The notes below the pieces were generated by a model that saw nothing but the letters and a program-made list of their open reading frames with translations, did no database searches and was not told the origin of the DNA. The position numbers and the translations under genes were made by a program. Source: Squalus acanthias (lineage: Eukaryota). From it: a stretch of DNA of 64,000 bases. The stretch is taken from assembly GCA_030390025.1 (NCBI GenBank), contig CM059432.1:496001-560000 (forward strand), in the 5' to 3' direction. This document shows, piece by piece, positions 1 through 64,000 of this stretch; positions within the stretch are counted from its first letter, which is position 1; each line of letters begins with the position of its first letter.

Positions 1-572
1 TGACCGCCTGCCTCCAACCGCCCCGCCCCCACACTCCCGCCATTGGTCACCAGACACGTCCATCCACACGGCCCACCTTCCAACGGCCAATTGGAAAGCG
101 ACAAGACTCTTCATTGCCCAATTGGATGGTTCTTGGCCGTCAGCCAAAACGCCCTTTTTCCCCCATCTCCAATATTTTTAGAACTAGTGTTCAAAGAAAA
201 TGAAGAAGGCGCTTTTTTATTATTTCAATGCCCCTCTGATTTTTCTCCGGGGTTTGCTCACAGCAGTGTCCGTTCCCGGAGGGCCCAGGCCAATTCCCGG
301 AGCGTTGGCCACTGCAGTGGTGTGGTGTGCATTTACACACTCCAGCACTGAGGCTTCAAATGGGAATGATTTAAAATGGTTAATTTTACCCTGTCCAATG
401 GTCATGATGCAACTGTGCTGCAGAAATTGGTAGTAATCCTAAAACCTCGTTTGCCCCACAATAGCGGACTATTAAAATTGCACGGCCACCTCTGATCAGT
501 TCCATGTATCTCGCAACTTGCATCCCTCTTCCAACTCCACTGCCTTCTGCATTCGTACCTGGCAAAAGCTCT

Positions 573-573
<1 letters not shown>

Positions 574-631
<58 letters not shown>
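574..631. repeat. Poly-C tract (58 nt)
   Basis: Uninterrupted C run. Confidence 0.95.
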
Positions 632-633
<2 letters not shown>

Positions 634-2095
634 GTCATGTACAATGGCCCTTTCAAAACGCCCAACGGCCTAGACTTTGGCCCTCATTTCGCCACTATAT
701 TTCTGCAGCTATTGATCTGTTCAATTACACCCTCACCTTTAATGCCCCAGCCCCCAGTAATACTCTTAACTCTCTTCTTATCCTGGCCTTTCCCCGGTAC
801 AGGCCCCCATACTCGCCCCTTTAAATCCAAGGGGTGCAAACTTGAACATTGAACAATTTAGCCATTCATCGCCAGATCTGGCTGGACCACATCAAGCACT
901 CTTGGGACCTGCTCACTACCCAGGATTATCCTGGAATGCAAAGATAAACCCTGGTTTCTCTTCTCCCCAACCAACCAACCGCCTCCTTTAGCCCCTGTCT
1001 CCTCCACCCTCACCTCCAACGAGTTTGAGCTCATGGACTTCTTTGTCACTGAGATCAAGAGCATCCAATCAGCTGCCTCTGCCGCTTCCCTCCCTTCCCC
1101 TAGCCCACCAGGCCGAGGCTCCCTTCCCCTAGCCCACCAGGCCGAGGTTCGGTCCTCTCCTCTCGCTCATCTTCCTCTAGTTTCTCTCCTATCTCCACTC
1201 ATGCCGCCTCCTGCTCTTTCAACCAAAGTCCCACTAAACCTCTGACCACCCAACTTCCATTCCTGGCCCCCATACTAGCTGATGCTGTAAATGGTTCTCT
1301 CTCCTCCGGTACTGTCCCTCTCCATTTCAGATCTGCAGTCATCCCATGTCCCCGTCCCCTCTTTACAAAATCCACCTTTGACCTCGCTGTCCTTGCAAAC
1401 TACCGCCCCATCTCCAACCTCCCTTTCATTCCATTCCCAAAGTCCATGAACGTGTTGTCGCTTCCCAAATCCATGCCTATCTTTCCCGCAGCTCCAAGTT
1501 TGAATCTCTCCAATCAGGTTTCCGCCCCTGCCGCCATACTGAAATGGCTCTCGTCAAAGTCACAAATGACATCCTATGTGACTGTGACGGTGGTAAACTA
1601 GCCTTCCTTGTCCCTCTCGACCTGTCTGCAGCCTTTGACACGATTGACCACGTCACCTTCCTCCAGCGTTTCCCCTTTGTGGTGGGGCTGCTGGGTGGGA
1701 TTGCCCTCGCCTAGTTCCAGTCATAGCCAGAGAATCTCCTGCAATGACATCTCTCCCTGCCCCTGCACCATTGCCTCTGGAGTCCCCCAAGGATCTATCC
1801 TCAGCCCCCTCCTATTTCTCATCTACATACTGCCCCTCGGCGACATCATCTGAAGACATCAGATTACACATGTACAATAACAACACCTAGCTCTACCTCA
1901 CCACCACCACTTTCGACCCCTCCACTGCCTCTGTTGTCAGCCTGCATGTCGGACACCCAGTCCTGGGTGAGCTGCGATTTCCTCCCAACTAAATATTGGG
2001 AAGACCAAAGACATTGTCTTCGGCCCCTGCCACAAACTCCGTTCCCTTCCCACCAGTTCCATCCCTCTCCCTGGCCGCTGTCTCAGGCTGAACCA

Positions 2096-2460
2096 TCCTC
2101 GGGCTGTACCATTGACAGGGTAGATGCAGGGAGGATGTTTCCCCTGGCTGGAGAGTCTAGAACCAGGGGTCACAGTCTCAGAATAAGGGGTCGGCCATTT
2201 AGGACTGATGAGAAATTTTTTCACTCGGAGGGTGGTGAATCTTTGGAATTCTCTACCCCAGAGGGCTGTGGAGACTCAGTCGTTGAGTATATTCAAGACA
2301 GAGATCGATAGATCTTTGAATATTAAGGTAATCAAGGGATATGGGGATAGTGCAGGAAAGTGGAGATGAGGTAGAAGATCAGCCATGATCTTATTGAATG
2401 GCGGAGCAGGCTCGAAGGGCCAAATGGCCGACTCCTGCTCCTATTTCTTATGTTATGTTA
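2096..2460 (+). mobile_element. CR1 LINE 3' fragment
   Basis: [26 protein letters not shown]; tail ending cttatgttatgtt. Confidence 0.85.
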
Positions 2461-2865
2461 ATCCTGTTCGCAACCTCGGCATCCTATTTGACCCTGAGCT
2501 GAGCTTCCGACCCCATATACTCTCCTTCAAAAAGAGAGCCTATTTCCACCTGCGTAACGTCGCCCGTCACTGCCCCTGCCTCAGCTTATCTGCTGCAGAA
2601 ACTCTCATCCGTGCCTTTGTTACTTCCAGAATCCACTATTCCAATGCTCTCCTAGCCGGCCTCCCATCTTCCACCCTCCTCCAAAACTCTACTGCCCCGT
2701 ATCCTAACTCGCACCAAGTCCCGTTCACCCATCACCTCTGTGCTCACTGACCTACATTGGCTCCTGGTCCACCAACGCCTTGATTTTAAAATTCTCATCC
2801 CTGTCTTCAAATCCTTCCATGGCCTCGCCCCTCCCTATCTCTGTAACCTCCTCCTGCCCTACAGC

Positions 2866-2998
2866 CAATGTTCCCGATAAGCTACGTGGCCACGCAGCGC
2901 TCTGGAGCTCCCGCGTAACCGCTTTTAAATTGGAAAACCGCGCACGCACGGTATTTTGAATAGGCCGCGCAGCCCCTCAAAAAATTAAAGGGACCATT
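2866..2998. mobile_element. hAT-type MITE (CAATGTTCCC TIR family)
   Basis: Left TIR caatgttccc; right end gggaccatt split from its final bases by the CR1 insertion; flanks cctacagc (2858-2865) and cctacaac (4257-4264). Confidence 0.75.
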
Positions 2999-4251
2999 AG
3001 AATCATAGAATAGTTACAGCACGGAAGAAGGCCATTCGGTCTGTCGAGCCCGTGCCGGCTCTCTGCAAGAGCACTTCAGCTAGTCCCACTCCCCCGCCCT
3101 TTCCTTCCAGTATTTATCTAACTCCCTTTTGAAAGCCATGATTGAATCTGCCTCCACCACCCTTTCAGGCAGCGCATTCCAGATCTTAACCACTCGCTGC
3201 GTAAAGAAGTTTTTTCTTATGTCGCCTGTGTCCTCTGGTTCTCGACCCTTCTGCCAATGGGAACAGTTTCTCTCGATCTACTCTGTCCAGACCCCTCATG
3301 ATTTTGAACACCTCGATCAAATCTCCTCTCAACCTTCTCTGCTCCAAGGAGAACATCCCCAGCTTCTCCAGTCTATCAACGTAACTGAAGTCCATCATTC
3401 CTGGAACAATTCTCGTAAATCTTTTCTGCACCCTCTCTAAGGTCTTCACATCCTTCCTAAAGTGTGGTGCCCAGAATTGGACACAGTACTCCAGTTGGGG
3501 CCGAACCAGAGTTTTATACAGGTTCATCATAATTTCCACACTTTTGTGCTCTATACCTCTATTTATGAAGCCCAGGATACTGTAAGCTTTTTTAACCGCT
3601 TTCTCAACCTGCCCTGCCACCTTCAACAATTTGTGCACATATACCCCCAGGTGTCTCTGTTCGTGCACCCCCTTCAGGATTGTACCCTTTAGTTTATATG
3701 TCCTCTCCTCATTCTTTCTACCAAAATGTATCACTTCACACTTTTCTGCATTAAATTTCATCTGCCACGTGTCTGCCCATTTCACCAGTTTGTCTATGTC
3801 TTCCTGAAGTCTATCACTCTCCTTCTCACTGTTCACTATACTTCCAAGTTTTGTTTCATCTGCACATTTTAAAATTGTGCCCTGTACACCCACATCCAAG
3901 TCATTAATATATATCAAGAAAAGCAGTGGTCCTAGAACCGACCCCTGGGGAACACCACTGTATACCTTCCTCCAGTCCGAAAAACAACCGTTCACCACTA
4001 CTCTCTGTTTCCTATCACTTAGCCAATTCCGTATCCATGCTGCCACTGTCCCTTTTATTCCATGGGCTTCAACTTTGCTGGCAAGCCTATTACGTGGCAC
4101 TTTGTCGATCGCCTTTTGGAAATCCATGTACACCACGTCAACCGCATTGCCCTCCTCAACCCTCTCTGTTACCTCATCAAAGAACTCAATCAAGTTAGTT
4201 AAACACGATTTGCCTTTAACAAATCTATGCTGGCTTTCCTTAATTAATCCA
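2999..4251 (-). mobile_element. CR1 LINE, 5'-truncated, RT domain ORF (3186-4385 track)
   Basis: [54 protein letters not shown]; tail ctattctatgattct. Confidence 0.92.
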
Positions 4252-4628
4252 CATTGCCTACAACCCTCCGAGATCTCTGCACTCCTCCAATTCTGGCCTC
4301 TTGCGAATCCCCCCTCTCCCTTCGCCGCACCATTGCTGGCTGTGCCTTCAGCTCTGGGCCTCGGCTCTGGACCCTCCCTAAACACGTTCGCTCCTGCACC
4401 TCTCTCTATTTTAAGACCCTCCTTAAAACCTACCTATTTAACCAACCTTCTAGTCACCCATCCTAATATCTCCTTTTTTGTCTCAGTGTCAGAATTTGTC
4501 TGATTATGCTCCTGTGAAACGCCTTGGGCCGTTATGCTACGTTAGATGCTGTATAAAATGCAGTGTGTTATAAATTTTGTAAGTTGATTACATTCAGTGG
4601 GAGAAAATTCAATACCTCTTGTGTGCAG

Positions 4629-4771
4629 TATCGATACAGCAGCTCTCATGGGAGAGGGGACGGAAACCTCCAGTGATCTCCTGTTAGCCCAAATGCTGCA
4701 GATGGAATTTGACCGAGAATATGACGCACAACTTCGCCGGGAAGAAAATAAACTGAATGGCGACAGCAAAG
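4629..4771 (+). CDS. RIOK3: RIOK3 coding exon (approx. exon 3): [47 protein letters not shown]
   Basis: Acceptor cttgtgtgcag, donor G|gtacga. An alternative acceptor at 4597 is possible but has a different phase. Confidence 0.88.
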
Positions 4772-7700
4772 GTACGAGTAAAAGTACTCGCAGTCTTCAG
4801 TGTGTCGGCCTGTGTCTCGGGTGTGGATTCAGTGTCGGCCTGTGTCTCGGGTGTGGATTCAGTGTCTGCCTGTGTCTCTGGTGTGGATTCGGTGTCTGCC
4901 TGTGTCTCTGGTGTGGATTCAGTGTCTGCCTGTGTCTCGGGTGTGGATTCAGTGTCTGCCTGTGTCTCTGGTGTGGATTCAGTGTCGGCCTGTGTCTCGG
5001 GTGTGGATTCAGTGTCGGCCTGTGTCTCGGGTGTGGATTCAGTGTCTGCCTGTGTCTCTGGTGTGGATTCAGTGTCTGCCTGTGTCTCTGGTGTGGATTC
5101 AGTGTCTGCCTGTGTCTCTGGTGTGGATTCAGTGTCTGCCTGTGTCTCGGGTGTGGATTCAGTGTCTGCCTGTGTCTCTGGTGTGGATTCAGTGTCTGCC
5201 TGTGTCTCTGGTGTGGATTCAGTGTCTGCCTGTGTCTCTGGTGTGGATTCAGTGTCTGCCTGTGTCTCTGGTGTGGATTCAGTGTCTGCCTGTGTCTCGG
5301 GTGTGGATTCAGTGTCTGCCTGTGTCTCTGGTGTGGATTCAGTGTCTGCCTGTGTCTCTGGTGTGGATTCGGTGTCTGCCTGTGTCTCGGGTGTGGATTC
5401 AGTGTCTGCCTGTGTCTCTGGTGTGGATTCAGTGTCTGCCTGTGTCTCGGGTGTGGATTCAGTGTCTGCCTGTGGATTCGGTGTCTGCCTGTGTCTCGGG
5501 TGTGGATTCAGTGTCTGCCTGTGTCTCTGGTGTGGATTCAGTGTCTGCCTGTGTCTCGGGTGTGGATTCAGTGTCTGCCTGTGTCTCGGGTGTGGATTCA
5601 GTGTCTGCCTGTGTCTCTGGTGTGGATTCGGTGTCTGCCTGTGTCTCGGGTGTGGATTCAGTGTCTGCCTGTGTCTCGGGTGTGGATTCGGTGTCTGCCT
5701 GTGTCACGGGCGTAGATCAGCGATCATTTTGGCATTTGCTAACAGCAGCTGAAGCCTTAAAGTGAATTACATCAAGTCTACAGCACAGAAACAGGCCATT
5801 CAGCCCGACTGGTCTGTGTCGGTGTTTATGCTCCACATGAGCCTCCTCCTACCCTACTTCATCTCACCCTATCAGCATATCCTTCTATTCCCTTCTCCCT
5901 CATGTGTTTATCCAGCTTCCCCCTTAAATGCATCGATGCTATTCGCCTCAACCACTCCCTGTGGTAGCGAGTTCCACATTCTCACCACTCTCTGGGTAAA
6001 GAAGTTTCTCCTGAATTCCCTATTGGATTTATTAGTGACTATCTTGTGTATACGGCTCCTAGTTTTTGACTCCCCGCCCCCCTCCCCACGAGTGGAAACA
6101 TCTTCCCATATTTTATTTTTCCGTAAGCCTTTGTGATCCACAATGGGATGTTTTTCGACATGAAAGGCACTCAATAAATGCTTAATGTGTTTTTTAATAC
6201 AATAAATTACAGCCTATTTATCCAAATTATAAGGTTTCAGACTACAAGAATTTAAGTTTGAATGTAGGTAGATTGTTGGCGTTTTAAAATTTGTTCCTGG
6301 GATGTGGGCGTCGCTGGCGAGGCCAGCATTTATTGCCCTTGAGAAAGTGGTGGTGAGCCGCTGCCTTGAACCGCTGCAGTCCATGTGGTGAAGGTGCTCC
6401 CACAGTGCTGCTAGGGAGGGAGTTCCAGGATTTTGACCCAGCGACGATGAGGGAACGGCAATATATTTCCAAGTCAGGATGGTGTGTGACTTGGAGGGGA
6501 ACTTGGAGGTGGTGGTGTTCCCATGCGCCTGCTGCCCTTGTCCTTCTAGGTGGTAGAGGTCGCGGGTTTGGGAGGTGCTGCCGAAGAAGGCTTAAACACT
6601 ATACATTTAAAAGAAAATCTACATGTAATCTCATTTAGAAGATCATAACTCGCAGCGTAAAGTCTCTTGAGTGTGACTTGAGCCCACGACCTTCTGACTC
6701 CGAGGCGCGAGTGCTCCCACTGCTGACGCTCACTTTTGCCATCTCAGCATGGCAGTCAAAACAAGGAACTGAAGTAGCCTGCGGTTCCAAGTTAACATTT
6801 CAGGTCAGGGTTCTGATGAAAGGCCATCGACCTGAAACGTTAACTCTGTTTATCTCTCTCCACAGATGCTGCCTGTTTATCTCTCTCCACAGATGCTGCC
6901 TGACCTGCTGAGTATTTCCAGCGTTTTGTGGTCAGAATGTGGAACTCGCTACCACATGGAGTGATTGAGGCAAATAGCACAGATGCCTTTAAGGGGAAGC
7001 TAGATAAGTACCATGAGGAAGAAAGGAACAGAAGGAAACATAGAAACTAGGAGCAGGAGTAGGCCATTCGGCCCGTCGAGCCTGCTCCACCATTCAATAC
7101 GATCATGGCTGATCATCTAAATCCAGTACCCTGTCCCTGCTTTCTCACACAGAATCCCCACATCGAGACTGCACCTATCCCACCCTATCCCCGTAACCCC
7201 ACGTATTTAATTCCCCCTAACATATCCCATCCTATCCCCATAACCCCACATATTTCATCCCCCCTAACACTAAGGGTCAATTTATCATAGCCAAATCAAC
7301 CTAACCTGCACATTTTTGGACTGTGGGAGGAAACCGGAGCACCCGGAGAAAACCCACGCAGACACGGGGAGAATGTGCAAACTCCACACAGAGCACACAG
7401 TCACCCGAGGTCAGATTCGAACCCGGGTCCCTGGCGCTGTGAGACACCAGTGCTAACCACTATGCCACCGTGTTGCTGATGGGGTGAGAGATGAAAGAGG
7501 GTGGGAGGAGGCTCGTGTGGAGCACAAACCGCACGGACCTGTTGGGCCGAATGGCCTGTTTCTGTGCTGTAGACTCGATGTAATGCAATGACCGTCTTCC
7601 CCATTATAGATGGACCTGTTTTCTCTTTACAGATACTGACAGAACTCTTAATATTAATTTTGATTCCAGCATTTTCTTAGCTTATTATCTTGCAGGAAGG

Positions 7701-10700
7701 TGTCATTTGCAATCCTGAAGCAGCATTTCAAATATTGAATAAATGATGTCTGCCATTATGGCAGCTAAGTTTTACAGTATGACTCTTTGGGTGACCAGAG
7801 GAATGTGGTTTATTGTAACTCTGTATTAATATTGTTTTACAAAGTTCCAGCAAGTATTACTAATGTCCTGTAAAGAAATTGAGACCATTTAGTTCCCTTA
7901 GAAAATGTGGACCATGTCCGGGGTTGGAATTCCAATTCATGTGCTCCATTGAAGCACTGAGCTGGGTTATCTTGGATTGATTCCTGGCTTTAATAGGCTT
8001 TTTTAAAAATTCACTCATGGGATGTAGGCGTTGTGGCAAAGCCAGCATTTATTGCCCATCCCTAATTGTCCTTGAGAAGGTGGTGGTGAGCCGCCGCCTT
8101 GAACCACTGCAGTCCGTGTGGTGAAGGTGCTCCCACAGTGCTGTTAGGGAGGGAGAGAGTTCCAGGATTTTGACGTAGCAACTATGAAGGATCGGCGATA
8201 TATTTCCAAGTCAGGGTGGTGTGTGACTTGGAGGGGAACTAGGAGGTGATGGTGTTCCCATGCGCCTGCTACCCTTGTCCTTCTAGATGGCAGAGGTCAC
8301 GGGTTTGGGAGATGCTGCCGAAGAAGCTTTGGTGAGTTGCTGCAGTGCATCTTGTAGATGGTACACACTGCAGCCACGGTACGCCGGTGGTGGAGGGAGT
8401 GAATGTTTAAGGTGGTGGATGGGGTGCCAATCAAGGGGCTGCTTTGTCCTGGATGGTGTCGAGCTGCTTCAGTGTTGTTGGAGCTGCACTCATCCAGGCA
8501 AGTGGAGAGTGTTCCATCACACAAAAAGAAAATACTGCAGATGCTGGAAATCTGAAATAAAAACAGAAAATGCTGGCGATACTCAGCAGGTCAGGCAGCA
8601 TCTGTGAAGAGAGAAACAGAGTTAATGTTTCAGGTCGATGACCTTTCGTCAGAACTGCAAAAAAGCAGGAAATGGAACAGATTTTTAAGCAAGTGTAGGG
8701 GTGTGGGAAATGGGGGAGGGGATGAAAGAACAAAAGGGAAGGTCTGTGATAGGATGGAAGGCAGGAGAGGTTGAGAGACATTAAGAGATAGTCAAGGCAA
8801 AAGGAGATGGTAATGGGACAGGTTAAGAAACAAAGGATAGCTCTAGATGAAGTGTAAATTGCGCTGGCAGAATGAAAGACAGCTGCCATGTGGGAGAGAA
8901 GAAAAGACACAAACAAAAAGTGTGGATAAAAAAAAATATATATGATAGGGGCCGAGGTTATGATCTGAAATTGTTGAACTCTATGTTGAGTCCAGAAGGC
9001 TGTAAAGGGGAGACCAAATGCAGATTGGGTGACCGCTTTGCGGAACGCCTCCGTTCAGTCCGTAAGGGGGACCCCGAGCTCCCGGTGGCCTGTCACTTTA
9101 ATTCTCCGCTCCACTCCCACTCAGACCTCACCGTCCTCGGCCTCTTGCATTGTTCCACGGAAGCTCAGCGTAAGCTCGAGGAACAGCACCTCATCTTTCG
9201 ATTAGGCACTTTACAGCCTTCTGGACTCAACATAGAGTTCAACAATTTCAGATCATAACCTCGGCCCCTATCACATTTTTTTATCCACACTTTTTGTTTG
9301 TGTCTGTTCTTCTCTCCCACATGGCAGCTGTCTTTCATTCTGCCAGCGCAATTCACACTTCATCCAGAGCCATCCTTTGTTCCTTAACCTGTCCCATTAC
9401 CATCTCCTTTTGCCTTGAATATCTCTTAATGTCTCTTAACTTCTCCTGCCTTCTATCCTATCACAGACCTTCCCTTTTGTTCTTTCATCCCCTCCCCCAT
9501 TTCCCACGCCCCTACACTTGCTTAAAAATCTGTTCCATTTCCTGTTTTTTTCCAGTTCTGACGAAAGGTCATCGACCTGAAACGTTAACTCTGTTTCTCT
9601 CTTCACAGATGCTGCCTGACCTGCTGAGTATCTCCAGCATTTACTGTTTTTGTTTTAGTATTCCATCACACTCCTGACTTGTGCCTTGTAGATGGTGGAG
9701 AGGCTTTGGGGAGTCAGGAGGTGAGACACTCGCCGTGAAATACTTCAGTACAATTACTGCTTGGAGTAACAAAACAGCCCCTGCAAATAAGACAACTGCC
9801 CTAAACGTATAGCGACAGAAATACTAAATTATTTAACATATATAAAATCGAAGTGAGTATTGACACCACTGTGTCAGCCAGTGAGTTGGAGGCGGGGCAG
9901 GACTTACGGCAGGACTCACAGCAAACAGTCTATTTAAGCAGAGTCTCTACGAACTGCAGCAAACAGAACTCATGACCCAAACTACAGCAAATCTCCTGAT
10001 AAAAGCGGGCTGATTTCTCCAGCAAAATACAGTGAGTGGAGGATGGTAATATAATACAAATGATGTGTGTAAAATCAGTCCCAGTCACCTTACAGCAGTG
10101 CGGCGTCCAGGCATGATTGACGGGGGAGTTACCCAATCATCTCCATTCTGCCCAGGACTTGTCACTGTTTGCAGCTATATAAAATATACAATGTATTATC
10201 GTTCGCTTTCTCTCTCTTTCCACTCAGTTTCTATTTCCTATGAGAATTACCGAATGGTGCATCCTTTTGAAGACAGTGAAAGCTCGGAGGATGAAGTTGA
10301 TTGGCAGGATACACGGCACGATCCCTATGGACCTGGTAATGTCTAACTTGATGCGACTGAGCTAACCGGATGTTTCCAAGCACGTTCGTTTAGTCCTGGC
10401 CTTCTGTGCTCTTTATGCATGAGCTGATTATTAAAGAAGACCAAGTCATCTCCACCTTGTTACTTGAAAAACGCTTATAATTGCTTGTGTATATTCAGAA
10501 AATCATAACTGTCTGGGTTTGATGGGAAGGAGAGAAAAATAGAGAATTATAAAATTTTACAGCAGCGAGTGAGGCCATTTTGCCCCATCACGGGCTAGTA
10601 ATCTAGAGGCCTGGAGTAATAATCATGAGAACATGAGTTCAAATCCCATCGTGACACTTTGATCATTTCAGTTCAGTTTTTTTATATTTAAAAAGAGAAG

Positions 10701-13700
10701 CTGGATATAAAAAGCTGGTATCGGTAAAAGTGACTCAGGATGTTGTAAAAACCCATCTGGTTCACTGATGTCCTTTTTAGGGAAGGAAACCTGCTGTCCT
10801 TACCCGGTCTGGGCCTATATGTGACTCCAGTCCCACATCAGTGTGGTCGACTCCAATGTTCCCTCTAAATTTTTTTTTGGGTGCGCGGTCCCTTTAACGG
10901 GCTGCGGGACCCATTCAAATTTCCACGCATGCGCGGTTTTTCCATTTAAAAGTCAGTGAGCCGGCCTGCATGGGACAGTTCCAGACTCTCCAGCCAGGGG
11001 GAAACAACCTCTCAGCATCTACCCTGTCAATCCCCCATGGAATCTTTATGTTTCAATGAGATCACCTCTCATTCTTCGAAACTCCAGAGTGTATAGGCCC
11101 AATCTACTCCATCTCTCCTCATAGGACAGCCCCCTCAGCCCGGGATGAGAGAGAATTTTCCTCCCTCCCCTCCCTTTGTTCTTACGCTGACTAGTTAGTC
11201 ACTGACTCTGTGATCAGTGGAAATAGTTTTTTCCCTATTTGTTATCAAAGCGCCTCATATTTTGAACACCTCGCTCAGATTCTCTTGCTCTCCTTTGCTG
11301 TCGTGTAAAAAGCTTCGTTTTCTCCAGTCTTTGCTCACAACTGAAGTCTCTCTTTAGTGAGTTTCTTCTGTACCCTCTCCCTGGCCGTGATGTACTTGAA
11401 GCAGGGTGCTGAAAATTGAACGCGGTATTCTAACTGGTCTAACGAATGATTTGTATAGGTTTAGAATTAGCTCTCTGTTTTTGTACTCTACCTTAAAACT
11501 TAAAATCCCATTTGCTTTATTTTTTTTTTAACAGCTTGTCCTGACATTTAAAGATTAGTGTACCTGAACTCCTCAGTCTCTCTGCTTCTGTGCTCATTTC
11601 TTTGCTCTGTTCTTAACAGTTGAGACACTTTTTAACAAATGGTTTACTTTTAGCATTTCAGCATCTTTTACTGATGTGCGATGTTCACTAATTTTGTCGG
11701 TAACATGACATCGATATATTTTTAAGCATCTAGGTTTGGAGAGAGCACAGAGGAGATTTACCAGAATGGTACCAGGGATGAGGAACTTCAGTTATGTGGA
11801 GAGACTGGAGAAGCTGGGATTGTTCTCCTTGGAGCAGAGAAGGTTAAGGGGAGATTTGATAGAGGTGTTCAAAATCATGAAGGGTTTTGATAAGAGTAAA
11901 TAAGGAGAAACTGTTTCCAGTGGCAGAAGGGTCGGTAACCAGAGGACACAGATTGAAGATAATTGGCAAAAGAACCAGAGGGAGAGATGAGAAATGTTTT
12001 TACCCAGTGAGTTGCTGTGATCTGGAATGCGCTGCCTGAAAGGGCGGTGGAAGCAGATTCAATAGTAACTTTCAAAAGAGAATTGGATAAATACTTGAAA
12101 AGGAAAAATTTGCTGGGCCCTGGGGAAAGAGTGGGGGAGTGGGACTAATTGAAGAGATCGTTCAAAGAGCCGGCACAAGCACAAGGGGCTGAATGGCCTC
12201 CTCCTGTGCTGTATGGTTCTGTTATTTCTCGGGCACTGTGCTACACATGGAGTGCATAAATAATCACCCTAGATCAGTGAATTCAAGCACTATCTGTTCA
12301 TATACTTCATTGCATGGAACAGAATCATAGAATAGTACAGCACAGAATGAAGAATATGGAATGAAACTCCTTGTGATATTTATCATTCCTTACTAATTTC
12401 AATTAATAGTAAAGAGCTGGTGATTGACGTACTGTAAGAACCTTTACACAAGTTGGATGTGTTACTATTTTGCTGCAAGAAGCTACAGAATAAGTGTTTT
12501 AGGTATTTTTTCTAATGTATCCTTAAGGTTTTGTCTAAAGTATCTTTAGTTTATCAATTAATTTTTCTAACACAAGTGTTGAAAATCTTCCTGTGTTGAC
12601 AGATAAACCTTTGACAAATCCAAGACGAGGATTTGTGGGAAAGGGCAAAGAGATCACCACCAAGCACGATGAGGTGATGTGCGGCAGAAGGAACACTGCT
12701 CGCATGGAAAATGTAAGCATTTGTCTTTTTATTAATGTTTTACTTGTCATTAGAAAAAGAAAGACATGCATTTCTGCAGCGCCTTTCACGACCACCGGGT
12801 GTCCCAAAGCGCTTTACAGCCAGTGAAGTACTTTTGAAGTCACTGTTGTAATACAGAAAACGCAGCAGCCAATTTTCGCACAGCAAGCTCTCGCAAACAG
12901 CAATGTGACAATGACCAGATAATCTGTTTTGATGATGTTGATTGAGAGATAAATATTGACCGAGGAGAACTCTCCTGCTCTTTGAAATAGTGCCATGGTA
13001 TCTTTTACGTCCACCTGGGAGAGCAGATGGGGCCTCGGTTTAACATCTCATCCAAAAGATGGCACCTCCGACAGTGCAGCACTCCCTCAGTACTGCCCCT
13101 CCGACAGTGCAGTACTCCCTCAGTACTGCCCCTCCGACAGTGCGGCCCTCCCTCAGTACTGCCCCTCCGACAGTGCGGCGCTCCCTCAGTACTGCCCCTC
13201 CGACAGTGTAGCCCTCCGACAGTGAGGCCCTCCGACAGTGAGGCCCTCCGACAGTGAGGCCCTCCCTCAGTACTGCACTGGAGTGTCAGCCTAGATTTTT
13301 GTGCTCAAGTCTCGAGTGGGATTTGAACACACAGCCTTCTGACTCGGAGGCGAGGATGCTATCAACTGAGCCACAGCTGATAAAAGTTTTTTTTTTGGGT
13401 GGGGTGGAGTATGGTTGTTGCTTTTTATATTCGATTAACTTCCTGTCTCTACTCTTGCAAAGTGTAAATGCAGAAAAAATAGATATTAACAAGTATATGG
13501 TATGTACTATACTGGAAAAAATAGATATTTGTATAGCATGCACTATGAAAAATGTGAAACTTGCAGCTAACCATTTGCTTATCTTTAATCTGTCAGTGAG
13601 AACTCTCAGCTTTTTTTAAAGGAAGGAAGGGGAGTTTCCATTCACTGAACTGTAAAGGAGATCACGTGCAGTCCGCTCTCCGGCTTTTCCATTGTAAATA

Positions 13701-16700
13701 CCGTGCATGAACAGAAATTTAAAGGGACCGCGCATTAAAAGAAACAGATGGCACAGAACAAAGCGCAGCTTACAGGGGACATTGGATAAGACCAACGTTC
13801 CCTTTAATTTTTTTTGGGTGTGCTGCCCATTCAAAATAGCGTGCATGCACAGCTTTTCTTATTTAAAAGCCGATGAGAGGGCTGCGCGGAAGCTGCAGTG
13901 TGTTGCGTGGCCGCGCAGCTCAAAGAGAACATTGGATGAGACCCATCGATATTGCGCTGTAAGAATGACCTAGATGGTGCTACGTAAGCTTATTGTCTCC
14001 ATTTAATGATCCAAAAAATGTTTTTCCTTTTTAGTTTGCTCCAGAGTTCCAAGTTGGCGATGGAATCGGAATGGATTTGAAACTATCTAATCGTGTTTTT
14101 AATGCGTTGAAGCAGCATTCGTACTCTGAACAGCGTCGCAGTGCCAAGATTCACGAGAAGAAAGAGCATTCTACTTCTGTATGTCTCACTTTGTTAAGCT
14201 TTATAAATGCGACTGGTACTTATCATAGAATCAGCACAGGAGGAGGCCATTTGGCCCATCGTGCCTGTGCCGACTCTCTAAAAGAACTCTCATCAGTCTC
14301 ACTCCCCTGCTCTTTCCCCGTAGCCCTGCAAACTTTTCACCTTCACGTATTTGTCCAATTCCCTTTTTGAAAGTTACTATTGAATCTGCTTCCACCGCCC
14401 TTTCAGGCAGCGCGTTCCAGATCACAACAACTCACTGCGTTAAAAAAAATATATAATTCTCCTCGGCTCACCTCGGGCTCTTTTGCCAATTCTCTTAAAT
14501 CTGTGTCCTCTGGTCACTGACCCTCCTGCCAGTGGAAACAGTTTCTCATTATTTACTCTATCAAAACCCTTCATTGTGAACACCTCTATCAAATCTCCCC
14601 TTAACTTCCTCTGCTCTAAGGAGAACAACCCCAGCTTCTTCAGTCTCTCCATGTAACTGAAGTCCCTCATCCCTGGTATTCTGGTAAATCTCCCCTGCAC
14701 CCTCTTTCTAAGGCCTTGTTTAGGGAATGTTTGAAAATCTGCCCTCTGAAGTAATGGGGCCGCTGATCACCTTTCTGGCCTTAGGGGCCCTCAGCGGACT
14801 GTGCCGAACCTCTCCGAAACTGGATAGGGGGACAGCAGCAAGCTCTGTTTCTCAACTAACCTCCTTTCAAAGTACTTAACCTACAATTAATAAAACTTAC
14901 GTGATTAGTTGAGATTACACATTGTGCTTAAATGTTCTTTGTCGTCGTGTAATTGTACTAAATATTTTAAATCTCAATAAATCAGCCTTGGGAACGATGT
15001 TCCCTTTGAGCTGCATGGCCGCACAGAGCTCCAGGTGTCCCGTGCAGCCGGTGAGCCAGCTTTTAAATTGAAAAGAAAACCGCACATGCGCGGACTTTTG
15101 AATGGTTAAAGGGGCCGCGCGGCCCCAAAAAAATTACGGGGAGCATTGATTGGGAATATTTCTTAATCCACAGAAGTTAGAAAAAAATATTTAATTAGCT
15201 GAGACTCATGAATTCGTTTCTCGGAATATCCTTTCGTTGATTTCAGCACTAACTTTCAGTAACAGTTCCACTTCAAACCAGGCGTGATCTTGTCTGGAAG
15301 AACATGACGCCTTTTTTATTTTCGTCAACTATTTTATTTTTTAATCTTGATGTGCAAGTTTCTCTTGCGTCTTACGGTTCCGTTTTTAGAGAGGATGATT
15401 GTTTGCGATTGTAATCGTTGGACGTGATCGTAGGAACAGGAGGAGGCCATTCAGCCCCTCGAGCCTGTTCCGCCATTCAGTGAGATCATGGCTGATCTGT
15501 GTCCCAACTCCAGATACCCGCCTTTGGCCCAGATCCCTTAATACCTTTGGTTAACAGAAATCTACCAATCTCAGATTTAAAATTGCCAATTGATTTAACA
15601 TCAATTGCCTTTTACGGAAGAGAGTTCCAAACTTCCACACTCCTGAAAGGTCTGGCTCTAATTTTTAGACTCTGCCTCTAGTCCTAGATTCCCCCAACCA
15701 GCGGAAATAGTTTCTCTCTATCTGCTCCCCTTAATATCTTGAAAACTTCGATCAAATCACCCCTTAACCTTCTAAATTCTAGGGAATACAACCCTACTCT
15801 CTCCTCGTAACTTAACCCTTGGGGTCTGGGTATCATTCTGGTAAACCTACCCTGCACTCCCTGCAAGGACCAGTATGAATATGTTGGAACTGTTGATATG
15901 CTCCAGCCCCTATCTGGTCCAATGTTGAAATTACTAGCTGACTTACGATCAGCAGCTGATGGTTTAGAATGAGTAGCTTTATTTTTTTAAAGAAATGCTG
16001 TGCAATATTAAGCCAGATATTTTTCAGAGATAATTGAAATCCTCTTGTTTTCCCTGTTGTTGAGTCGACATCAAACATTTTGTACAGTCCGCCGTGATTT
16101 CAGTGTATTAATGCTTTTCACTGGAGGAAAGTTTCATGCTGAATTAAGGTGCGTGTCTGTGTTTATTGCCAGTCTGTTTTAAGGTGCTTAAAACAATGAC
16201 TTTGAATCGGAACTGCCCTCTCGTAAGACATTTAATGTAGTTTCAATCCACGCTGTCCGAGTCCCCGCTGTGAGCACTGGGGAAAGTCAACCGATAGTCA
16301 ATGTGATTGTGTTTTTTTCTTCTTTGAGTGACTTGAATTGCAACGTACTGGTTCACTTCAAAATCCTCCCTAAATTCCCATTTAAAAATTTTTATTGCAA
16401 TCTCAGGACCAAGCTGTCGACCCTAAAACCCGCTTGCTGCTGTACAAAATGGTGAATGCTGGGATCTTGGAAAGCATCAATGGCTGCATCAGTACAGGGA
16501 AAGAGTCTGTGGTCTTCCATGCTAATGGAGGAAGGTATGTACTCGTCCAAAAATATAAACCACTTTCCATTGAGGCTATAACTAATCAGGAACGGCTGAA
16601 CAGGCTGGGACTTCTTACTCTAGAAAAGAGAAGGCTGAGGGGATGACCTGATAGATGTGTTTTTTAAAAAAAAAAATGATGAAAGGGTTTAATAGGGTAG

Positions 16701-19700
16701 ACGTAGAGACGATGTTTCCACTTCTGGGGGGACCAGAACTAGGGGCTATCAATATAAGACAGTCACTAATAAATCCAATCGGAAATTCAGGAGAAACTTC
16801 CTTATGTGGAACTCGCTACCACAGGGAGTGGTTGAAAGAAAGACAGACTTGCATTTATATAGCGCCTTTCACGGCCACCGGACGTCCCAAAGCGCTTCAC
16901 AGGCAATGAAGTACTTTTTGAAGTGTAGTCACTGTTGTAATGTAGGCGTTGAGGCGAATAACAAGATGCATTTAAGGGGAAGCTAGATGAGAGAGAAAGG
17001 AACAGAAGGAGATGCTGATAAGGGTGAGATGAAGAGGGGGTGGGCGGAGGCTCGTGTGGAGCAGAAACACCGGCACGGAGCAGTTGGGTCGAATGGCCTG
17101 TTTCTGTGCAGTACATTGCATGTAGTCCTATGAAATAGAAGGACCCAAGTGGGTTTCTATTTAGTTCCTTGATTAGTTGGCGGTACATGTTCCATATAAC
17201 AGCTGCAGTTCTTGTTGAGTAGTGAATGTTGGCCATTGGGTATTTTGATAATAAATGGCCTGGAATTTGCGGTCAGCGGCGAACTAAAGGCGTTTGCCGC
17301 TGGCCCCGAAGAAAGCTGCCCACAAAGATCTCGCGATCTCTGTGGCGAGATATTTGCCTTTTTCGACGCGCAAGTGATTTCAGTGCAGTGTAGTGGGAAT
17401 CCCATAGTGCGATCTGCTCGGAATCGAGGGATATGGAGATCGGGCGGGAAAGTGGAGTTGAGGTCGATGATCACCCATGATCTTATTGAATGGCGGAGCA
17501 GGCTCGAGGGGCCGTATGGCCTACTCCTGCTCTTATTTCTCATGTTCTTATATTCTTGTGATGTCAGCAAGCTGTCTAAGCAGCCAATCACATTGCAGAA
17601 TGCTCACAGACAGGGAACCAGGAAATGAGAACCTGCTTTTATCCGGACTTTTTAATAATGTTCCAGAGAGCAAGACAAAGATCGGGGCTCTCACATGGGG
17701 ATAATATATATTTTTTTTAAAGTTTCTTAAAAGTTGTAATTTTTATCATAATGGAGAAATTTGACACTCCACAAAATTAAAATTGGTTTTTCAGGGCCAT
17801 AACGTTTGTTTAGCAGTCAATAGGTTGTTAAGATCCCAGTTACACCTAATCCAACAAGGCCTAACATTTAATGGGGTGTTTAACAGTGATAGCACGGAAA
17901 AGCCTAAGTTTTCACTGATTGCCGGCGTTGGGCGACGGGAGAGTATGCGGCGCAGGCAGGATCGGAGCAGTGAATGACTGACTGCAACTTCGGGATTTCC
18001 GCGTTTAGATGCTGACAGTTCGTCGTTATTACACACTACAACTTCCGGGCCGTTAAAATTACTGGCTGCAGAGATGATTCTTTCTATCACGAGCATAATG
18101 ATAACGGCGTTTCCTGCTGGCTCTTGCAGCATGAATTTTAACCTTTATCTCCAAGCTGCTGCTTTTCCTTTTTTTTAAATTAAAGCTGAAATCACTATTT
18201 GCACAGATTCATTTGTAGTTTATCCCTCTTTCTGCTTCTGTAGCATGGATGAGAAAATGGTTCCCGCAGAGTGTGCCATCAAAGTTTTTAAGACGACGCT
18301 TAATGAGTTCAAAAACCGCGATAAGTACATCAAGGACGATTACCGATTCAAAGACCGCTTTAGCAAGTTGAATCCTCGCAAAATCATCCGCATGTGGGCA
18401 GAAAAGGAAATGCACAACCTGGCCAGGTAGGGTCTCAATTTTCCTCATCGAAAGATTGATCTGAAGTTTGGTCGGAACTGGTTATGTTAGAGAGTGTTGT
18501 GTCCTTTCATTCTGTACCATTGCAGTTCCGCGCTTGCTTATTGCACATTTTTTAAATTCTGTCCCTTTTTATTACAGGTTAAATTGCAGTCACGTTGGCA
18601 GCGTAGGCTTAATTGCTGCAGTTTGCATGATGCATCATAAGAAATAGGAGCAGGAGTAGGCCCTTCGGTCTCTCGAGCCTGCTCCGCCATTCAATAAGAT
18701 CAAGGCTGATCAGATTTTGGCCTCAACTCCACTTTCCTGCCCACTCCCCATAACCCTCGACTCCCCTGTTGCTTAAAAAAATCTGTCAATCTCCGCCTTG
18801 AATATATTCAGTGACTCCGCCTCCACAGCTTTCTGGGGTAAAGAATTTCAAAGATTCACGACCCTCAGAGAAGAAAAGCATCAACAGCTGCTCCCACAGA
18901 TACTTTTTGGGGATTGGCTGATGTGAGGGGGGTTGCTGTCCAGAACTGAACGCAGTGCTCCAGATGGGGTCTAGCCAGAGCTTTATACAACTGTAGCATA
19001 ACTTCCACCCCTTTGCATTCCAGCCCCCTTGAGATGAAGGCTCACATTCCATTAGCCTTCTGATTATTTTTTTTGTCACTGTCAAAGCTCCTCCCCATGA
19101 TTTATTTTTAATTTTTCTCGTATCTCTGCTACGTTATCCTCTTTCCTCTACTGTGAAGACCGATGCAAAGCAACTATTGAGCCATTTCCTTACTTTCAAT
19201 TACAATATCAGCTTTTTTTTTTATTCGTTCATGGGATGTGGGCATTTCTGGCAAGGCCAGCATTTATTGCCCCTCCCTAATTGCCCTCTAGATGGTAATG
19301 GTGAGCCGCCTTCTTGAACCTCTGCAGTCTGTGTGGTGAAGGTGCTCCCACAGTGCTGTTAGGGAGGGAGTTCCAGGATTTTGACCCAGCGACGATGAAG
19401 GAGTGGCGATATATTTCCAAGTCGGGATGGTGTGTGACTTGGCGGGGAACTTGGAGGTGATGGTGTTCCATAGAAACATAGAAGATAGGAGCAGGAGTAG
19501 GCCATTCGGCCCCTCGAGCCTGTTCCGCCATTTAATGAGATCATGGCTGATCATCCAAATTCAGTACCCTGTCCCTGCTTTCTCCCCATATCCCTTGATC
19601 CCTTTAGCCTTAAGAAATATATCGAACTCCTTCTTGAATATATTTAATGAATTGGCCTCAACTGCCTTCTGTGGTAGAGAATTCCACAGGTTCACCACTC

Positions 19701-22700
19701 TCTGGGTGAAGAAATTCCTCCTCATCTCAGTCCTAAATGGCTTACCCCTTATCCTTAGACTGTGACCCCTGGTTCTGGACTCCCCCGCCATCGGGAACAT
19801 CCTTCCTGCATCTAGTCTGTCTAGTCCTGTTAGAATTTTATAAGTTTCAATGAGATCCCCCCTCATTCTTCTAAACTCTAGCAAATATAAGCCTAATCGA
19901 CCCAATCTCTCTTTATACGTCATTCCTGCCATCCCAGGTATCAGTCTGGTGAATCTTCGCTGAGCTCCCTCCATGGCAAGAACATCCTTCCTCAGATAAG
20001 GCGACCAAAACTGCACACACTACTCGAGGTGTGGTCTCACCAAGGCCCTGTACAACTGCAGCAAGACATCCTTGCTCCTGTACTTGAATCCTTTCGCTAT
20101 GAAGATCAACATACCATTTGCCTTCTTAACCGCCTGCTGCACCTGCATGCTTACCTTCAGTGACTGGTGCACAAGGACACCCAGGTCTCGTTGCATTTCC
20201 CCTTTTCCCAATCTATTGCCGTTCAGATAATCTGTCTTCCTGTTTTTGCCACCAAAGTGGATAACCTCGCATTTATCCACATTATACTGCATCTGCCCAA
20301 TCACCCAACCTGTCCAAATCATACTGGAGTTTCTCTGCATCCTCCTCACAGCACACACGCCCACCCAGCTTTGTGTCGTCTGCAAACTTGGAGATATTAC
20401 ATCTAGTTCCCTCGTCTAGATCATTAATATATATTGTGAATAGCTGGGGTCCTAGCACCGATCCCTGTGGTACCCAACTAGTCACTGCCTGCCACTCGGA
20501 AAAAGACCCGTTTATTCCAACTTTTTGCTTCCTGTCTGCCAACCAGTTCTCTATCCAAGTCAGTACCTTACCCCCAATCCCATGTGCTTTAACTTTGCAC
20601 GCTAATCTCTTATGCGGGACCTTATCGAAAGCCGTCTGAAAGTCCAAATACACCACATCCACTGGTTCTCCCTTATCTGTTCTACCAGTTACATCCTCAA
20701 AAAATTCCAGTAGATTAGTCAAGCATGATTTACCTTTTGTAAATCCATGTTGCCTTTGTCCAATCCTGTCACTGTTTTCCAAGTGCTCTGCTATTACATC
20801 TTTTATTATGGACTCTAGCATTTTCCTCACTACCGATGTCAGGCTTACCGTTTTCTCTCTACCACCTTTTTTAAATAGTGGGGTTACATTAGCTACCCTC
20901 CAATCCATGGGAACTGTTCCAGCGTCTATAGAATTTTGGAAGATGACCAGCAATGCATCTACTATTTCTAGGGCCACTTCCTTAAGTACCCTAGGATGTA
21001 GATTATCAGGCCCTGGGGATTTATCAACCTTCAATCCCGTCAATTTCCATTCGACTGTGTCTGTCTTTAAGGACCCACATTACCCGTAGCCACCCTCTTT
21101 CTCTTAATATACTTGTAAAAACTTTGTGTTGTCCTTGATATCCCTCACAAGCTTTTTCTGATTACCTATTTGCAGCTCTTACTTTCTTTGTATCTCTTTG
21201 TAGTTCTTTATATCTCTCCCAATCTGTGCGCTCTCTGCTGTTCTTTGCAGTTGTGCAAGCTTGATTGGCACCCCATCCACCACCTTAAACATTCACTCCC
21301 TCCACCACCGGCGCACCATGGCTGCAGTGTGTACCATCTACAAGATGCACTGCAGCACCTCCGAAACCCGCAACCTCTACCACCTAGAAGGACAAGGGCA
21401 GCAGGCGCATGGGAACATCATCACCTCCAAGTTCCCCTCCAAGTCACACATCATCCTGACTTAGAAGTATATCGGCTGATCCTTCATCGTCGCTGGGTCA
21501 AAATCCTGGAACTCCCTCCCTAACAGCACTGTGGGAGTATCTTCACCACACGGACTGCAGCGGTTCAAGAAGGCGGCTCACCACCACCTTCTCGAGGGCA
21601 ACTAGGGATGGGCAATAAATGCCGGCCTTGCCAGCGACGCCCAGATCCCATAAAAACGAATTTTAAAAAAAAAAGCCCTTTCTTTTAGTATTATACTATC
21701 TCGCACCCCTTTTGTTGACCAAGTTTGTTTATTTACACGACTTGAGCTCTTGCCCTTATAGGGTAACTATCCTCGTATGCTTTTGAATACCACTCCCAGC
21801 TTCATGGTGCTACCGTGTGCAAATTAAAATAGTCCAGATGCGTAATGAATAAAATGGCTTTTGTTCCTGCGTCCGGGCCCTTCCTACAAAGTCCCTATTT
21901 CCGTGACCACCTCCAGCCCGACAACCAATGTTCCCTCTTTTTTTTGGGGGGGTGCGCAGCTGCTTTAAGGGGCTGCGCGCCCCATTCACAGCTTATGCGA
22001 AACTTAACGTTGAAAAAGCCGGTCCCGGGCTGCGCAGCTTAAAGGGAACGTTGCCTACAACCCTCCGAGGTCTCTGCGCTCCTTCTATTCCGGCCTCTTG
22101 AGCATCCCCGATTTTAATTGCTCCACCATTGGCGGCCGTGCCTTCTGTTGCCTAGGCCCTAAGCTCTGGAATTCCCTCCCTAAACCTCGCTGTGCCTCTC
22201 TCCTTTTAAGATGCTCCTTAAAACCTAACTCTTTGACCAAGCTTTTGGTCACCTGTTCCAATATCTCCTTATGTGGCTCGGAGTCAAATTTTGTTTGATA
22301 ATCGCTCCTGTGAAGCACCTTGGGACGTTTTACTACATTAAGGGCGCTGTATAAATGCTAATTGTTGTTGTTGTGGCAGTTGCACAGTCTGATGCCCTTT
22401 TATTTATTCTGCAGAATGCAGAAAGTCGGAATTCACTGTCCGGAGGTGGTTATCCTTAAGAAGCATATTCTGGTGATGTCCTTCATAGGCCAAGATCACG
22501 TGGCAGCTCCTAAATTAAAGGAGGTTAGACTCAGCACCGAAGATATGAAACAGGCCTACTACCAGGTTTTGCATGTAAGCTATTTTTTCCTCTCTTCACA
22601 AGCTCAATTTGGCAGTGGTATGACAATGCTCTGCTGTTTCTAACAGGCCTGTGACTGACTCAAGTGTTGTGTCATTCAAAAGAATTGAAAATACATCGGC

Positions 22701-25700
22701 CCAAAATTTGCGATCGGAGGCCTCCAACCTGTGAAATATCTACGCATTTACCCGGTGGCCCGGGAGGTATCGATCCTGGGCCTCTCCGGGTACGCACTGG
22801 CAGAGGCTCATATCCCAGGGGTGCATGCAGTTCGCAAGCGCCCCTGGGATCACGTGGGCCGGCCCAACCAATAAAAGAATGGAATCCCCATTCATACTCA
22901 TGAAAGTTCCGTACGTAGCAACTCCCATAAGTATGAATGGGGATCACTTAAAAAAATACACGAATACATGATTTTTTTTTACATATTTAAAATAAATGAA
23001 AATGCCATTTAATTAAATATTTTAAACAAATTTAATTTTGAATTTTTTTTAATGTTTTATCGAGGCTAAAAATAAACTTGCCTTATTGAACAGGGTTTTT
23101 AATGTATAAATGAGTGATAGATTTTATTTTTCTATTTTTTAAAACTCTTATGCTGGTAAAAGAATTTCGCGGGCAGGAAGTTGGGCAAATAGCGCAACTC
23201 TCCGCCCGCAGAGGCCCGTCTCCCGCGGATGCGGAGGATCTGTCAGAACCCGGAACTTGCGCGGCCCCTACGGGCTCGTACGCACACGTGGGGGTTGCAA
23301 AATACAGCCCATCAAGTCTTGAAGGTTCCAGGGGATATTTGCGTGTACGTGTGTGTATCTTATATTTACAGCCTCTGTTTTGGTCTTCCCCCCCACAGGT
23401 GGAAACATCTTCTCTACGTCTATCCTATCCTTCATAATCTTAAAGGCCTCTATCAGGTCACTTCTTGGCCTTCTCTTGGTCAATATTTGCTAGACAAGGG
23501 CTTTCTTCGTGCTATTGGTTGATAGTCTGTCTTGTCTTGCAGATGATGCAACAGCTGTACACAGAATGCAAGCTTGTTCATGCTGATCTCAGTGCATACA
23601 ACATGCTGTGGCATATGGGGAAGGTAAGAATACTTTTAGATGTGTAGAGGTTAGGAAATAGGAACAGGAGAAGGCCATTCAGCCCCTTGAGCCTGTTCCG
23701 CCATTCAGTGAGATCAGTAACCCTTCATACCCTTGCACATCAAAAATCTATCATTCTCGGTGTTGACATTTTCTATTGACCCCCCCCAGCCTCAACAGCT
23801 TTTTGGGGGAGAGAGTTCCAGATTTCCACTACCCTTTGTGTGAAGAAGTGCTTCCTGACACCTAGGATTATAGAATTTTTTTTGATTTCATTTAGCTTTG
23901 TCTTAATTCCTAATGGTGGTTCAGATGCTAACAGATCTTGCCACCAATGTTCCCCTGAATTTTTAATTTGGGGTGCGTGGTCCCGTTAACGAGCTGCGTG
24001 GTGCACTCAAAGTTCCGCGCACGTGCACAATTTCATGTTTAAAAAGCCAGTCCCGGGCTGCGTGGGACCGGCGGACAGCTGCTTGCTTACCAAATACTAA
24101 AAAAAAAAAAATTACCCTCTTTCCCCCAACATCAGTGTTGAAGGGACGTGTGCCGAACAAACTCATTCGGCATAAAAGTCTTTACTGCAACAACTGGACT
24201 TCTGATTGGTTTTTCACACGCGCGACGTGATTATAACCGTTGCTGTGTTTTTGTGTCTTCACAGGTTTGGTTGATCGACGTCAGTCAGTCTGTGGAACCT
24301 ACTCATCCTCATGGACTCGAGTTTCTCTTCAGGGACTGTAAAAATGTTTCTCGGGTATGGATCACATTACTTTTTTTTCCGTTGCAGATCCACTTACCTT
24401 GGCAGCAGTGAATTAGTGCAGCTTTCCATAGAATTTACAGCACAGAAACCGGCCATTCGGCCCAACTGGTCTATGCCGGTGTTTATGCTCCACAAGAGCC
24501 ACCCTATTTCATCTTACCCGATCAGCAGATCCTTCTATTCCTTTCTCCCTCATGTGCTTATCTGGCTTCCCTTGAAATGCATCTCTACTATTCGCCTCAA
24601 CCACTCCCTGTGGTAGCGAGTTCCACATTCTCACCACTCTCTGGGGAAAGAAGTTTCTCCTGAATTCCTTATTGGATTTATTAGTGACTATCTTCTATTT
24701 ATGGCCATTGGTTTTGGAATTCCCCACAAGTGGAAACATTTTCTCCACGTCTATCCTATCGAACCGCTTCATATTTTAAAGACCTCTATCCAGTCACCTC
24801 TCAGTCTTCTCTTTTCTGGAGAAAGGAGCCCCAGCCTGTTCAGTCTTTCCTAATGGTTATAACCTCTCCGCTCCGGTATCATCCTATTCAATCTTTATTT
24901 CCACTTGCTCCATTGCTTCTGTATCCTTTTTGTAATATGGAGACCAGAACTGTTCACGTTACCCCAAGTGTGGTCTAACCAAGGTTTCATATAAGTTTAA
25001 GATAACTTCTTTGCTTTTGAATTCTATTCTCTAGAAATGAACCCCAGTACTAAATTATTTTTAATCGCGCAATATAACATCATATCACACTAATCTGAAC
25101 CGGGATTTATTTGATGAGGTGGAAATTCAGTAGCTCTGGCGTTGCAGAAGTACCTCACTCTACCAAAACTATATATTATTCAAAAGTCTCCCAGCCGTAA
25201 TGCCTTGCCCTTCTGCAAACAGTGCCATTTGTAATTGCTGTGATGTTGAAGCTTCAACTTATCCAAAATCCCACCCACCGCATCCTCGCCCGCTATCATT
25301 GCCTCCGCCCTCCCCGAGCTACACATTTCCAGTACCCCAGTGTGCTGATTTCCCCCAAAATTCTTGTCCTTGTTTTCAAATCTGTAAACTTGAACTCATC
25401 CAAAACTCTGCTGCCCGTGTCCTAACTCGCACCAAGTCCCGTTCACCCATCACCAAAGTCCCCCCCCCTAATTTTTTGGGGGGTGCGCAGCCCATTCAAA
25501 ATTTCACGCATGTACAAAATCTCCCATTTGAGAATCCGGTCCCGGGCTGCGTGCAGCTTAGCAGGAACGTTGCCCATCATCCCTGTGCTCGCTGACCTAC
25601 ATTGGCTCCCGGTTAAACAACGCCTCGATTTTAAAACACTCAATTTTCAAATCCCTCCATGGCCTCGACCCATCGATCTCTGTAATCTCCTCCAGCTCTA

Positions 25701-28328
25701 CAACCCTCCGAGATCTCCGCGCTCCTCCAACTCTGGCCTCTTGAGCATCCCCGATTTTAATCGCTCCACCATTGGCGGCCGTGCCTTCAGCTGCCGAGGA
25801 CCGAACTTCCTGAATTCCCTCCCTAAACCTCTCCGCCTCTCTACCTCTCTCTCCTCCTTTCAGACGCTCCTTAAAACCTACCTCTTTGACCAAGCTTTTG
25901 GTCACCTGTCCTAATATCTCCTTACGTGCCTCGGTGTCGAATTTTGTTTGATAATCGCTCCTGTGAAGCGCCCTGGGACGTTTTACTGTCGGCGGGGCAG
26001 TACTGAGGGAGCGCTGCACTATTTCGAAGAGGAGCTGGGGAGTTCTCCCTGGTGCCAATATTTATCCCTCAACCAACACCTAAAAAGAAACAGATGATCT
26101 GGTCATTATCACATTGCTGTGTGTGGGAGCTTGCTGTGCGCAAATTGGCTGCCGCGTTTCCCACATTACAACAGTGACGACACTTCAAAAAGTACTTTGT
26201 TGGCTGTAAACCGCCACATAAATGCATGTCTGACTTATTTTTGAAATTGGTACTTTGGAAATTGATGGTGCGTGATTAACTCATGGTTTTCTTAAGCCAC
26301 ACATGTAGAGTGATCCTTTATGCTGTTCTCCTTATTGCAGTTCTTCCAGAAGTCGGGGGTTGCAGATGCAATGGGCGAACGGGAGCTTTTCAACGCAGTC
26401 TCTGGTTTAGGTATTACAGCGGATAACGAAGTGGACTTCATTGCTGAGGTATAACCTTCTCATGCAATAAAACATGGCTTGTGTTTAAAATCTCAGTGTT
26501 TTAAAGCGTCTTGAGACATTTAACTGCGTTAAAGGCGTTGCATGAATGCAGGTTGTTGAGGGCTCACTTTGTGAACATTTCATTGATTAAACCCGCAACC
26601 TAAACTGTATTTTCCAATAATAAGTATGCATGCGAGGGGAAAATTTAATTGAGCGGGCCAGAATGAAGCAACTCATTTGTTTTGTAGTCGCATAAAATCT
26701 TTTGATTATCTCAGATTATTTCTAGAAATTATTTTTTTTTTTTTTTTTTTTTAAAGAGAACTGCAAATCTGCCAGGCGCGGTTTAACGGACCTAGTTATT
26801 CTGGCTTTATGACAAAACGCAGTTTCAACTTTTATCAGTTGATTAACAAACATTCGGTTGAGAAAACGGCATTCAGTACTTTATGGTGCAAAATTTAAAA
26901 GCAGATTTACGTTGGAGAGAATCTTCTCCCCTAACCTTATTAAAAATGCAGAGGAGGGGGAAACAGCCAAGGTTCCTAGATATTAAGGGGAACAGATAGG
27001 GTAGATCGAGAGAAACTATTTCCACTGGTTGGGGATTCTAGGACTAGGGGGCGTAGTCTAAAAATTAGAGCCAGACCGTTCAGGAGTGAAATTAGGAAAC
27101 ACTTCTATACACAAAGGGTGGTAGAAGTTTGGAACAATTCCACAAACAGCAACTGATGCCAGATCAATTGTTAATTTAAAATCTGAGATTGATAGATTTC
27201 TGTTAACCAAAGGTATTCAGGCTGACACTCCCAGTGCAGTACTGAGGGAGCGCCGCACTGTCGGAGGGGCGGTACTGAGGGAGCGCTGCACTGTCGGAGG
27301 GGCAGTACTGAGGGAGCGCCGCACTCTAGATGGGGCAGTACTGAGGGAGCACTGTACTGTCGGAGGGGCAGTACTGAGGGAGGGCTGCACTGTCGGAGGG
27401 GCAATACTGAGGGAGCGCTGTACTTTCAGAGGGGCAGTACTGAGGGAGCACCGCACTGTAGATGGGGCAGTACTGAGGGAGCACTGCACTGTCGAAGGGG
27501 CAGTACTGAGGGAGCGCCGCACTGTCGGAGGGTCAGTACTGAGGGAGCGCCGCACTGTCGGAGGGTCAGTACTGAGGGAGTGCCGCACTGTTGGAGGGGC
27601 AGTACTGAGGGAGTGCCGCACTGTCGGAGGGGCAGTACTGAGGGAGCGCCGCACTGTCGGAGGGGCAGTACTGAGGGAGCGCTGCACTGTTGGAGGGGCA
27701 GTTCTGAGGGAGCACTGCACTGTCGGAGGGGCAGTTCTGAGGCAGCGCCGCACTGTTGGAGGCCTGGACTAATGATCCGGAGACATGAGATCAAATCCCA
27801 CCACGGCAGCTGAGAAATTTAAATTCAGTTAAATTAAATAAAAAGCGAGTGTTAGTAATGGTGACCACGAAATTACCGGATTGTTGTAAAAACCCAACTG
27901 GTTCACTAATGTCCTTTAGGGAAGGAAATCTGCCGCCCTTACCCGGTCTGGCCTATATGTGACTCCAGACCCACAGCAATGTGGTTGACTCTTAACTGCC
28001 CTCTGAAATGGCCGAGCAAGACACTCAGTTGTATCAAACCGCTTGGAAAGCCCTCACATCACAGACTCCAATGGTTCAAGGCGGCGGCTCACAACCACCC
28101 TCTCGAGGACAATGGAGGATGGGCAATAAATGCTTTCAATGAATAAAAAATTCAAGATGACTGCATTAATTTTAGTACGTCGTCTGCGCTAACGATGTAT
28201 TTGCCTTTTTTAAAAAATGTTTGTAGATCGAAGCTTTGGAGAAAATTAACGAAGACCACGTCCAACAGCGCGGGAAACACATGAAGATCGTGTACGATGA
28301 TTATGATGAAAGTCCAACAGACGATTAA
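4629..28328 (+). CDS. RIOK3: RIO kinase 3, multi-exon gene, 5'-partial (11 coding exons visible, equivalent to human exons 3-13)
   Basis: Exons 4629-4771, 10228-10335, 12603-12712, 14035-14178, 16407-16534, 18244-18426, 22415-22574, 23543-23623, 24265-24354, 26341-26448 and 28227-28328 have AG/GT boundaries and join in frame. They give the RIO kinase motifs [39 protein letters not shown] and WLIDVSQSV, plus the RIOK3-specific N-terminal [18 protein letters not shown]. Confidence 0.97.
4797..5707. repeat. 30-bp minisatellite, about 30 copies (TTCAGTGTCTGCCTGTGTCTCKGGTGTGGA)
   Basis: Clear 30-nt periodicity; one shortened unit near 5461-5478. Confidence 0.97.
5765..6110 (-). mobile_element. 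CR1 LINE 3' fragment
   Basis: [25 protein letters not shown] on the minus strand. Confidence 0.85.
6285..6590 (-). mobile_element. 3' fragment of second CR1-group LINE family (family B, same as 43655-46899)
   Basis: [41 protein letters not shown]. Confidence 0.85.
6806..6848 (+). ncRNA. Minimal type I hammerhead ribozyme motif (Penelope-type)
   Basis: cagggtt-CTGATGA-a-aggcc/atc/gacct-GAAA-c-GTT-aactctg: 7-bp stem I, stem II, palindromic AACGTT in place of stem III. Confidence 0.75.
7260..7472 (-). mobile_element. tRNA-derived V-domain SINE (HE1-like)
   Basis: A box ggtggcatagtgg, B box gggttcgaatc, V-domain tgtgtggagtttgcacattctccccgtgtctgcgtgggttttctccgggtgctccgg. Confidence 0.85.
8620..8657 (-). 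ncRNA. Hammerhead ribozyme motif in the inverted pLTR
   Basis: Reverse complement agtt-CTGACGA-a-aggtc/atc/gacct-GAAA-c-ATT-aact. Confidence 0.65.
9554..9590 (+). ncRNA. Hammerhead ribozyme motif in the pLTR
   Basis: agtt-CTGACGA-a-aggtc/atc/gacct-GAAA-c-GTT-aact. Confidence 0.75.
10228..10335 (+). CDS. RIOK3: RIOK3 exon: (V)[35 protein letters not shown]
   Basis: Polypyrimidine tract plus cactcag acceptor; G|gtaatg donor; in frame with neighbours. Confidence 0.95.
10592..10853 (+). mobile_element. tRNA-headed SINE fragment sharing its 5' region with the 43655-46899 LINE
   Basis: B box gagttcaaatccc; body aaaacccatctggttcact...gggaaggaaacctgc...gtgactccag. Confidence 0.75.
10854..10977. 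mobile_element. hAT-type MITE, truncated
   Basis: Starts caatgttccctctaaat; internal sequence shared with other copies. Confidence 0.7.
11735..12222 (+). mobile_element. CR1 LINE 3' fragment
   Basis: [48 protein letters not shown]. Confidence 0.88.
12603..12712 (+). CDS. RIOK3: RIOK3 exon: (D)[36 protein letters not shown]
   Basis: ttgacag acceptor, gtaagc donor. Confidence 0.95.
12760..13380 (-). mobile_element. tRNA-derived Deu-domain SINE (SacSINE1-like) with internal 33-bp expansion
   Basis: Deu-domain ggatgagatgttaaaccgaggcccc...ggacgtaaaagataccatggcactattt; A/B boxes at 13320-13380; array about 13068-13277. Confidence 0.85.
13793..13934. mobile_element. hAT-type MITE with 8-bp TSD, abutting a second truncated MITE (about 13660-13784)
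   Basis: caacgttccc...gagaacattg; flanks gataagac and gatgagac. Confidence 0.8.
14035..14178 (+). CDS. RIOK3: RIOK3 exon: [48 protein letters not shown]
   Basis: ccttttttag acceptor, gtatgt donor. Confidence 0.95.
14222..14710 (-). mobile_element. CR1 LINE 3' fragment
   Basis: ORF track 14440-14700 and 14231-14425. Confidence 0.88.
14995..15148. mobile_element. hAT-type MITE with 8-bp TSD
   Basis: cgatgttccc...gggagcattg; flanks cttgggaa and attgggaa. Confidence 0.8.
15430..15866 (-). mobile_element. CR1 LINE 3' fragment
   Basis: [10 protein letters not shown]...[20 protein letters not shown]. Confidence 0.85.
16407..16534 (+). CDS. RIOK3: RIOK3 exon: [42 protein letters not shown] (RIO P-loop)
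   Basis: tctcag acceptor, AG|gtatgt donor, STGKES motif. Confidence 0.96.
16580..17125 (+). mobile_element. CR1 LINE 3' fragment with nested SINE tail (about 16835-16945)
   Basis: [29 protein letters not shown]. Confidence 0.8.
17257..18051. mobile_element. Non-autonomous TIR element (PIF/Harbinger-like) with nested CR1 tail (about 17421-17560)
   Basis: ggcctggaatttgc ... caacttccgggcc imperfect TIRs; GC-rich ends and AT-rich centre. Confidence 0.5.
18244..18426 (+). CDS. RIOK3: RIOK3 exon: (S)[60 protein letters not shown]
   Basis: cttctgtag acceptor, AG|gtaggg donor, AIK catalytic lysine. Confidence 0.96.
19470..21048 (-). mobile_element. CR1 LINE, 5'-truncated, frameshifted RT
   Basis: [56 protein letters not shown]. 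Confidence 0.93.
21261..21672 (+). mobile_element. CR1-group family B 3' fragment
   Basis: [18 protein letters not shown]; tail gggatgggcaataaatgc. Confidence 0.85.
21926..22053. mobile_element. hAT-type MITE with 8-bp TSD inside an L2 3' fragment (about 21895-22372)
   Basis: caatgttccc...gggaacgttg; flanks ccgacaac and cctacaac. Confidence 0.85.
22415..22574 (+). CDS. RIOK3: RIOK3 exon: (R)[53 protein letters not shown]
   Basis: attctgcag acceptor, gtaagc donor. Confidence 0.96.
22698..23310. mobile_element. Non-autonomous PIF/Harbinger-like element with 3-bp TSD (ATC)
   Basis: atc|ggcccaaaatttgc ... gcaaaatacagccc|atc; internal hairpin 22884-22944. Confidence 0.6.
23543..23623 (+). CDS. 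RIOK3: RIOK3 exon: [27 protein letters not shown] (catalytic loop)
   Basis: tcttgcag acceptor, gtaaga donor. Confidence 0.96.
24265..24354 (+). CDS. RIOK3: RIOK3 exon: [30 protein letters not shown] (metal-binding loop)
   Basis: cttcacag acceptor, gtatgg donor. Confidence 0.96.
24427..25045 (-). mobile_element. CR1 LINE 3' fragment
   Basis: Same family as 5765-6110 and 53385-53917. Confidence 0.85.
25330..25985 (+). mobile_element. L2 3' fragment containing a MITE at 25454-25572 (TSD cccatcac/cccatcat)
   Basis: [23 protein letters not shown] | [18 protein letters not shown]. Confidence 0.85.
26341..26448 (+). CDS. RIOK3: RIOK3 exon: [36 protein letters not shown]
   Basis: cttattgcag acceptor, gtataa donor. 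Not in the ORF track; translated by hand. Confidence 0.95.
27236..27760 (+). repeat. 33-bp SINE-derived minisatellite (about 16 copies)
   Basis: GCAGTACTGAGGGAGCGCCGCACTGTCGGAGGG units. Confidence 0.93.
27759..28150 (+). mobile_element. SINE composed of the 5' head and 3' tail of the family B LINE
   Basis: Head/body matches the reverse complement of 46570-46865; joined to tail ggttcaaggcggcggctcac...gggcaataaatgc. Confidence 0.8.
28227..28328 (+). CDS. RIOK3: RIOK3 last coding exon: [33 protein letters not shown]
   Basis: tttgtag acceptor, TAA at 28326-28328. Confidence 0.94.
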   Translation: MEALEKINEDHVQQRGKHMKIVYDDYDESPTDD

Positions 28329-29445
28329 AGAAGGAATGATTTTTAAATATTTTATGCAGGCTGACCTTTGCAAGAGGGGAAGATAAACTGGCAAGCTGGG
28401 ATTCGACGGAGCTGGAAATTTGTGCAATTTAATCCGGTTTAAAATTAAAAATGAGTATCAGTAGATTTGTGTAGTCGGTATTTATTGTGACAGAAATCAG
28501 GCTGGTGTGGTGATGAAGATGCCGTAAGCTGTTGCTGTTTACCTCTCTCTACACGTGTATTAATTTGTCGCGTGTTCGCCCAACTTGACTTTAAACGACA
28601 TTTTGAGTGAAAGCTGTCTTCACATTGACAGTGTAACTGCAGACTGTTACATATTTTACATTGTTGCATTGAAATGGGGTCAGAGTAACGCACATTCAAT
28701 GAAAAGGTGGTTCTTTCTCAATTTACCATTCTGTGTTCAGAGAGGTGCTGTTGGCAGTGCAGCACCTGGAGTCCAGGTATGCCTATTTAAGCTAGAGTTA
28801 CTGAGACTTTTGCAAATTCTGATGGCAAAAAAATGTAATTTAAAGCGAAGAGGTCACACGGCTTTAAGCTTTTTTTTAAAAACTGCTTAGAAGCGACTGA
28901 TCACGGGCCTCTTAATTGTAATGGTGTAGAAAGTGATTGGCAGGCTCATTGAATTATAACTCTGCACAAATTTTGTTTATACAATACATAATGAAATTCT
29001 GTTTGTAGTCAAAAGATTGCTAATTAATCTAAAAGGTAACTTAAAAAACAGTAAGGATATTTGGGATCAAATGGGGAACTATTCATTTTGTGTTTGTAAA
29101 CAGAATTTTAAAAAAAAATGGTGCTCCCTAAACTGCATCCAGAAAAAGTGTGGCGTCTAGAATGAATACTCCAAACTTGTGACAGTTGTTTTGTACGTCT
29201 TAATACATCCCATCAGAATGTGGTAGGACCAGTACACACCAATTCAGCCTTCGTGCTGATCTGTCGGAGGTGCTTCTATAAGACCTTTCTGCCAAGTAGT
29301 ATCGGTAAGCAGCCATTCCCAAACAGCCCTTTCAAAACTGATAAATATGTGATTTGTCACTTATGTTATGGTTAACTCTCTGGGCACCTTTCATCAAAAG
29401 ACTGAGCAAAACACGAGTGTAGAACTGAGCTGAGCATTTCTACAT

Positions 29446-29451
29446 AATAAA
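29446..29451 (+). terminator. Candidate RIOK3 polyadenylation signal AATAAA
   Basis: AATAAA about 1.1 kb after the stop, at the end of a repeat-free AT-rich 3'UTR-like stretch and just before CR1 repeats resume at about 29537. Confidence 0.4.
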
Positions 29452-29536
29452 TAATGCAAAGCAATGTGCACGGATTGCTTTGATTAGCCTCCACTCCACC
29501 AATCCCACAGAAGCACTGCATCGCTTTAAAAACAAT

Positions 29537-30375
29537 TAAGAACATAAGAAATAGGAGTAGGCCATTCGGCCCCTCGAACCTCCTCTGCCATTCAATAAGA
29601 TCACGGCTGATCTTTGACCTCAACTCCACTTTCCTGCCCGATCTCCATATCCCTTGATTCCCTTAGTGCCCAAGAATCTATCGATCTCTGTCTTGAATAT
29701 ACTCAACGACTGAGCCTCCACAGCCCTCTGGGGTAGAGAATTCCAAAGATTCACCACCCTCTGAGTGAAGAAATTTCTCCTCATATCAGTCCTAAATGGC
29801 CTACCCCTTATTCTGAGACTGTGACCCCTGGTTCTTGACTCTCCAGCCAGGGGAAGCAATCTCAGCATCTACCTTGTCAAGCCTTCTAAGAATTTTATAT
29901 GTTTCAATGAGATCATCTCTCATTCTTCTAACCTCCAAAGAATATAGGCCCAATCGCTGGGTCAAAATCCTGGAACTCCTACCTAACAGCACTGTGGGAG
30001 TACCTTCACCACACGGACTGCAGCGGTTCAAGAAGGCGGCTCACCACCACCTTCTCCAGGGCAATTAGGGATGGGCAATAAATGCTGGCCTTGCCAGCGA
30101 CGCCCACATCCCAGGAATGAATTTTTAAAAAATCTACTCAATTGAATGTAATCAATGTACACACATAGAAAGTGTGTATAATGTATACATGTAAGCGTTA
30201 TAAATACGTTGAGTATATTCAAGACAGAGATCGATAGATTTTTGAATATTAAGGGATATGGGGATCAGGAGGGAAAGTGGAGTTGAGGTCGAAGATCAGC
30301 CATGATCTTGTTGAATGGCGGAGCAGGCTCGAGGGGCCGTATAGCCGACTCCTGCTCTTATTTCTTATGTTCTTA
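29537..30375. mobile_element. Cluster: CR1 (-) 29537-29955, family B tail (+) 29955-30128, CR1 tail (+) 30208-30375
   Basis: ORF-track CR1 peptides and shared tails. Confidence 0.85.
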
Positions 30376-30842
30376 TAAATGTCCAATCCTCAAGCCCATA
30401 AGAATCAGGAATCTTTTCAACTGATGAATTCTTCTGTGTTTAAAACTATGACGACTTGCTTGGTATTTGCACTGCTTGGTGCATGAAATAAATCGCGACT
30501 CCTTATACCAGAGTTCAAATAGGAGCCCCTGAGAATGGCATGGGAGTGTACCTGTTTGACAAGCACACATTAAGAGAATGATTCCCTAGCCTTCAGCATT
30601 CAATTAATCTCAACATAATGTTGAAGGACCATCAACTTAAATATGAAGTATGACTAAGTGTGTTAGGTAAAGGATGTGTCACAGGTACTACAGTAACTGA
30701 TATATACCACCACAATGCTCCAGATTGTGATCAGTACTTGCACTGGGAGAAGTAGTTCCTTGACAAGGGACACTTGCTCTGTGTGTGTTTTCTACTTAAG
30801 AATTGATCTTCAGGGTAACTTCCTGGTAAGTAGAATACTTGT

Positions 30843-31310
30843 GAGCTGTGACTCAGTGGGTAGCACCCTCACCTCTGAGTCAGAAGGTTGGGGTTTCAAG
30901 TCCCCCTCCAGAGACTTGAGCACACAAATCCAGGCTGACACTCCAGTTGCAGTTCTGGGGGAGTGCTGCACTGTTGGAGGAGCAGTACTGAGGGAGCGCC
31001 GCACTGTCTGAGGGGCAGTACTGAGGGAGTACTGCACTGTCGGAGGTGCTGTCTTTCGGATGAGACGTTAAACCGAGGCCCCGTCTGCTCTCGGGTGGAT
31101 GTAAAAGATCCCATGGCACTATTTCAAAGAGGAGTTGGGGAGTTTTCGCCGGTGTCCAGGCCAATATTTATTCCTCAATGAACATCACTAAAACAGATTA
31201 TCTGGTCATTATCACATTGCTGTTTGTGGGAGCTTGCTGTGTGCAAATTAGCTGCCACGTTTCCTACATTACAACAGTGACTACACTTCAAAAAGTACTT
31301 TATTGCCTGT
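30843..31310 (+). mobile_element. Deu-domain SINE (SacSINE1-like), near full length
   Basis: A box gtgactcagtggg, B-box-like ggtttcaagtcc, Deu-domain, three 33-bp units. Confidence 0.88.
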
Positions 31311-32047
31311 CCAGTGGTCGTGCAAGTCTTTTTATTAGTAAATCAAAGAATTGTTAGAAATTCTTCTTCAATTTCCCAGTAACTGGAATCACTGAACTTT
31401 TAAAGTGATTTTTTTTTAAAAACCTAGAATGATATTGGACAGAAGGAGGCCATTCGGCCCATCGTGTCTTTGAAAGAGCTCTCCAATTAGTCCCACTCCC
31501 TCTGCTCTTTCCCCACAGCCCTGCAAATTTCTCCTTTTCAAGTATTTATCCAATTCCCTTTTAAAAGTTGATATTGAATCTGCTTCCACCGCCCTTTCAG
31601 GCAGCGCGTTCCAGATCACCACACGGCCATGAACAAAGAGTGACCAAGGTACTGGCAGATAAGAGGCAGCAATTTGACATTTTTCCTTGACAGAATTCGA
31701 TGGTTACAAAAAGTTTCGCCAGCTCACTTCACGTCCAAGGTTTTCTTTTTGCAAGTGCCAATTATAGCTTAAAGCTTTAGATTGTACATGGTAATTTGAT
31801 GCTGGGTCTGGTAGTGGGAGAACATTCAGAATGTACGACATTATAACAGTGACTACACTTCCAAAAAAAAAGTACTTAATTTTGCTGTGAAGCACTTTGG
31901 GATGTCCCGAGGCTACTTACTTTTTATGTGGTCTGTTCAAGAAAGAATTCCTAAACTTATTGGAAACGGGGAATAAGGGATTTAAAAATCCCAGCACGAT
32001 TCCAGTATGGATTTGTGATCATCTGCATTTACTACAGTTAATACATC

Positions 32048-32680
32048 GTCTACCTCCACCTCCGTAATATCGCCCGACTCCGCCTGTGCCTCAGCTCATC
32101 TGCTGCTGAAACCCTCATCCGTGCCTTTGTCACCTCTAAACGTGACTATTCCAACGCACTCCTGGCCGGCCTCCCACCTTGCCCCTCTAAACTTGAGCTC
32201 AGCCTTAACTCTGCTGTCTTGTATCCTAACTCGAACTGAGTCCCGTTCACCCATCACCCCTGTGCTCGCTGACCTGCATTGGCGCCCGGTCCGGCAATGC
32301 CGCGATTTTAAAATTTACATTCTTGAGTTCAAATCCCTCCATGGCCTCGCCCCTCCCTATCTCTGTAACCTCATCCAGCCCTCCGAAGCTCCGAGATATC
32401 TGCGCTACTCTAATTCTGGCCTCTTGCGCATCCCTGAATTTCTTCGCTCCACCATTGGTGGCCTTCAGCTGCCTAGGCCCTAAGCTCCCTCCTTAAACCT
32501 CTCCGCCTCTCTACCTCTCCTTTAAGACGTTCCTTAAAACCTACCTTTTTGACCAAGCGTTTGCTCACCTGCCCTAATATCTCCTTTTGTGGCTCGGTGT
32601 CAAATTTTGACTGATTACACTCCTGTGAAGCGCCTTGGGACGTTTTACTATGTTAAAGACGCTATATAAATGCAAGTTTT
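32048..32680 (+). mobile_element. L2 3' fragment
   Basis: [31 protein letters not shown]. Confidence 0.85.
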
Positions 32681-33236
32681 TGTATATTTGGCACCAATCC
32701 CACTTGTATTTAAATAGTGCCTTTAATGTAAATCATGTTCCACAGCTCTTTTCAAATAGCTGTAGGGGAAACAAGATTGCAATGTTGCAGGATATTAGAA
32801 ACATCAAAGCAAAGATGAAGACTGAGATATGACTGGATGGAATGCTCTCCATGCTAGAATCGAGCCCTAGCTGAGCTTGATGTAGATAATGACTGCAATA
32901 TCCAGCACATAACCTTCATAAATCATACATTTCCCACATTACAACAGTGACTACACTTCAAAAGTACTTAAATCGGCTGTAAAGTGCTTTGGGCCATCCT
33001 GAGGTTGTGAAAGGTGCTTTATAAATGCAAGTTCTTTAAATACAAAGACTAAGTATTCATATAAGATTATAGTCCAGGACAATCTCAGCAGGAATAAAAC
33101 TGTCAACTGTTAGGCATAAGCTTTAATAAATGTTACACTCTATTCTAAAAGTATTTTCCAATTACAATGGGTTATAGCAATACTGTCATGGTATGCAAGG
33201 AACCATCTTCATACCCAGGTCTCCGAACTAGCAACA

Positions 33237-33822
33237 GAACATAAGAAATAGGAGCAGGAGTTGGCCATTTGGCCCTTCGAGCCTGCTCCGCCATTCAATA
33301 AGCTCATGGCTGATCTTCTGCCTCATCTCCACTTTCTTGCTCTATCCCCATATCCCTTGATTCCCTTAATATTCAAAAATCTATCGATCTCTATCTTGAA
33401 TATACTCAACGACTGAGCCTCCACAGCCCTCTGGGGTAGAGAATTCCAAAGATTCACCACCCTCTGAGTGAAGAAATTTCTCCTCATCTCAGTCCTAAAT
33501 GACCGACCCATTTGGTTCTAGACTCCCCAGCCAGGGGAAAACATCCTCCCTGCATCTATCCTGTCAAGCCCTGTAAGAATTTTGTATGTTTCAATGAGAT
33601 CATCTCTCATCCTTCTAAACTCCAGAGAATATAGGCCTAGTCTATTCAATCTCTCTTCATAAGACAATCCCCCCATCCCAGGAATCAGCCTGGTGAACCT
33701 TCGTTGCACTCCCTCTATGGCAAGTATATCCTTCCTTAGGGAAGGAGACCAAAACTACACAATACTCCAGGTGTGGTCTCACCAGGGCCCTATATAATTG
33801 CAGTAAGATGACTTTACTCTTA
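33237..33822 (-). mobile_element. CR1 LINE 3' fragment
   Basis: ORF track 33323-33511 and 33518-33709. Confidence 0.88.
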
Positions 33823-34415
33823 TAGTTCAGTGTGTCACAGAAACAGCTCTGTTTTCACTTCAGACTGGGAGCGGAACCAGTTTTGGATGAGATTGTCACC
33901 ATTACCCAGGAGAATGCAGCTGCATATTCACCAGTACAATAGGGTGTCCCAGTTGCTCTGCTGGGAGACTGCCTCTGATGAGTAACCTGGTACCACTGGT
34001 TCACTCTTAAATCTGCCTCTGCTGTCTTGCTTGCAATTGAGGAGTGGGTTGGGGGGCAGCTAGTTGAGGGTCCTGAACACACTGGCCAATAGTCAAGTAC
34101 AGAGGTTGTCCAAAAATGTCAAGGTGACTCAATGGGATGAAGTTCAGGAGCAAAGACTGACAACATATCAACCAGCACAGTTAAGACTCTCCACATCGCA
34201 TTGGAAGTGACTTAACAGTTTTTGGGTTTTACTGTTTACAAGCTGGTGTGGATAAGCTTATTTTTAGTAGCACATTACTTAGGTGCCTTCTCGAGTTCCT
34301 CTTAATGTTGGCAGCAGAGTAGTTTGGTGTTAACTGTATTATAATCTAACCAAGCACATGTATAAGTATGTGTGATATCATAGTATGTTTAATCCAAGTC
34401 TTTCTTTTTTTCTTA

Positions 34416-34905
34416 TCATAGAACCATACAGCACAGAAGGAGGCCATTCAGCCCATTGTGCTTGTGCTATCATTTTGAAAGAGCTGTCTTTCAAATAAAA
34501 GGTGTTCAAAATCATGAGGGGTCTGGACAGAGTAGATAGACAGTGACTGTTCCCATTGGTGGAAGGGTCGAGAACCAGAGGACACAGATTTAAGGTGATT
34601 GGCAGAAGAACCAAAGGTGACATGAGGAAAAACTTTTTTATGCAGCGAGTGGTTAGGATCTGGAATGCACTGCCTGAAAGGGTGGTGGGGGCAGACTCAA
34701 TTGCGGCTTTCAAAAAAGGAATTGGATAAGTACCTGAAAGAAAAAAAATTTGCAGGGCTACGGGGAAAGGGCGGGGGGAGTGGGACTAGCTGAAGTGCTC
34801 TTGCAGAGAGCCGGCACGGGCTCGATGGGCTGAATGGCCTCCTTCTGCGCTGTAACCATTCCGTGATTCTATCCAATTAGTCCCACTCCCCATAGCCCTG
34901 CAAAG
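34416..34905. mobile_element. CR1 3' fragment (+, about 34500-34871) nested in an opposite-strand CR1 tail
   Basis: [23 protein letters not shown]; host tail present on both sides. Confidence 0.8.
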
Positions 34906-34959
34906 AAGTTCTAAGCATTACTTTTACAAGCAGAAAAAAAATTACAACCGACAACTTGA

Positions 34960-35150
34960 ACCTTGGGCTCGCTTCCCACGGTCAAGTTTGCAATCGAGCC
35001 CGGAATAGTCAAGCCAGTGCTGCGCGTGCGCAGTGTGGCCGGGCGAGCGCCAGCAGCCCGCGCGTGCGCAGTGCGGCAGCAGTCCGCCGGTTGTCAACAA
35101 AGCCGCTGGCGGGCAGTGGCTGACTGACTGACTGAGGGAGTGATGGCGGC
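34960..35150 (+). promoter_or_regulatory. RMC1 CpG-rich promoter/5'UTR with two NRF1-like sites, an ETS-like core and a YY1-like motif over the ATG
   Basis: TGCGCGTGCGCA 35021-35032, CGCGCGTGCGCA 35059-35070, CCGGAA about 35000-35005, GATGGCGGC 35142-35150; local CpG enrichment; no TATA box. Confidence 0.7.
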
Positions 35151-35250
35151 GGGGGCGGGAGGACATTACCTGGAGCTGTGCGACAGCCCCGTGCAGTTCG
35201 AGAAAGTCTCGGCCGTCAACAATGTCTTTTTCGACGAGGCCAATAAGCAG
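35143..35250 (+). CDS. RMC1: RMC1 exon 1: [36 protein letters not shown]
   Basis: GTGATGG Kozak context, CAG|gtgagc donor. Confidence 0.95.
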
Positions 35251-38200
35251 GTGAGCGGGAGAAAGCGCGGGGACCGAGTGAGAGAGACCGAGAGAAAGGC
35301 CCCGAGCCCGACAAACACCGCCACCTCCTTCATCATCTTCTCAGGCAGTCCCTGGGAACCGAGGATGATTTGCTTCCACACTCACAATCAGTTCTCAGGT
35401 GACTGATGAGTCCAATGCGGGACCTACAGTCTCAGTCACAGGTGGGGCAGACGGTGGTTGAAGGGGCGGGTGGGTGGGGTGCTTGGGTTGACGTGCGCTC
35501 CTTGCGCTGCCTGCGCTTGGCTTCCGCTCGCTCCCGGCGAAGAGACTCGAGGTGTACGGCGCCTTCCCGGATGCTTCTCCTCCACTTTGTGCGGTCTTGG
35601 GCCAGGGATTCCCAGGTGTCAGTGGGGATGCTGCACTTTTTCAAGGAGGCTTTGAGGGTGTCCTTGAAGCGTTTCCTCTGCCCGCCTGGGGCTCTCTTGC
35701 CGTGCCGGAGCTCCGAGTAGAGCGCTTGTTTTGGGAGTCTCGTATCGGGCATGAGGCCAATGTGACCCGTCCATCGGAGCTGATCGAGCGTGGTCAAAGC
35801 TTCGATGCTGGGGATGTTGGCCTGAGCGAGAACACTGATGTTGGTGCGCCTATCCTGCCAATGGATTTGCAGGATCTTGCGGAGGCAGCGTTGGTGGTAC
35901 CTCTCCAGTGCTTTGAGGTGCCAGCTGTACATGGTCCATGTCTCTGAGGTGTACAGCAGGGCGGGTATCACTGCTGCTCTGTAGACCATGAGCTTAGTGC
36001 CGGGTTTGAGGTCCTGGTCTTCAAACACTCTCTTCCTCAGGTGACCGAAGGCTGCACTGGCACACTGAAGGCGGTGTTGGACTTCGTCATCGACGTCTGC
36101 CCTTGTTGACAGTAGGCTCCCAAGGTATGGAAAGTGGTCCACGTTGTCCAAGGCCTCATCATGGATTTTGATAATTGGGGGGCAGTACTGTGTGGCTGGG
36201 GCAAGTTGGTAGAGGACCTTTGTCTTACAGATGTTTAGTGTAAGGCCCATGCTTTCGTACGCTTCGGTGAAGGTGTTGATGATGGTTTGGAGTTTGACCT
36301 CCGAGTGTGCGCAGACGCAAGCGTCGTCTGCATACTGTAATTCAACGACAGAGGATGGGACGATCTTGGATCTGGACTGGAGGTGACGGAGGATGAACAG
36401 TTTCCCGCTTGTTCTGTAGATTAGCTCCACTCCAGCGGGGAGCTTACTGAGGGTGAGATGGAGCATTGCAGCCAGGAAGATCGAGAAGAGCGTTGGTGCG
36501 ATGACATAGCCTTGGTTGACCCCGGTCCGTACGTGAATTGGGTCTGTGGTGGATCCGTTGGTCAGGATCACGGCTTTCATGTCGTCGTGAAGCAGGCGGA
36601 GGATGGTGACAAACTTTTGAGGGCAGCCGAATTTGAGGAGGACACTCCATAATCCCTCATGGTTGACCGTGTCGAAGGCCTTTGTGAGGTCAAAGAAGTC
36701 CATGTTCAGCGGTTGGTGCTGTTCCCTGCATTTCTCTTGTAGTTGACGCGCGGTGAAGATCATGTCCATTGTGCCCCTTAGTGGGTGGAATCCGCATTGC
36801 GACTCTGGGAGGAGCTCTTCAGCCACTGGGAGAAGGCGATTAAGGAGGATTCTTGCGATGACTTTCCCTGTGGCAGACAGCAGGGAAACTCCTCTGTAAT
36901 TACCGCAATCGGACTTGTCACCTTTCTTGAAGATGGTCACGATTACGGCGTCTCTGAGATCCCCTGGCATGCTGCTCTCCTTCCAAATAAGAGAAATTAG
37001 TTCATGTATTCGCACCAATAGTGCTTCTCTGCCATGTTTTAGCGCCTCGGCGGGGATTCCATCTGCTCCTGAGGCCTTGTTGTTCTTCAGTTGTCAGATG
37101 GCCTTTTCAACCTCATCTCACCACCAACCGCAGGGGGCAGTACTGAGGGAGCGCCGCACTGTCGGAAGGGCAGTACTGAGGGAGCGCCGCACTGTCGGAA
37201 GGGCAGTACTGAGGGAGCGCCGCACTGTCGGAAGGGCAGTACTGAGGGAGCGCCGCACTGTCGGAAGGGCAGTACTGAGGGAGCGCAGTACTGAGGGAGC
37301 ACCGCACTGTCGGAAGGGCAGTACTGAGGGAGCGCGCAGCGCAGCCCGTTAAAGGGGCCATGCGACGCAAAAATAATTATGGGGAACATTGGTACTCCCT
37401 GTTGTAATGTGGGAAACACGGCAGCCAGTTTACACACAGCAAGCTCCCACAAACAGCAATGTGATAAAGACCAGATAACCTGTTTTAGTGATGTTGGTTG
37501 AGGGATAAATATTGGCCCCAGGACACCGGGGAGAACTCCCCTGCTCTTCTTCGAATAGTGGCCATGGGACCTTTTACATTCACCTGAGAGCGCAGATTGT
37601 GCTTCCATTTAACATCTCATCTGAAAGACGGCACCTCCGACAGTGCAGCACTCCCTCAGTACTGCACTGGAGTGTCAGCCTGGGTTATGGGCTCAAGTCT
37701 CTGGAGTGGGACTGGAACCCACAACCTTCTGACTCAGAGGCGAGTGTGCTACCCACTGAGCCACGGCTGACATCGGGTTCTATGATTCTGTAGCTTTTTA
37801 CTCTAGAACATGCCTGTTTGATTGAAGTATTTAAAATGATGAAGGGTCTAGACTGTCCATGTGGATGGATGATTTCAATTAGATAGGTTTGGGAGAATTA
37901 GGAAAACATGCAGCACGAACTCTGCACTTTTCTAGAATATGAAGACCCAGCTCTCTCAGCCTATTATGATAACTAAGAGTTTTTAAACTACTCATTAATC
38001 TGGTAGCCCTCCTCTGGACCTTTTCCTGGGCTAATAACAGTGCTGTTGTGAGGTTAGACAAAGATTGCTTATGGTCTAGATACAACAACAACAACTTGTA
38101 TTTATATAGCGCCTTTAACGTAGTAAAATGTCCCAAGGTGCTGCACAGGAGTATTTTAAGACAAAAATTTGACACTGATCCACATAAGGATAAATTAGGG

Positions 38201-41200
38201 CAGGTGATCAAAAGCTTGGTCAAAGAAGTAGGTTTTAAGGAGCGTCTTAAAGGAGGAAAGAGAGGTAGACTTAATGCACATAGAAAGTCTTCCTATATAA
38301 AATCAGAAAATGCTGGAAACACTCAGCAGGTCAGGCAGCATCTGTTTCCCCTGGCTGGAGAGAATGACGAAGGGTCATCGACCTGAAACGTTTCTCTCTC
38401 CACAGATGCTGCTTGACCTGCTGAGTGTTCCCAGCATTTTTTGTTTTTTATTTCAATTTCCAGCATCCTCAGTATTTTGCCTGTGCAGAAAGTCTTCCTC
38501 CTTTTTTGAGGGAGATTTACTCTGGTAGATGTTCACTAGACTGATTCCTGGGATGGGGGGATTGCCCTATGAGGAGAGATTGAGTAGACTAGGCCTTTAC
38601 TCCCTAAAGTTTAGAAGAATGAGAGGTGATCTCATTGAAACATACAAAATTCTTACAGGGCTTGACAGGGTGGATGCTGGGAGCATGTTTCCCCTGGCTG
38701 GAGAGTCTAGAACCAGGGGTCACAGTCTCAGAATAAGGGGTCGGCCATTTAGGACTGAGATGAGGAGAAATTTCTTCACTCAGAGGGTGGTGAATCTTTG
38801 GAATTCTCTACCCCAGAGGACTGTGGAGGCTCAGTCATTGAGTATGTTCAAGACAGAGATTGATAGATTTGTGGATATTAAGGGAATCAAGGGATACGGG
38901 CATAGTGTGGGGAAGTGGAGTTGAGTTCGAAGATCAGCCATGATCTTATTGAATGGCGGAGCAGGCTGGAGGGGCCGAATGGCCTGCTCCTATTATGTTC
39001 TCTGCATCTGACGTCAGTGTAGCTGACCTGGGAGTGCAAGGTGCTGATAGTGGGTGATCGATCCATTCCCAATTGGTGATGATTGCATGCAGATGCTAAA
39101 AGCAAAATTCATTTATAAATTCTCCCAGTTGAAGTCTTTGGTTCCGATGTAGAACGTGTATCCCTTGCAGTACCTGCAAGCAGACTTTCAGCCCTGAGGA
39201 TACATTCGTTGGTGAGATAACAGATGACATTGTAGGCTTCTGAAGAACACCCCTTACTTCCTGCTTCCTGATCTTGCGCCGTATGCAGTGCTCCACCTTT
39301 TTGTTTCCTGTTACCAGTAGAAGCTGCTGAACTGATTCAGTGTTTATTTTTAATCATTCTCGGGATGTGGCCGTGGCTGGCATCTGTTGCCCTTGAGAAG
39401 GTGGTGGTGAGCCGCCGCCTTGAACCGCAGCAGTCCGTGTGGTGAAGGTGCTCCCGCAGTGCTGTTAAGGAGGGAGTTCCAGGATTTTGACCCAGCGACG
39501 ATGAAGGAACAGCCAAGTTGGGACGCTGTGTAACTTGGAGGGGAGCTTTGTGGTAACGATGTTCCCATACTGCCCTTGTGTCTCAAAGACTGAGTCTGAG
39601 CAGGCCAGCACACTTGCCTCCTACAGGAAGCCAACAACCAAGAGAGACTCTGACCCTTTTCCCAGCTTATGGTGGAGTCACTAGTGTTCTCTCTCCCCCC
39701 TGCGCATTAGACGCGGTGCCCACCTCTAACCTGCTCAACCATGAGTCCTGATGCTACCGTTTCTACCTGCTGCTGCCGCCTCTAACTTGGCCACTCGCCT
39801 GAGTACCGCTGCTGCTGCCACTCACCACCCAAGGTACAGAGACAATGAAAAACAGAAGAGTAAGAAAAGCAAAACACAAGTAAAGGAGCAGAGATGGGGG
39901 TGAGTTGCTAGCAAAAGAGACGAGTGAATGCAGAGAAACAGTGAATATGAAAAGAAACAAGTGAATCCAGACTCGAGTATTCCAATGCTCTCCTGGCCGG
40001 CCTCCCATCTTCCACCCTCCCTAAACTTTAGCTCATCCAAAAGTCTGCTGCCCTGTGTCCTAACTTGCACCAAGTCCCGTTCACCCATCACCCTTGTGCT
40101 CGCTGACCTACATTGGCTCCTAGTCCGGCAGCGACTCGATTTTAAAATTCTCATCCTTGTTTTCAAATCCCTCCATGGCCTTGCCCCTCCCTATCTCTGT
40201 AATCTCCTCCAACCCTCCGAGATCTCTGCACTCCTCCAATTCTGGCCTCTTGCGTATCCCTGATTATAATCGCTCCACCATTGGTGGCGTGCCTTCAGCT
40301 GCTGAGGCCCTAAGCTCTGAAATTCCTTCCCTAAACCTGTCCGCCTCTCTACCTCTCTCTCCTCCTTAAAACTGACCTCTTTTCCACCCTTCCTAATACG
40401 TATTATGTTAAAGACGCTATATAAATACAAGTTGTTGTTGTGAAAAGAGAGAGAGACTGAGGTGAAGGCAGAGAGAGAGAGCAATGTAGGGTGCATTTAC
40501 AGTCGAACTGTATCACGGGGGTTTCTGCTATGTATCCACGTTAGTGTTAGTGTAAATGCATCATTAATTGGCACAGTCCACTCACTTGTTGCATCACAAG
40601 GATCTGTCCTGTAAAAAGTTGAACACTCTTGCACGACTGTGCGTGCGACATTTTTATATTCTCACATCCGCAGTCCTGTCGCCTCTGAGTGCGATTGTCA
40701 GCGAGCAGCCAATTAGGTTGCAGTGTTGTGCTGTTGAATTGCATCCACTCGGAATTGGCTGAGCTTGTCCAAACTCATTTCACACAGGACCATTGCAGTT
40801 AAGAGTGAGCCAGGACCTTCCTGTCCCATCCGTCTGGAAATATCAATTACTGGGCAGGGCACAATTTAATGTACTGCTAACGACTACTTCTCTGAAAGCA
40901 GGGATAATACAATTATCAAACGCAAACATAACTTGATTTTATAATTAGTGTCACAGCTTTAGCTGCATTCAATTTAGTGTCTACCTTGCCTCAGTGGGCA
41001 GCACTCCCACCTCCGAGTCAGAGGGTCATGGGTTCAAGCCCCACTCCAAAGACTTGAGCACGTAATCCAGGCTGACACACCAGTGTAGTACTGAGGGAGA
41101 GCCGCACTGTTGGAGGGGCAGTACTGAGGGAGCGCCGCACTGTCGAAGGGGCAGTACTGAGGGAGAGCCGCACTGTCGGAGGGGCAGTACTGAGGGAGAG

Positions 41201-44200
41201 CCGCACTGTCGGAGGGGCAGTACTGAGGGAGAGCCGCACTGTCGGAGGGGCAGTACTGAGGGAGAGCCGCACTGTCGGAGGGGCAGTACTGAGGGAGCGC
41301 CGCACTGTCGGAGGAACAGTACTGCGGGAGTGCTGCACTGCCAGAGGGACAGTGCTGCGGGAGCACTGCACTGTTGGAGGGGCAGTACTGAGGGAGCACC
41401 GCACTGTCGGAGGGACAGTAACGAGGGAGCGCCGCACTGTCGGAGGGGCAGTACTAAGGGAGCACCACACTATTGGAGGGACAGTAACGAGGGAGCGCCG
41501 CACTGCCAGAGGGACAGTACTGAGGGAGCGCTTCCCTGTCGGAGGGACAGTACTGAGGGAGCGCTTCCCTGTCGGAGGGACAGTACTGAGGGAGCGCTTC
41601 CCTGTCGGAGGGACAGTACTGAGGGAGCGCTTCCCTGTCGGAGGGGCAGTACTGAGGGAGCGCTGCACTGTCGGAGGGACAGTACTGAGGGAGCGCTTCC
41701 CTGTCGGAGGGGCAGTACTGAGGGAGCGCTTCCCTGTCGGAGGGACAGTACTGAGGGAGCGCTTCCCTGTCGGAGGGACAGTACTGAGGGAGCGCTTCCC
41801 TGTCGGAGGGACAGTACTGAGGGAGCGCTTCCCTGTCGGAGGGACAGTACTGAGGGAGCACTGCACTGTCGGAGGGGCAGTACTGAGGGAGCGCTTCCCT
41901 GTCGGAGGGACAGTACTGAGGGAGCACTGCACTGTCGGAGGGGCAGTACTGAGGGAGCACTGCACTGTCGGAGGGGCAGTACTGAGGGAGTGCTGCTCTG
42001 TTGGAGATGCCATCTTTTGGATGAGATGTTAAACCAAGGCCCCATCTAACCTCTTGGGTGAACGTAAAAGATCCCATGGCACTATTTTGAAGAAGAGCAG
42101 GGGAGTTCTCCCCGGTGTCCTGGCCAATATTTATCCCTCAACCGACATCACTTTAAAAAAAAAAACAGATTATCTGGTCATTATCACATTGCTGTGGGTG
42201 GGATCTTGCTGTATGTAAATTGGCAGCTGTCTTTCCTACATTATAATTGTCATTACACTTCAAAAGTACCTAATTGGCTGTGAAGCGCTTTGGGATGTCC
42301 TGACATTGTGAAAGGCCCTGTAGTCTTTCATTCTCTTCTTTCTTAGTGCAACATAAGTAAAATTCAATCTCTCGGGTCGCAGTTCATGTTTGCCAAAGTT
42401 AGCCTCTGCCGCATATGTAGAAAGTGAACCGGTAGAAATTATAAGTTTCCAGCCTCCAAGTCTATAACTTGGCTGATAGAGACATACGACCTATTGGATT
42501 AGAGAATAGATCTTGTTTTAAAAAGTACATTTTCCATTTTCTTTTGATAGGTGTTTGCTGTTCGCTCTGGGGGAGCCACTGGTGTGGTGGTTAAAGGACC
42601 CGATGACAAGAGCTGCGTCTCCTTCAGGTAAAGCAATCGCGAAACCAGAGTGCAGATATTTAAGATCACACGTGCTGGAGACATCAAGTAGAAATTGGAA
42701 GGACATTTTATAAACACGTTCTCGCTCATCTTAACAAACAGGTCACAAAGACTTGATGTGTCATCATTAAAAACTAATCTTAAAAAGAACATCCTCTGGC
42801 TTTGCAAAATAATGTTGATGTGAGGTTATTCACCTTGTTAGGAAGAATAGAAAAACAAAATATTTTTTAAATGGTGAGAAACTATTAAGAACTGGGAGAA
42901 GTTAAGAGATTTAACAGTTTATAAGCAAGTACAGAACCAGGGAAAAGGCGGGGGGGTTGGGGGGCGGAGGGGAGGAAAGAACAAAGGGGGAAGGTCTGTG
43001 ATAGGTTGGAAGGCAGGAGAGATTAAATGCCAAAAGGGATGATGGTGCGAGGCAAAAGGAGGTGGTAATGGGACAAGTAAAGAATCAAAAGATGGAGCTG
43101 TAAATGGCAACAGCAGAACCGTTACCAGCACTTCGTTACTGTTCGAAATAAATGGGAGCAGTGGTTATGATCAATGTTCCCGCTAAGGTGCACCGCACGG
43201 CGCGGCCGCGCAGTAATCTGCTTTTACACTGTAAATACTGCGCATGCGCAGAAATTGAAAGGGACCGCGCATTAAAAGGAACAGGTCGTGCAGAACAAAG
43301 CGCAGCTCACGGACCATTGGGTATGATCTGTGTAAAGATATATCTCGTGTCTTTGTACAAAGTGGACCTGATTGGTGGTGAATTAGCTGTGAATACTTAA
43401 ACATTCTATATTCTTTTAAAACAGCCCGTCGTACCCCTGGCACCTGCACATCCAGCGAAGAAACTCACTGGTTCCTGATTGTGGTGGTGTATTGCCACAG
43501 GGCTGTGTGATAGTTCTTGACATGATAGTAACGGTTTAGTACCTTCCTTTAGAACCTTCATTTCCACTTTTTAACTCGAGCTATTAATAATAAAGAGAAG
43601 AGGTCTTGTTTTGATGATAAAATGTTTGCTGTGCGCAGATTGGCTGCCCCGTTTGTTTTTTAAAATTCGTTTATGGGATCTGGGCGTCGCTGGCAATGCC
43701 AGCATTTATTGCCCATCCCTAGTTGCCCTTGAGAAGGTGGTGGTGAGCCGCCTTCTTGAACCGCTGCAGTCCGTGTGGTGAAGGTGCTCCCACAGTGCTG
43801 TTCGGGAGGGAGTTCCAGGATTTTGACCCAGCGACGATGAAGGAACGACGATATACTTCTAAGTCAGGATGGTGTGTGACTTGGAGGGGAACTTGGAGGT
43901 GGTGGTGTTCCCATGCGCCTGCTGCCCTTGTCCTTCTAGCTGGAAGAGGTCGCAGGTTTGGGAGGTGCTGCCGAAGAAGCCTTGGCGAGTTGCTGCAGTG
44001 CATCTTGTAGATGGGACACACTGCAGCCACGGTACGCCGGTGGTGGAGGGAGTGAATGTTTAAGGTGGTGGATGGGGTGCCAATCAAGCGGGCTGCTTTG
44101 TCCTGGATGGGGTCAAAATTCTAGTGTTGTTGGAGCTGCACTCATCCAGGCAAGTGGAGAGTATTCCATCACACTCCTTACTTGTGCCTTGTAGATGGTG

Positions 44201-47200
44201 GAAAGGCTTTGAGGAGTCAGGAGGTGAGACACTCACCGCAGAATACCTAGCCTCTGACCTGCTCTTGTTGGTACAGTATTTATGTGGCTGGTCCAGTTAA
44301 GTTTCTGGTCAATGGTGACCCCCAGGATGTTGATAGTGGGGGATTCGGCGATGGTAATGCCATTGAATGTCAAGGGGAGGTGGTTAGACTCTCGCTTGTT
44401 GGAGATAGTCATTGCCTGGCATTTCTGTGGCGCGAATGTTACCTGCCACTTATCAGCCCAAGCCTTAACGTTGTCCAGGTCTTGTTGCATGCGGGCATGG
44501 ACTGCTTCATTATCTGTGGAGTTGTGAATGGCGCTGAACACTGTGCAGTCATTAGCGAACATCCCCATTTCTGACCTTATGTTGGAGGGAAGGTCATTGA
44601 TGAAGCAGCTGAAGATGGTTGGGCCTAGGACACTGCCCTGAGGAACTCCTGCAGCGATGTCCTGGGGCTGTGATGATTGACCTTCAACCACCACAACCAT
44701 CTTCCTTTGTGCTAGGTATGACTCCAGCCAGTGGAGCGTTTCCCCCCCGATTCCCATTGACTTCAGTTTTACTAGGGCTCCTTGATGCCACACTCGGTCA
44801 AATGCTGCCTTGATGTCAAGGACAGTCACTCTCCCCTCACCTCTAGAATTCAGCTCCTTTGTCCATGTTTGGACCAAGGCTGTAATGAGGTCCGGAGCCA
44901 AGTGGTCCTGGCGGAACCCAAACTGGGCATCAGTGAGCAGGTTATTGGTGAGTAAGTGCCGCTTGATAGCACTGTCGATGACACCTTCCATCACTTTTGC
45001 TGATGATTGAGAGTAGACTGATGGGGCGGTACTTGGCCGGGTTGTATTTGTCCTGCTTTTTGTGGACAGGACATACCTGGGCAGTTTTCCACATTGTCGG
45101 ATAGATGTCAGTGTTGTAGCTGTACTGGAACAGCTTGGCTAGTTCTGGAGCACAAGTCTTCAGCACAATAGCCGGGATGTTGTCGGGCCCATAGCCTTTG
45201 CTGTATCCAGTGCGCTCAGCCGTTTCTTGATATCACGTGGAGTGAATCGAATTGGCTGAAGACTGGCTTCTGTGATGGTGGGGACCTCGCGAGTAGGCCG
45301 ATATGGATCATCCACTCGGCACTTCTGGCTGAAGTTGGTTGCAAATACTTCAGCCTTGTCTTTTGCACTCACGTGCTGGGCACCACCATCATTGAGGATG
45401 GGGATATTCTTGGAGCCTCCTCCTCCCGTTAGTTGTTTAATAGTCCACCACCATTCATGACTGCAGAGCTTTGATCTGATCCGTTGATTGTGGGATCTCT
45501 TAGCCCTGTCTATAGCATGCTGCTTCCACTTTTTAGCATGCATGTAGTCCTGTGTTGCAGCTTCCCCAGGTTGGCACCTCATTTTTAGGTACGCCTGGTG
45601 CTGCTCCTGGCATGCTCATCTACACTCGTTGTTGAACCAGGGTTGGTCTCCTGGCTTGATGGTAATGGTAGAGTGAGGTATATGCCGGGCCATGAGGTTA
45701 CAGATTGTGGTGGAATACAATTCTGCTGCTGCCCCACAGCGCCTCATGGATGCCCAGTTTTGAGCTGTTAGATCTGTTCTGAATCTATCCCATTCAGCAC
45801 GGTGGTAGTGCCACACAACACGATGGAGGGTGTTCTCAGTGTGAAGACGAGACTTCGTCTCCACAATGACTCTGCGGTAGTCACTGCTGCCATGGACAGA
45901 TGCATCTGCAACAGGTAGATTGGTGAGGACAAGTAGGTTTTTCCCTCGAGTTGGTTCACTCACCACCTGTCGCAGGCCCAGACTGGCAGTTATGTCCTTC
46001 AGGACTCGGCCAGTAGTGGTGCTACCGAGCCACTCTTGGTGATGGACATTGAAGTCCCCCACCCAGAGTACATTCTGTGCCCTTGCTACTTTCAGTGCTT
46101 CTTCCAAGTGGTGTTCAACATGGAAGAGTACTGATTCATCAGCTGAGGGAGGGCAGTAGGTGGTAATCAGCTGGAGGTTTCCTTGCTCATGTTTGACCTG
46201 AAGCTATGAGACTTCATGGGGTCCGGAGTCAATGTTGAGGACTCCCAGGGCCACTCCTTCCCGACTGTATACCACTGTGCCACCACCCCTGGTGGGTCTG
46301 TCCTGCTGGTGGGACAGGACATACCCAGGGATGGTGATGGAGGAGTTCGGGACATTGGCTGAAAGGTATAATTCTGTGAGTATGACTATGTCAGGCTGTT
46401 GCTTGACTAGTCTGTGGGGCAGCTCTCCCAATTTTGGCACAAGTCCCCAGATGTTGGTGAGGAGGACTTTGCAGGGTTGACTGGGCTGGGTGTGCCGTTG
46501 CCGTGTCCGTAGCCGGTGCCGAGGTCGATGCCGGGTGGTCCGTCCGGTTTCATTCTTCTTTTGTTTCGTAGCGGTTAGTTACAACTGAGTGACTTGCTAG
46601 GCCATTTCAGAGGGCAGTTAAGAGTCAACCACATTGCTGTGGGTCTGGAGTCACATATAGGCCAGACCAGGTAAGGACGGCAGATTTCCTTCCCTAAAAG
46701 ACATTAGTGAACCAGATGGGTTTTTACGACAATCTGATAGTTTCATGGTCACCATTACTGATACTAGCTTTTTATTCCATATTTATTTAATTAACTGAAT
46801 TTAAATTCCCCAGCTGCCGTGGTGGGATTTGAACTCGCGTCTCTGGATCATTAGTCCAGGCCTCTGGATTACTAGCCCAGTAACATTACCACTACGCTAC
46901 CGTTTCCTACATTACAACAGTGACAACACTTCAAAAAGTACTTCATTGGCTGTAAAGCACTTTGGGACGTCCTGAGGTCGTGAAAGGCGCTGTAGAAATG
47001 CACTTTTTTTTCAGTAGCACGATGAGGGCAGTTTCATTCCTTTGGCAGGAGTGAATCAGGATTCTGTGGTAAAATGTATAATTTTTCTTGAATTGCTGTA
47101 TTTGATCTGAGCAGATGAATGCTTACTTTGCTTGTATGATGTTCCATTGTCCGTTATTCTAACACGGCCGTTTACGTGCATATTTTAAGTCAGTTCGTAC

Positions 47201-50200
47201 TTCTGCCGAAATGGCAGATAAAAAAACATCGTATAACGTTTTATCTGCTAATATCACCAACAATTTCTGGGTTTGTAAGACAACAAAATGCACACTTGAT
47301 AGTTTCATCTCAGTTCATAGTTATTAGATTTCTAGAGCAGTGGCTCTCAAACTGGGGTCCGCGGAGAAGTTGCAGGGGGTCCCCAACAACAACAAGACCC
47401 GCATCATTCCCAAACACCTGCAACTGGCCATCCGCAACGACGAGGAGTTCGACAAGCTGCTGGGGCGGGTAACCATCGCTCAGGGCGGGGTGCTGCCGAA
47501 GAAACCCTGCGCTGGGAGCGTCCAAGAATGAATCTAATAACCCGAAGGCTCTTTTCAAAGCCACCCACTGTATCTGCGAAGAGCTGGTTACTGGTCTGAA
47601 GGGAGTCGGAGAGATCTTGAGATAATTTAACAATAAATTGCCCTGTTTTAGACCTGTCCACGTGCGTTTTCAGTTCCCTGTCTCGATTGCACTACTGCTC
47701 ACACACATCCCCCTCTAGCTAGTGAACAATTCAAAATTAGCGAAGAATCAACAGTTTTGAAAATTCCGCCACCTTTGGTTTCATGAATAATTTTTAAGAG
47801 TACACTCCGGTGCATAAATGATAACTATATAAAGATATTCGGAGCTGATGAATTAATTTAGTAATAAAAGGGCCTGATTCGATTATGCTTTGTTTTGGAT
47901 TTAGATAGTTTGAATTCTGGATCAGTTAGAATCTAATCCCAGGACCTAGAGTAAGTGCAGGAAGAGGCCACTCTTGGGCTGTGTGTTCCTTTCCTGTTTT
48001 CTGTTTGTACTGCACTGTTTCTAGACTCGTCTCGAGTTCTTTTTAATTTTGCTGCTTTAGCACTGAATTAAAACGGAGGCTTTTGCTAATTTCAAATTAG
48101 ATTTTTTTTTAAATGGTTCGTAGTTAAAATTCGTAGATGAGCAGCAGTTTTTAGGACGGTACTTAAAAGTAATGTATCAAGTAGGAAAGTGACCAACATG
48201 TCAAACATCACACCAAGGACAGACAGACAGACTCTGCAGTGCGAAACAGGCACAACCATCTCACTGTATCTGATTAAATACCTGTTTTCTTAAAAACATT
48301 ATTAAAGTAGTCTTTACATGCAGCACTTTCATATTATGAGTATGATATAGTATTATCATTTAGATTGGGGGGGGGGGGGGGGGGTTCCGTGATTACTAAT
48401 CCATTTGAAAAGGGGTCCTTCAACCAAAAAAGTTTGAGAGCCACTGATCTAGAGGGATAGAATTAAAAAGCGGAAAAGTTATTTTAAGAGTACATTCCGG
48501 TATACAGAACGTTGGTTAGATCACACCAGTTCTGGTCTCCATATTATAAAAAGGATATAGAGGCACTGGAGAAGGTGCAAGAAAGCTTTCCGAGCTGAGA
48601 GGTTATACCTAACAGGAAAGACTGAACAGGCTGTGGCTCTTTTCTCCAGAAGACTGAGGGGTGATCTGATAGAGGTCTTTAAGATTATGAAAGGGTTTGA
48701 TAGGGTAGACGTAGAGAAGATGTTTCCACTTGTGGGGGAGACCAGAACTAGAGGCCATCAATATAAGACAGTCACTAATAAACCCAATAGGGAATTCAGG
48801 AGAAACTTCTTTACCCAGAGAGTGGTGAGAATGTGGAACTCGCTACCACAGGGAGTGATTGAGGCGAATAGTAAAGATACATTTAACGGGAAGCTGGATA
48901 AACACATGAGGGAGAAAGGAACTGAAAAGTTGTAGCCTGCTGTTCCGAGTTAACATTTCAGCTCAGCGTTCTGATGAAAGGTCATTGACCTGAAATGTTA
49001 ACTCTGTTTCTCTCTCCACACATGCTACCTGACCTGCTGAGTATTTCCAGCATTTTCTGGTTTTATCTGTGATGAGAATGTAGAACGTGCCACCACAGGG
49101 AGTGGTTGAGGTGAATAGCGTAGATGCATTTAAGGGGAAGCGAGATAAGCACATGAGGGAGAGAGGAATAGAAGGTTATGTTGATGGGGTGAGATGAAGA
49201 GGGTGGGAGGAGGCTCGTGTGGAGCAGAAACACCAGCTTGGGCCAAATGGCCTGTTTCTATGCTGTAAATTCTGTGCTGAAGGCGCTGCAGAACCAATAC
49301 AGGCCACATGGTGTCACTCTTCCAACCTCAGTACTTCCTGACGACAGAACTTGTGACTACTTATAAGACATTGGGCCGAAAATTGATCCCGGGACGCGAG
49401 AGTACGCACTGCATACTCTCGCGTATTCCCACTCCAATTGCCGGTTTTCTGCATGCCCTGCGCATGCGCTGAAAACCGGCAATTGCTCTTCCGAAAAGGG
49501 GGCGGGGCCTGGGTGCATCGCGTGCGCGCTACAGGCTGCGCGCACGCTGTGCACTTCATGCTGTGGACGCGCAGGTAAGTAGGGAAGATTTTGGAAATGT
49601 AAAAAGGAGGAGTAAGACCCGCTTTTAAAAGGTAAGTAGTGAATTAAGTATTTTTTTGAATTTTTTTTTACAGGTATATCTTTTTTAGAGACTTTAAAGA
49701 CAGGTAAGTTTATTTTTATAACTTTTTAAAAGATTTTAAATTTTTTCAAAAATTTAACTTTTTATTTAAAATGGTTAATTTAATTAACTATACTTATTTT
49801 ATTAATGTGATGGTTTTTTTTTAAATTTAATTGAGGTTTAGCTGTTATTTTGGGGGGGTGTAAGATTCATAAGTCTCACAGCCATGCTGTGAGACTTATG
49901 AATGGAAGATGGTGTGCTGCCATTGGCTCTAACTGAGTCACGTGATCCCACAGCTCGCACGAATTCACTACGCCGCTGGGATACGCAAGCCCAGCACAGC
50001 TGATGTCTGGAACATCAAGTTCGTGCGAGCTGGATCAGAAAAAGCATAAGCGAGGTGAGACATCGCGGGGAAGGCTTACCCCCGCGGGAACAGTGCGAGA
50101 TCAATTTCTGGGCCATTGTTTATTCGGGAATCCCAGAAAACATGGAGCAAGAACAAGCATAAAAATCTCTTCCACCTACACGCTCGCCCTGGGGTGGATG

Positions 50201-53200
50201 CAGTCCTCTTTATTAAATGTTCAGAATTTAGCTGAAAAAATACAAGTGCATGATTTTTTTTTGACACCAGTGTCTTGCAGAGCTTCAGATGCTGAAAGTG
50301 GAAGTGGTGCAGAGAAAGGAACAGACTCGTGATTCCGTCAACAAAGTATTTTGAACCCAGGGCCTCCATTGTGGTTTTTAGAAGGTGTTTATTTAACGGG
50401 CTGGAAAAATTAACTTTGTGTTAACAATGCAAAAGAAAGACTTGCATTTCTATAGCGCCTTTCACAACCACCGGACGTCTCAAAGCGCTTTACAGCCAAT
50501 GAAGTACTTTTTGAAGTGTAGTCGCTGTGGTAATGTGGGAAACGCGGCAGCCAATTTGCGCACAGCAAGCTCCCACAAACAGCAATGTGATAATGACCAG
50601 ATAATCTGTTTTTGTTATGTTGGTTGAGGGCCGTTATTAATGTGCAAATCAGCCAGCAAGTTTAGGGGATTAAGAGATGCGCCATGACTAGGCTTGTATT
50701 CCCTTGAGTTTAGAAGGTTGAGGGGTGATTTAATTGGGGTGTTTAAAATGATGATAAAGGGATTCGGTAGGGTAGCTATAGAGAGAATCTATTTCCTCTG
50801 GCGGGGGAATCCAGAACATGGGGCACAATCTTAAATTTAGAGCTAGGCCTGTCGGGTGAAATTGGGAAGCACTTCTTCACACACAGGGTGGTGGAAATCT
50901 GGAATTCTCTCCCCCAAAAGGCTGTGGATACTGGGTCAATTGAAATTTTCAAGACTGATAGATCTTCGTTAGGTAAGGGTATCAAGGGATGTGGATCAAA
51001 GGTGGGTAGATGGAGTTAAAATACAGATCAGCCATGATCTGATTGAATGACGGAACAGGCTCGAGGGGCTGAACGGCCTCCTCCTGTCCCCATCTTCCTC
51101 CTGTCCTGCTGGCGACTGTTCCACAACTCGCCCTAGTGACCATTATTCATATGTGAGCCTCGCTTTGTTCGTGTCAGCAGGTTATTTGCATGGAGGCTAA
51201 TCTGTTCCTAACCTCACCTGATATCCACAGATGCTCGTTGTCAATAGGGTTTTATTAGATAGCAAACGGAAGTGGGAATACCAGTGAACGATTCCCTCTT
51301 AAACCAGGAGTGCCACCTGGAGTTCAGCGTAGACCTGGCATCAATCCTGACCCCCTCTGATCAGTCGGTGCAGCTACTCTCCGAATAAACTGAGCCATCG
51401 AGAGAGGGACCAATGGGGGGGGGGGACAAAAGCCTGACCAGCTTTTAACCCCCGCCGTGAATATACACTGGGTTCTATTGGAAAGTGAAAACGCTCGCAA
51501 CTGTCTACACGTGTCCCTACTTTAGACCTGTAATGAGGAGGAATTTCTTCACTCAGAGGGTTGTGAATCTTTGGAATTCTCTACCCGCCCCCCCCTGGGA
51601 TGCTGAGTTGTTGAGTATATTCAAGGCTGAGATCGATAGATTTTTGGACTCTAGGGGAAATCAAGGGATATGGGGATCGGGCGGGAAAGTGGAGTTGAGG
51701 TCGAAGATCAGCCACGATCTTATTGAATGACGGAGCAGGCTCGAGGGGCCGTATGGCCAACTCCCGCTCCTAATTCTTATGTTCTTACGCAAGGAGGAAA
51801 TTTAACTCCCTCAGTCCTAAAAAAACAAAACAAACCACTAGATTTTAAATGTCACGAGTGTGCTTTTGTTGAACCTGGAACTGGGGAAGAGGTGCTGCCT
51901 TTCTTATTTTATCTCCACCCCCCCCCCCCCCCCCCCCCCCCCCCCAAGCAATGACAGATTTTGTGCTTAATCCATATCTTTCACCCTGAAATTATTTTTA
52001 TTACTCATCTCAAAGAATGGAGGACAAAGGAGAAGTAAAGTGCATCAAATTTTCATTTGGGAACAAGATCTTAGCTGTGCAGAGAACACCAAAGGCTGTG
52101 GTAAGGAACGGTTTTACAGATTGTGGTTTTAAAGGTTTGCAGTTGGACGGAAGTAGACTTGTCACAGTGCGTACTAAAATCTTTAATATTTTTGCAGGAT
52201 TTTATTAACTTCATTCCTGACCTGCCCCAAACAGAATACTCTCAAGAATGCAAGGTAATAATTGTAATTAAATTAGGTGGCATTGATTTAAAGTAGTGGG
52301 TAGGAGGTTTAGAGAGGAGTTGAGGAGAAATTTGTTCACCCAGAAGGTGGTGGGGGACTGGAACTCACGGCCTGAAAGGGGGGTCGAGGCAGAAACCCTC
52401 ACCGCATTTAAAAAGTACTTGGATATGCACTTGAAGTGCTGTAACCTACAGGGCCACGGACCAAGAGTTAGGAAGTGGGGTTAGGCCGGATAGCTCTTTG
52501 TCGGCCGGCACAGACACGATGGGCCGAATGGCCTCCTCCTTCTGTGCCGGAAATTTCTATGATTCTAAAATTTGTACAATTGGAATCTAAAATGTCATTT
52601 TTCTGCCTGTGTTAAAATGTATCTTTTCATTTTCCTCTCACCGTAGACCAAAAATGCCAACATCCTGGGGTTCTGTTGGACCAGCAGCAGTGAAATAGTA
52701 TTTATTACTGACCAAGGCATCGAATTTTATCAGGTAGGCGCTGTACATAATGAGGACTGGAAAAGGCCAGTCGAGCTGCCACTTATTTTCCCTGCATATA
52801 ATCCCATTTAACCGTCTTCTTGTTGCATCCCTCGGCCCTTCCTCAATCCAAAAATATAGCTAATATTCGAAAGGCTTGAATTCTGTAATAGTCGGGTGAA
52901 ACCATTTGCGATTGGGAGGCTTTCTGTATTCCGATTACACAGTGGTAGATTCTTTTATTTCACTAGCTCCTTGAATCTTTAGCACCTTCAAAAATTGTTC
53001 CCTATCTGCTTTGCTTGTCCTCGCAGAAACACTGTTGTAAATCCAAAAGAGAATGAGGTTTCTTCCGCCATCACAGATGTAACTGGGAAATTGCTTTTTG
53101 ATTTAAAAAAAACTCTAGTCCACAAACTAAAATGCCAAAACGCTGAAAGTCACAATTGCACCTTTTGGAATATGGCCTCAGGTATTGTTGTTTTTGTTAT

Positions 53201-56200
53201 TCCCAGGTATTGCCTGACAAGCGTAGTTTAAAGCTACTAAAGAATCAGAGCATCAATGTTAACTGGTATATGTACTGCCCAGAAACTGCTGTCCTCCTCC
53301 TGTCTACCACCGTGCACGGGAACGTTCTTCAGCCATTTTATTTCAGGGTAAGTCGGGCGTTGTTCTCTGATCTCATCATCTGCAGCCTGTGCACAGTTCT
53401 GGTCTCCATATTGTAAAAAGGACATAGAAGCACTGGAGAAGGTGCAAAAAAGATTTACTAGAATGATACCAGAACTGAGAGGTTAAACCTATCAGGAAAG
53501 GTTGAACAGGCTGGGGCTGTTTTGTCTGGAAAAGCAAAGGCTGAGGGGTGACCTGATAGAGGTCTTTAAAATTATGAAAGGGGTTTGATAGGGTAGACGC
53601 AGAGAAGATGTTTCCACTTGTGGATGAGACCAGAGCTAGGGGCCATAAATATTAGATAGTCACTAATAAATCCAATAGGGAATTCAGGAGAAACTTCTTT
53701 ACCCAGAGAGTGGTGAGAATGTGGAACTCGCTGCCACAGGGAGTGGTTGAGGCGAATAGCAGAGATGCACTTAAGGGGAAGCTGGATAAGCACATGAGGG
53801 AGAAAGGAATAGAAGGATATGCTGATGGGGTGAGATGAAGTAGGGTGGGAGGAGGCTCGTGTGGAGCATAAACACCGGCACAGACCAGTTGGGCCGAATG
53901 GCCTGTTTCTGCGCTGTCAGTGGGTAGCACTCTCGCCTCGGAGTCCGAAGGTTGTCCCACTCCAGAGACTTGAGCACAAAAACCTAGGCTGACACTCCAG
54001 TGCAGTGCTGAGGGAGTGCTGCACTGTCGGAGGTGCCGTCTTTCGGATGAGACGTTAAACCGAGGACCAGTCTGCTCTCTCAGGTGGACGTAAAAGATCC
54101 CATGGCACTATTTTGAAGAAGAGCAGGAGAGTTATCCCCAATGTCCTGGCCAATATTTAGCCCTCAATCAACATAACAAAAACAGATTATCTGGTCATTA
54201 TCACATTGCTGTTTGTGGGAGCTTGCTGTGTGCAAATTAGCTGCCGTGTTTCCTACATTACAACAGTGGCTACAATTCAAAAGTACTTCATTGGCTGTAA
54301 AGCGCATTGGGACATCTGGTGGTCGTGAAACGGTATCTAGTGGGGTGTCACAGGGATCGGCTGGGGCCTCAACTATTTACAATCTACATTAATGACTTGG
54401 ATGAAGGGACCGAGTGTAATGTAGCCAAGTTTGCGGATGATACAAAGATGGGTGGGAAAGCAAGTTGTGCAGAGGACTCAAAGAATCTGCAAAGGGATAT
54501 AGACAGGCTAAGTGAGTGGGCAAACATTTGGCAGATGGAGTATAATGTGGGAAAGTGCAAGGTTATCCACTTTGGCAGGAAAAATAAAAAAGCAAACTAT
54601 TATTTAAATGGAGAGAGATTACAAAATGCTACAGTTCAAAGGGACCTGGAGGTCCTCGTGCATGAAACACAAAATGTTAGCATGCAGATACAGCAAGTAA
54701 TCAAAAAGGCAAATGGAATTATTTAAATGGCCTTTATTTCAAGGGGGTTGGAGTATAAAAACAGGGAAGTCCTGCTAGAACTGTACAGGGTATTGGTGAG
54801 ACCACTCCTTGAGTACTGCGTACAGTTTTGGTCTCCTTATTTAAGGAAGGATATACTTGCATTGGAGGCAGTTCAGAGACGGTTCACTAGGTTAATTCCA
54901 GAGATGAGGGGGGGTTGACTTATGAAGAAAGGTTGAGCAAGTTGGGCCTATACTCATTGGAATTTAGAAGAATGAGAGGTGATCTTATTGAAACATATAA
55001 GATACTGAGGGGGCACGACAGGGTAGATGCAGAGAGGATGTTTCCCCTCGTGGGGAAATCTAGAACTCGGGGGCACAGTTTCAGAATAAAGGGTCGCCCT
55101 TTTAGAACTGAGATGAGGAGGAATTTCTTCTCTGAGGGTCGTAAATCTGTGGAATTCTCTGCCCCAGAGAGCCGTGGAGGCTGGGTCATTAAATACATTT
55201 AAGGTGGAGATAGACAAATTTTTGCAAGATAAGGGAGTGAAGGGTTATGGGGGGCGGGCAGGGAAGTGGCTTTGAGCCCAAGATCAGCCATGATCTTATT
55301 GAATGGCGGAGCAGGCTCGAGGGGCCAAGTGGCCTATTCCTGCTCCTATTTCTTATGTTCTTTCTTATGAAAGGCGCTATATAAATGCATGTCTGTCTGT
55401 CTCTCTTTCTCTTTCTCTGCCTCTCTTTCTCTGTCTCTCTGTCTAAATACTTTGTAATACTTTTCTGCACTTTCATGCACTTTGAGTTTCTTGAAACATA
55501 TGTAGTTTATTATTTTCTTAGTAGAAAGGTGTCTGAAATCCTAAATGCTGTACAACACCCCCTCCATTTCTCAAAATATGCTGTTTGGGATTGGCAGCTT
55601 AATTTTTTCCATAAAGTAAATAAATGTGAGCAGAAATATTTATTGATCGAAGTGCTGGGCTGAGAGGAGGAGAAAGATGAGGAATGCAACAGTGAAAGAC
55701 ACCAATACCCCAGGAGGGAGGTTCTCGGTGACCGGGAATTCCATGTCCGGGATGATGAACACGGGAATGATGCGGTAAATGAATAATTGGGATGTGGGCA
55801 GAGGTGAAGGATCCAGAATTGAAGGGGTAATGTAATGAGTACAAAGTGAATCTTGTGGCAGAAGAATTTCATGGTCCTTAACTTTGGAAAAAGTGGAAGT
55901 GTTGAATCTGAATTTTAATGGAATAGTAATTTTCTCAAGTTAATAATTAGATAAAAGCTGTGTGAAGATGAAGTTTTTGTGTGCTTTTATTTTAATAAAG
56001 TGCCAACCCAGATTGTACAATTTTTGTGAGTTAAAATTCCTAATATTTTAAAAGGAGTGTTTACAACCATCTGCAACATAAGAACATAAGAATTAGGAGC
56101 AGGAGTCGGCCATACGGCCCCTCGAGCCTGCTCCACCATTCAATAAGATCATGGCTGATCTTCGACCTCAACTCCACTTTCCCTCCCAATCCCCATATCC

Positions 56201-59200
56201 CTTGATTCCCCAAGAGTTCAATAATCTATCGCTCTCTGTCTGGAATATACTCAACGGCTGAGCCTCGGCAGCCCTCTGGGGAGGAGAATTCCAGAGATTC
56301 ACAGCCCTCTGGGGAGGAGAATTCCAGAGATTCACAGCCCTCTGGGGAGGAGAATTCCAGAGATTCACAACCCTCTGGGGTAGAGAATTCCAGAGATTCA
56401 CAACCCTCTGGGGTAGAGAATTCCAGAGATTCACAACCCTCTGGAGTAGAGAATTCCAGAGATTCACAGCCCTCTGGAGTAGAGAATTCCAGAGATTCAC
56501 AGCCCTCTGGGGAGGAGAATTCCAGAGATTCACAGCCCTCTGGGGAGGAGAATTCCAGAGATTCACAGCCCTCTGGGGAGGAGAATTCCAGAGATTCACC
56601 ACCCTCTGGGGAGGAGAATTCCAGAGATTCACAACCCTCTGGGGAGGAGAATTCCAGAGATTCACAGCCCTCTGGGGAGGAGAATTCCAGAGATTCACAA
56701 CCCTCTGGGCAGAGAATTCCAGAGATTCACAGCCCTCTGGGGCAGAGAATTCCAGAGATTCACAACCCTCTGGGGAGGAGAATTCCAGAGATTCACAACC
56801 CTCTGGGGAGGAGAATTCCAGAGATTCACCAGCCTCTGTGCGCTCAAAGATCATTAGAGACAAAAACCTGGTCCATTTTCTAAGCGGGTAAATTTCTGTA
56901 TCGCAACGGGCTGCCTTTTAAATTTGACATTCCCGCCTACTCCCACTCCTATTTCTTATGTGCTTACAGCCAGCCCCCCCTGTGTCGCAATAAACTGATG
57001 TGGCACAAATGTTTAGATGTGTATTGAGACAAAGCGATTTGATTTTACTTTCCAGAGTGGAACAATGTCCAAAATGCCAAAGTTTGAAATCGAACTACCT
57101 GCATCTCCCAAATCTGGCAGCCTGAGTCTCTCTGACAGGGATATTATAATGGCCACTATGTAAGTAAAAGGCTGCTGTCCTTCTTAAAGACCAGATTGCA
57201 GATTGGTGTCTACCTTTCACGCTTCAAGAGAGCGCCTGTAACAATGCTACCTCCCCGAGACCGTGCTACTCCATAGTATGAATTTAAAAATTAAAAACAT
57301 GCGATTTTAAAATTCTCATCCTTGTTTTCAAATCACTCGACGGACTCCTCCTCCCTGTCTCTGTAACCTCCAGTCCCACAACCAGTGTTCTCTGTAAGCT
57401 GGTGTGTGGCCGCACAGCAGTCTGTGAAGGTGTCGCACAGGCTGCTCACAGGCTGTCCCATTGAAGGTACTGTGTATGCGCGGCCGCGCTGCAAATTTAA
57501 AGGTACCACGGATTTAAATAAACAGGCCACGTGCCCACGGTAATATTTAGAGGGAGCATTGCCCGCAACCCTTCCGAGATCTCTGCGCTCCTCTAATTCT
57601 GGCCTCTTGAGCATCCCAGATTTTGATCGCTCAATCATTGGTGGCCGTGCCTTCAGCTGCCTGGGCCCTAAGCTCTGGAATACCCTCCCTAAACCTCTCC
57701 GCCTCTCTCTCTCCTCCTTTTAAGATGCTCCTTAAAACCGACCTCTTTCACCAAGCTTTTGGTCGTCTGCCCTAATAACTCCTTATGTGGCTCGGTGTCA
57801 AATTTTTATTTTGATAATCGCTTCTGTGAAGCACCTTGGGACGTTTTACTACTTTAAAGGCGCTATAGAAATAAAAGTTGTTGTTGATTTTACAAAGACC
57901 TTCATCTGTGCATGAGTCTGACTATTCAGTTACCGCGCGTTCTGTACGTGTAAGAATGCTAACCAGCCCCTCGCACTGTCAGTTATTGACACTTACCCTG
58001 TTTCCCGCAATATATCCTAATGGCAGGGTTAATTTTAAGAATGCAGTGGTAATTTTTTAATCTGTCTTTTTCGCAAGATATGGGCAACTTTACGTCCTTT
58101 ATCTGAAGCACCAACCAAGAACTCCCAATAATCCTGGGGCTGAAGTAATCTTGTACCATTTACCCAGGTAAGACTTGCTGATTTGGGCTCACGTTTAGTC
58201 TGCACTGTATTTTGGGATGATTTCCTGAATGTATCTTGCATTTCAATTGCAGGGAAGGACAGTGTAAGAAAATGCATGTATTGAAACTAAATACCACAGG
58301 GAAATTTGCTTTGAACGTTGTTGATAACTTGGTTGTGGTGCATCACCAGAGCTCTCAGGTAAGGAGTCTGCACTCCGCCTCTCTCCTACTTGCTATTCGC
58401 TGATTATCTTGGAAGGGTAAAAATTACGAATGGCCTCGACTTTCACTCTTTAAATTTAGTGAATGTAATTGTTAAAGTTCTACTGCAAGCTCTTTCTCTC
58501 TTTCTTTCTCTCTTCCTATCTTTCCTTCTCTTTCTTTCCTTCACTACATCTCACATCTAAACATAGACAGGCGGACACGTGGCAGATGAAATTTAGCACA
58601 CATATGCGAAGTGATACATTTTGGTCGAAAGAATGAGGAGAGGAAATATAAACTAAATGGTACAACCCTAAAGGGGGTGCATGAACAGAGAGACCTGGGG
58701 GTATGTGTGCACAAATTGTTGAAGGTGGCAGGGCAGGTTGAGAAAGCGGGTTAAAAAAGCTTATGGGATCCTGGGCTTCATGAATAGAGGTATAGAGTAC
58801 AAAAGCAAGGAAGTTATGATGAACCTGTATAAAACACTGGTTTGGCCTCAGCTGGAGTATTGTGTCCAATTCTGGGCACCGCACTTTAGGAAGGATGTGA
58901 AGACCTTAGAGAGGGTGCAGAAAAGATTGATGATTCCAGGGATGAGGGACTCCAGTTACGTGGATAGACTGGAGAAGCTGGGGTTGTTCTCCTTAGAGCA
59001 GAGAAGATTGAGAGGAGATTTGATTGAGGTGTTCAAAATTATGAGGGGTCTGGAGAGGGTAGATAGAGAGAAACTGTTCCCATTGGAAGGGTCGAGAACC
59101 AGAGGACACAGATTTAAGGTGATTGGCAGAAGAACCAAAGGCGACATAAGAAAAAACGTTTTTACTCAGCGAGTGGTTAGGATCTGGAATGCGCTGCCTG

Positions 59201-62200
59201 AAAGGGTGGTGGAGGCAGACTCAATCACAGCTTTCAAAAGGGAGTTGGATAAGTATCTGAAGGAAAAAAATTTGCAGGGCTACAGGGAAAGGGCGGGGGA
59301 GTGGGCCTAGCTGAAGTGCTCTTGCAGAGAGCCGGCACGAGCTCGACGGGCCGAATGACCTCCTTCCGTGCTGTAACCATTCTATGATCTCTCCTTTCTT
59401 TCCTTCTCCTTTCTTTCTCTCCTTTCTTCCTTCCACCTTCTGTATCAATCCCGTGCGCCAGTTTCTTTGATGTTACGGACTATATTTTGACAAGTGGAGG
59501 TTACGAACACCTTTCCTGTCTCCTTACTGCCCTGTTTGTGCTCAGAAGTTGGAAATAAAACTTCTGCTCCTCCCGCCCACTTATCGCTGCCTTTACAATA
59601 ACTCCCCTGCTCGTCTTCGAAATAGTTCCATGGGATCTTTTACATCCATCTGAGAGAGCAGACAGGGCCTCGGTTTAATGTCTCGGTACTGCACTGGGAG
59701 CGTCAGCCTAGCGTTTTGTGCTGAAGTCTCTGCAGCGGGACTTGAAACCACAACCTTCTGACTCAGAGGCGAGGGTGCTGCCCACTGAGCCACGGCTTCG
59801 TCAACACGGTTTCCAACCTCGCCTTGACTCACTTCCTGCTCCCGTCCACTTGGTTGGTGTAAGTCCTGAGCCACCATTTGAAACGCTATTTAAAGGAATC
59901 CTCAATTTCTCTCGTGTAAAGCACTATAGAGCTTTTGGACAAATTTTTTTTTATTCGTTCCTGGGATGTGGCAAGGCCGGCATTTATTGCCCATCCCTAA
60001 TCGCCCTCGAGGAGGTGGTGGTGAGCTGCCACCTTGAACCGCTGCAGTCCGTGTGGTGAAGGTGCTCCCACAGTGCTGTTAGGGAGGGAGTTCCAGGGTT
60101 TTGACCCAACGACGATGAAGGAACGGCCGATAAATGTCCCAAGTTGGGATGGCTTGCAGTAGCTTGTGGATTTTTTGATCTTGCAGGGTATGAAAGTGAT
60201 TTAATTGTATGTTCTGATCTGTTACGAGGCTTCTGGCATTGCAGTTATTCTCTTGGCGGGAGTCACTGGAGGAGGAGGAGGAACGGGAGGAACTGTCCAC
60301 CCTGGATTGTGACCTTGCAGTTTGTACTTTTTTATTCGCAGACATCTCTGATTTTTGACATAAAACTGCGAGCAGAATTTGATGGAACTGTCACGATTCA
60401 TCATCAAGTGCTTCCAGCTCTGTCCATTCACCCGTGCAAGATTCCTCGGGCAGGTGTGTAAATTCAGAAGAATATTGAGCACAAGTGAAATTCTGCATAA
60501 TTTGCTGCTGATGGCTTGATTAACACTTTCTATCATTTTAAAAAGAATCTTCTTCCTCCGCCCCCCCACTCCCCCCACAACTGAGCTGTTGGGTAAAGGC
60601 GCCAGCCGGAGTGGCATTGTGTTGTACAGATCAGATAATCCTGTGTTTGATTCCCAATCTGTGATGAGCTGGAGGAGCAATGGGGGTGTTACAGCTAGCT
60701 TCAGCCCCCGAGGGGAAAGCTATGCAGGATTCCAGCTTCCCATTACTCCAGTGACCCGTGCTGCATTGTGCGCGTGCACACGACACGTGAAGCGCAAGAT
60801 TGGCATCAGCTGTGATGCCCGCTGCGGTCTAATAGTCCGCACTGAATAACCTGCTAGCATTCACTCTCTTAAGTTCGCGCATGAAGAATGGTGACTCGGG
60901 TGAGGTAACAGACTGGCTGTTGCCTATATCTGTGACTTCCTCTGGCCTTGCAACCCTTCGTGATCTCAGCACTCCTCCAATTCTGGCCTCTTGAGCATTC
61001 CCTGATTTTAATCGCTCCACCATTGGTGGCCATGCCTTCAGCTGCCTGGGCCCTAAGCTCTGGAATTCCCTCCCTAAACCTCTCCGCCTCTCTACCTCTC
61101 TCTCCTCCTTTAAGACGCTCCTTAAAACCTACCTCTTTGACCAAGCTTTTGGTCACCTGTCCTAATATCTCCTTATGTGGCTCTCTGTCAAATTTTGTGT
61201 TTGATAATCGCTCCTGTGAAGCGCCTTGGGACGTTTTACTACGATAAAGGTGCTATATAAATCCAAGTTGTTGTTGTTGTTTGGAACCATGCCCTAAGAA
61301 TTGTTAAAATCCTGCATAAATCTTCTAAATAACATGAAAGATAGATTGCAGCCGGTTATTTGAGTTGCGATTGGTGTCAGTATATGGACAGTGTCAGTAC
61401 GCAGATAGTGACCTCTGACTCCTTTGATCTAGCTCTTGGAATCTAGGGTGAATTTTAACACCCATAAACGGGTGTGTTGGGGTCGGGTCAGATGTTAAAC
61501 TTTTAAAAATCTGAAACTCTACCCCAACCCACCCACTTCTGGGTTTAGCAGAGGTGGGTCGAGGGGCGGGCAACCAACCCGCTCCCAGGAGGCAGGTTGG
61601 CAATTTAAATATTTTGATGAGGCTGGCAGCCTCTGATTTAACCTGCTCTGCAGGTTTTATACTGTGGTGGTCGGGTTTTCCGGGAAACCTGGCAGCTGAT
61701 GTGAGGCGAGGATGGCTTCAGGGCGAAGGCAAGTGCTTTCACCGCACTGTTGGTAGGCCAGGAGGAGCAGGAGTGCTCTCCTCTGGCCTCCCAAGCTTCC
61801 TCCCCCGCCACCCCCCCCCCCCCATACAAAGACCACCGAGGTCGGGGATCAGACCTACCTGGTCCTGCGGTCTGCTCCGGAGACCTCCCCACCCAATTGG
61901 AAGCCAAGTCTCATCAGCCTGACTTCTGGGCAGGGAACCTGTCATGGACAAAAGTTGCACGCTGTGGCATTGAAAAACCACAGCATGCGAGGAACCCATC
62001 CAAAACTCTGCCTCTCTTTCTCTCCCCCCGCCTACATAACCCGCCCCTGTTGCTATCCAGGCCTATTATTCTGTTTATCTGACCACCAGTGTCTATTAAA
62101 GACCCAATGATTGGAACGATCCATTCATTATTATGCTGGTGATTTCATGTTTATTAGAAGATACAAGCAAGATCTGGACGACATTCTGGCTTGGGCTGAT

Positions 62201-63330
62201 AAGTGGCAGGTAACATTCGGGGCACACAAGTGCCAGGCAATGACTATCTCCAACAAGCGATCATCTAACCACTGCCCAATGACATTCAGTGGCATTGCCA
62301 TCGCTGAATCCCCACCATCAATATCCTGGGGGTCACCATTGACCAGAAACTTAACTGGACCAGCCACATAAATACTGTGGCAACAAGAGCAGGTCAGAGG
62401 CTGGGTATTCTGCGGCGAGTGTCTCACCTCCTGACTCCCCAAAATCTTTCCACCATCTACAAAGCACAAGTCAAGAGTGTGATGGAATACTCTCCACTTG
62501 CCTGGATGAGTGCAGCTCCAACAACACTCAAGAAGCTCGACACCATCCAAGACAAAGCAGCCCGCTTGATTGGCACCCCATCCACTACCTTAAACATTCA
62601 CTCCCTCCACCACCAGCGCACCGTGGCTGCAGTGTGTACCATCTACAAGATGCACTGTAGCAACTCGCCAAGGCTGCTTCGACAGCACCTCCCAAACCCG
62701 TGACCTCTAGCACCTAGAAGGACAAGGGCAGCAGGCGCATGGGAACACCACCACCTCCACGTTCCCCTCCAAGTCACACACCATCCTGACTTGGAAATAT
62801 ATCGGCCGTTTCTTCATCGTCGCTGGGTCAAAATCCTGGAACTCCCTCCCTAACAGCACTGTGGGAGCACCTTCACCACACGGACTGCAGCGGTTCAAGA
62901 AGGTGGCTCACCACCACCTTCTCAAGGGCAACTAGTGATGGGCAATAAATGCCGGCCTTGCCAGCGATGCCCACGTCCCAGGAACAAATAAAAAAATTAC
63001 AGCTCATAACTTGCTGTTTTTTAAAAAAAAACATTCTCCTCATCTCGCCTCTGGTTCTTTTGCCAATTATATTAATTCTGTTTCCTCTGGTTACCGACCC
63101 TCCTGCCACTGGAAACAGTTTCTCCTTATTTACTCTATCAAAATCCCATATAATTTAGAAAGTTTGCTGTGTTCATTTCATACTTGTTTTTTTTTCCTAA
63201 GTTAAATCCTGATGTAGAAACTATATCTCAGCAAGAGTTTAATTCCGTGTAATATTGTATTAATGTCTTGAAATTCTGTGTCCAGGTCCATCAGCTGTGA
63301 CAACACAAAGCCCTGTCCCTTGTGAACTTT
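35143..63330 (+). CDS. RMC1: Regulator of MON1-CCZ1 complex (C18orf8/MIC1), multi-exon gene, 3'-partial (exons 1-11 visible, 337 codons)
   Basis: Exons 35143-35250, 42551-42627, 52016-52100, 52198-52254, 52647-52733, 53207-53347, 57056-57159, 58078-58167, 58253-58358, 60342-60453 and 63286-63330 join in frame. The peptide [41 protein letters not shown] matches the vertebrate RMC1 N-terminus; the gene follows RIOK3 as in mammals. Confidence 0.96.
35330..37120 (-). mobile_element. RTE-clade LINE, 5'-truncated, with 528-aa open RT ORF
   Basis: [62 protein letters not shown], terminal CPTC zinc finger; 3' end gactgcctgagaagatgatg. Confidence 0.93.
37135..37335 (+). repeat. 33-bp SINE-derived minisatellite (about 6 copies)
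   Basis: GCAGTACTGAGGGAGCGCCGCACTGTCGGAAGG units. Confidence 0.9.
37400..37770 (-). mobile_element. Deu-domain SINE (SacSINE1-like)
   Basis: Reverse complement head tcagccgtggctcagtgggtagc...gtgggttccagtccc, plus Deu-domain. Confidence 0.85.
38530..39000 (+). mobile_element. CR1 LINE 3' fragment
   Basis: ORF track 38529-38924. Confidence 0.9.
39975..40440 (+). mobile_element. L2 3' fragment
   Basis: [33 protein letters not shown]. Confidence 0.85.
40987..42322 (+). mobile_element. Deu-domain SINE containing an approximately 900-bp 33-mer array (about 41086-41998)
   Basis: tRNA-like head 40987-41050, about 27 units, then Deu-domain and tail. Confidence 0.9.
42551..42627 (+). CDS. RMC1: RMC1 exon 2: [25 protein letters not shown](R)
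   Basis: ttttgatag acceptor, AG|gtaaag donor. Confidence 0.95.
43172..43319. mobile_element. hAT-type MITE with 8-bp TSD, inside a Penelope fragment (about 42890-43330)
   Basis: caatgttccc...ggaccattg; flanks gttatgat and ggtatgat. Confidence 0.8.
43655..46899 (-). mobile_element. Full-length CR1-group LINE (family B): tRNA-like head, APE endonuclease and RT (frameshifted), no ORF1
   Basis: [26 protein letters not shown] (APE); [39 protein letters not shown] (RT); ccgttt at 43649-43654 and 46900-46905. Confidence 0.88.
47338..48446 (+). mobile_element. Non-autonomous hAT (Charlie/Buster-type) transposon carrying a captured histone H2A gene 3' end
   Basis: Perfect 16-bp TIR CAGTGGCTCTCAAACT / AGTTTGAGAGCCACTG; TSD ttctagag / atctagag; transposase C-terminal remnant [17 protein letters not shown] at 48201-48264. 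Confidence 0.9.
47385..47586 (+). pseudogene. H2A: Replication-dependent histone H2A 3' fragment with stem-loop and histone downstream element
   Basis: [59 protein letters not shown] at 47547-47567; GAAGAGCTG at 47578-47586. Confidence 0.92.
48447..48920 (+). mobile_element. CR1 LINE 3' fragment (host of the hAT insertion)
   Basis: [37 protein letters not shown]. Confidence 0.85.
48916..49276 (+). mobile_element. Chimeric hammerhead/Penelope-fragment + CR1-tail element, copy B
   Basis: Colinear with 6763-7035 plus 7473-7583; hammerhead core CTGATGA 48971-48977 and GAAA 48992-48995. Confidence 0.65.
49373..50114. mobile_element. Non-autonomous PIF/Harbinger-like element with 3-bp TSD (ATT)
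   Basis: att|gggccgaaaattgatc ... gatcaatttctgggcc|att; internal perfect 18-bp hairpin at 49865-49903. Confidence 0.7.
50688..51100 (+). mobile_element. CR1 LINE 3' fragment
   Basis: [31 protein letters not shown]. Confidence 0.85.
52016..52100 (+). CDS. RMC1: RMC1 exon 3: [28 protein letters not shown]
   Basis: ctcaaag acceptor, gtaagg donor. Confidence 0.94.
52198..52254 (+). CDS. RMC1: RMC1 exon 4: [19 protein letters not shown]
   Basis: ttttgcag acceptor after a 97-nt intron, gtaata donor. Confidence 0.94.
52647..52733 (+). CDS. RMC1: RMC1 exon 5: [29 protein letters not shown]
   Basis: caccgtag acceptor, gtaggc donor. Confidence 0.95.
53207..53347 (+). CDS. RMC1: RMC1 exon 6: [47 protein letters not shown]
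   Basis: ttcccag acceptor, gtaagt donor. Confidence 0.95.
53385..55362 (+). mobile_element. Cluster: CR1 (53385-53917), Deu-domain SINE (53918-54330), CR1 RT fragment (54330-55362)
   Basis: [30 protein letters not shown] with a single unexpanded 33-bp unit. Confidence 0.88.
56076..56836 (-). repeat. CR1 3' tail with a 33-bp minisatellite (about 17 copies, 56271-56836) grown from its ORF2 end
   Basis: GCCCTCTGGGGAGGAGAATTCCAGAGATTCACA units, translating to [11 protein letters not shown] repeats. Confidence 0.93.
57056..57159 (+). CDS. RMC1: RMC1 exon 7: [34 protein letters not shown](I)
   Basis: ctttccag acceptor, AT|gtaagt donor. Confidence 0.95.
57383..57561. mobile_element. hAT-type MITE with 8-bp TSD inside an L2 3' fragment (about 57300-57886)
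   Basis: cagtgttctc...gggagcattg; flanks cccacaac and cccgcaac. Confidence 0.8.
58078..58167 (+). CDS. RMC1: RMC1 exon 8: [29 protein letters not shown](R)
   Basis: ttcgcaag acceptor, AG|gtaaga donor. Confidence 0.94.
58253..58358 (+). CDS. RMC1: RMC1 exon 9: [35 protein letters not shown]
   Basis: attgcag acceptor after an 85-nt intron, gtaagg donor. Confidence 0.95.
58560..59388 (+). mobile_element. CR1 LINE 3' portion
   Basis: ORF track 58738-59310; same subfamily as 2999-4251. Confidence 0.9.
60342..60453 (+). CDS. RMC1: RMC1 exon 10: [37 protein letters not shown](G)
   Basis: tattcgcag acceptor, G|gtgtgt donor. Confidence 0.94.
60920..61280 (+). mobile_element. L2 3' fragment
   Basis: Tail ending gctatataaatccaa(gtt)n. 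Confidence 0.85.
62160..62995 (+). mobile_element. CR1-group family B 3' portion
   Basis: [33 protein letters not shown]. Confidence 0.9.
63286..63330 (+). CDS. RMC1: RMC1 exon 11: (G)[14 protein letters not shown](Y)
   Basis: gtgtccag acceptor; followed by GTATCCTTC (U12-type donor). Confidence 0.9.
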
Positions 63331-63339
63331 GTATCCTTC
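63331..63339 (+). other. U12-type (minor spliceosome) 5' splice site GTATCCTTC
   Basis: Matches the RTATCCTT minor-intron consensus exactly at the end of RMC1 exon 11; the branch point is not identified in the window. Confidence 0.85.
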
Positions 63340-63413
63340 AGAGTGAATCAGTTGTACGCCAGTGTATAATGGTGATTAAAATTAGTTTCTTGGGAATTTC
63401 AGGATAAACTCTA

Positions 63414-64000
63414 AAACAAAAGCAAAATACTACAGATGCTGGAAACCTGAAATCCGAAGGGAGAATGCTGGATAACACTCGGCATCCGTGGAGAGAGAAA
63501 CAGCGTTAACGTTTCATCAGAACCGGCAGAAGTTAGAGATTTAACAGCTTTTAAGTTGGGGGGTGGGGGGACAAAAGGAAGGTCTGTGATAGGGTGGAGG
63601 GCAGGAGTGATTGGAAGGAGGGATGGGGTCAGAAGAAAGTGAAGGGGAAGGAGGATCCGGAGGGCGTTGGTAACTAGGAGTCGTTGAAGCTCGCGGTCCT
63701 TGACACCTGAAAGGAAGTTTTTTGTTAAAGCGGCGGATGAGGTGAACGATGAAATGGAACGGCGGGCCAGATAGAGTGAGTCGGTGCTGCTGGAGAGAGA
63801 GGTCGAGAGCGTGCATGTGGCGGTGCATAGCGTTGAGCCTGGATCTCGGGGAAGCGGTGAGAGCAGTGGTTTGAGGAATGCTGAATATCGCGGAGATATC
63901 TGTGATCAAGGGTGGATCGGAAACATGAAGAGTGGAATTTAAGTTGGAATCCACGTGGGAGACGGAGACGGTTGATGAGGATAGAGAGGTGGCTGTGAAA
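63414..64000 (-). mobile_element. Penelope-like element fragments (pLTR and probable N-terminal ORF remnant)
   Basis: pLTR matches 8523-8760; minus-strand FHSHLSIL..LPRGFQLKFHSSCF. Confidence 0.65.

What the first reader, a model, noticed from the sequence alone, without database searches (positions are those of the whole stretch)
43649..46905. 3.2-kb LINE with a tRNA-derived SINE head and no ORF1, inserted as one unit
Seen (minus strand): A-box-like ggtagcgtagtgg and B box gagttcaaatccc at the 5' end, about 330 bp of SINE-like body, about 100 bp spacer, then APE endonuclease, RT and the 3' tail. The whole unit splits a Deu-SINE tail precisely (ttggctgccccgttt | ccgtttcctacattac, ccgttt on both sides), so head and ORF2 moved together. 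The same head appears joined directly to the LINE tail as a short SINE at 27759-28150, and as a fragment at 10592-10853. Established: CR1-group LINEs normally have a Pol II 5'UTR and ORF1. Inference: this is either an autonomous retrotransposon driven from a tRNA-type promoter, or a snapshot of how a SINE acquires a LINE tail by internal deletion.
Basis: partly seen in the sequence, partly recalled or inferred. Interest (0 to 1): 0.7.

Follow-up and report, generated by a model that had tools for sequence, protein, structure and literature searches.

The report
tRNA-headed, AUG-less shark Zenon LINE
This is a decayed copy of a very abundant shark-and-ray jumping gene that codes for its own copying enzyme yet begins with the tRNA-type promoter of short non-coding repeats and has no normal start codon, so it is likely transcribed by RNA polymerase III and possibly translated through a virus-like RNA fold, neither of which has been tested.

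Summary
The element is a decayed, full-length elasmobranch Zenon LINE, about 97% identical by eye over the first 400 nt to the published SquAca_Zenon-1 consensus (PMC13343379). All 7 shark and ray consensuses begin with this head. Hundreds of other copies start sharply at the same place, and short head-tail SINEs arise from it by several different deletions. The family and its lack of ORF1 are already in print; its tRNA-Thr-like A/B-box head is not remarked there. ORF2 has no in-frame AUG before the endonuclease, and the family strand lacks internal TTTT, unlike its invertebrate relatives (though a local RTE piece also lacks TTTT). I add one lead: a hairpin with an anticodon-like loop can pair with a GCT triplet that stays in ORF2 frame in 5 of 6 usable sequences, like the pseudoknot of dicistrovirus IRESs. 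Folding and Rfam give it no independent support. Best reading: a Pol III-driven autonomous LINE with AUG-independent translation (0.55), untested. This scan has reported the same family before on other DNA.

The parts
46815..46907 (-). tRNA-derived head (Thr-AGT-like; A box 46899-46889, anticodon loop 46875-46869, extra hairpin in the variable arm, B box 46835-46825); family 5' end at about 46907
   Evidence: loose ends at 46901-46904; consensus starts
46721..46814 (-). AT-rich part of the SINE-like body, variable between species
46570..46720 (-). Highly conserved 150-nt leader domain, near-invariant between shark and ray consensuses; predicted long stem with an internal loop; candidate ribosome-entry element
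   Evidence: by-eye comparison; folds; variants
46585..46610 (-). Candidate anticodon-mimic hairpin (7-nt loop 46600-46594) that can pair with GCT at 46572-46570; inferred pseudoknot
   Evidence: inference
46555..46569 (-). A-rich linker, 15 nt here; 15 or 18 nt in four consensuses, 17 nt in one
46407..46553 (-). Out-of-frame AUG and 48-codon overlapping short ORF (ORF2 is in its -1 frame)
45616..46578 (-). ORF2 N-terminal basic extension and APE endonuclease domain, one in-frame stop in this copy, no in-frame AUG until 45747
44233..45615 (-). ORF2 linker and reverse transcriptase domain, frameshifted in this copy
   Evidence: PF00078, E 9e-32
43719..44232 (-). ORF2 C-terminal region to the stop codon
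43655..43718 (-). 3' UTR: AATAAA 43710-43705, hairpin 43703-43689, T4 at 43665, short A tail
   Evidence: (z -2.95, 0 of 200 shuffles as stable, on 43655-43780)
43649..43654 (+). Target-site duplication, 3' side of the element
46900..46905 (+). Target-site duplication, 5' side; overlaps the element's own first bases
43626..43654 (+).
46901..47011 (+). Right part of the split host SINE tail
27759..28150 (+). 5'-truncated head-plus-tail SINE (internal-deletion derivative), 88% and 80% identical to head and tail
10592..10869 (+). Older head fragment, 76% identical, no A box, no tail
62168..62995 (+). Longest of nine further 5'-truncated or partial pieces of the same LINE (others 8000-8522, 21259-21674, 6282-6593, 19213-19469, 29954-30131, 59969-60152, 39386-39568, 9657-9743)

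Best explanation
This is a decayed full-length copy of the elasmobranch Zenon LINE, whose whole family carries a tRNA-derived A/B-box head in front of a single endonuclease-RT frame without an in-frame AUG; the head is likely an RNA polymerase III promoter for the 3.3-kb RNA, and the conserved leader likely sets an AUG-independent start of translation. Shown: head and ORF2 form one family-wide unit with a sharp 5' end; this copy inserted as one piece into a SINE tail; head-tail SINEs exist with several different joints. Inferred: a tRNA-headed SINE was joined to a Zenon ORF2 in an elasmobranch ancestor and replaced the old leader and its AUG; TFIIIC/Pol III would read through a strand without internal TTTT; the uncapped RNA would recruit ribosomes through the 150-nt leader, most specifically through an anticodon-codon-like pseudoknot ending at GCT 46572-46570; ORF2p would then bind the 3' hairpin and insert by target-primed reverse transcription. 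Internal deletions give ready-made SINEs because the promoter is already in the head.
For: All 7 elasmobranch Zenon consensuses in PMC13343379 Suppl. Table 2 begin with this head (first 400 nt seen); the 3 hagfish and coelacanth ones do not. All seven show an A box near the 5' end and a B box by eye. In run X1, 232+270+214 contigs leave the reference at 46901-46904 into low-agreement flanks (0.38-0.40), and 326 do so in X7: no shared upstream sequence among the rows shown. Contigs bridge body and APE in X1 and X7, and in two presumed RNA runs (table 8). Summed depth over head and APE is 0.57-1.25 million against 11-38 in the unique flanks (not a copy number). Head-to-tail joints at 43754>46580, 43782>46566, 43785>46568, 43811>46574 and others. 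No in-frame AUG between 46578 and 45747. The three members of the same RT clade whose DNA I hold (L003, L008, L012; clade of 15 rows, SH-aLRT 97) have Met within 13 residues of the ORF start, 10-17 TTTT runs and no A/B pair. TTTT: 2 in 6001 nt of Zenon pieces against 29 in 8592 nt of CR1-type pieces of this window; both internal runs of this copy differ in other copies; all 51 of 79 fetched loci with a long ORF have 3 or more. GCT-to-ORF2 distance is 15, 18, 18, 18, 15 nt in the window, CarCar, ScyCan, HypSab and RhiTyp, while the spacer just upstream is 8 or 7 nt and an in-frame stop lies two codons before GCT in this copy. One stem pair reads A-U, G-U, G-C across species (by eye).
Against: No transcript start, cap state, polymerase or protein was observed; contigs cannot show these. 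The low TTTT count is not significant given the T-poor strand (synonymous shuffles: mean 2.2, P(0)=0.08, P(<=1)=0.34; Markov mean 1.9), and an RTE piece in the same window also has 0 in 1626 nt. The leader is no more stable than shuffles (z -0.02; SINE copy z 0.62). Rfam gives no IRES match at E<=10. SquAca_Zenon-1 has 17 nt after GCT, out of frame, and SquAca-2 and -3 were set aside as gappy. The whole-leader fold pairs the GCT region with the A box instead (p about 1.0), which could explain its conservation without a pseudoknot. I found no convincing PKII/PKIII. AATAAA and a poly-A tail fit Pol II equally well. The leader holds several upstream AUGs and an out-of-frame AUG at 46553.
Confidence: 0.55

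Rival explanations
1. The head is a captured SINE that now serves as an ordinary 5' UTR; the LINE is made by Pol II (an internal promoter in the conserved body, or host read-through), capped, and ORF2 is reached by reinitiation or a near-cognate start.
For: AATAAA 45 nt before a poly-A tail; LINEs are generally Pol II transcripts (PMC5786205, passage); TTTT scarcity is shared by a local RTE piece; mammalian L1 can co-opt foreign promoters (PMC13174262, passages).
Against: A and B boxes are kept in all 7 consensuses from sharks and a ray, and the 5' end coincides with the tRNA start; many upstream AUGs and no in-frame AUG suit cap-dependent scanning badly.
Confidence: 0.25
2. Transcription as in the best explanation, but translation starts at the out-of-frame AUG (46553) and enters ORF2 by a -1 frameshift or by reinitiation; no IRES-like pseudoknot.
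For: That AUG is present in 6 of 7 consensuses and in the window and sits after an A-rich stretch, where relative L003 has its in-frame AUG.
Against: No canonical slippery heptamer by eye before the APE start; its G is replaced in 46-90% of aligned depth in four runs (position 46551; depth there is low and alignment uncertain); the ORF2-frame extension is Arg-rich like the N-termini of relatives.
Confidence: 0.15
3. The headed form is a non-autonomous or secondary subfamily (SINE fused to a 5'-truncated LINE) moved in trans by a headless master with its own leader or ORF1.
For: 326 (X1) and 392 (X7) contigs run from the body into an A-rich stretch at 46580, as a free-standing A-tailed SINE would; intact ORF2 copies are rare in the published table (3/612, 1/1419, 0/2313).
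Against: Every elasmobranch consensus has the head; no alternative sequence upstream of APE appears among the loose ends shown (2539 rows not shown).
Confidence: 0.05
4. A one-off chimera at this locus (template switch or nested insertion).
For: Only one headed full-length copy lies in the window.
Against: Published consensuses of five species and bridging contigs in several organisms.
Confidence: 0.01

Closest known systems
Elasmobranch Zenon LINEs (SquAca_Zenon-1/2/3, CarCar, RhiTyp, ScyCan, HypSab_Zenon-1; Stuart et al. 2026, PMC13343379)
   Same: Same family: about 388 of the first 400 nt match SquAca_Zenon-1 (counted by eye); 3.2-3.3 kb, no ORF1, poly-A tail; 4.4% of the spiny dogfish and 6.8% of the white shark genome (Suppl. 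Table 4).
   Different: The main text has 0 occurrences of 'tRNA' or 'promoter' and 1 of 'SINE', in the reference list: the head, the missing AUG and the derived SINEs are not discussed.
Persaeus SIDE and Zenon of Lepidoptera (PMC6740152)
   Same: Zenon LINEs giving short elements by repeated internal deletion at microhomologies.
   Different: Persaeus has no tRNA homology and no Pol III promoter; here the deletion products are structurally tRNA SINEs.
tRNA-derived SINEs with CR1-Zenon tails in bivalves (PMC11481361) and bipartite-LINE SINEs (PMC5786205)
   Same: tRNA head plus LINE tail; Zenon as partner.
   Different: There the head is on the non-autonomous partner only; here it is on the protein-coding element.
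Type 6 (dicistrovirus IGR) IRESs (PMC10516663, PMC10275262, PMC12221177)
   Same: About 150 nt, no AUG, a 3' hairpin with an anticodon-like loop able to pair with a triplet in frame with the ORF; UAAUG and GCCUA flank a predicted internal loop, near the U[G/A]A[U/C]C and UGCUA motifs named in PMC10275262 (noticed post hoc).
   Different: No Rfam match, no nested PKII/PKIII identified, only 3-4 bp in the proposed pseudoknot, no assay; PMC3894237 raised such IRESs in non-LTR elements only as a possibility.
RNA/LINE-1 chimeras in mammals (PMC13174262)
   Same: Small-RNA sequence joined to the 5' side of a LINE in one insertion.
   Different: Those are mostly single dead insertions with antisense tRNA halves; this is a sense, whole-tRNA head fixed in a family of thousands of full-length copies.

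Membership tests
Zenon (CR1 group) | APE plus RT in a single ORF2 | tested here: met
Zenon (CR1 group) | No ORF1 | tested here: met
   no shared sequence upstream of the head
Zenon (CR1 group) | Poly-A tail | tested here: met
   (A tails on the 3' ends in the window)
Zenon (CR1 group) | RT groups with Zenon, apart from canonical vertebrate CR1 | tested here: inconclusive
   quick tree puts it in a 15-row single-ORF clade (97) apart from the window's CR1-type pieces (99), but no named reference was in the tree; the name rests on 5' identity to the published consensus
Elasmobranch Zenon-1 | High identity to the published consensus | tested here: met
   about 97% over the 400 nt visible (by eye); the rest of the consensus was cut in the supplement view
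tRNA-derived SINE head (SINE2) | A and B boxes at tRNA spacing at the 5' end | tested here: met
tRNA-derived SINE head (SINE2) | Transcription by Pol III | not testable with these tools
   only contigs were available for RNA runs
MetaSINE | 66-bp Meta domain after the tRNA part | tested here: not met
   no likeness by eye to BivaMeta/BivaMD sequences in part 1 of 4 of the supplement; CORE, V and other domains were not compared by any search
Type 6 IGR IRES | PKI mimicking anticodon-codon directly before a non-AUG ORF start | tested here: inconclusive
   pairing possible and in frame in 5 of 6 usable sequences; competing folds
Type 6 IGR IRES | Domain 1 with L1.1 loop and PKII (with or without PKIII) | tested here: inconclusive
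   long stem with motif-like internal loop predicted; PKII not identified; no Rfam hit
Type 6 IGR IRES | Factor-independent ribosome binding and initiation | not testable with these tools
   needs toeprinting or reporter assays

The most novel reading that the evidence does not exclude
Shark and ray Zenon is an autonomous LINE run wholly without Pol II, cap or AUG: a tRNA-derived Pol III promoter makes a 3.3-kb messenger, and a dicistrovirus-type pseudoknot IRES in the 'SINE body' starts ORF2 factor-free. It would be the first such IRES in a vertebrate genome, would give a conserved SINE body a function, and would make the LINE the direct parent of its own SINEs.
Probability: 0.2. Interest if true: 0.92.

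Novelty: new variant of a known kind. Interest (0 to 1): 0.62.

Why it matters
LINEs are held to be Pol II transcripts and SINEs non-coding Pol III transcripts. A family filling 4-7% of some shark genomes that joins a tRNA promoter to an AUG-less ORF2 would be a natural protein-coding Pol III RNA. It makes three open questions testable in one element: how ORF2 of non-LTR elements is translated, what conserved SINE bodies do, and how SINEs are born. Both the promoter and the leader can be tested with short reporter constructs.

Tried and rejected
No whole genome is held for this window, so no copy census or dN/dS was possible. Locus-specific chimera: rejected. MetaSINE head: rejected by eye. 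Head-like sequence in relatives: none in 79 metagenome loci (blastn E<=1 gave only 13-23 nt chance hits; no A/B pair; relaxed ARAGORN calls at background rate). An exact 26-nt head pattern found nothing in viral or prokaryotic genome contigs; protein scans of these found no relative. Runs X23 and X24 laid 0 reads and are no test. Higher depth over the body than over APE in presumed RNA runs was not used: contig depth cannot rank expression. Protein searches gave no full-length shark ORF2p; close hits were short fragments of decayed copies whose first Met comes from different chance frameshifts. The careful tree did not finish; the quick tree is reported. Paper searches that found no description of a tRNA-headed autonomous LINE or of this head: (open-licence PMC and bioRxiv only; Repbase, Dfam, SINEBase, the authors' Zenodo files and subscription papers such as Ogiwara 1999 were not seen, so a database annotation may exist).
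Full report
Observation. The minus strand from about 46907 to 43655 holds a tRNA-like head, a 240-nt body, endonuclease and RT remnants and an A tail. The A/B-box pair is the only one in the window and appeared in 0 of 1000 shuffles. ARAGORN calls tRNA-Thr(AGT) only at relaxed threshold, and Rfam scores it below the gathering score, as expected for a SINE head. The unit splits a SINE tail whose unsplit copies carry the site once. The 5' copy of the 6-bp duplication overlaps the element's own first bases, so the junction also shows microhomology. Nine further pieces of the LINE, one head-tail SINE and one head fragment lie in the window. The last two lack the A box.

What it is. The host is shark-like: the closest named protein hit is a Heterodontus gene model at 68%. 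A 1-kb head-plus-APE probe is held at half of its words or more by 17 of 24 listed runs, from organisms A-G. Supplementary Table 2 of PMC13343379 lists seven elasmobranch Zenon consensuses of 2886-3314 nt. All seven begin with this head, and the hagfish and coelacanth Zenons do not (only the first 400 nt of each were visible). I counted about 12 differences in 400 nt from SquAca_Zenon-1 by eye. The paper states that Zenon lacks ORF1 and has a poly-A tail, and gives 4.4% of the dogfish and 6.8% of the white shark genome. So the family and the missing ORF1 are known. Its text never mentions tRNA or a promoter.

Family-wide unit. In run X3, summed depth is 0.57-1.25 million across head and APE against 11-38 in the unique flanks (the tool says this is no copy number). 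On the narrow stretch, 716 contigs in three rows of X1 and 326 in X7 leave the reference at 46901-46904 into unrelated flanks, and contigs bridge body and APE in both runs and in two presumed RNA runs (2539 loose-end rows not shown, X1 counts incomplete). Depth dips over the A-rich linker, where copies diverge. Several distinct head-to-tail joints exist, so the short SINEs arose more than once by internal deletion, as Persaeus did from butterfly Zenon (PMC6740152). Most other copies read differently at this copy's stops and frameshifts, so the damage is private to it.

Transcription. For Pol III: both boxes are kept in sharks and a ray, and the 5' end falls at the tRNA start. This copy has three TTTT runs and no longer T run. 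The two internal ones differ in other copies; the third lies beside the tail, as in 5 of 9 tails in the window. Zenon pieces have 2 runs in 6001 nt and CR1-type pieces 29 in 8592 nt. All 51 of the 79 fetched loci with a long ORF have 3 or more. Against: the strand is T-poor, synonymous shuffles give P(0)=0.08 and P(<=1)=0.34, a local RTE piece has none in 1626 nt, and AATAAA plus poly-A suit Pol II too. No start site or polymerase was observed.

Translation. ORF2 has no in-frame AUG before position 45747, past the endonuclease. The three members of its RT clade with DNA in hand have a Met within 13 residues of the ORF start and no head. The body's last 150 nt are near-invariant between shark and ray consensuses. 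They end in a hairpin with a 7-nt anticodon-like loop (46600-46594) complementary to GCT at 46572-46570, which is in ORF2 frame. The distance from GCT to the next conserved codon is 15, 18, 18, 18 and 15 nt in the window and four consensuses, 17 nt in SquAca-1; two gappy consensuses were left out (by eye). Just upstream the spacer is 7 or 8 nt and an in-frame stop lies two codons before GCT in this copy. This is the layout of PKI in type 6 IRESs (PMC10516663, PMC10275262, PMC12221177; passages). Against: the leader is not more stable than shuffles, Rfam gives no IRES, the hairpin is one of two near-equal folds of the isolated domain and the whole leader prefers to pair the GCT region with the A box, and I found no PKII. 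An out-of-frame AUG at 46553 offers a frameshift or reinitiation rival; it is altered in 46-90% of aligned depth.

Papers seen. PMC13343379: parts 1-3 of 8, passages, supplement rows. PMC6740152: parts 1-3 of 5. PMC4824008: parts 1-2 of 6 and supplement part 1 of 4. PMC5499810 and PMC7245038: part 1. Passages only: PMC11481361, PMC5786205, PMC13174262, PMC10468316, PMC3894237, PMC10275262, PMC12221177, bioRxiv 443036; PMC10516663 passages and section 21. The A/B-box consensus and the Deu/SacSINE1 label of the host repeat are recalled.

Verdict. Real, and a member of a published family. The tRNA head, missing AUG and self-derived SINEs make it a new variant whose mechanism is untested: Pol III with AUG-independent start 0.55, Pol II 0.25, Pol III with frameshift or reinitiation from the upstream AUG 0.15. 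The full Pol III plus type-6-like IRES reading has about 0.2. Earlier agents of this scan reached the same family reading on other DNA (175 findings hold the search words); these notes are not independent evidence. One of them prompted my look at leader structure; the frame-anchored GCT test is mine.

Noticed in passing
window 35603-37228 (-): 1.6-kb piece of an RTE-type RT frame, nearly open, with no TTTT on its coding strand; clade label from recalled motifs and its outgroup position.
   Followed up: partly
window 47328-47531 (+): Histone H2A C-terminal fragment (PF16211), apparently a decayed pseudogene piece.
   Followed up: no
window 46580 (runs X1, X7): 326 and 392 contigs continue from the body into an A run, suggesting head-only A-tailed SINEs or a relic SINE tail as the linker.
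   Followed up: partly
window 43662-43669, 8000, 21674, 6282, 30131: 5 of 9 Zenon 3' ends have T4-T5 just before the A tail, downstream of AATAAA and a hairpin; may be tail decay or a terminator.
   Followed up: partly
window 46859-46843 (-): The head's variable arm is a near-duplicate of its anticodon arm (21-bp tandem); other species have a hairpin of different sequence there.
   Followed up: partly
window 46900-46888 with 46575-46563 (-): The A box is predicted to pair with the 3' end of the leader, closing the whole 340-nt leader.
   Followed up: partly
window 27236-27762, 41087-42006, 37135-37335, 13065-13265, 30949-31046: Arrays of a 33-bp unit inside SINE copies, up to 28 units.
   Followed up: no
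window 4802-5705 and 56269-56838: 30-bp x 30.5 and 33-bp x 17.3 minisatellites; the latter gives relaxed ARAGORN calls.
   Followed up: no
window 3083-4517, 19570-21133, 54268-55254, 58554-59301: Long fragments of canonical CR1-type LINEs.
   Followed up: partly
window 28225-28330 (+): Short exon-like stretch after a possible splice acceptor, ending in a stop; not identified.
   Followed up: no
P0007, P0121: Shark-like gene models that have absorbed pieces of this LINE's RT or APE frame; likely annotation artefacts.
   Followed up: no
L003:300-345: An invertebrate Zenon-like leader shares a short motif and A run before the ORF with the hagfish EptBur_Zenon-1 leader.
   Followed up: no

Follow-up and report, generated by a model that had tools for sequence, protein, structure and literature searches.

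How did the 3'-terminal third of an H2A histone gene, together with its RNA-processing signals, come to lie between the ends of a DNA transposon, and does it still serve any purpose there? This question is raised by a locus within a 64,000-nt stretch of the Squalus acanthias genome (contig CM059432.1, positions 496,001 to 560,000), hereafter referred to as the window, whose features are collected in Table 1. The reading that we favour, with a probability of roughly 0.88, is that of one old multicopy Pack-TIR (Pack-hAT), in which a hAT-N element captured part of an H2A locus on a single occasion, the chimera then being mobilised in trans and decaying neutrally.

Table 1. Features of the chimeric element and its borders, in window coordinates.
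Feature	Position	Strand	Remarks
Left TSD, 8 bp, TTCTAGAG	47330-47337	.	7/8 bases equal to right copy
hAT 5' end: TIR and subterminal region	47338-47380	+	common to parent hAT-N copies (query 1-45/54)
5' TIR, 16 bp, CAGTGGCTCTCAAACT	47338-47353	+	perfect inverted match to 48431-48446
5' capture junction	47381-47386	+	ancestral microhomology CCGCGA; CCCCAA in window copy
H2A C-terminal coding fragment	47385-47531	+	starts at codon D73 of 129-aa H2A; 48-residue translation
Histone 3' stem-loop GGCTCTTTTCAAAGCC (GGCTCT TTTC AAAGCC)	47547-47562	+	one C-A mismatch in stem
ACCCA	47563-47567	+	directly after stem-loop
Purine-rich HDE-like motif GAAGAGCTGG	47578-47587	+	11-20 nt past ACCCA; same aligned position in real H2A loci
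Captured histone-cluster downstream flank, ~410 bp	47588-47996	+	alignment to histone loci
3' junction filler, 29 bp	47997-48025	+	in all element copies; matches neither histone loci nor parent
hAT 3' part	48026-48446	+	common to parent hAT-N family (query 689/690-1109)
Transposase remnant, last ~20 codons	48201-48264	+	family form SNITPRIDRLCSEKQAHPSH then stop; window copy: 4-bp insertion, frameshift, stop lost
3' TIR, 16 bp	48431-48446	-	exact reverse complement of 47338-47353
Right TSD, 8 bp, ATCTAGAG	48447-48454	.	overlaps start of abundant LINE-like repeat

The element is non-autonomous and measures 1109 bp (window 47338-48446, corresponding to C8:543338-544446 in the genome), and its perfect 16-bp TIRs and 8-bp TSD were found as the first-pass annotation had described them, with an agreement of 7/8 between the TSD copies. 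The same TIR occurs with 0-3 changes in copies of the family and starts with CAGTG, which fits the YARNG-type terminal motif of short-TIR elements (motif as quoted in PMC3014272), and TSDs of 8 bp, as in hAT elements, were found in the window copy and its relatives. An initial search of the shark's own genome returned 1320 candidates for the parent family, and at least 18 parent copies were compared with the chimera, with which they share only query positions 1-45/54 and 689/690-1109. Ten parent copies with both TIRs were 1031-1630 bp long and displayed 8-bp TSDs with a central TA in 10/10 cases, these being perfect over 8 bp in three copies (L024, L030 and L020) and matched at 6 or 7 of the 8 positions in five more.

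Within the part shared with the parent family lies the C-terminal remnant of a transposase, and the earlier proposal that an ACAG duplication had shifted its frame is borne out by parent copies, which carry the tail intact and lack the 4 bp inserted in the window copy. Among the 129 tail matches that a 29-aa query produced from 150 scored candidates, no open frame exceeded 149 aa, and no intact transposase was recovered. The 149-aa relic (L061), which has the same tail, scored 21.2 bits (E 2.5e-4) against Pfam PF05699 (Dimer_Tnp_hAT), that is, 0.2 under the cut-off of 21.4; it had no match among PDB sequences, and its Atlas neighbours were SCAND3 / FAM200B / GTF2IRD2-like clusters, with 26/30 in one set and a top value of 0.97. 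Taken together, the 8-bp TSDs, the 16-bp TIR and the hAT transposase tail support a hAT as the vehicle, as had been claimed, and a Charlie/Buster-type assignment would be consistent with the SCAND3/FAM200/GTF2IRD2-like neighbours and with the SPIN-like TIR and TSD.

Regarding the insertion site, the search of the own genome with the left flank yielded just one paralogue of use, at C11:71836077 with 76% identity, which does not have CTAGAG at the position of the left TSD and diverges exactly at the insertion site, with no continuation into the right flank. On the right, the insertion point coincides with the beginning of an abundant LINE-like repeat (3949 candidates), and no paralogous empty site was obtained from the left- and right-flank searches of this genome.

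The captured material was recognised as the 3' end of an H2A gene, as the first reading had it, by the match of its coding portion to Pfam Histone_H2A_C (PF16211; E 9.8e-10, 38.5 bits, cut-off 20) and by the alignment to real H2A loci, which takes in the stem-loop, the downstream element and the flank. The coding portion, running from codon 73 to the end, amounts to a fragment and not to a gene; in the window copy it has lost 24 bp in frame (NIQAVLLP) and its tail is altered, the frame closing at the TGA at 47529-47531, and a 9-bp deletion in the tail is common to all 9 copies aligned. The purine-rich GAAGAGCTGG is a motif that we take to be the histone downstream element (HDE). Beyond this motif, what had been described as further unique DNA is in fact the downstream flank of a histone cluster, with homology to histone loci running ~430 bp past the ACCCA; a stretch of ~29 bp at ~47920, common to the other copies and the histone loci, is missing from the window copy, and a 12-bp insert lies at ~47799-47810.

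Alignment of the cargo to the histone clusters, which had been recommended as a way to find the donor locus, matched H2A plus flank over query positions 41-653/658 at 10 repeats on contig C3410 and at C18:940012. The H2A genes so matched are intact (129 aa), C18:940012 itself being an H2A pseudogene. A search with the flank only, for which 34/34 candidates were scored, recovered, besides the histone sequences of C3410 (10 repeats) and C18 (one locus), 18 loci of non-histone type; four C12 matches of only 52-69 bp are omitted from this count. The closest histone locus is C18:940012, with a flank identity of only 75% and ~0.18 substitutions per site separating it from the element ancestor in the tree. 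Thus, the exact donor is absent among the histone loci matched, the C3410 and C18 loci being relatives of the donor and providing the parental copy elsewhere in the genome that characterises a Pack-TIR; the original donor may since have disappeared or been homogenised.

The search of the own genome also revealed near-full-length copies of the chimera at four loci (L002-L005); the copies at L006-L012 are partial or interrupted. Its internal junctions were verified at 12 distinct loci on at least 6 contigs, 11 of these having an identical 5' junction and 9 an identical 3' junction that includes the 29-bp filler, and the cargo is carried by up to 18 loci. A tree built from 10 histone rows and 8 element copies placed the latter in one clade with a support of 100/100. 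The TSDs of the four complete copies differ from each other, namely TTCTAGAG/ATCTAGAG in the window (7/8), ATATAAAT/GTATAAAT at L002 (7/8), TTCTAAAC/TTCTAAAC at L007 (8/8) and CCATAAGC/CCATTGGC at L003 (6/8), and the expectation of a multicopy element with different TSDs was thereby confirmed. Since the same two junctions recur at loci with different TSDs, there was one capture followed by transposition, and the chimera is of single origin. With both TIRs and the subterminal regions in place, it would have been moved in trans to at least 12 loci, presumably by the transposase of its family.

The junctions themselves are informative on the route of capture. Both lie within hAT sequence, the left one ~46 bp and the right one ~420 bp inside the respective tip, and the host sequence is flanked on both sides by one TIR transposon family, as in other Pack-TIRs. 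At the 5' junction, the alignments show a 6-bp CCGCGA common to the parent element and the H2A gene, the parent reading ...GGTCCGCGA/AACATTG and the gene ...GCCCGCGA/CAACAAG; at the 3' junction, the aligned copies contain no demonstrable microhomology. We infer that a non-autonomous Charlie/SPIN-like hAT of ~1.2 kb lost its interior, keeping ~46-60 bp on the left and ~420 bp on the right, and that the interior was replaced by ~620 bp from a replication-dependent H2A locus (codons 73-129, stem-loop, ACCCA, HDE and ~410 bp of flank). The likeliest route would be template switching during DNA synthesis, either at a stalled fork or while a double-strand gap left by excision was being repaired, with the switch into the H2A gene taking place at CCGCGA and the switch back leaving the 29-bp filler.

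An arrangement of this kind could in principle also result from composite or alternative transposition, in which two parent hATs flanking an H2A 3' region moved jointly and later lost their inner halves, and in so abundant a family insertions near histone genes are plausible. However, the junctions lie inside hAT sequence rather than at TIR tips, the left one falls on microhomology, two additional precise deletions would be required, and no parent hAT lies within ±1.5 kb of any of the 15 histone-cluster loci inspected, all of which makes this route very unlikely. Three matches near histone loci were traced to a nested repeat of another kind in one of the parent copies.

Capture by template switching was also weighed against an origin through RNA, whereby an H2A mRNA or read-through transcript would have been reverse-transcribed and a 5'-truncated retrocopy would have entered a resident hAT-N, which then transposed. 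The block begins in the middle of the coding sequence, as such a retrocopy would, and lies in sense orientation; besides, misprocessed read-through histone transcripts do exist. Against this stand the extension of homology far beyond the ACCCA cleavage site and the inclusion of the HDE, which mature mRNA no longer contains. Furthermore, the block has neither an mRNA-end or poly(A) terminus, as expected of a processed pseudogene, nor, in the 9/9 copies aligned, a 3' A-run or direct repeats on either side; the separate TSD around the H2A segment that would have spoken for retrotransposition into the hAT was looked for in these copies without success. The 5' junction, moreover, falls on a microhomology typical of template switching. 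Since the homology continues so far past the cleavage site, the source of the cargo is of genomic type and not a mature mRNA, in line with the earlier suggestion of genomic DNA or unprocessed RNA, and the retrocopy scenario is highly improbable. An RNA template derived from a read-through transcript would be a remote possibility.

A further question is whether the captured stem-loop and HDE have become a co-opted module at which transcripts of the host or the element undergo histone-type 3'-end processing. In favour of this, the stem-loop, the ACCCA and the purine-rich element occur together at the right spacing, and transcription of some Pack-TIRs as chimeras is described in the available text of Tan et al. 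(PMC8277862). Yet a G->A stem mismatch is present in all 9/9 copies examined, and further changes in the 16-nt stem-loop were found in 5/9, at a rate about that of the rest of the element. The window stem-loop scored 25.5 bits against Rfam Histone3 (RF00032), below the gathering score of 34, and a scan of the whole window at gathering thresholds gave 0 matches in Rfam; across the nine copies, 6/9 scored 21.6-25.5 and 3/9 were not detected, compared with 39.7-41.1 bits for the real H2A loci (three genes). Judged from its sequence, the stem-loop is thus a degraded derivative of a histone stem-loop.

The coding part speaks against co-option as well, given its neutral decay: summed over 9 copies, it shows 39 synonymous and 83 nonsynonymous codon changes, with stops in 3/9 copies and frame-breaking indels in 6/9, the L001 row of the codon tally being an alignment artefact around the 24-bp deletion and not counted as a frameshift. 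Neutral decay has affected all copies since the capture, leaving the one in the window as an inert relic; nothing points to a present-day function, and a co-opted module is scarcely credible. Tip branches in the tree were 0.044-0.091, and pairwise K2P over the 3' part was 0.128 for 8 element copies vs 0.117 for 18 parents, an age comparison that is biased by the sampled parents being those most similar to the window copy. Of the initial idea of a multicopy vehicle dispersing histone 3'-processing signals, the multicopy vehicle stands, and working signals are not supported. It is likewise very improbable that the element, while amplifying, carried a working SLBP/U7-binding histone 3'-end module; it would then have spread sites of replication-coupled, non-polyadenylated RNA 3' processing through a vertebrate genome, and some of its copies might still terminate host or element transcripts.

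An assembly chimera, or a chance juxtaposition of a hAT and a histone pseudogene, is excluded, as is a single-copy element, by the recurrence of the junctions at 12 loci on at least six contigs with independent flanks and TSDs; this recurrence of the whole structure also rules out chance in the TIRs, for which the 16-mer test is weak alone (with <=3 mismatches allowed, 26/100 shuffles gave >=2 matches).

With regard to known systems, the element is a real, old, multicopy Pack-TIR (Pack-hAT) of the established gene-fragment-capture type. Animal Pack-TIRs with breakpoint microhomology, including multicopy cases distal to the parental gene, were described by Tan et al. (2021; Nat Commun 12:4280, PMC8277862), and the available text of that article gives multicopy Pack-TIRs as rare in animals, with four cases in a 100-genome survey. 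The closest counterpart there is Pack-hAT-N8_XT of Xenopus tropicalis, likewise a hAT-N with internal host DNA, breakpoint microhomology and breakpoints within the TE, and likewise multicopy, with distinct TSDs and copies far from the parental gene (PMC8277862). As far as that text goes, the present family differs in its copy number (12 verified and up to 18 loci vs three for Pack-hAT-N8_XT), in the size of its cargo (~620 bp vs a survey median of 224 bp), in the nature of that cargo, which unlike that of Pack-hAT-N8_XT consists of the 3'-terminal third of a histone gene, its RNA-processing signals and flank, and in its age, with tips 4-9% diverged, the survey having been aimed at young cases; the word 'shark' is absent from the main text of the article (PMC8277862).

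Plant Pack-MULEs and Pack-TYPE elements are also non-autonomous DNA transposons that acquire and amplify gene fragments, although, according to the portions of the sources consulted, they belong to Mutator/CACTA, occur in another kingdom and often hold several fragments, unlike the single contiguous one found here (PMC8903248, PMC6379663). In SPIN/Charlie-like hATs, as presented in the accessible part of Novick et al. (2011; PMC3014272), the terminal repeat CAGYGGTTCTCAACCT is identical to the present TIR at 15/16 positions, the target consensus NYYTARRN accommodates the window TSD (TTCTAGAG), and non-autonomous copies far exceed autonomous ones, as in this family; host gene fragments as cargo are not described in that part of the article.

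Our search of the open-access literature, in which papers were judged by their titles and abstracts, found no published report of a hAT or Pack-TIR with a histone 3' end, and with 12-18 copies the family may exceed in size every multicopy Pack-TIR so far seen in vertebrates. The locus preserves an unusually clean record of host-DNA acquisition, with microhomology at one junction, filler at the other, and both donor relatives and the parent in the same genome. Given the rarity of multicopy Pack-TIRs in animals, a family of 12-18 copies adds a strong case for cut-and-paste amplification of captured host DNA in vertebrates. The retained left end suggests, in addition, that the cis requirement of this hAT lineage on that side is no more than ~46-60 bp.

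Solitary pieces of histone genes dispersed outside the tandem clusters are familiar as histone 'orphons' or pseudogenes. Here, in contrast to orphons, the vehicle of dispersal is recognisable as a hAT, and it is always the same 3' fragment that is found, with the same junctions. Among the 150 PF16211 matches listed, copies of the element appear as four H2A C-terminal matches outside the histone clusters; they should be masked as transposon cargo and not annotated as histone genes or pseudogenes.

The element spans 1109 bp (window positions 47338-48446), and the perfect 16-bp TIRs, the 8-bp TSD, the H2A coding sequence, the stem-loop, ACCCA, the downstream element and the transposase remnant described in the first-pass annotation were all found where it had placed them. 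The H2A reading frame, from 47385 on the + strand, was recognized by Pfam Histone_H2A_C (38.5 bits, cut-off 20), and the frameshifting ACAG duplication reported in the transposase remnant was confirmed as a 4-bp insertion in the window copy against copies of the parent family.

Features of the H2A-bearing hAT element in the window, and TSDs of its complete copies
Feature	Position	Strand	Remark
5' TIR, CAGTGGCTCTCAAACT	47338-47353	+	perfect 16-bp inverted repeat
Stem-loop, GGCTCTTTTCAAAGCC	47547-47562	+	3' of H2A fragment
ACCCA	47563-47567	+	directly after stem-loop
Purine-rich GAAGAGCTGG	47578-47587	+	downstream of ACCCA
Transposase tail remnant	48201-48264	+	close to right end of element
3' TIR, reverse complement of CAGTGGCTCTCAAACT	48431-48446	-	perfect 16-bp inverted repeat
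TSD, window copy: TTCTAGAG (left) / ATCTAGAG (right)			8-mers adjoining the TIRs; 7/8 bases agree
TSD, L002: ATATAAAT / GTATAAAT			7/8
TSD, L007: TTCTAAAC / TTCTAAAC			8/8
TSD, L003: CCATAAGC / CCATTGGC			6/8

A search of the assembly (3.71 Gb, 3882 contigs) with the complete element gave 1320 first-look candidates; 40 of these were scored. Four nearly full-length copies were identified on other contigs, with L002 spanning query positions 1-1109 and L003-L005 missing 7-119 bases at one end, along with partial or interrupted ones (L006-L012); with gaps counted, the copies are 77-85% identical to the window copy by BLAST. Copies of the parent family, many more than the cargo-bearing ones among the 40 of 1320 candidates scored, match only query 1-45/54 and 689/690-1109. 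Because many copies share only its two ends, the window element is a parent-type hAT-N with its interior (query ~46-689) replaced. Parent copies with both TIRs (n = 10 fetched) measure 1031-1630 bp, mostly ~1.2 kb, and display 8-bp TSDs with a central TA. With non-coding cargo sequence alone (47600-48026) as query, and 34/34 candidates scored, 18 matching loci were found outside the histone clusters, on C1, C3, C4, C7, C8, C9, C11, C12 and C13, four of them known from search rows alone (C11:41870037, C9:105864832, C7:93726662 and C1:142057285); the other matches were C18:940264 (best histone match, 75%) and ten repeats on C3410, and four matches on C12 spanning only 52-69 bp stand outside the 18-locus count. 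The genome-wide BLAST check proposed earlier, for multiple TIR+H2A copies with different TSDs, thus gave a positive outcome: the element is multicopy, and complete copies differ in both flanks and TSDs.

The same 5' junction was present in 11 loci and the same 3' junction in 9, together 12 loci (L001, the window copy, to L007, L008 with L056, L009, L010 (= L012), L011 and L053). All nine element copies aligned over the H2A part carry two changes that are derived with respect to real genes, namely a 9-bp deletion removing the H2A stop codon and a G->A substitution in the 3' arm of the stem-loop. In a maximum-likelihood tree of the cargo (8 element and 10 histone rows; L006, L008, L011, L052, L053, L054, L056 and L057 omitted for large insertions or coverage below 450 bp), the element copies group in a single clade (support 100/100), which is star-like, with tip lengths of 0.044-0.091. 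On sequence grounds, the H2A cargo was acquired in one single capture. Over the 3' part common to parents and element, pairwise K2P is 0.117 among 18 parent copies, 0.128 among 8 element copies and 0.122 between both groups; by these values the Pack derivative amplified at about the time of the parent burst, in a comparison biased by the choice of parents, which were the ones closest in sequence to the window copy.

Regarding the source of the cargo, matches to query 41 to 653/658 on C3410 and at C18:940012 take in H2A genes together with the DNA downstream of them; on C3410 these genes have an intact 129-aa H2A reading frame, of which the captured part begins at codon D73. Since other C18 H2A genes share just the coding part (90-91%) and the stem-loop region with the cargo, the flank identifies one particular class of histone repeat. 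Approximately 29-30 bp at ~47920 are gone from the window copy and present in other element copies and histone loci. The capture template was most likely chromosomal DNA, an unprocessed read-through transcript being less likely; it was not mature histone mRNA, because histone-locus homology runs ~430 bp past ACCCA, in agreement with the earlier proposal of genomic DNA or unprocessed RNA rather than a retrocopy. The contrary findings envisaged in the first-pass annotation, a TSD of the H2A block's own or downstream DNA matching no histone flank, did not emerge: neither an A-run nor a bounding repeat occurs at the end of the captured block, and the downstream DNA matches the flank at both histone locations.

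The exact donor was not found in the assembly. The nearest histone locus, L042 (G000:C18:940012), falls in the cargo tree between the clades of the element and of C3410; it is an H2A pseudogene, its N-terminal tail being interrupted by a stop (…KRKNRR*SSGQ…) and the remainder reading as H2A, and belongs to a minor cluster (C18:0.85-0.94 Mb) separate from the large arrays at C18:6.0-7.5 and 9.8-10.2 Mb. This may be a result of concerted evolution among histone arrays. A 24-bp deletion (NIQAVLLP) between two TGCTGCC direct repeats occurs in the window copy (~47495), in L010 and in L055 (C18:914299), the latter a histone-cluster H2A locus and not an element copy, a pattern suggesting that slippage between short repeats has recurred.

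At the 5' junction the parent reads ...GGGGGTCCGCGA/AACATTGACC, the H2A gene ...GCGGCCCGCGA/CAACAAGAAG and the element ...GGGGGTCCGCGACAACAAGA..., with a 6-bp microhomology, CCGCGA, common to parent and H2A gene; as a rough estimate, at least 6 bp would be expected at a random junction about once in a thousand. On the other side, histone homology stops near 47996 and parent sequence is back from 48026, with, between them, a 29-bp filler (47997-48025) that every element copy carries and that has no counterpart in histone loci or parent. Such a combination, microhomology at one junction and filler at the other, is a described signature of template switching in Pack-TIR formation, for which gap-filling and FoSTeST are models, and 67.6% of Pack-TIRs have microhomology at one breakpoint at least (Tan et al., PMC8277862). 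Template switching would have captured the cargo, by gap-filling or FoSTeST, between which the sequence does not discriminate. Parent hAT sequence was absent within ±1.5 kb of the 15 histone-cluster loci examined, and no element copy was found on C18 or C3410 among the 34/34 scored candidates of the non-coding cargo search; in this the element resembles the multicopy Pack-TIRs of Tan et al. (PMC8277862), whose copies are distal to the parental gene.

Rfam Histone3 (threshold 34 bits) was run on nine element and three histone loci. Real H2A loci scored 39.7-41.1 bits (n = 3), and the element copies 21.6-25.5 bits (6/9) or were undetected at E <= 1 (3/9); extra substitutions in the 16-nt stem-loop were present in five of nine. 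In the coding fragment of nine copies, 39 codon changes were synonymous and 83 nonsynonymous, the L001 row of this tally being an alignment artefact, with stops in 3/9 and frame-breaking indels in 6/9. The cargo is in neutral decay. Of the suggestion that the element is a multicopy vehicle dispersing histone 3'-processing signals, the multicopy part stands, but no sign of working signals being dispersed today was seen in any of the nine copies.

Parent copies finish in an open tail, ...LNKLSNITPRIDRLCSEKQAHPSH and then TGA, and the parent transposase tail as query led to a 149-aa open frame in the relic L061. This frame scored borderline against the hAT dimerisation domain (21.2 bits, cut-off 21.4; E 2.5e-4) and had no match among PDB sequences; its nearest ESM-Atlas clusters were SCAN domain-containing protein 3, FAM200B-like and GTF2IRD2-like (26/30 hits in one family set, top score 0.97). 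The element's likeness to SPIN comes from TIR and TSD: compared with the listing of Novick et al. (PMC3014272), where SPIN is placed near mammalian Charlie elements, the TIR agrees with that of SPIN at 15/16 bases and the TSDs fit NYYTARRN. A palindromic GGGGTCCGCGGACCCC-like unit, a possible transposase-binding subterminal repeat, occurs in variable number in the left subterminal region, in parents and element copies alike (L003, L013, L018, L020, L023 and L028; some have one more than the window copy), and a GGGGTCC motif recurs near the right end. L010 carries at 2156-2270 a ~110-nt near-perfect hairpin insertion resembling miRNA precursor models (MIR1507, 49.7 bits, under the gathering score of 73), probably a palindromic MITE nested in the element copy.

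The traits examined, both for multicopy Pack-TIRs and for non-autonomous hATs, are all present, with one qualification for the transposase-domain link, which is borderline by Pfam score. Pack-TIRs are already known in animals, with 370 in 100 genomes, just four of them multicopy, and three copies in the frog hAT-N8_XT example (Tan et al., PMC8277862); the element therefore belongs to a known kind. It is notable for its copy number, for its clear junctions and for the size and character of its cargo, the 3' end of a histone gene together with stem-loop, HDE and flank. In the open-access texts searched, no description of a hAT or Pack-TIR with such a histone 3' end was found.

The 64-kb window, at C8:496001-560000, holds no histone cluster and gave no Rfam hits at gathering thresholds. 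It is rich in repeats, including LINE reverse-transcriptase ORFs, e.g., 35432-37093 (553 aa) and 3186-4433 (415 aa), and four minisatellite arrays (4588-5765, 27125-27818, 41018-42137 and 56168-56917) open in several frames on both strands. To the right of the element, from 48448 on, lies one copy of a very abundant repeat (3949 first-look candidates), which encodes a LINE RT C-terminal motif also seen in ORFs elsewhere in the window; many of its paralogues begin their alignment exactly at the insertion point, and the hAT went in at the 5' edge of this repeat copy. The 20-nt string TTTTAAGAGTACAYTCCGGT occurs at 47792-47811, inside the captured block, and at 48482-48501, 36 bp beyond the right TIR within the LINE-like repeat; at <=3 mismatches, 0/100 shuffles gave even one match. 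Within the element it includes a ~12-bp insert missing from histone loci and two copies, and may represent a small templated insertion out of the LINE-like repeat family.
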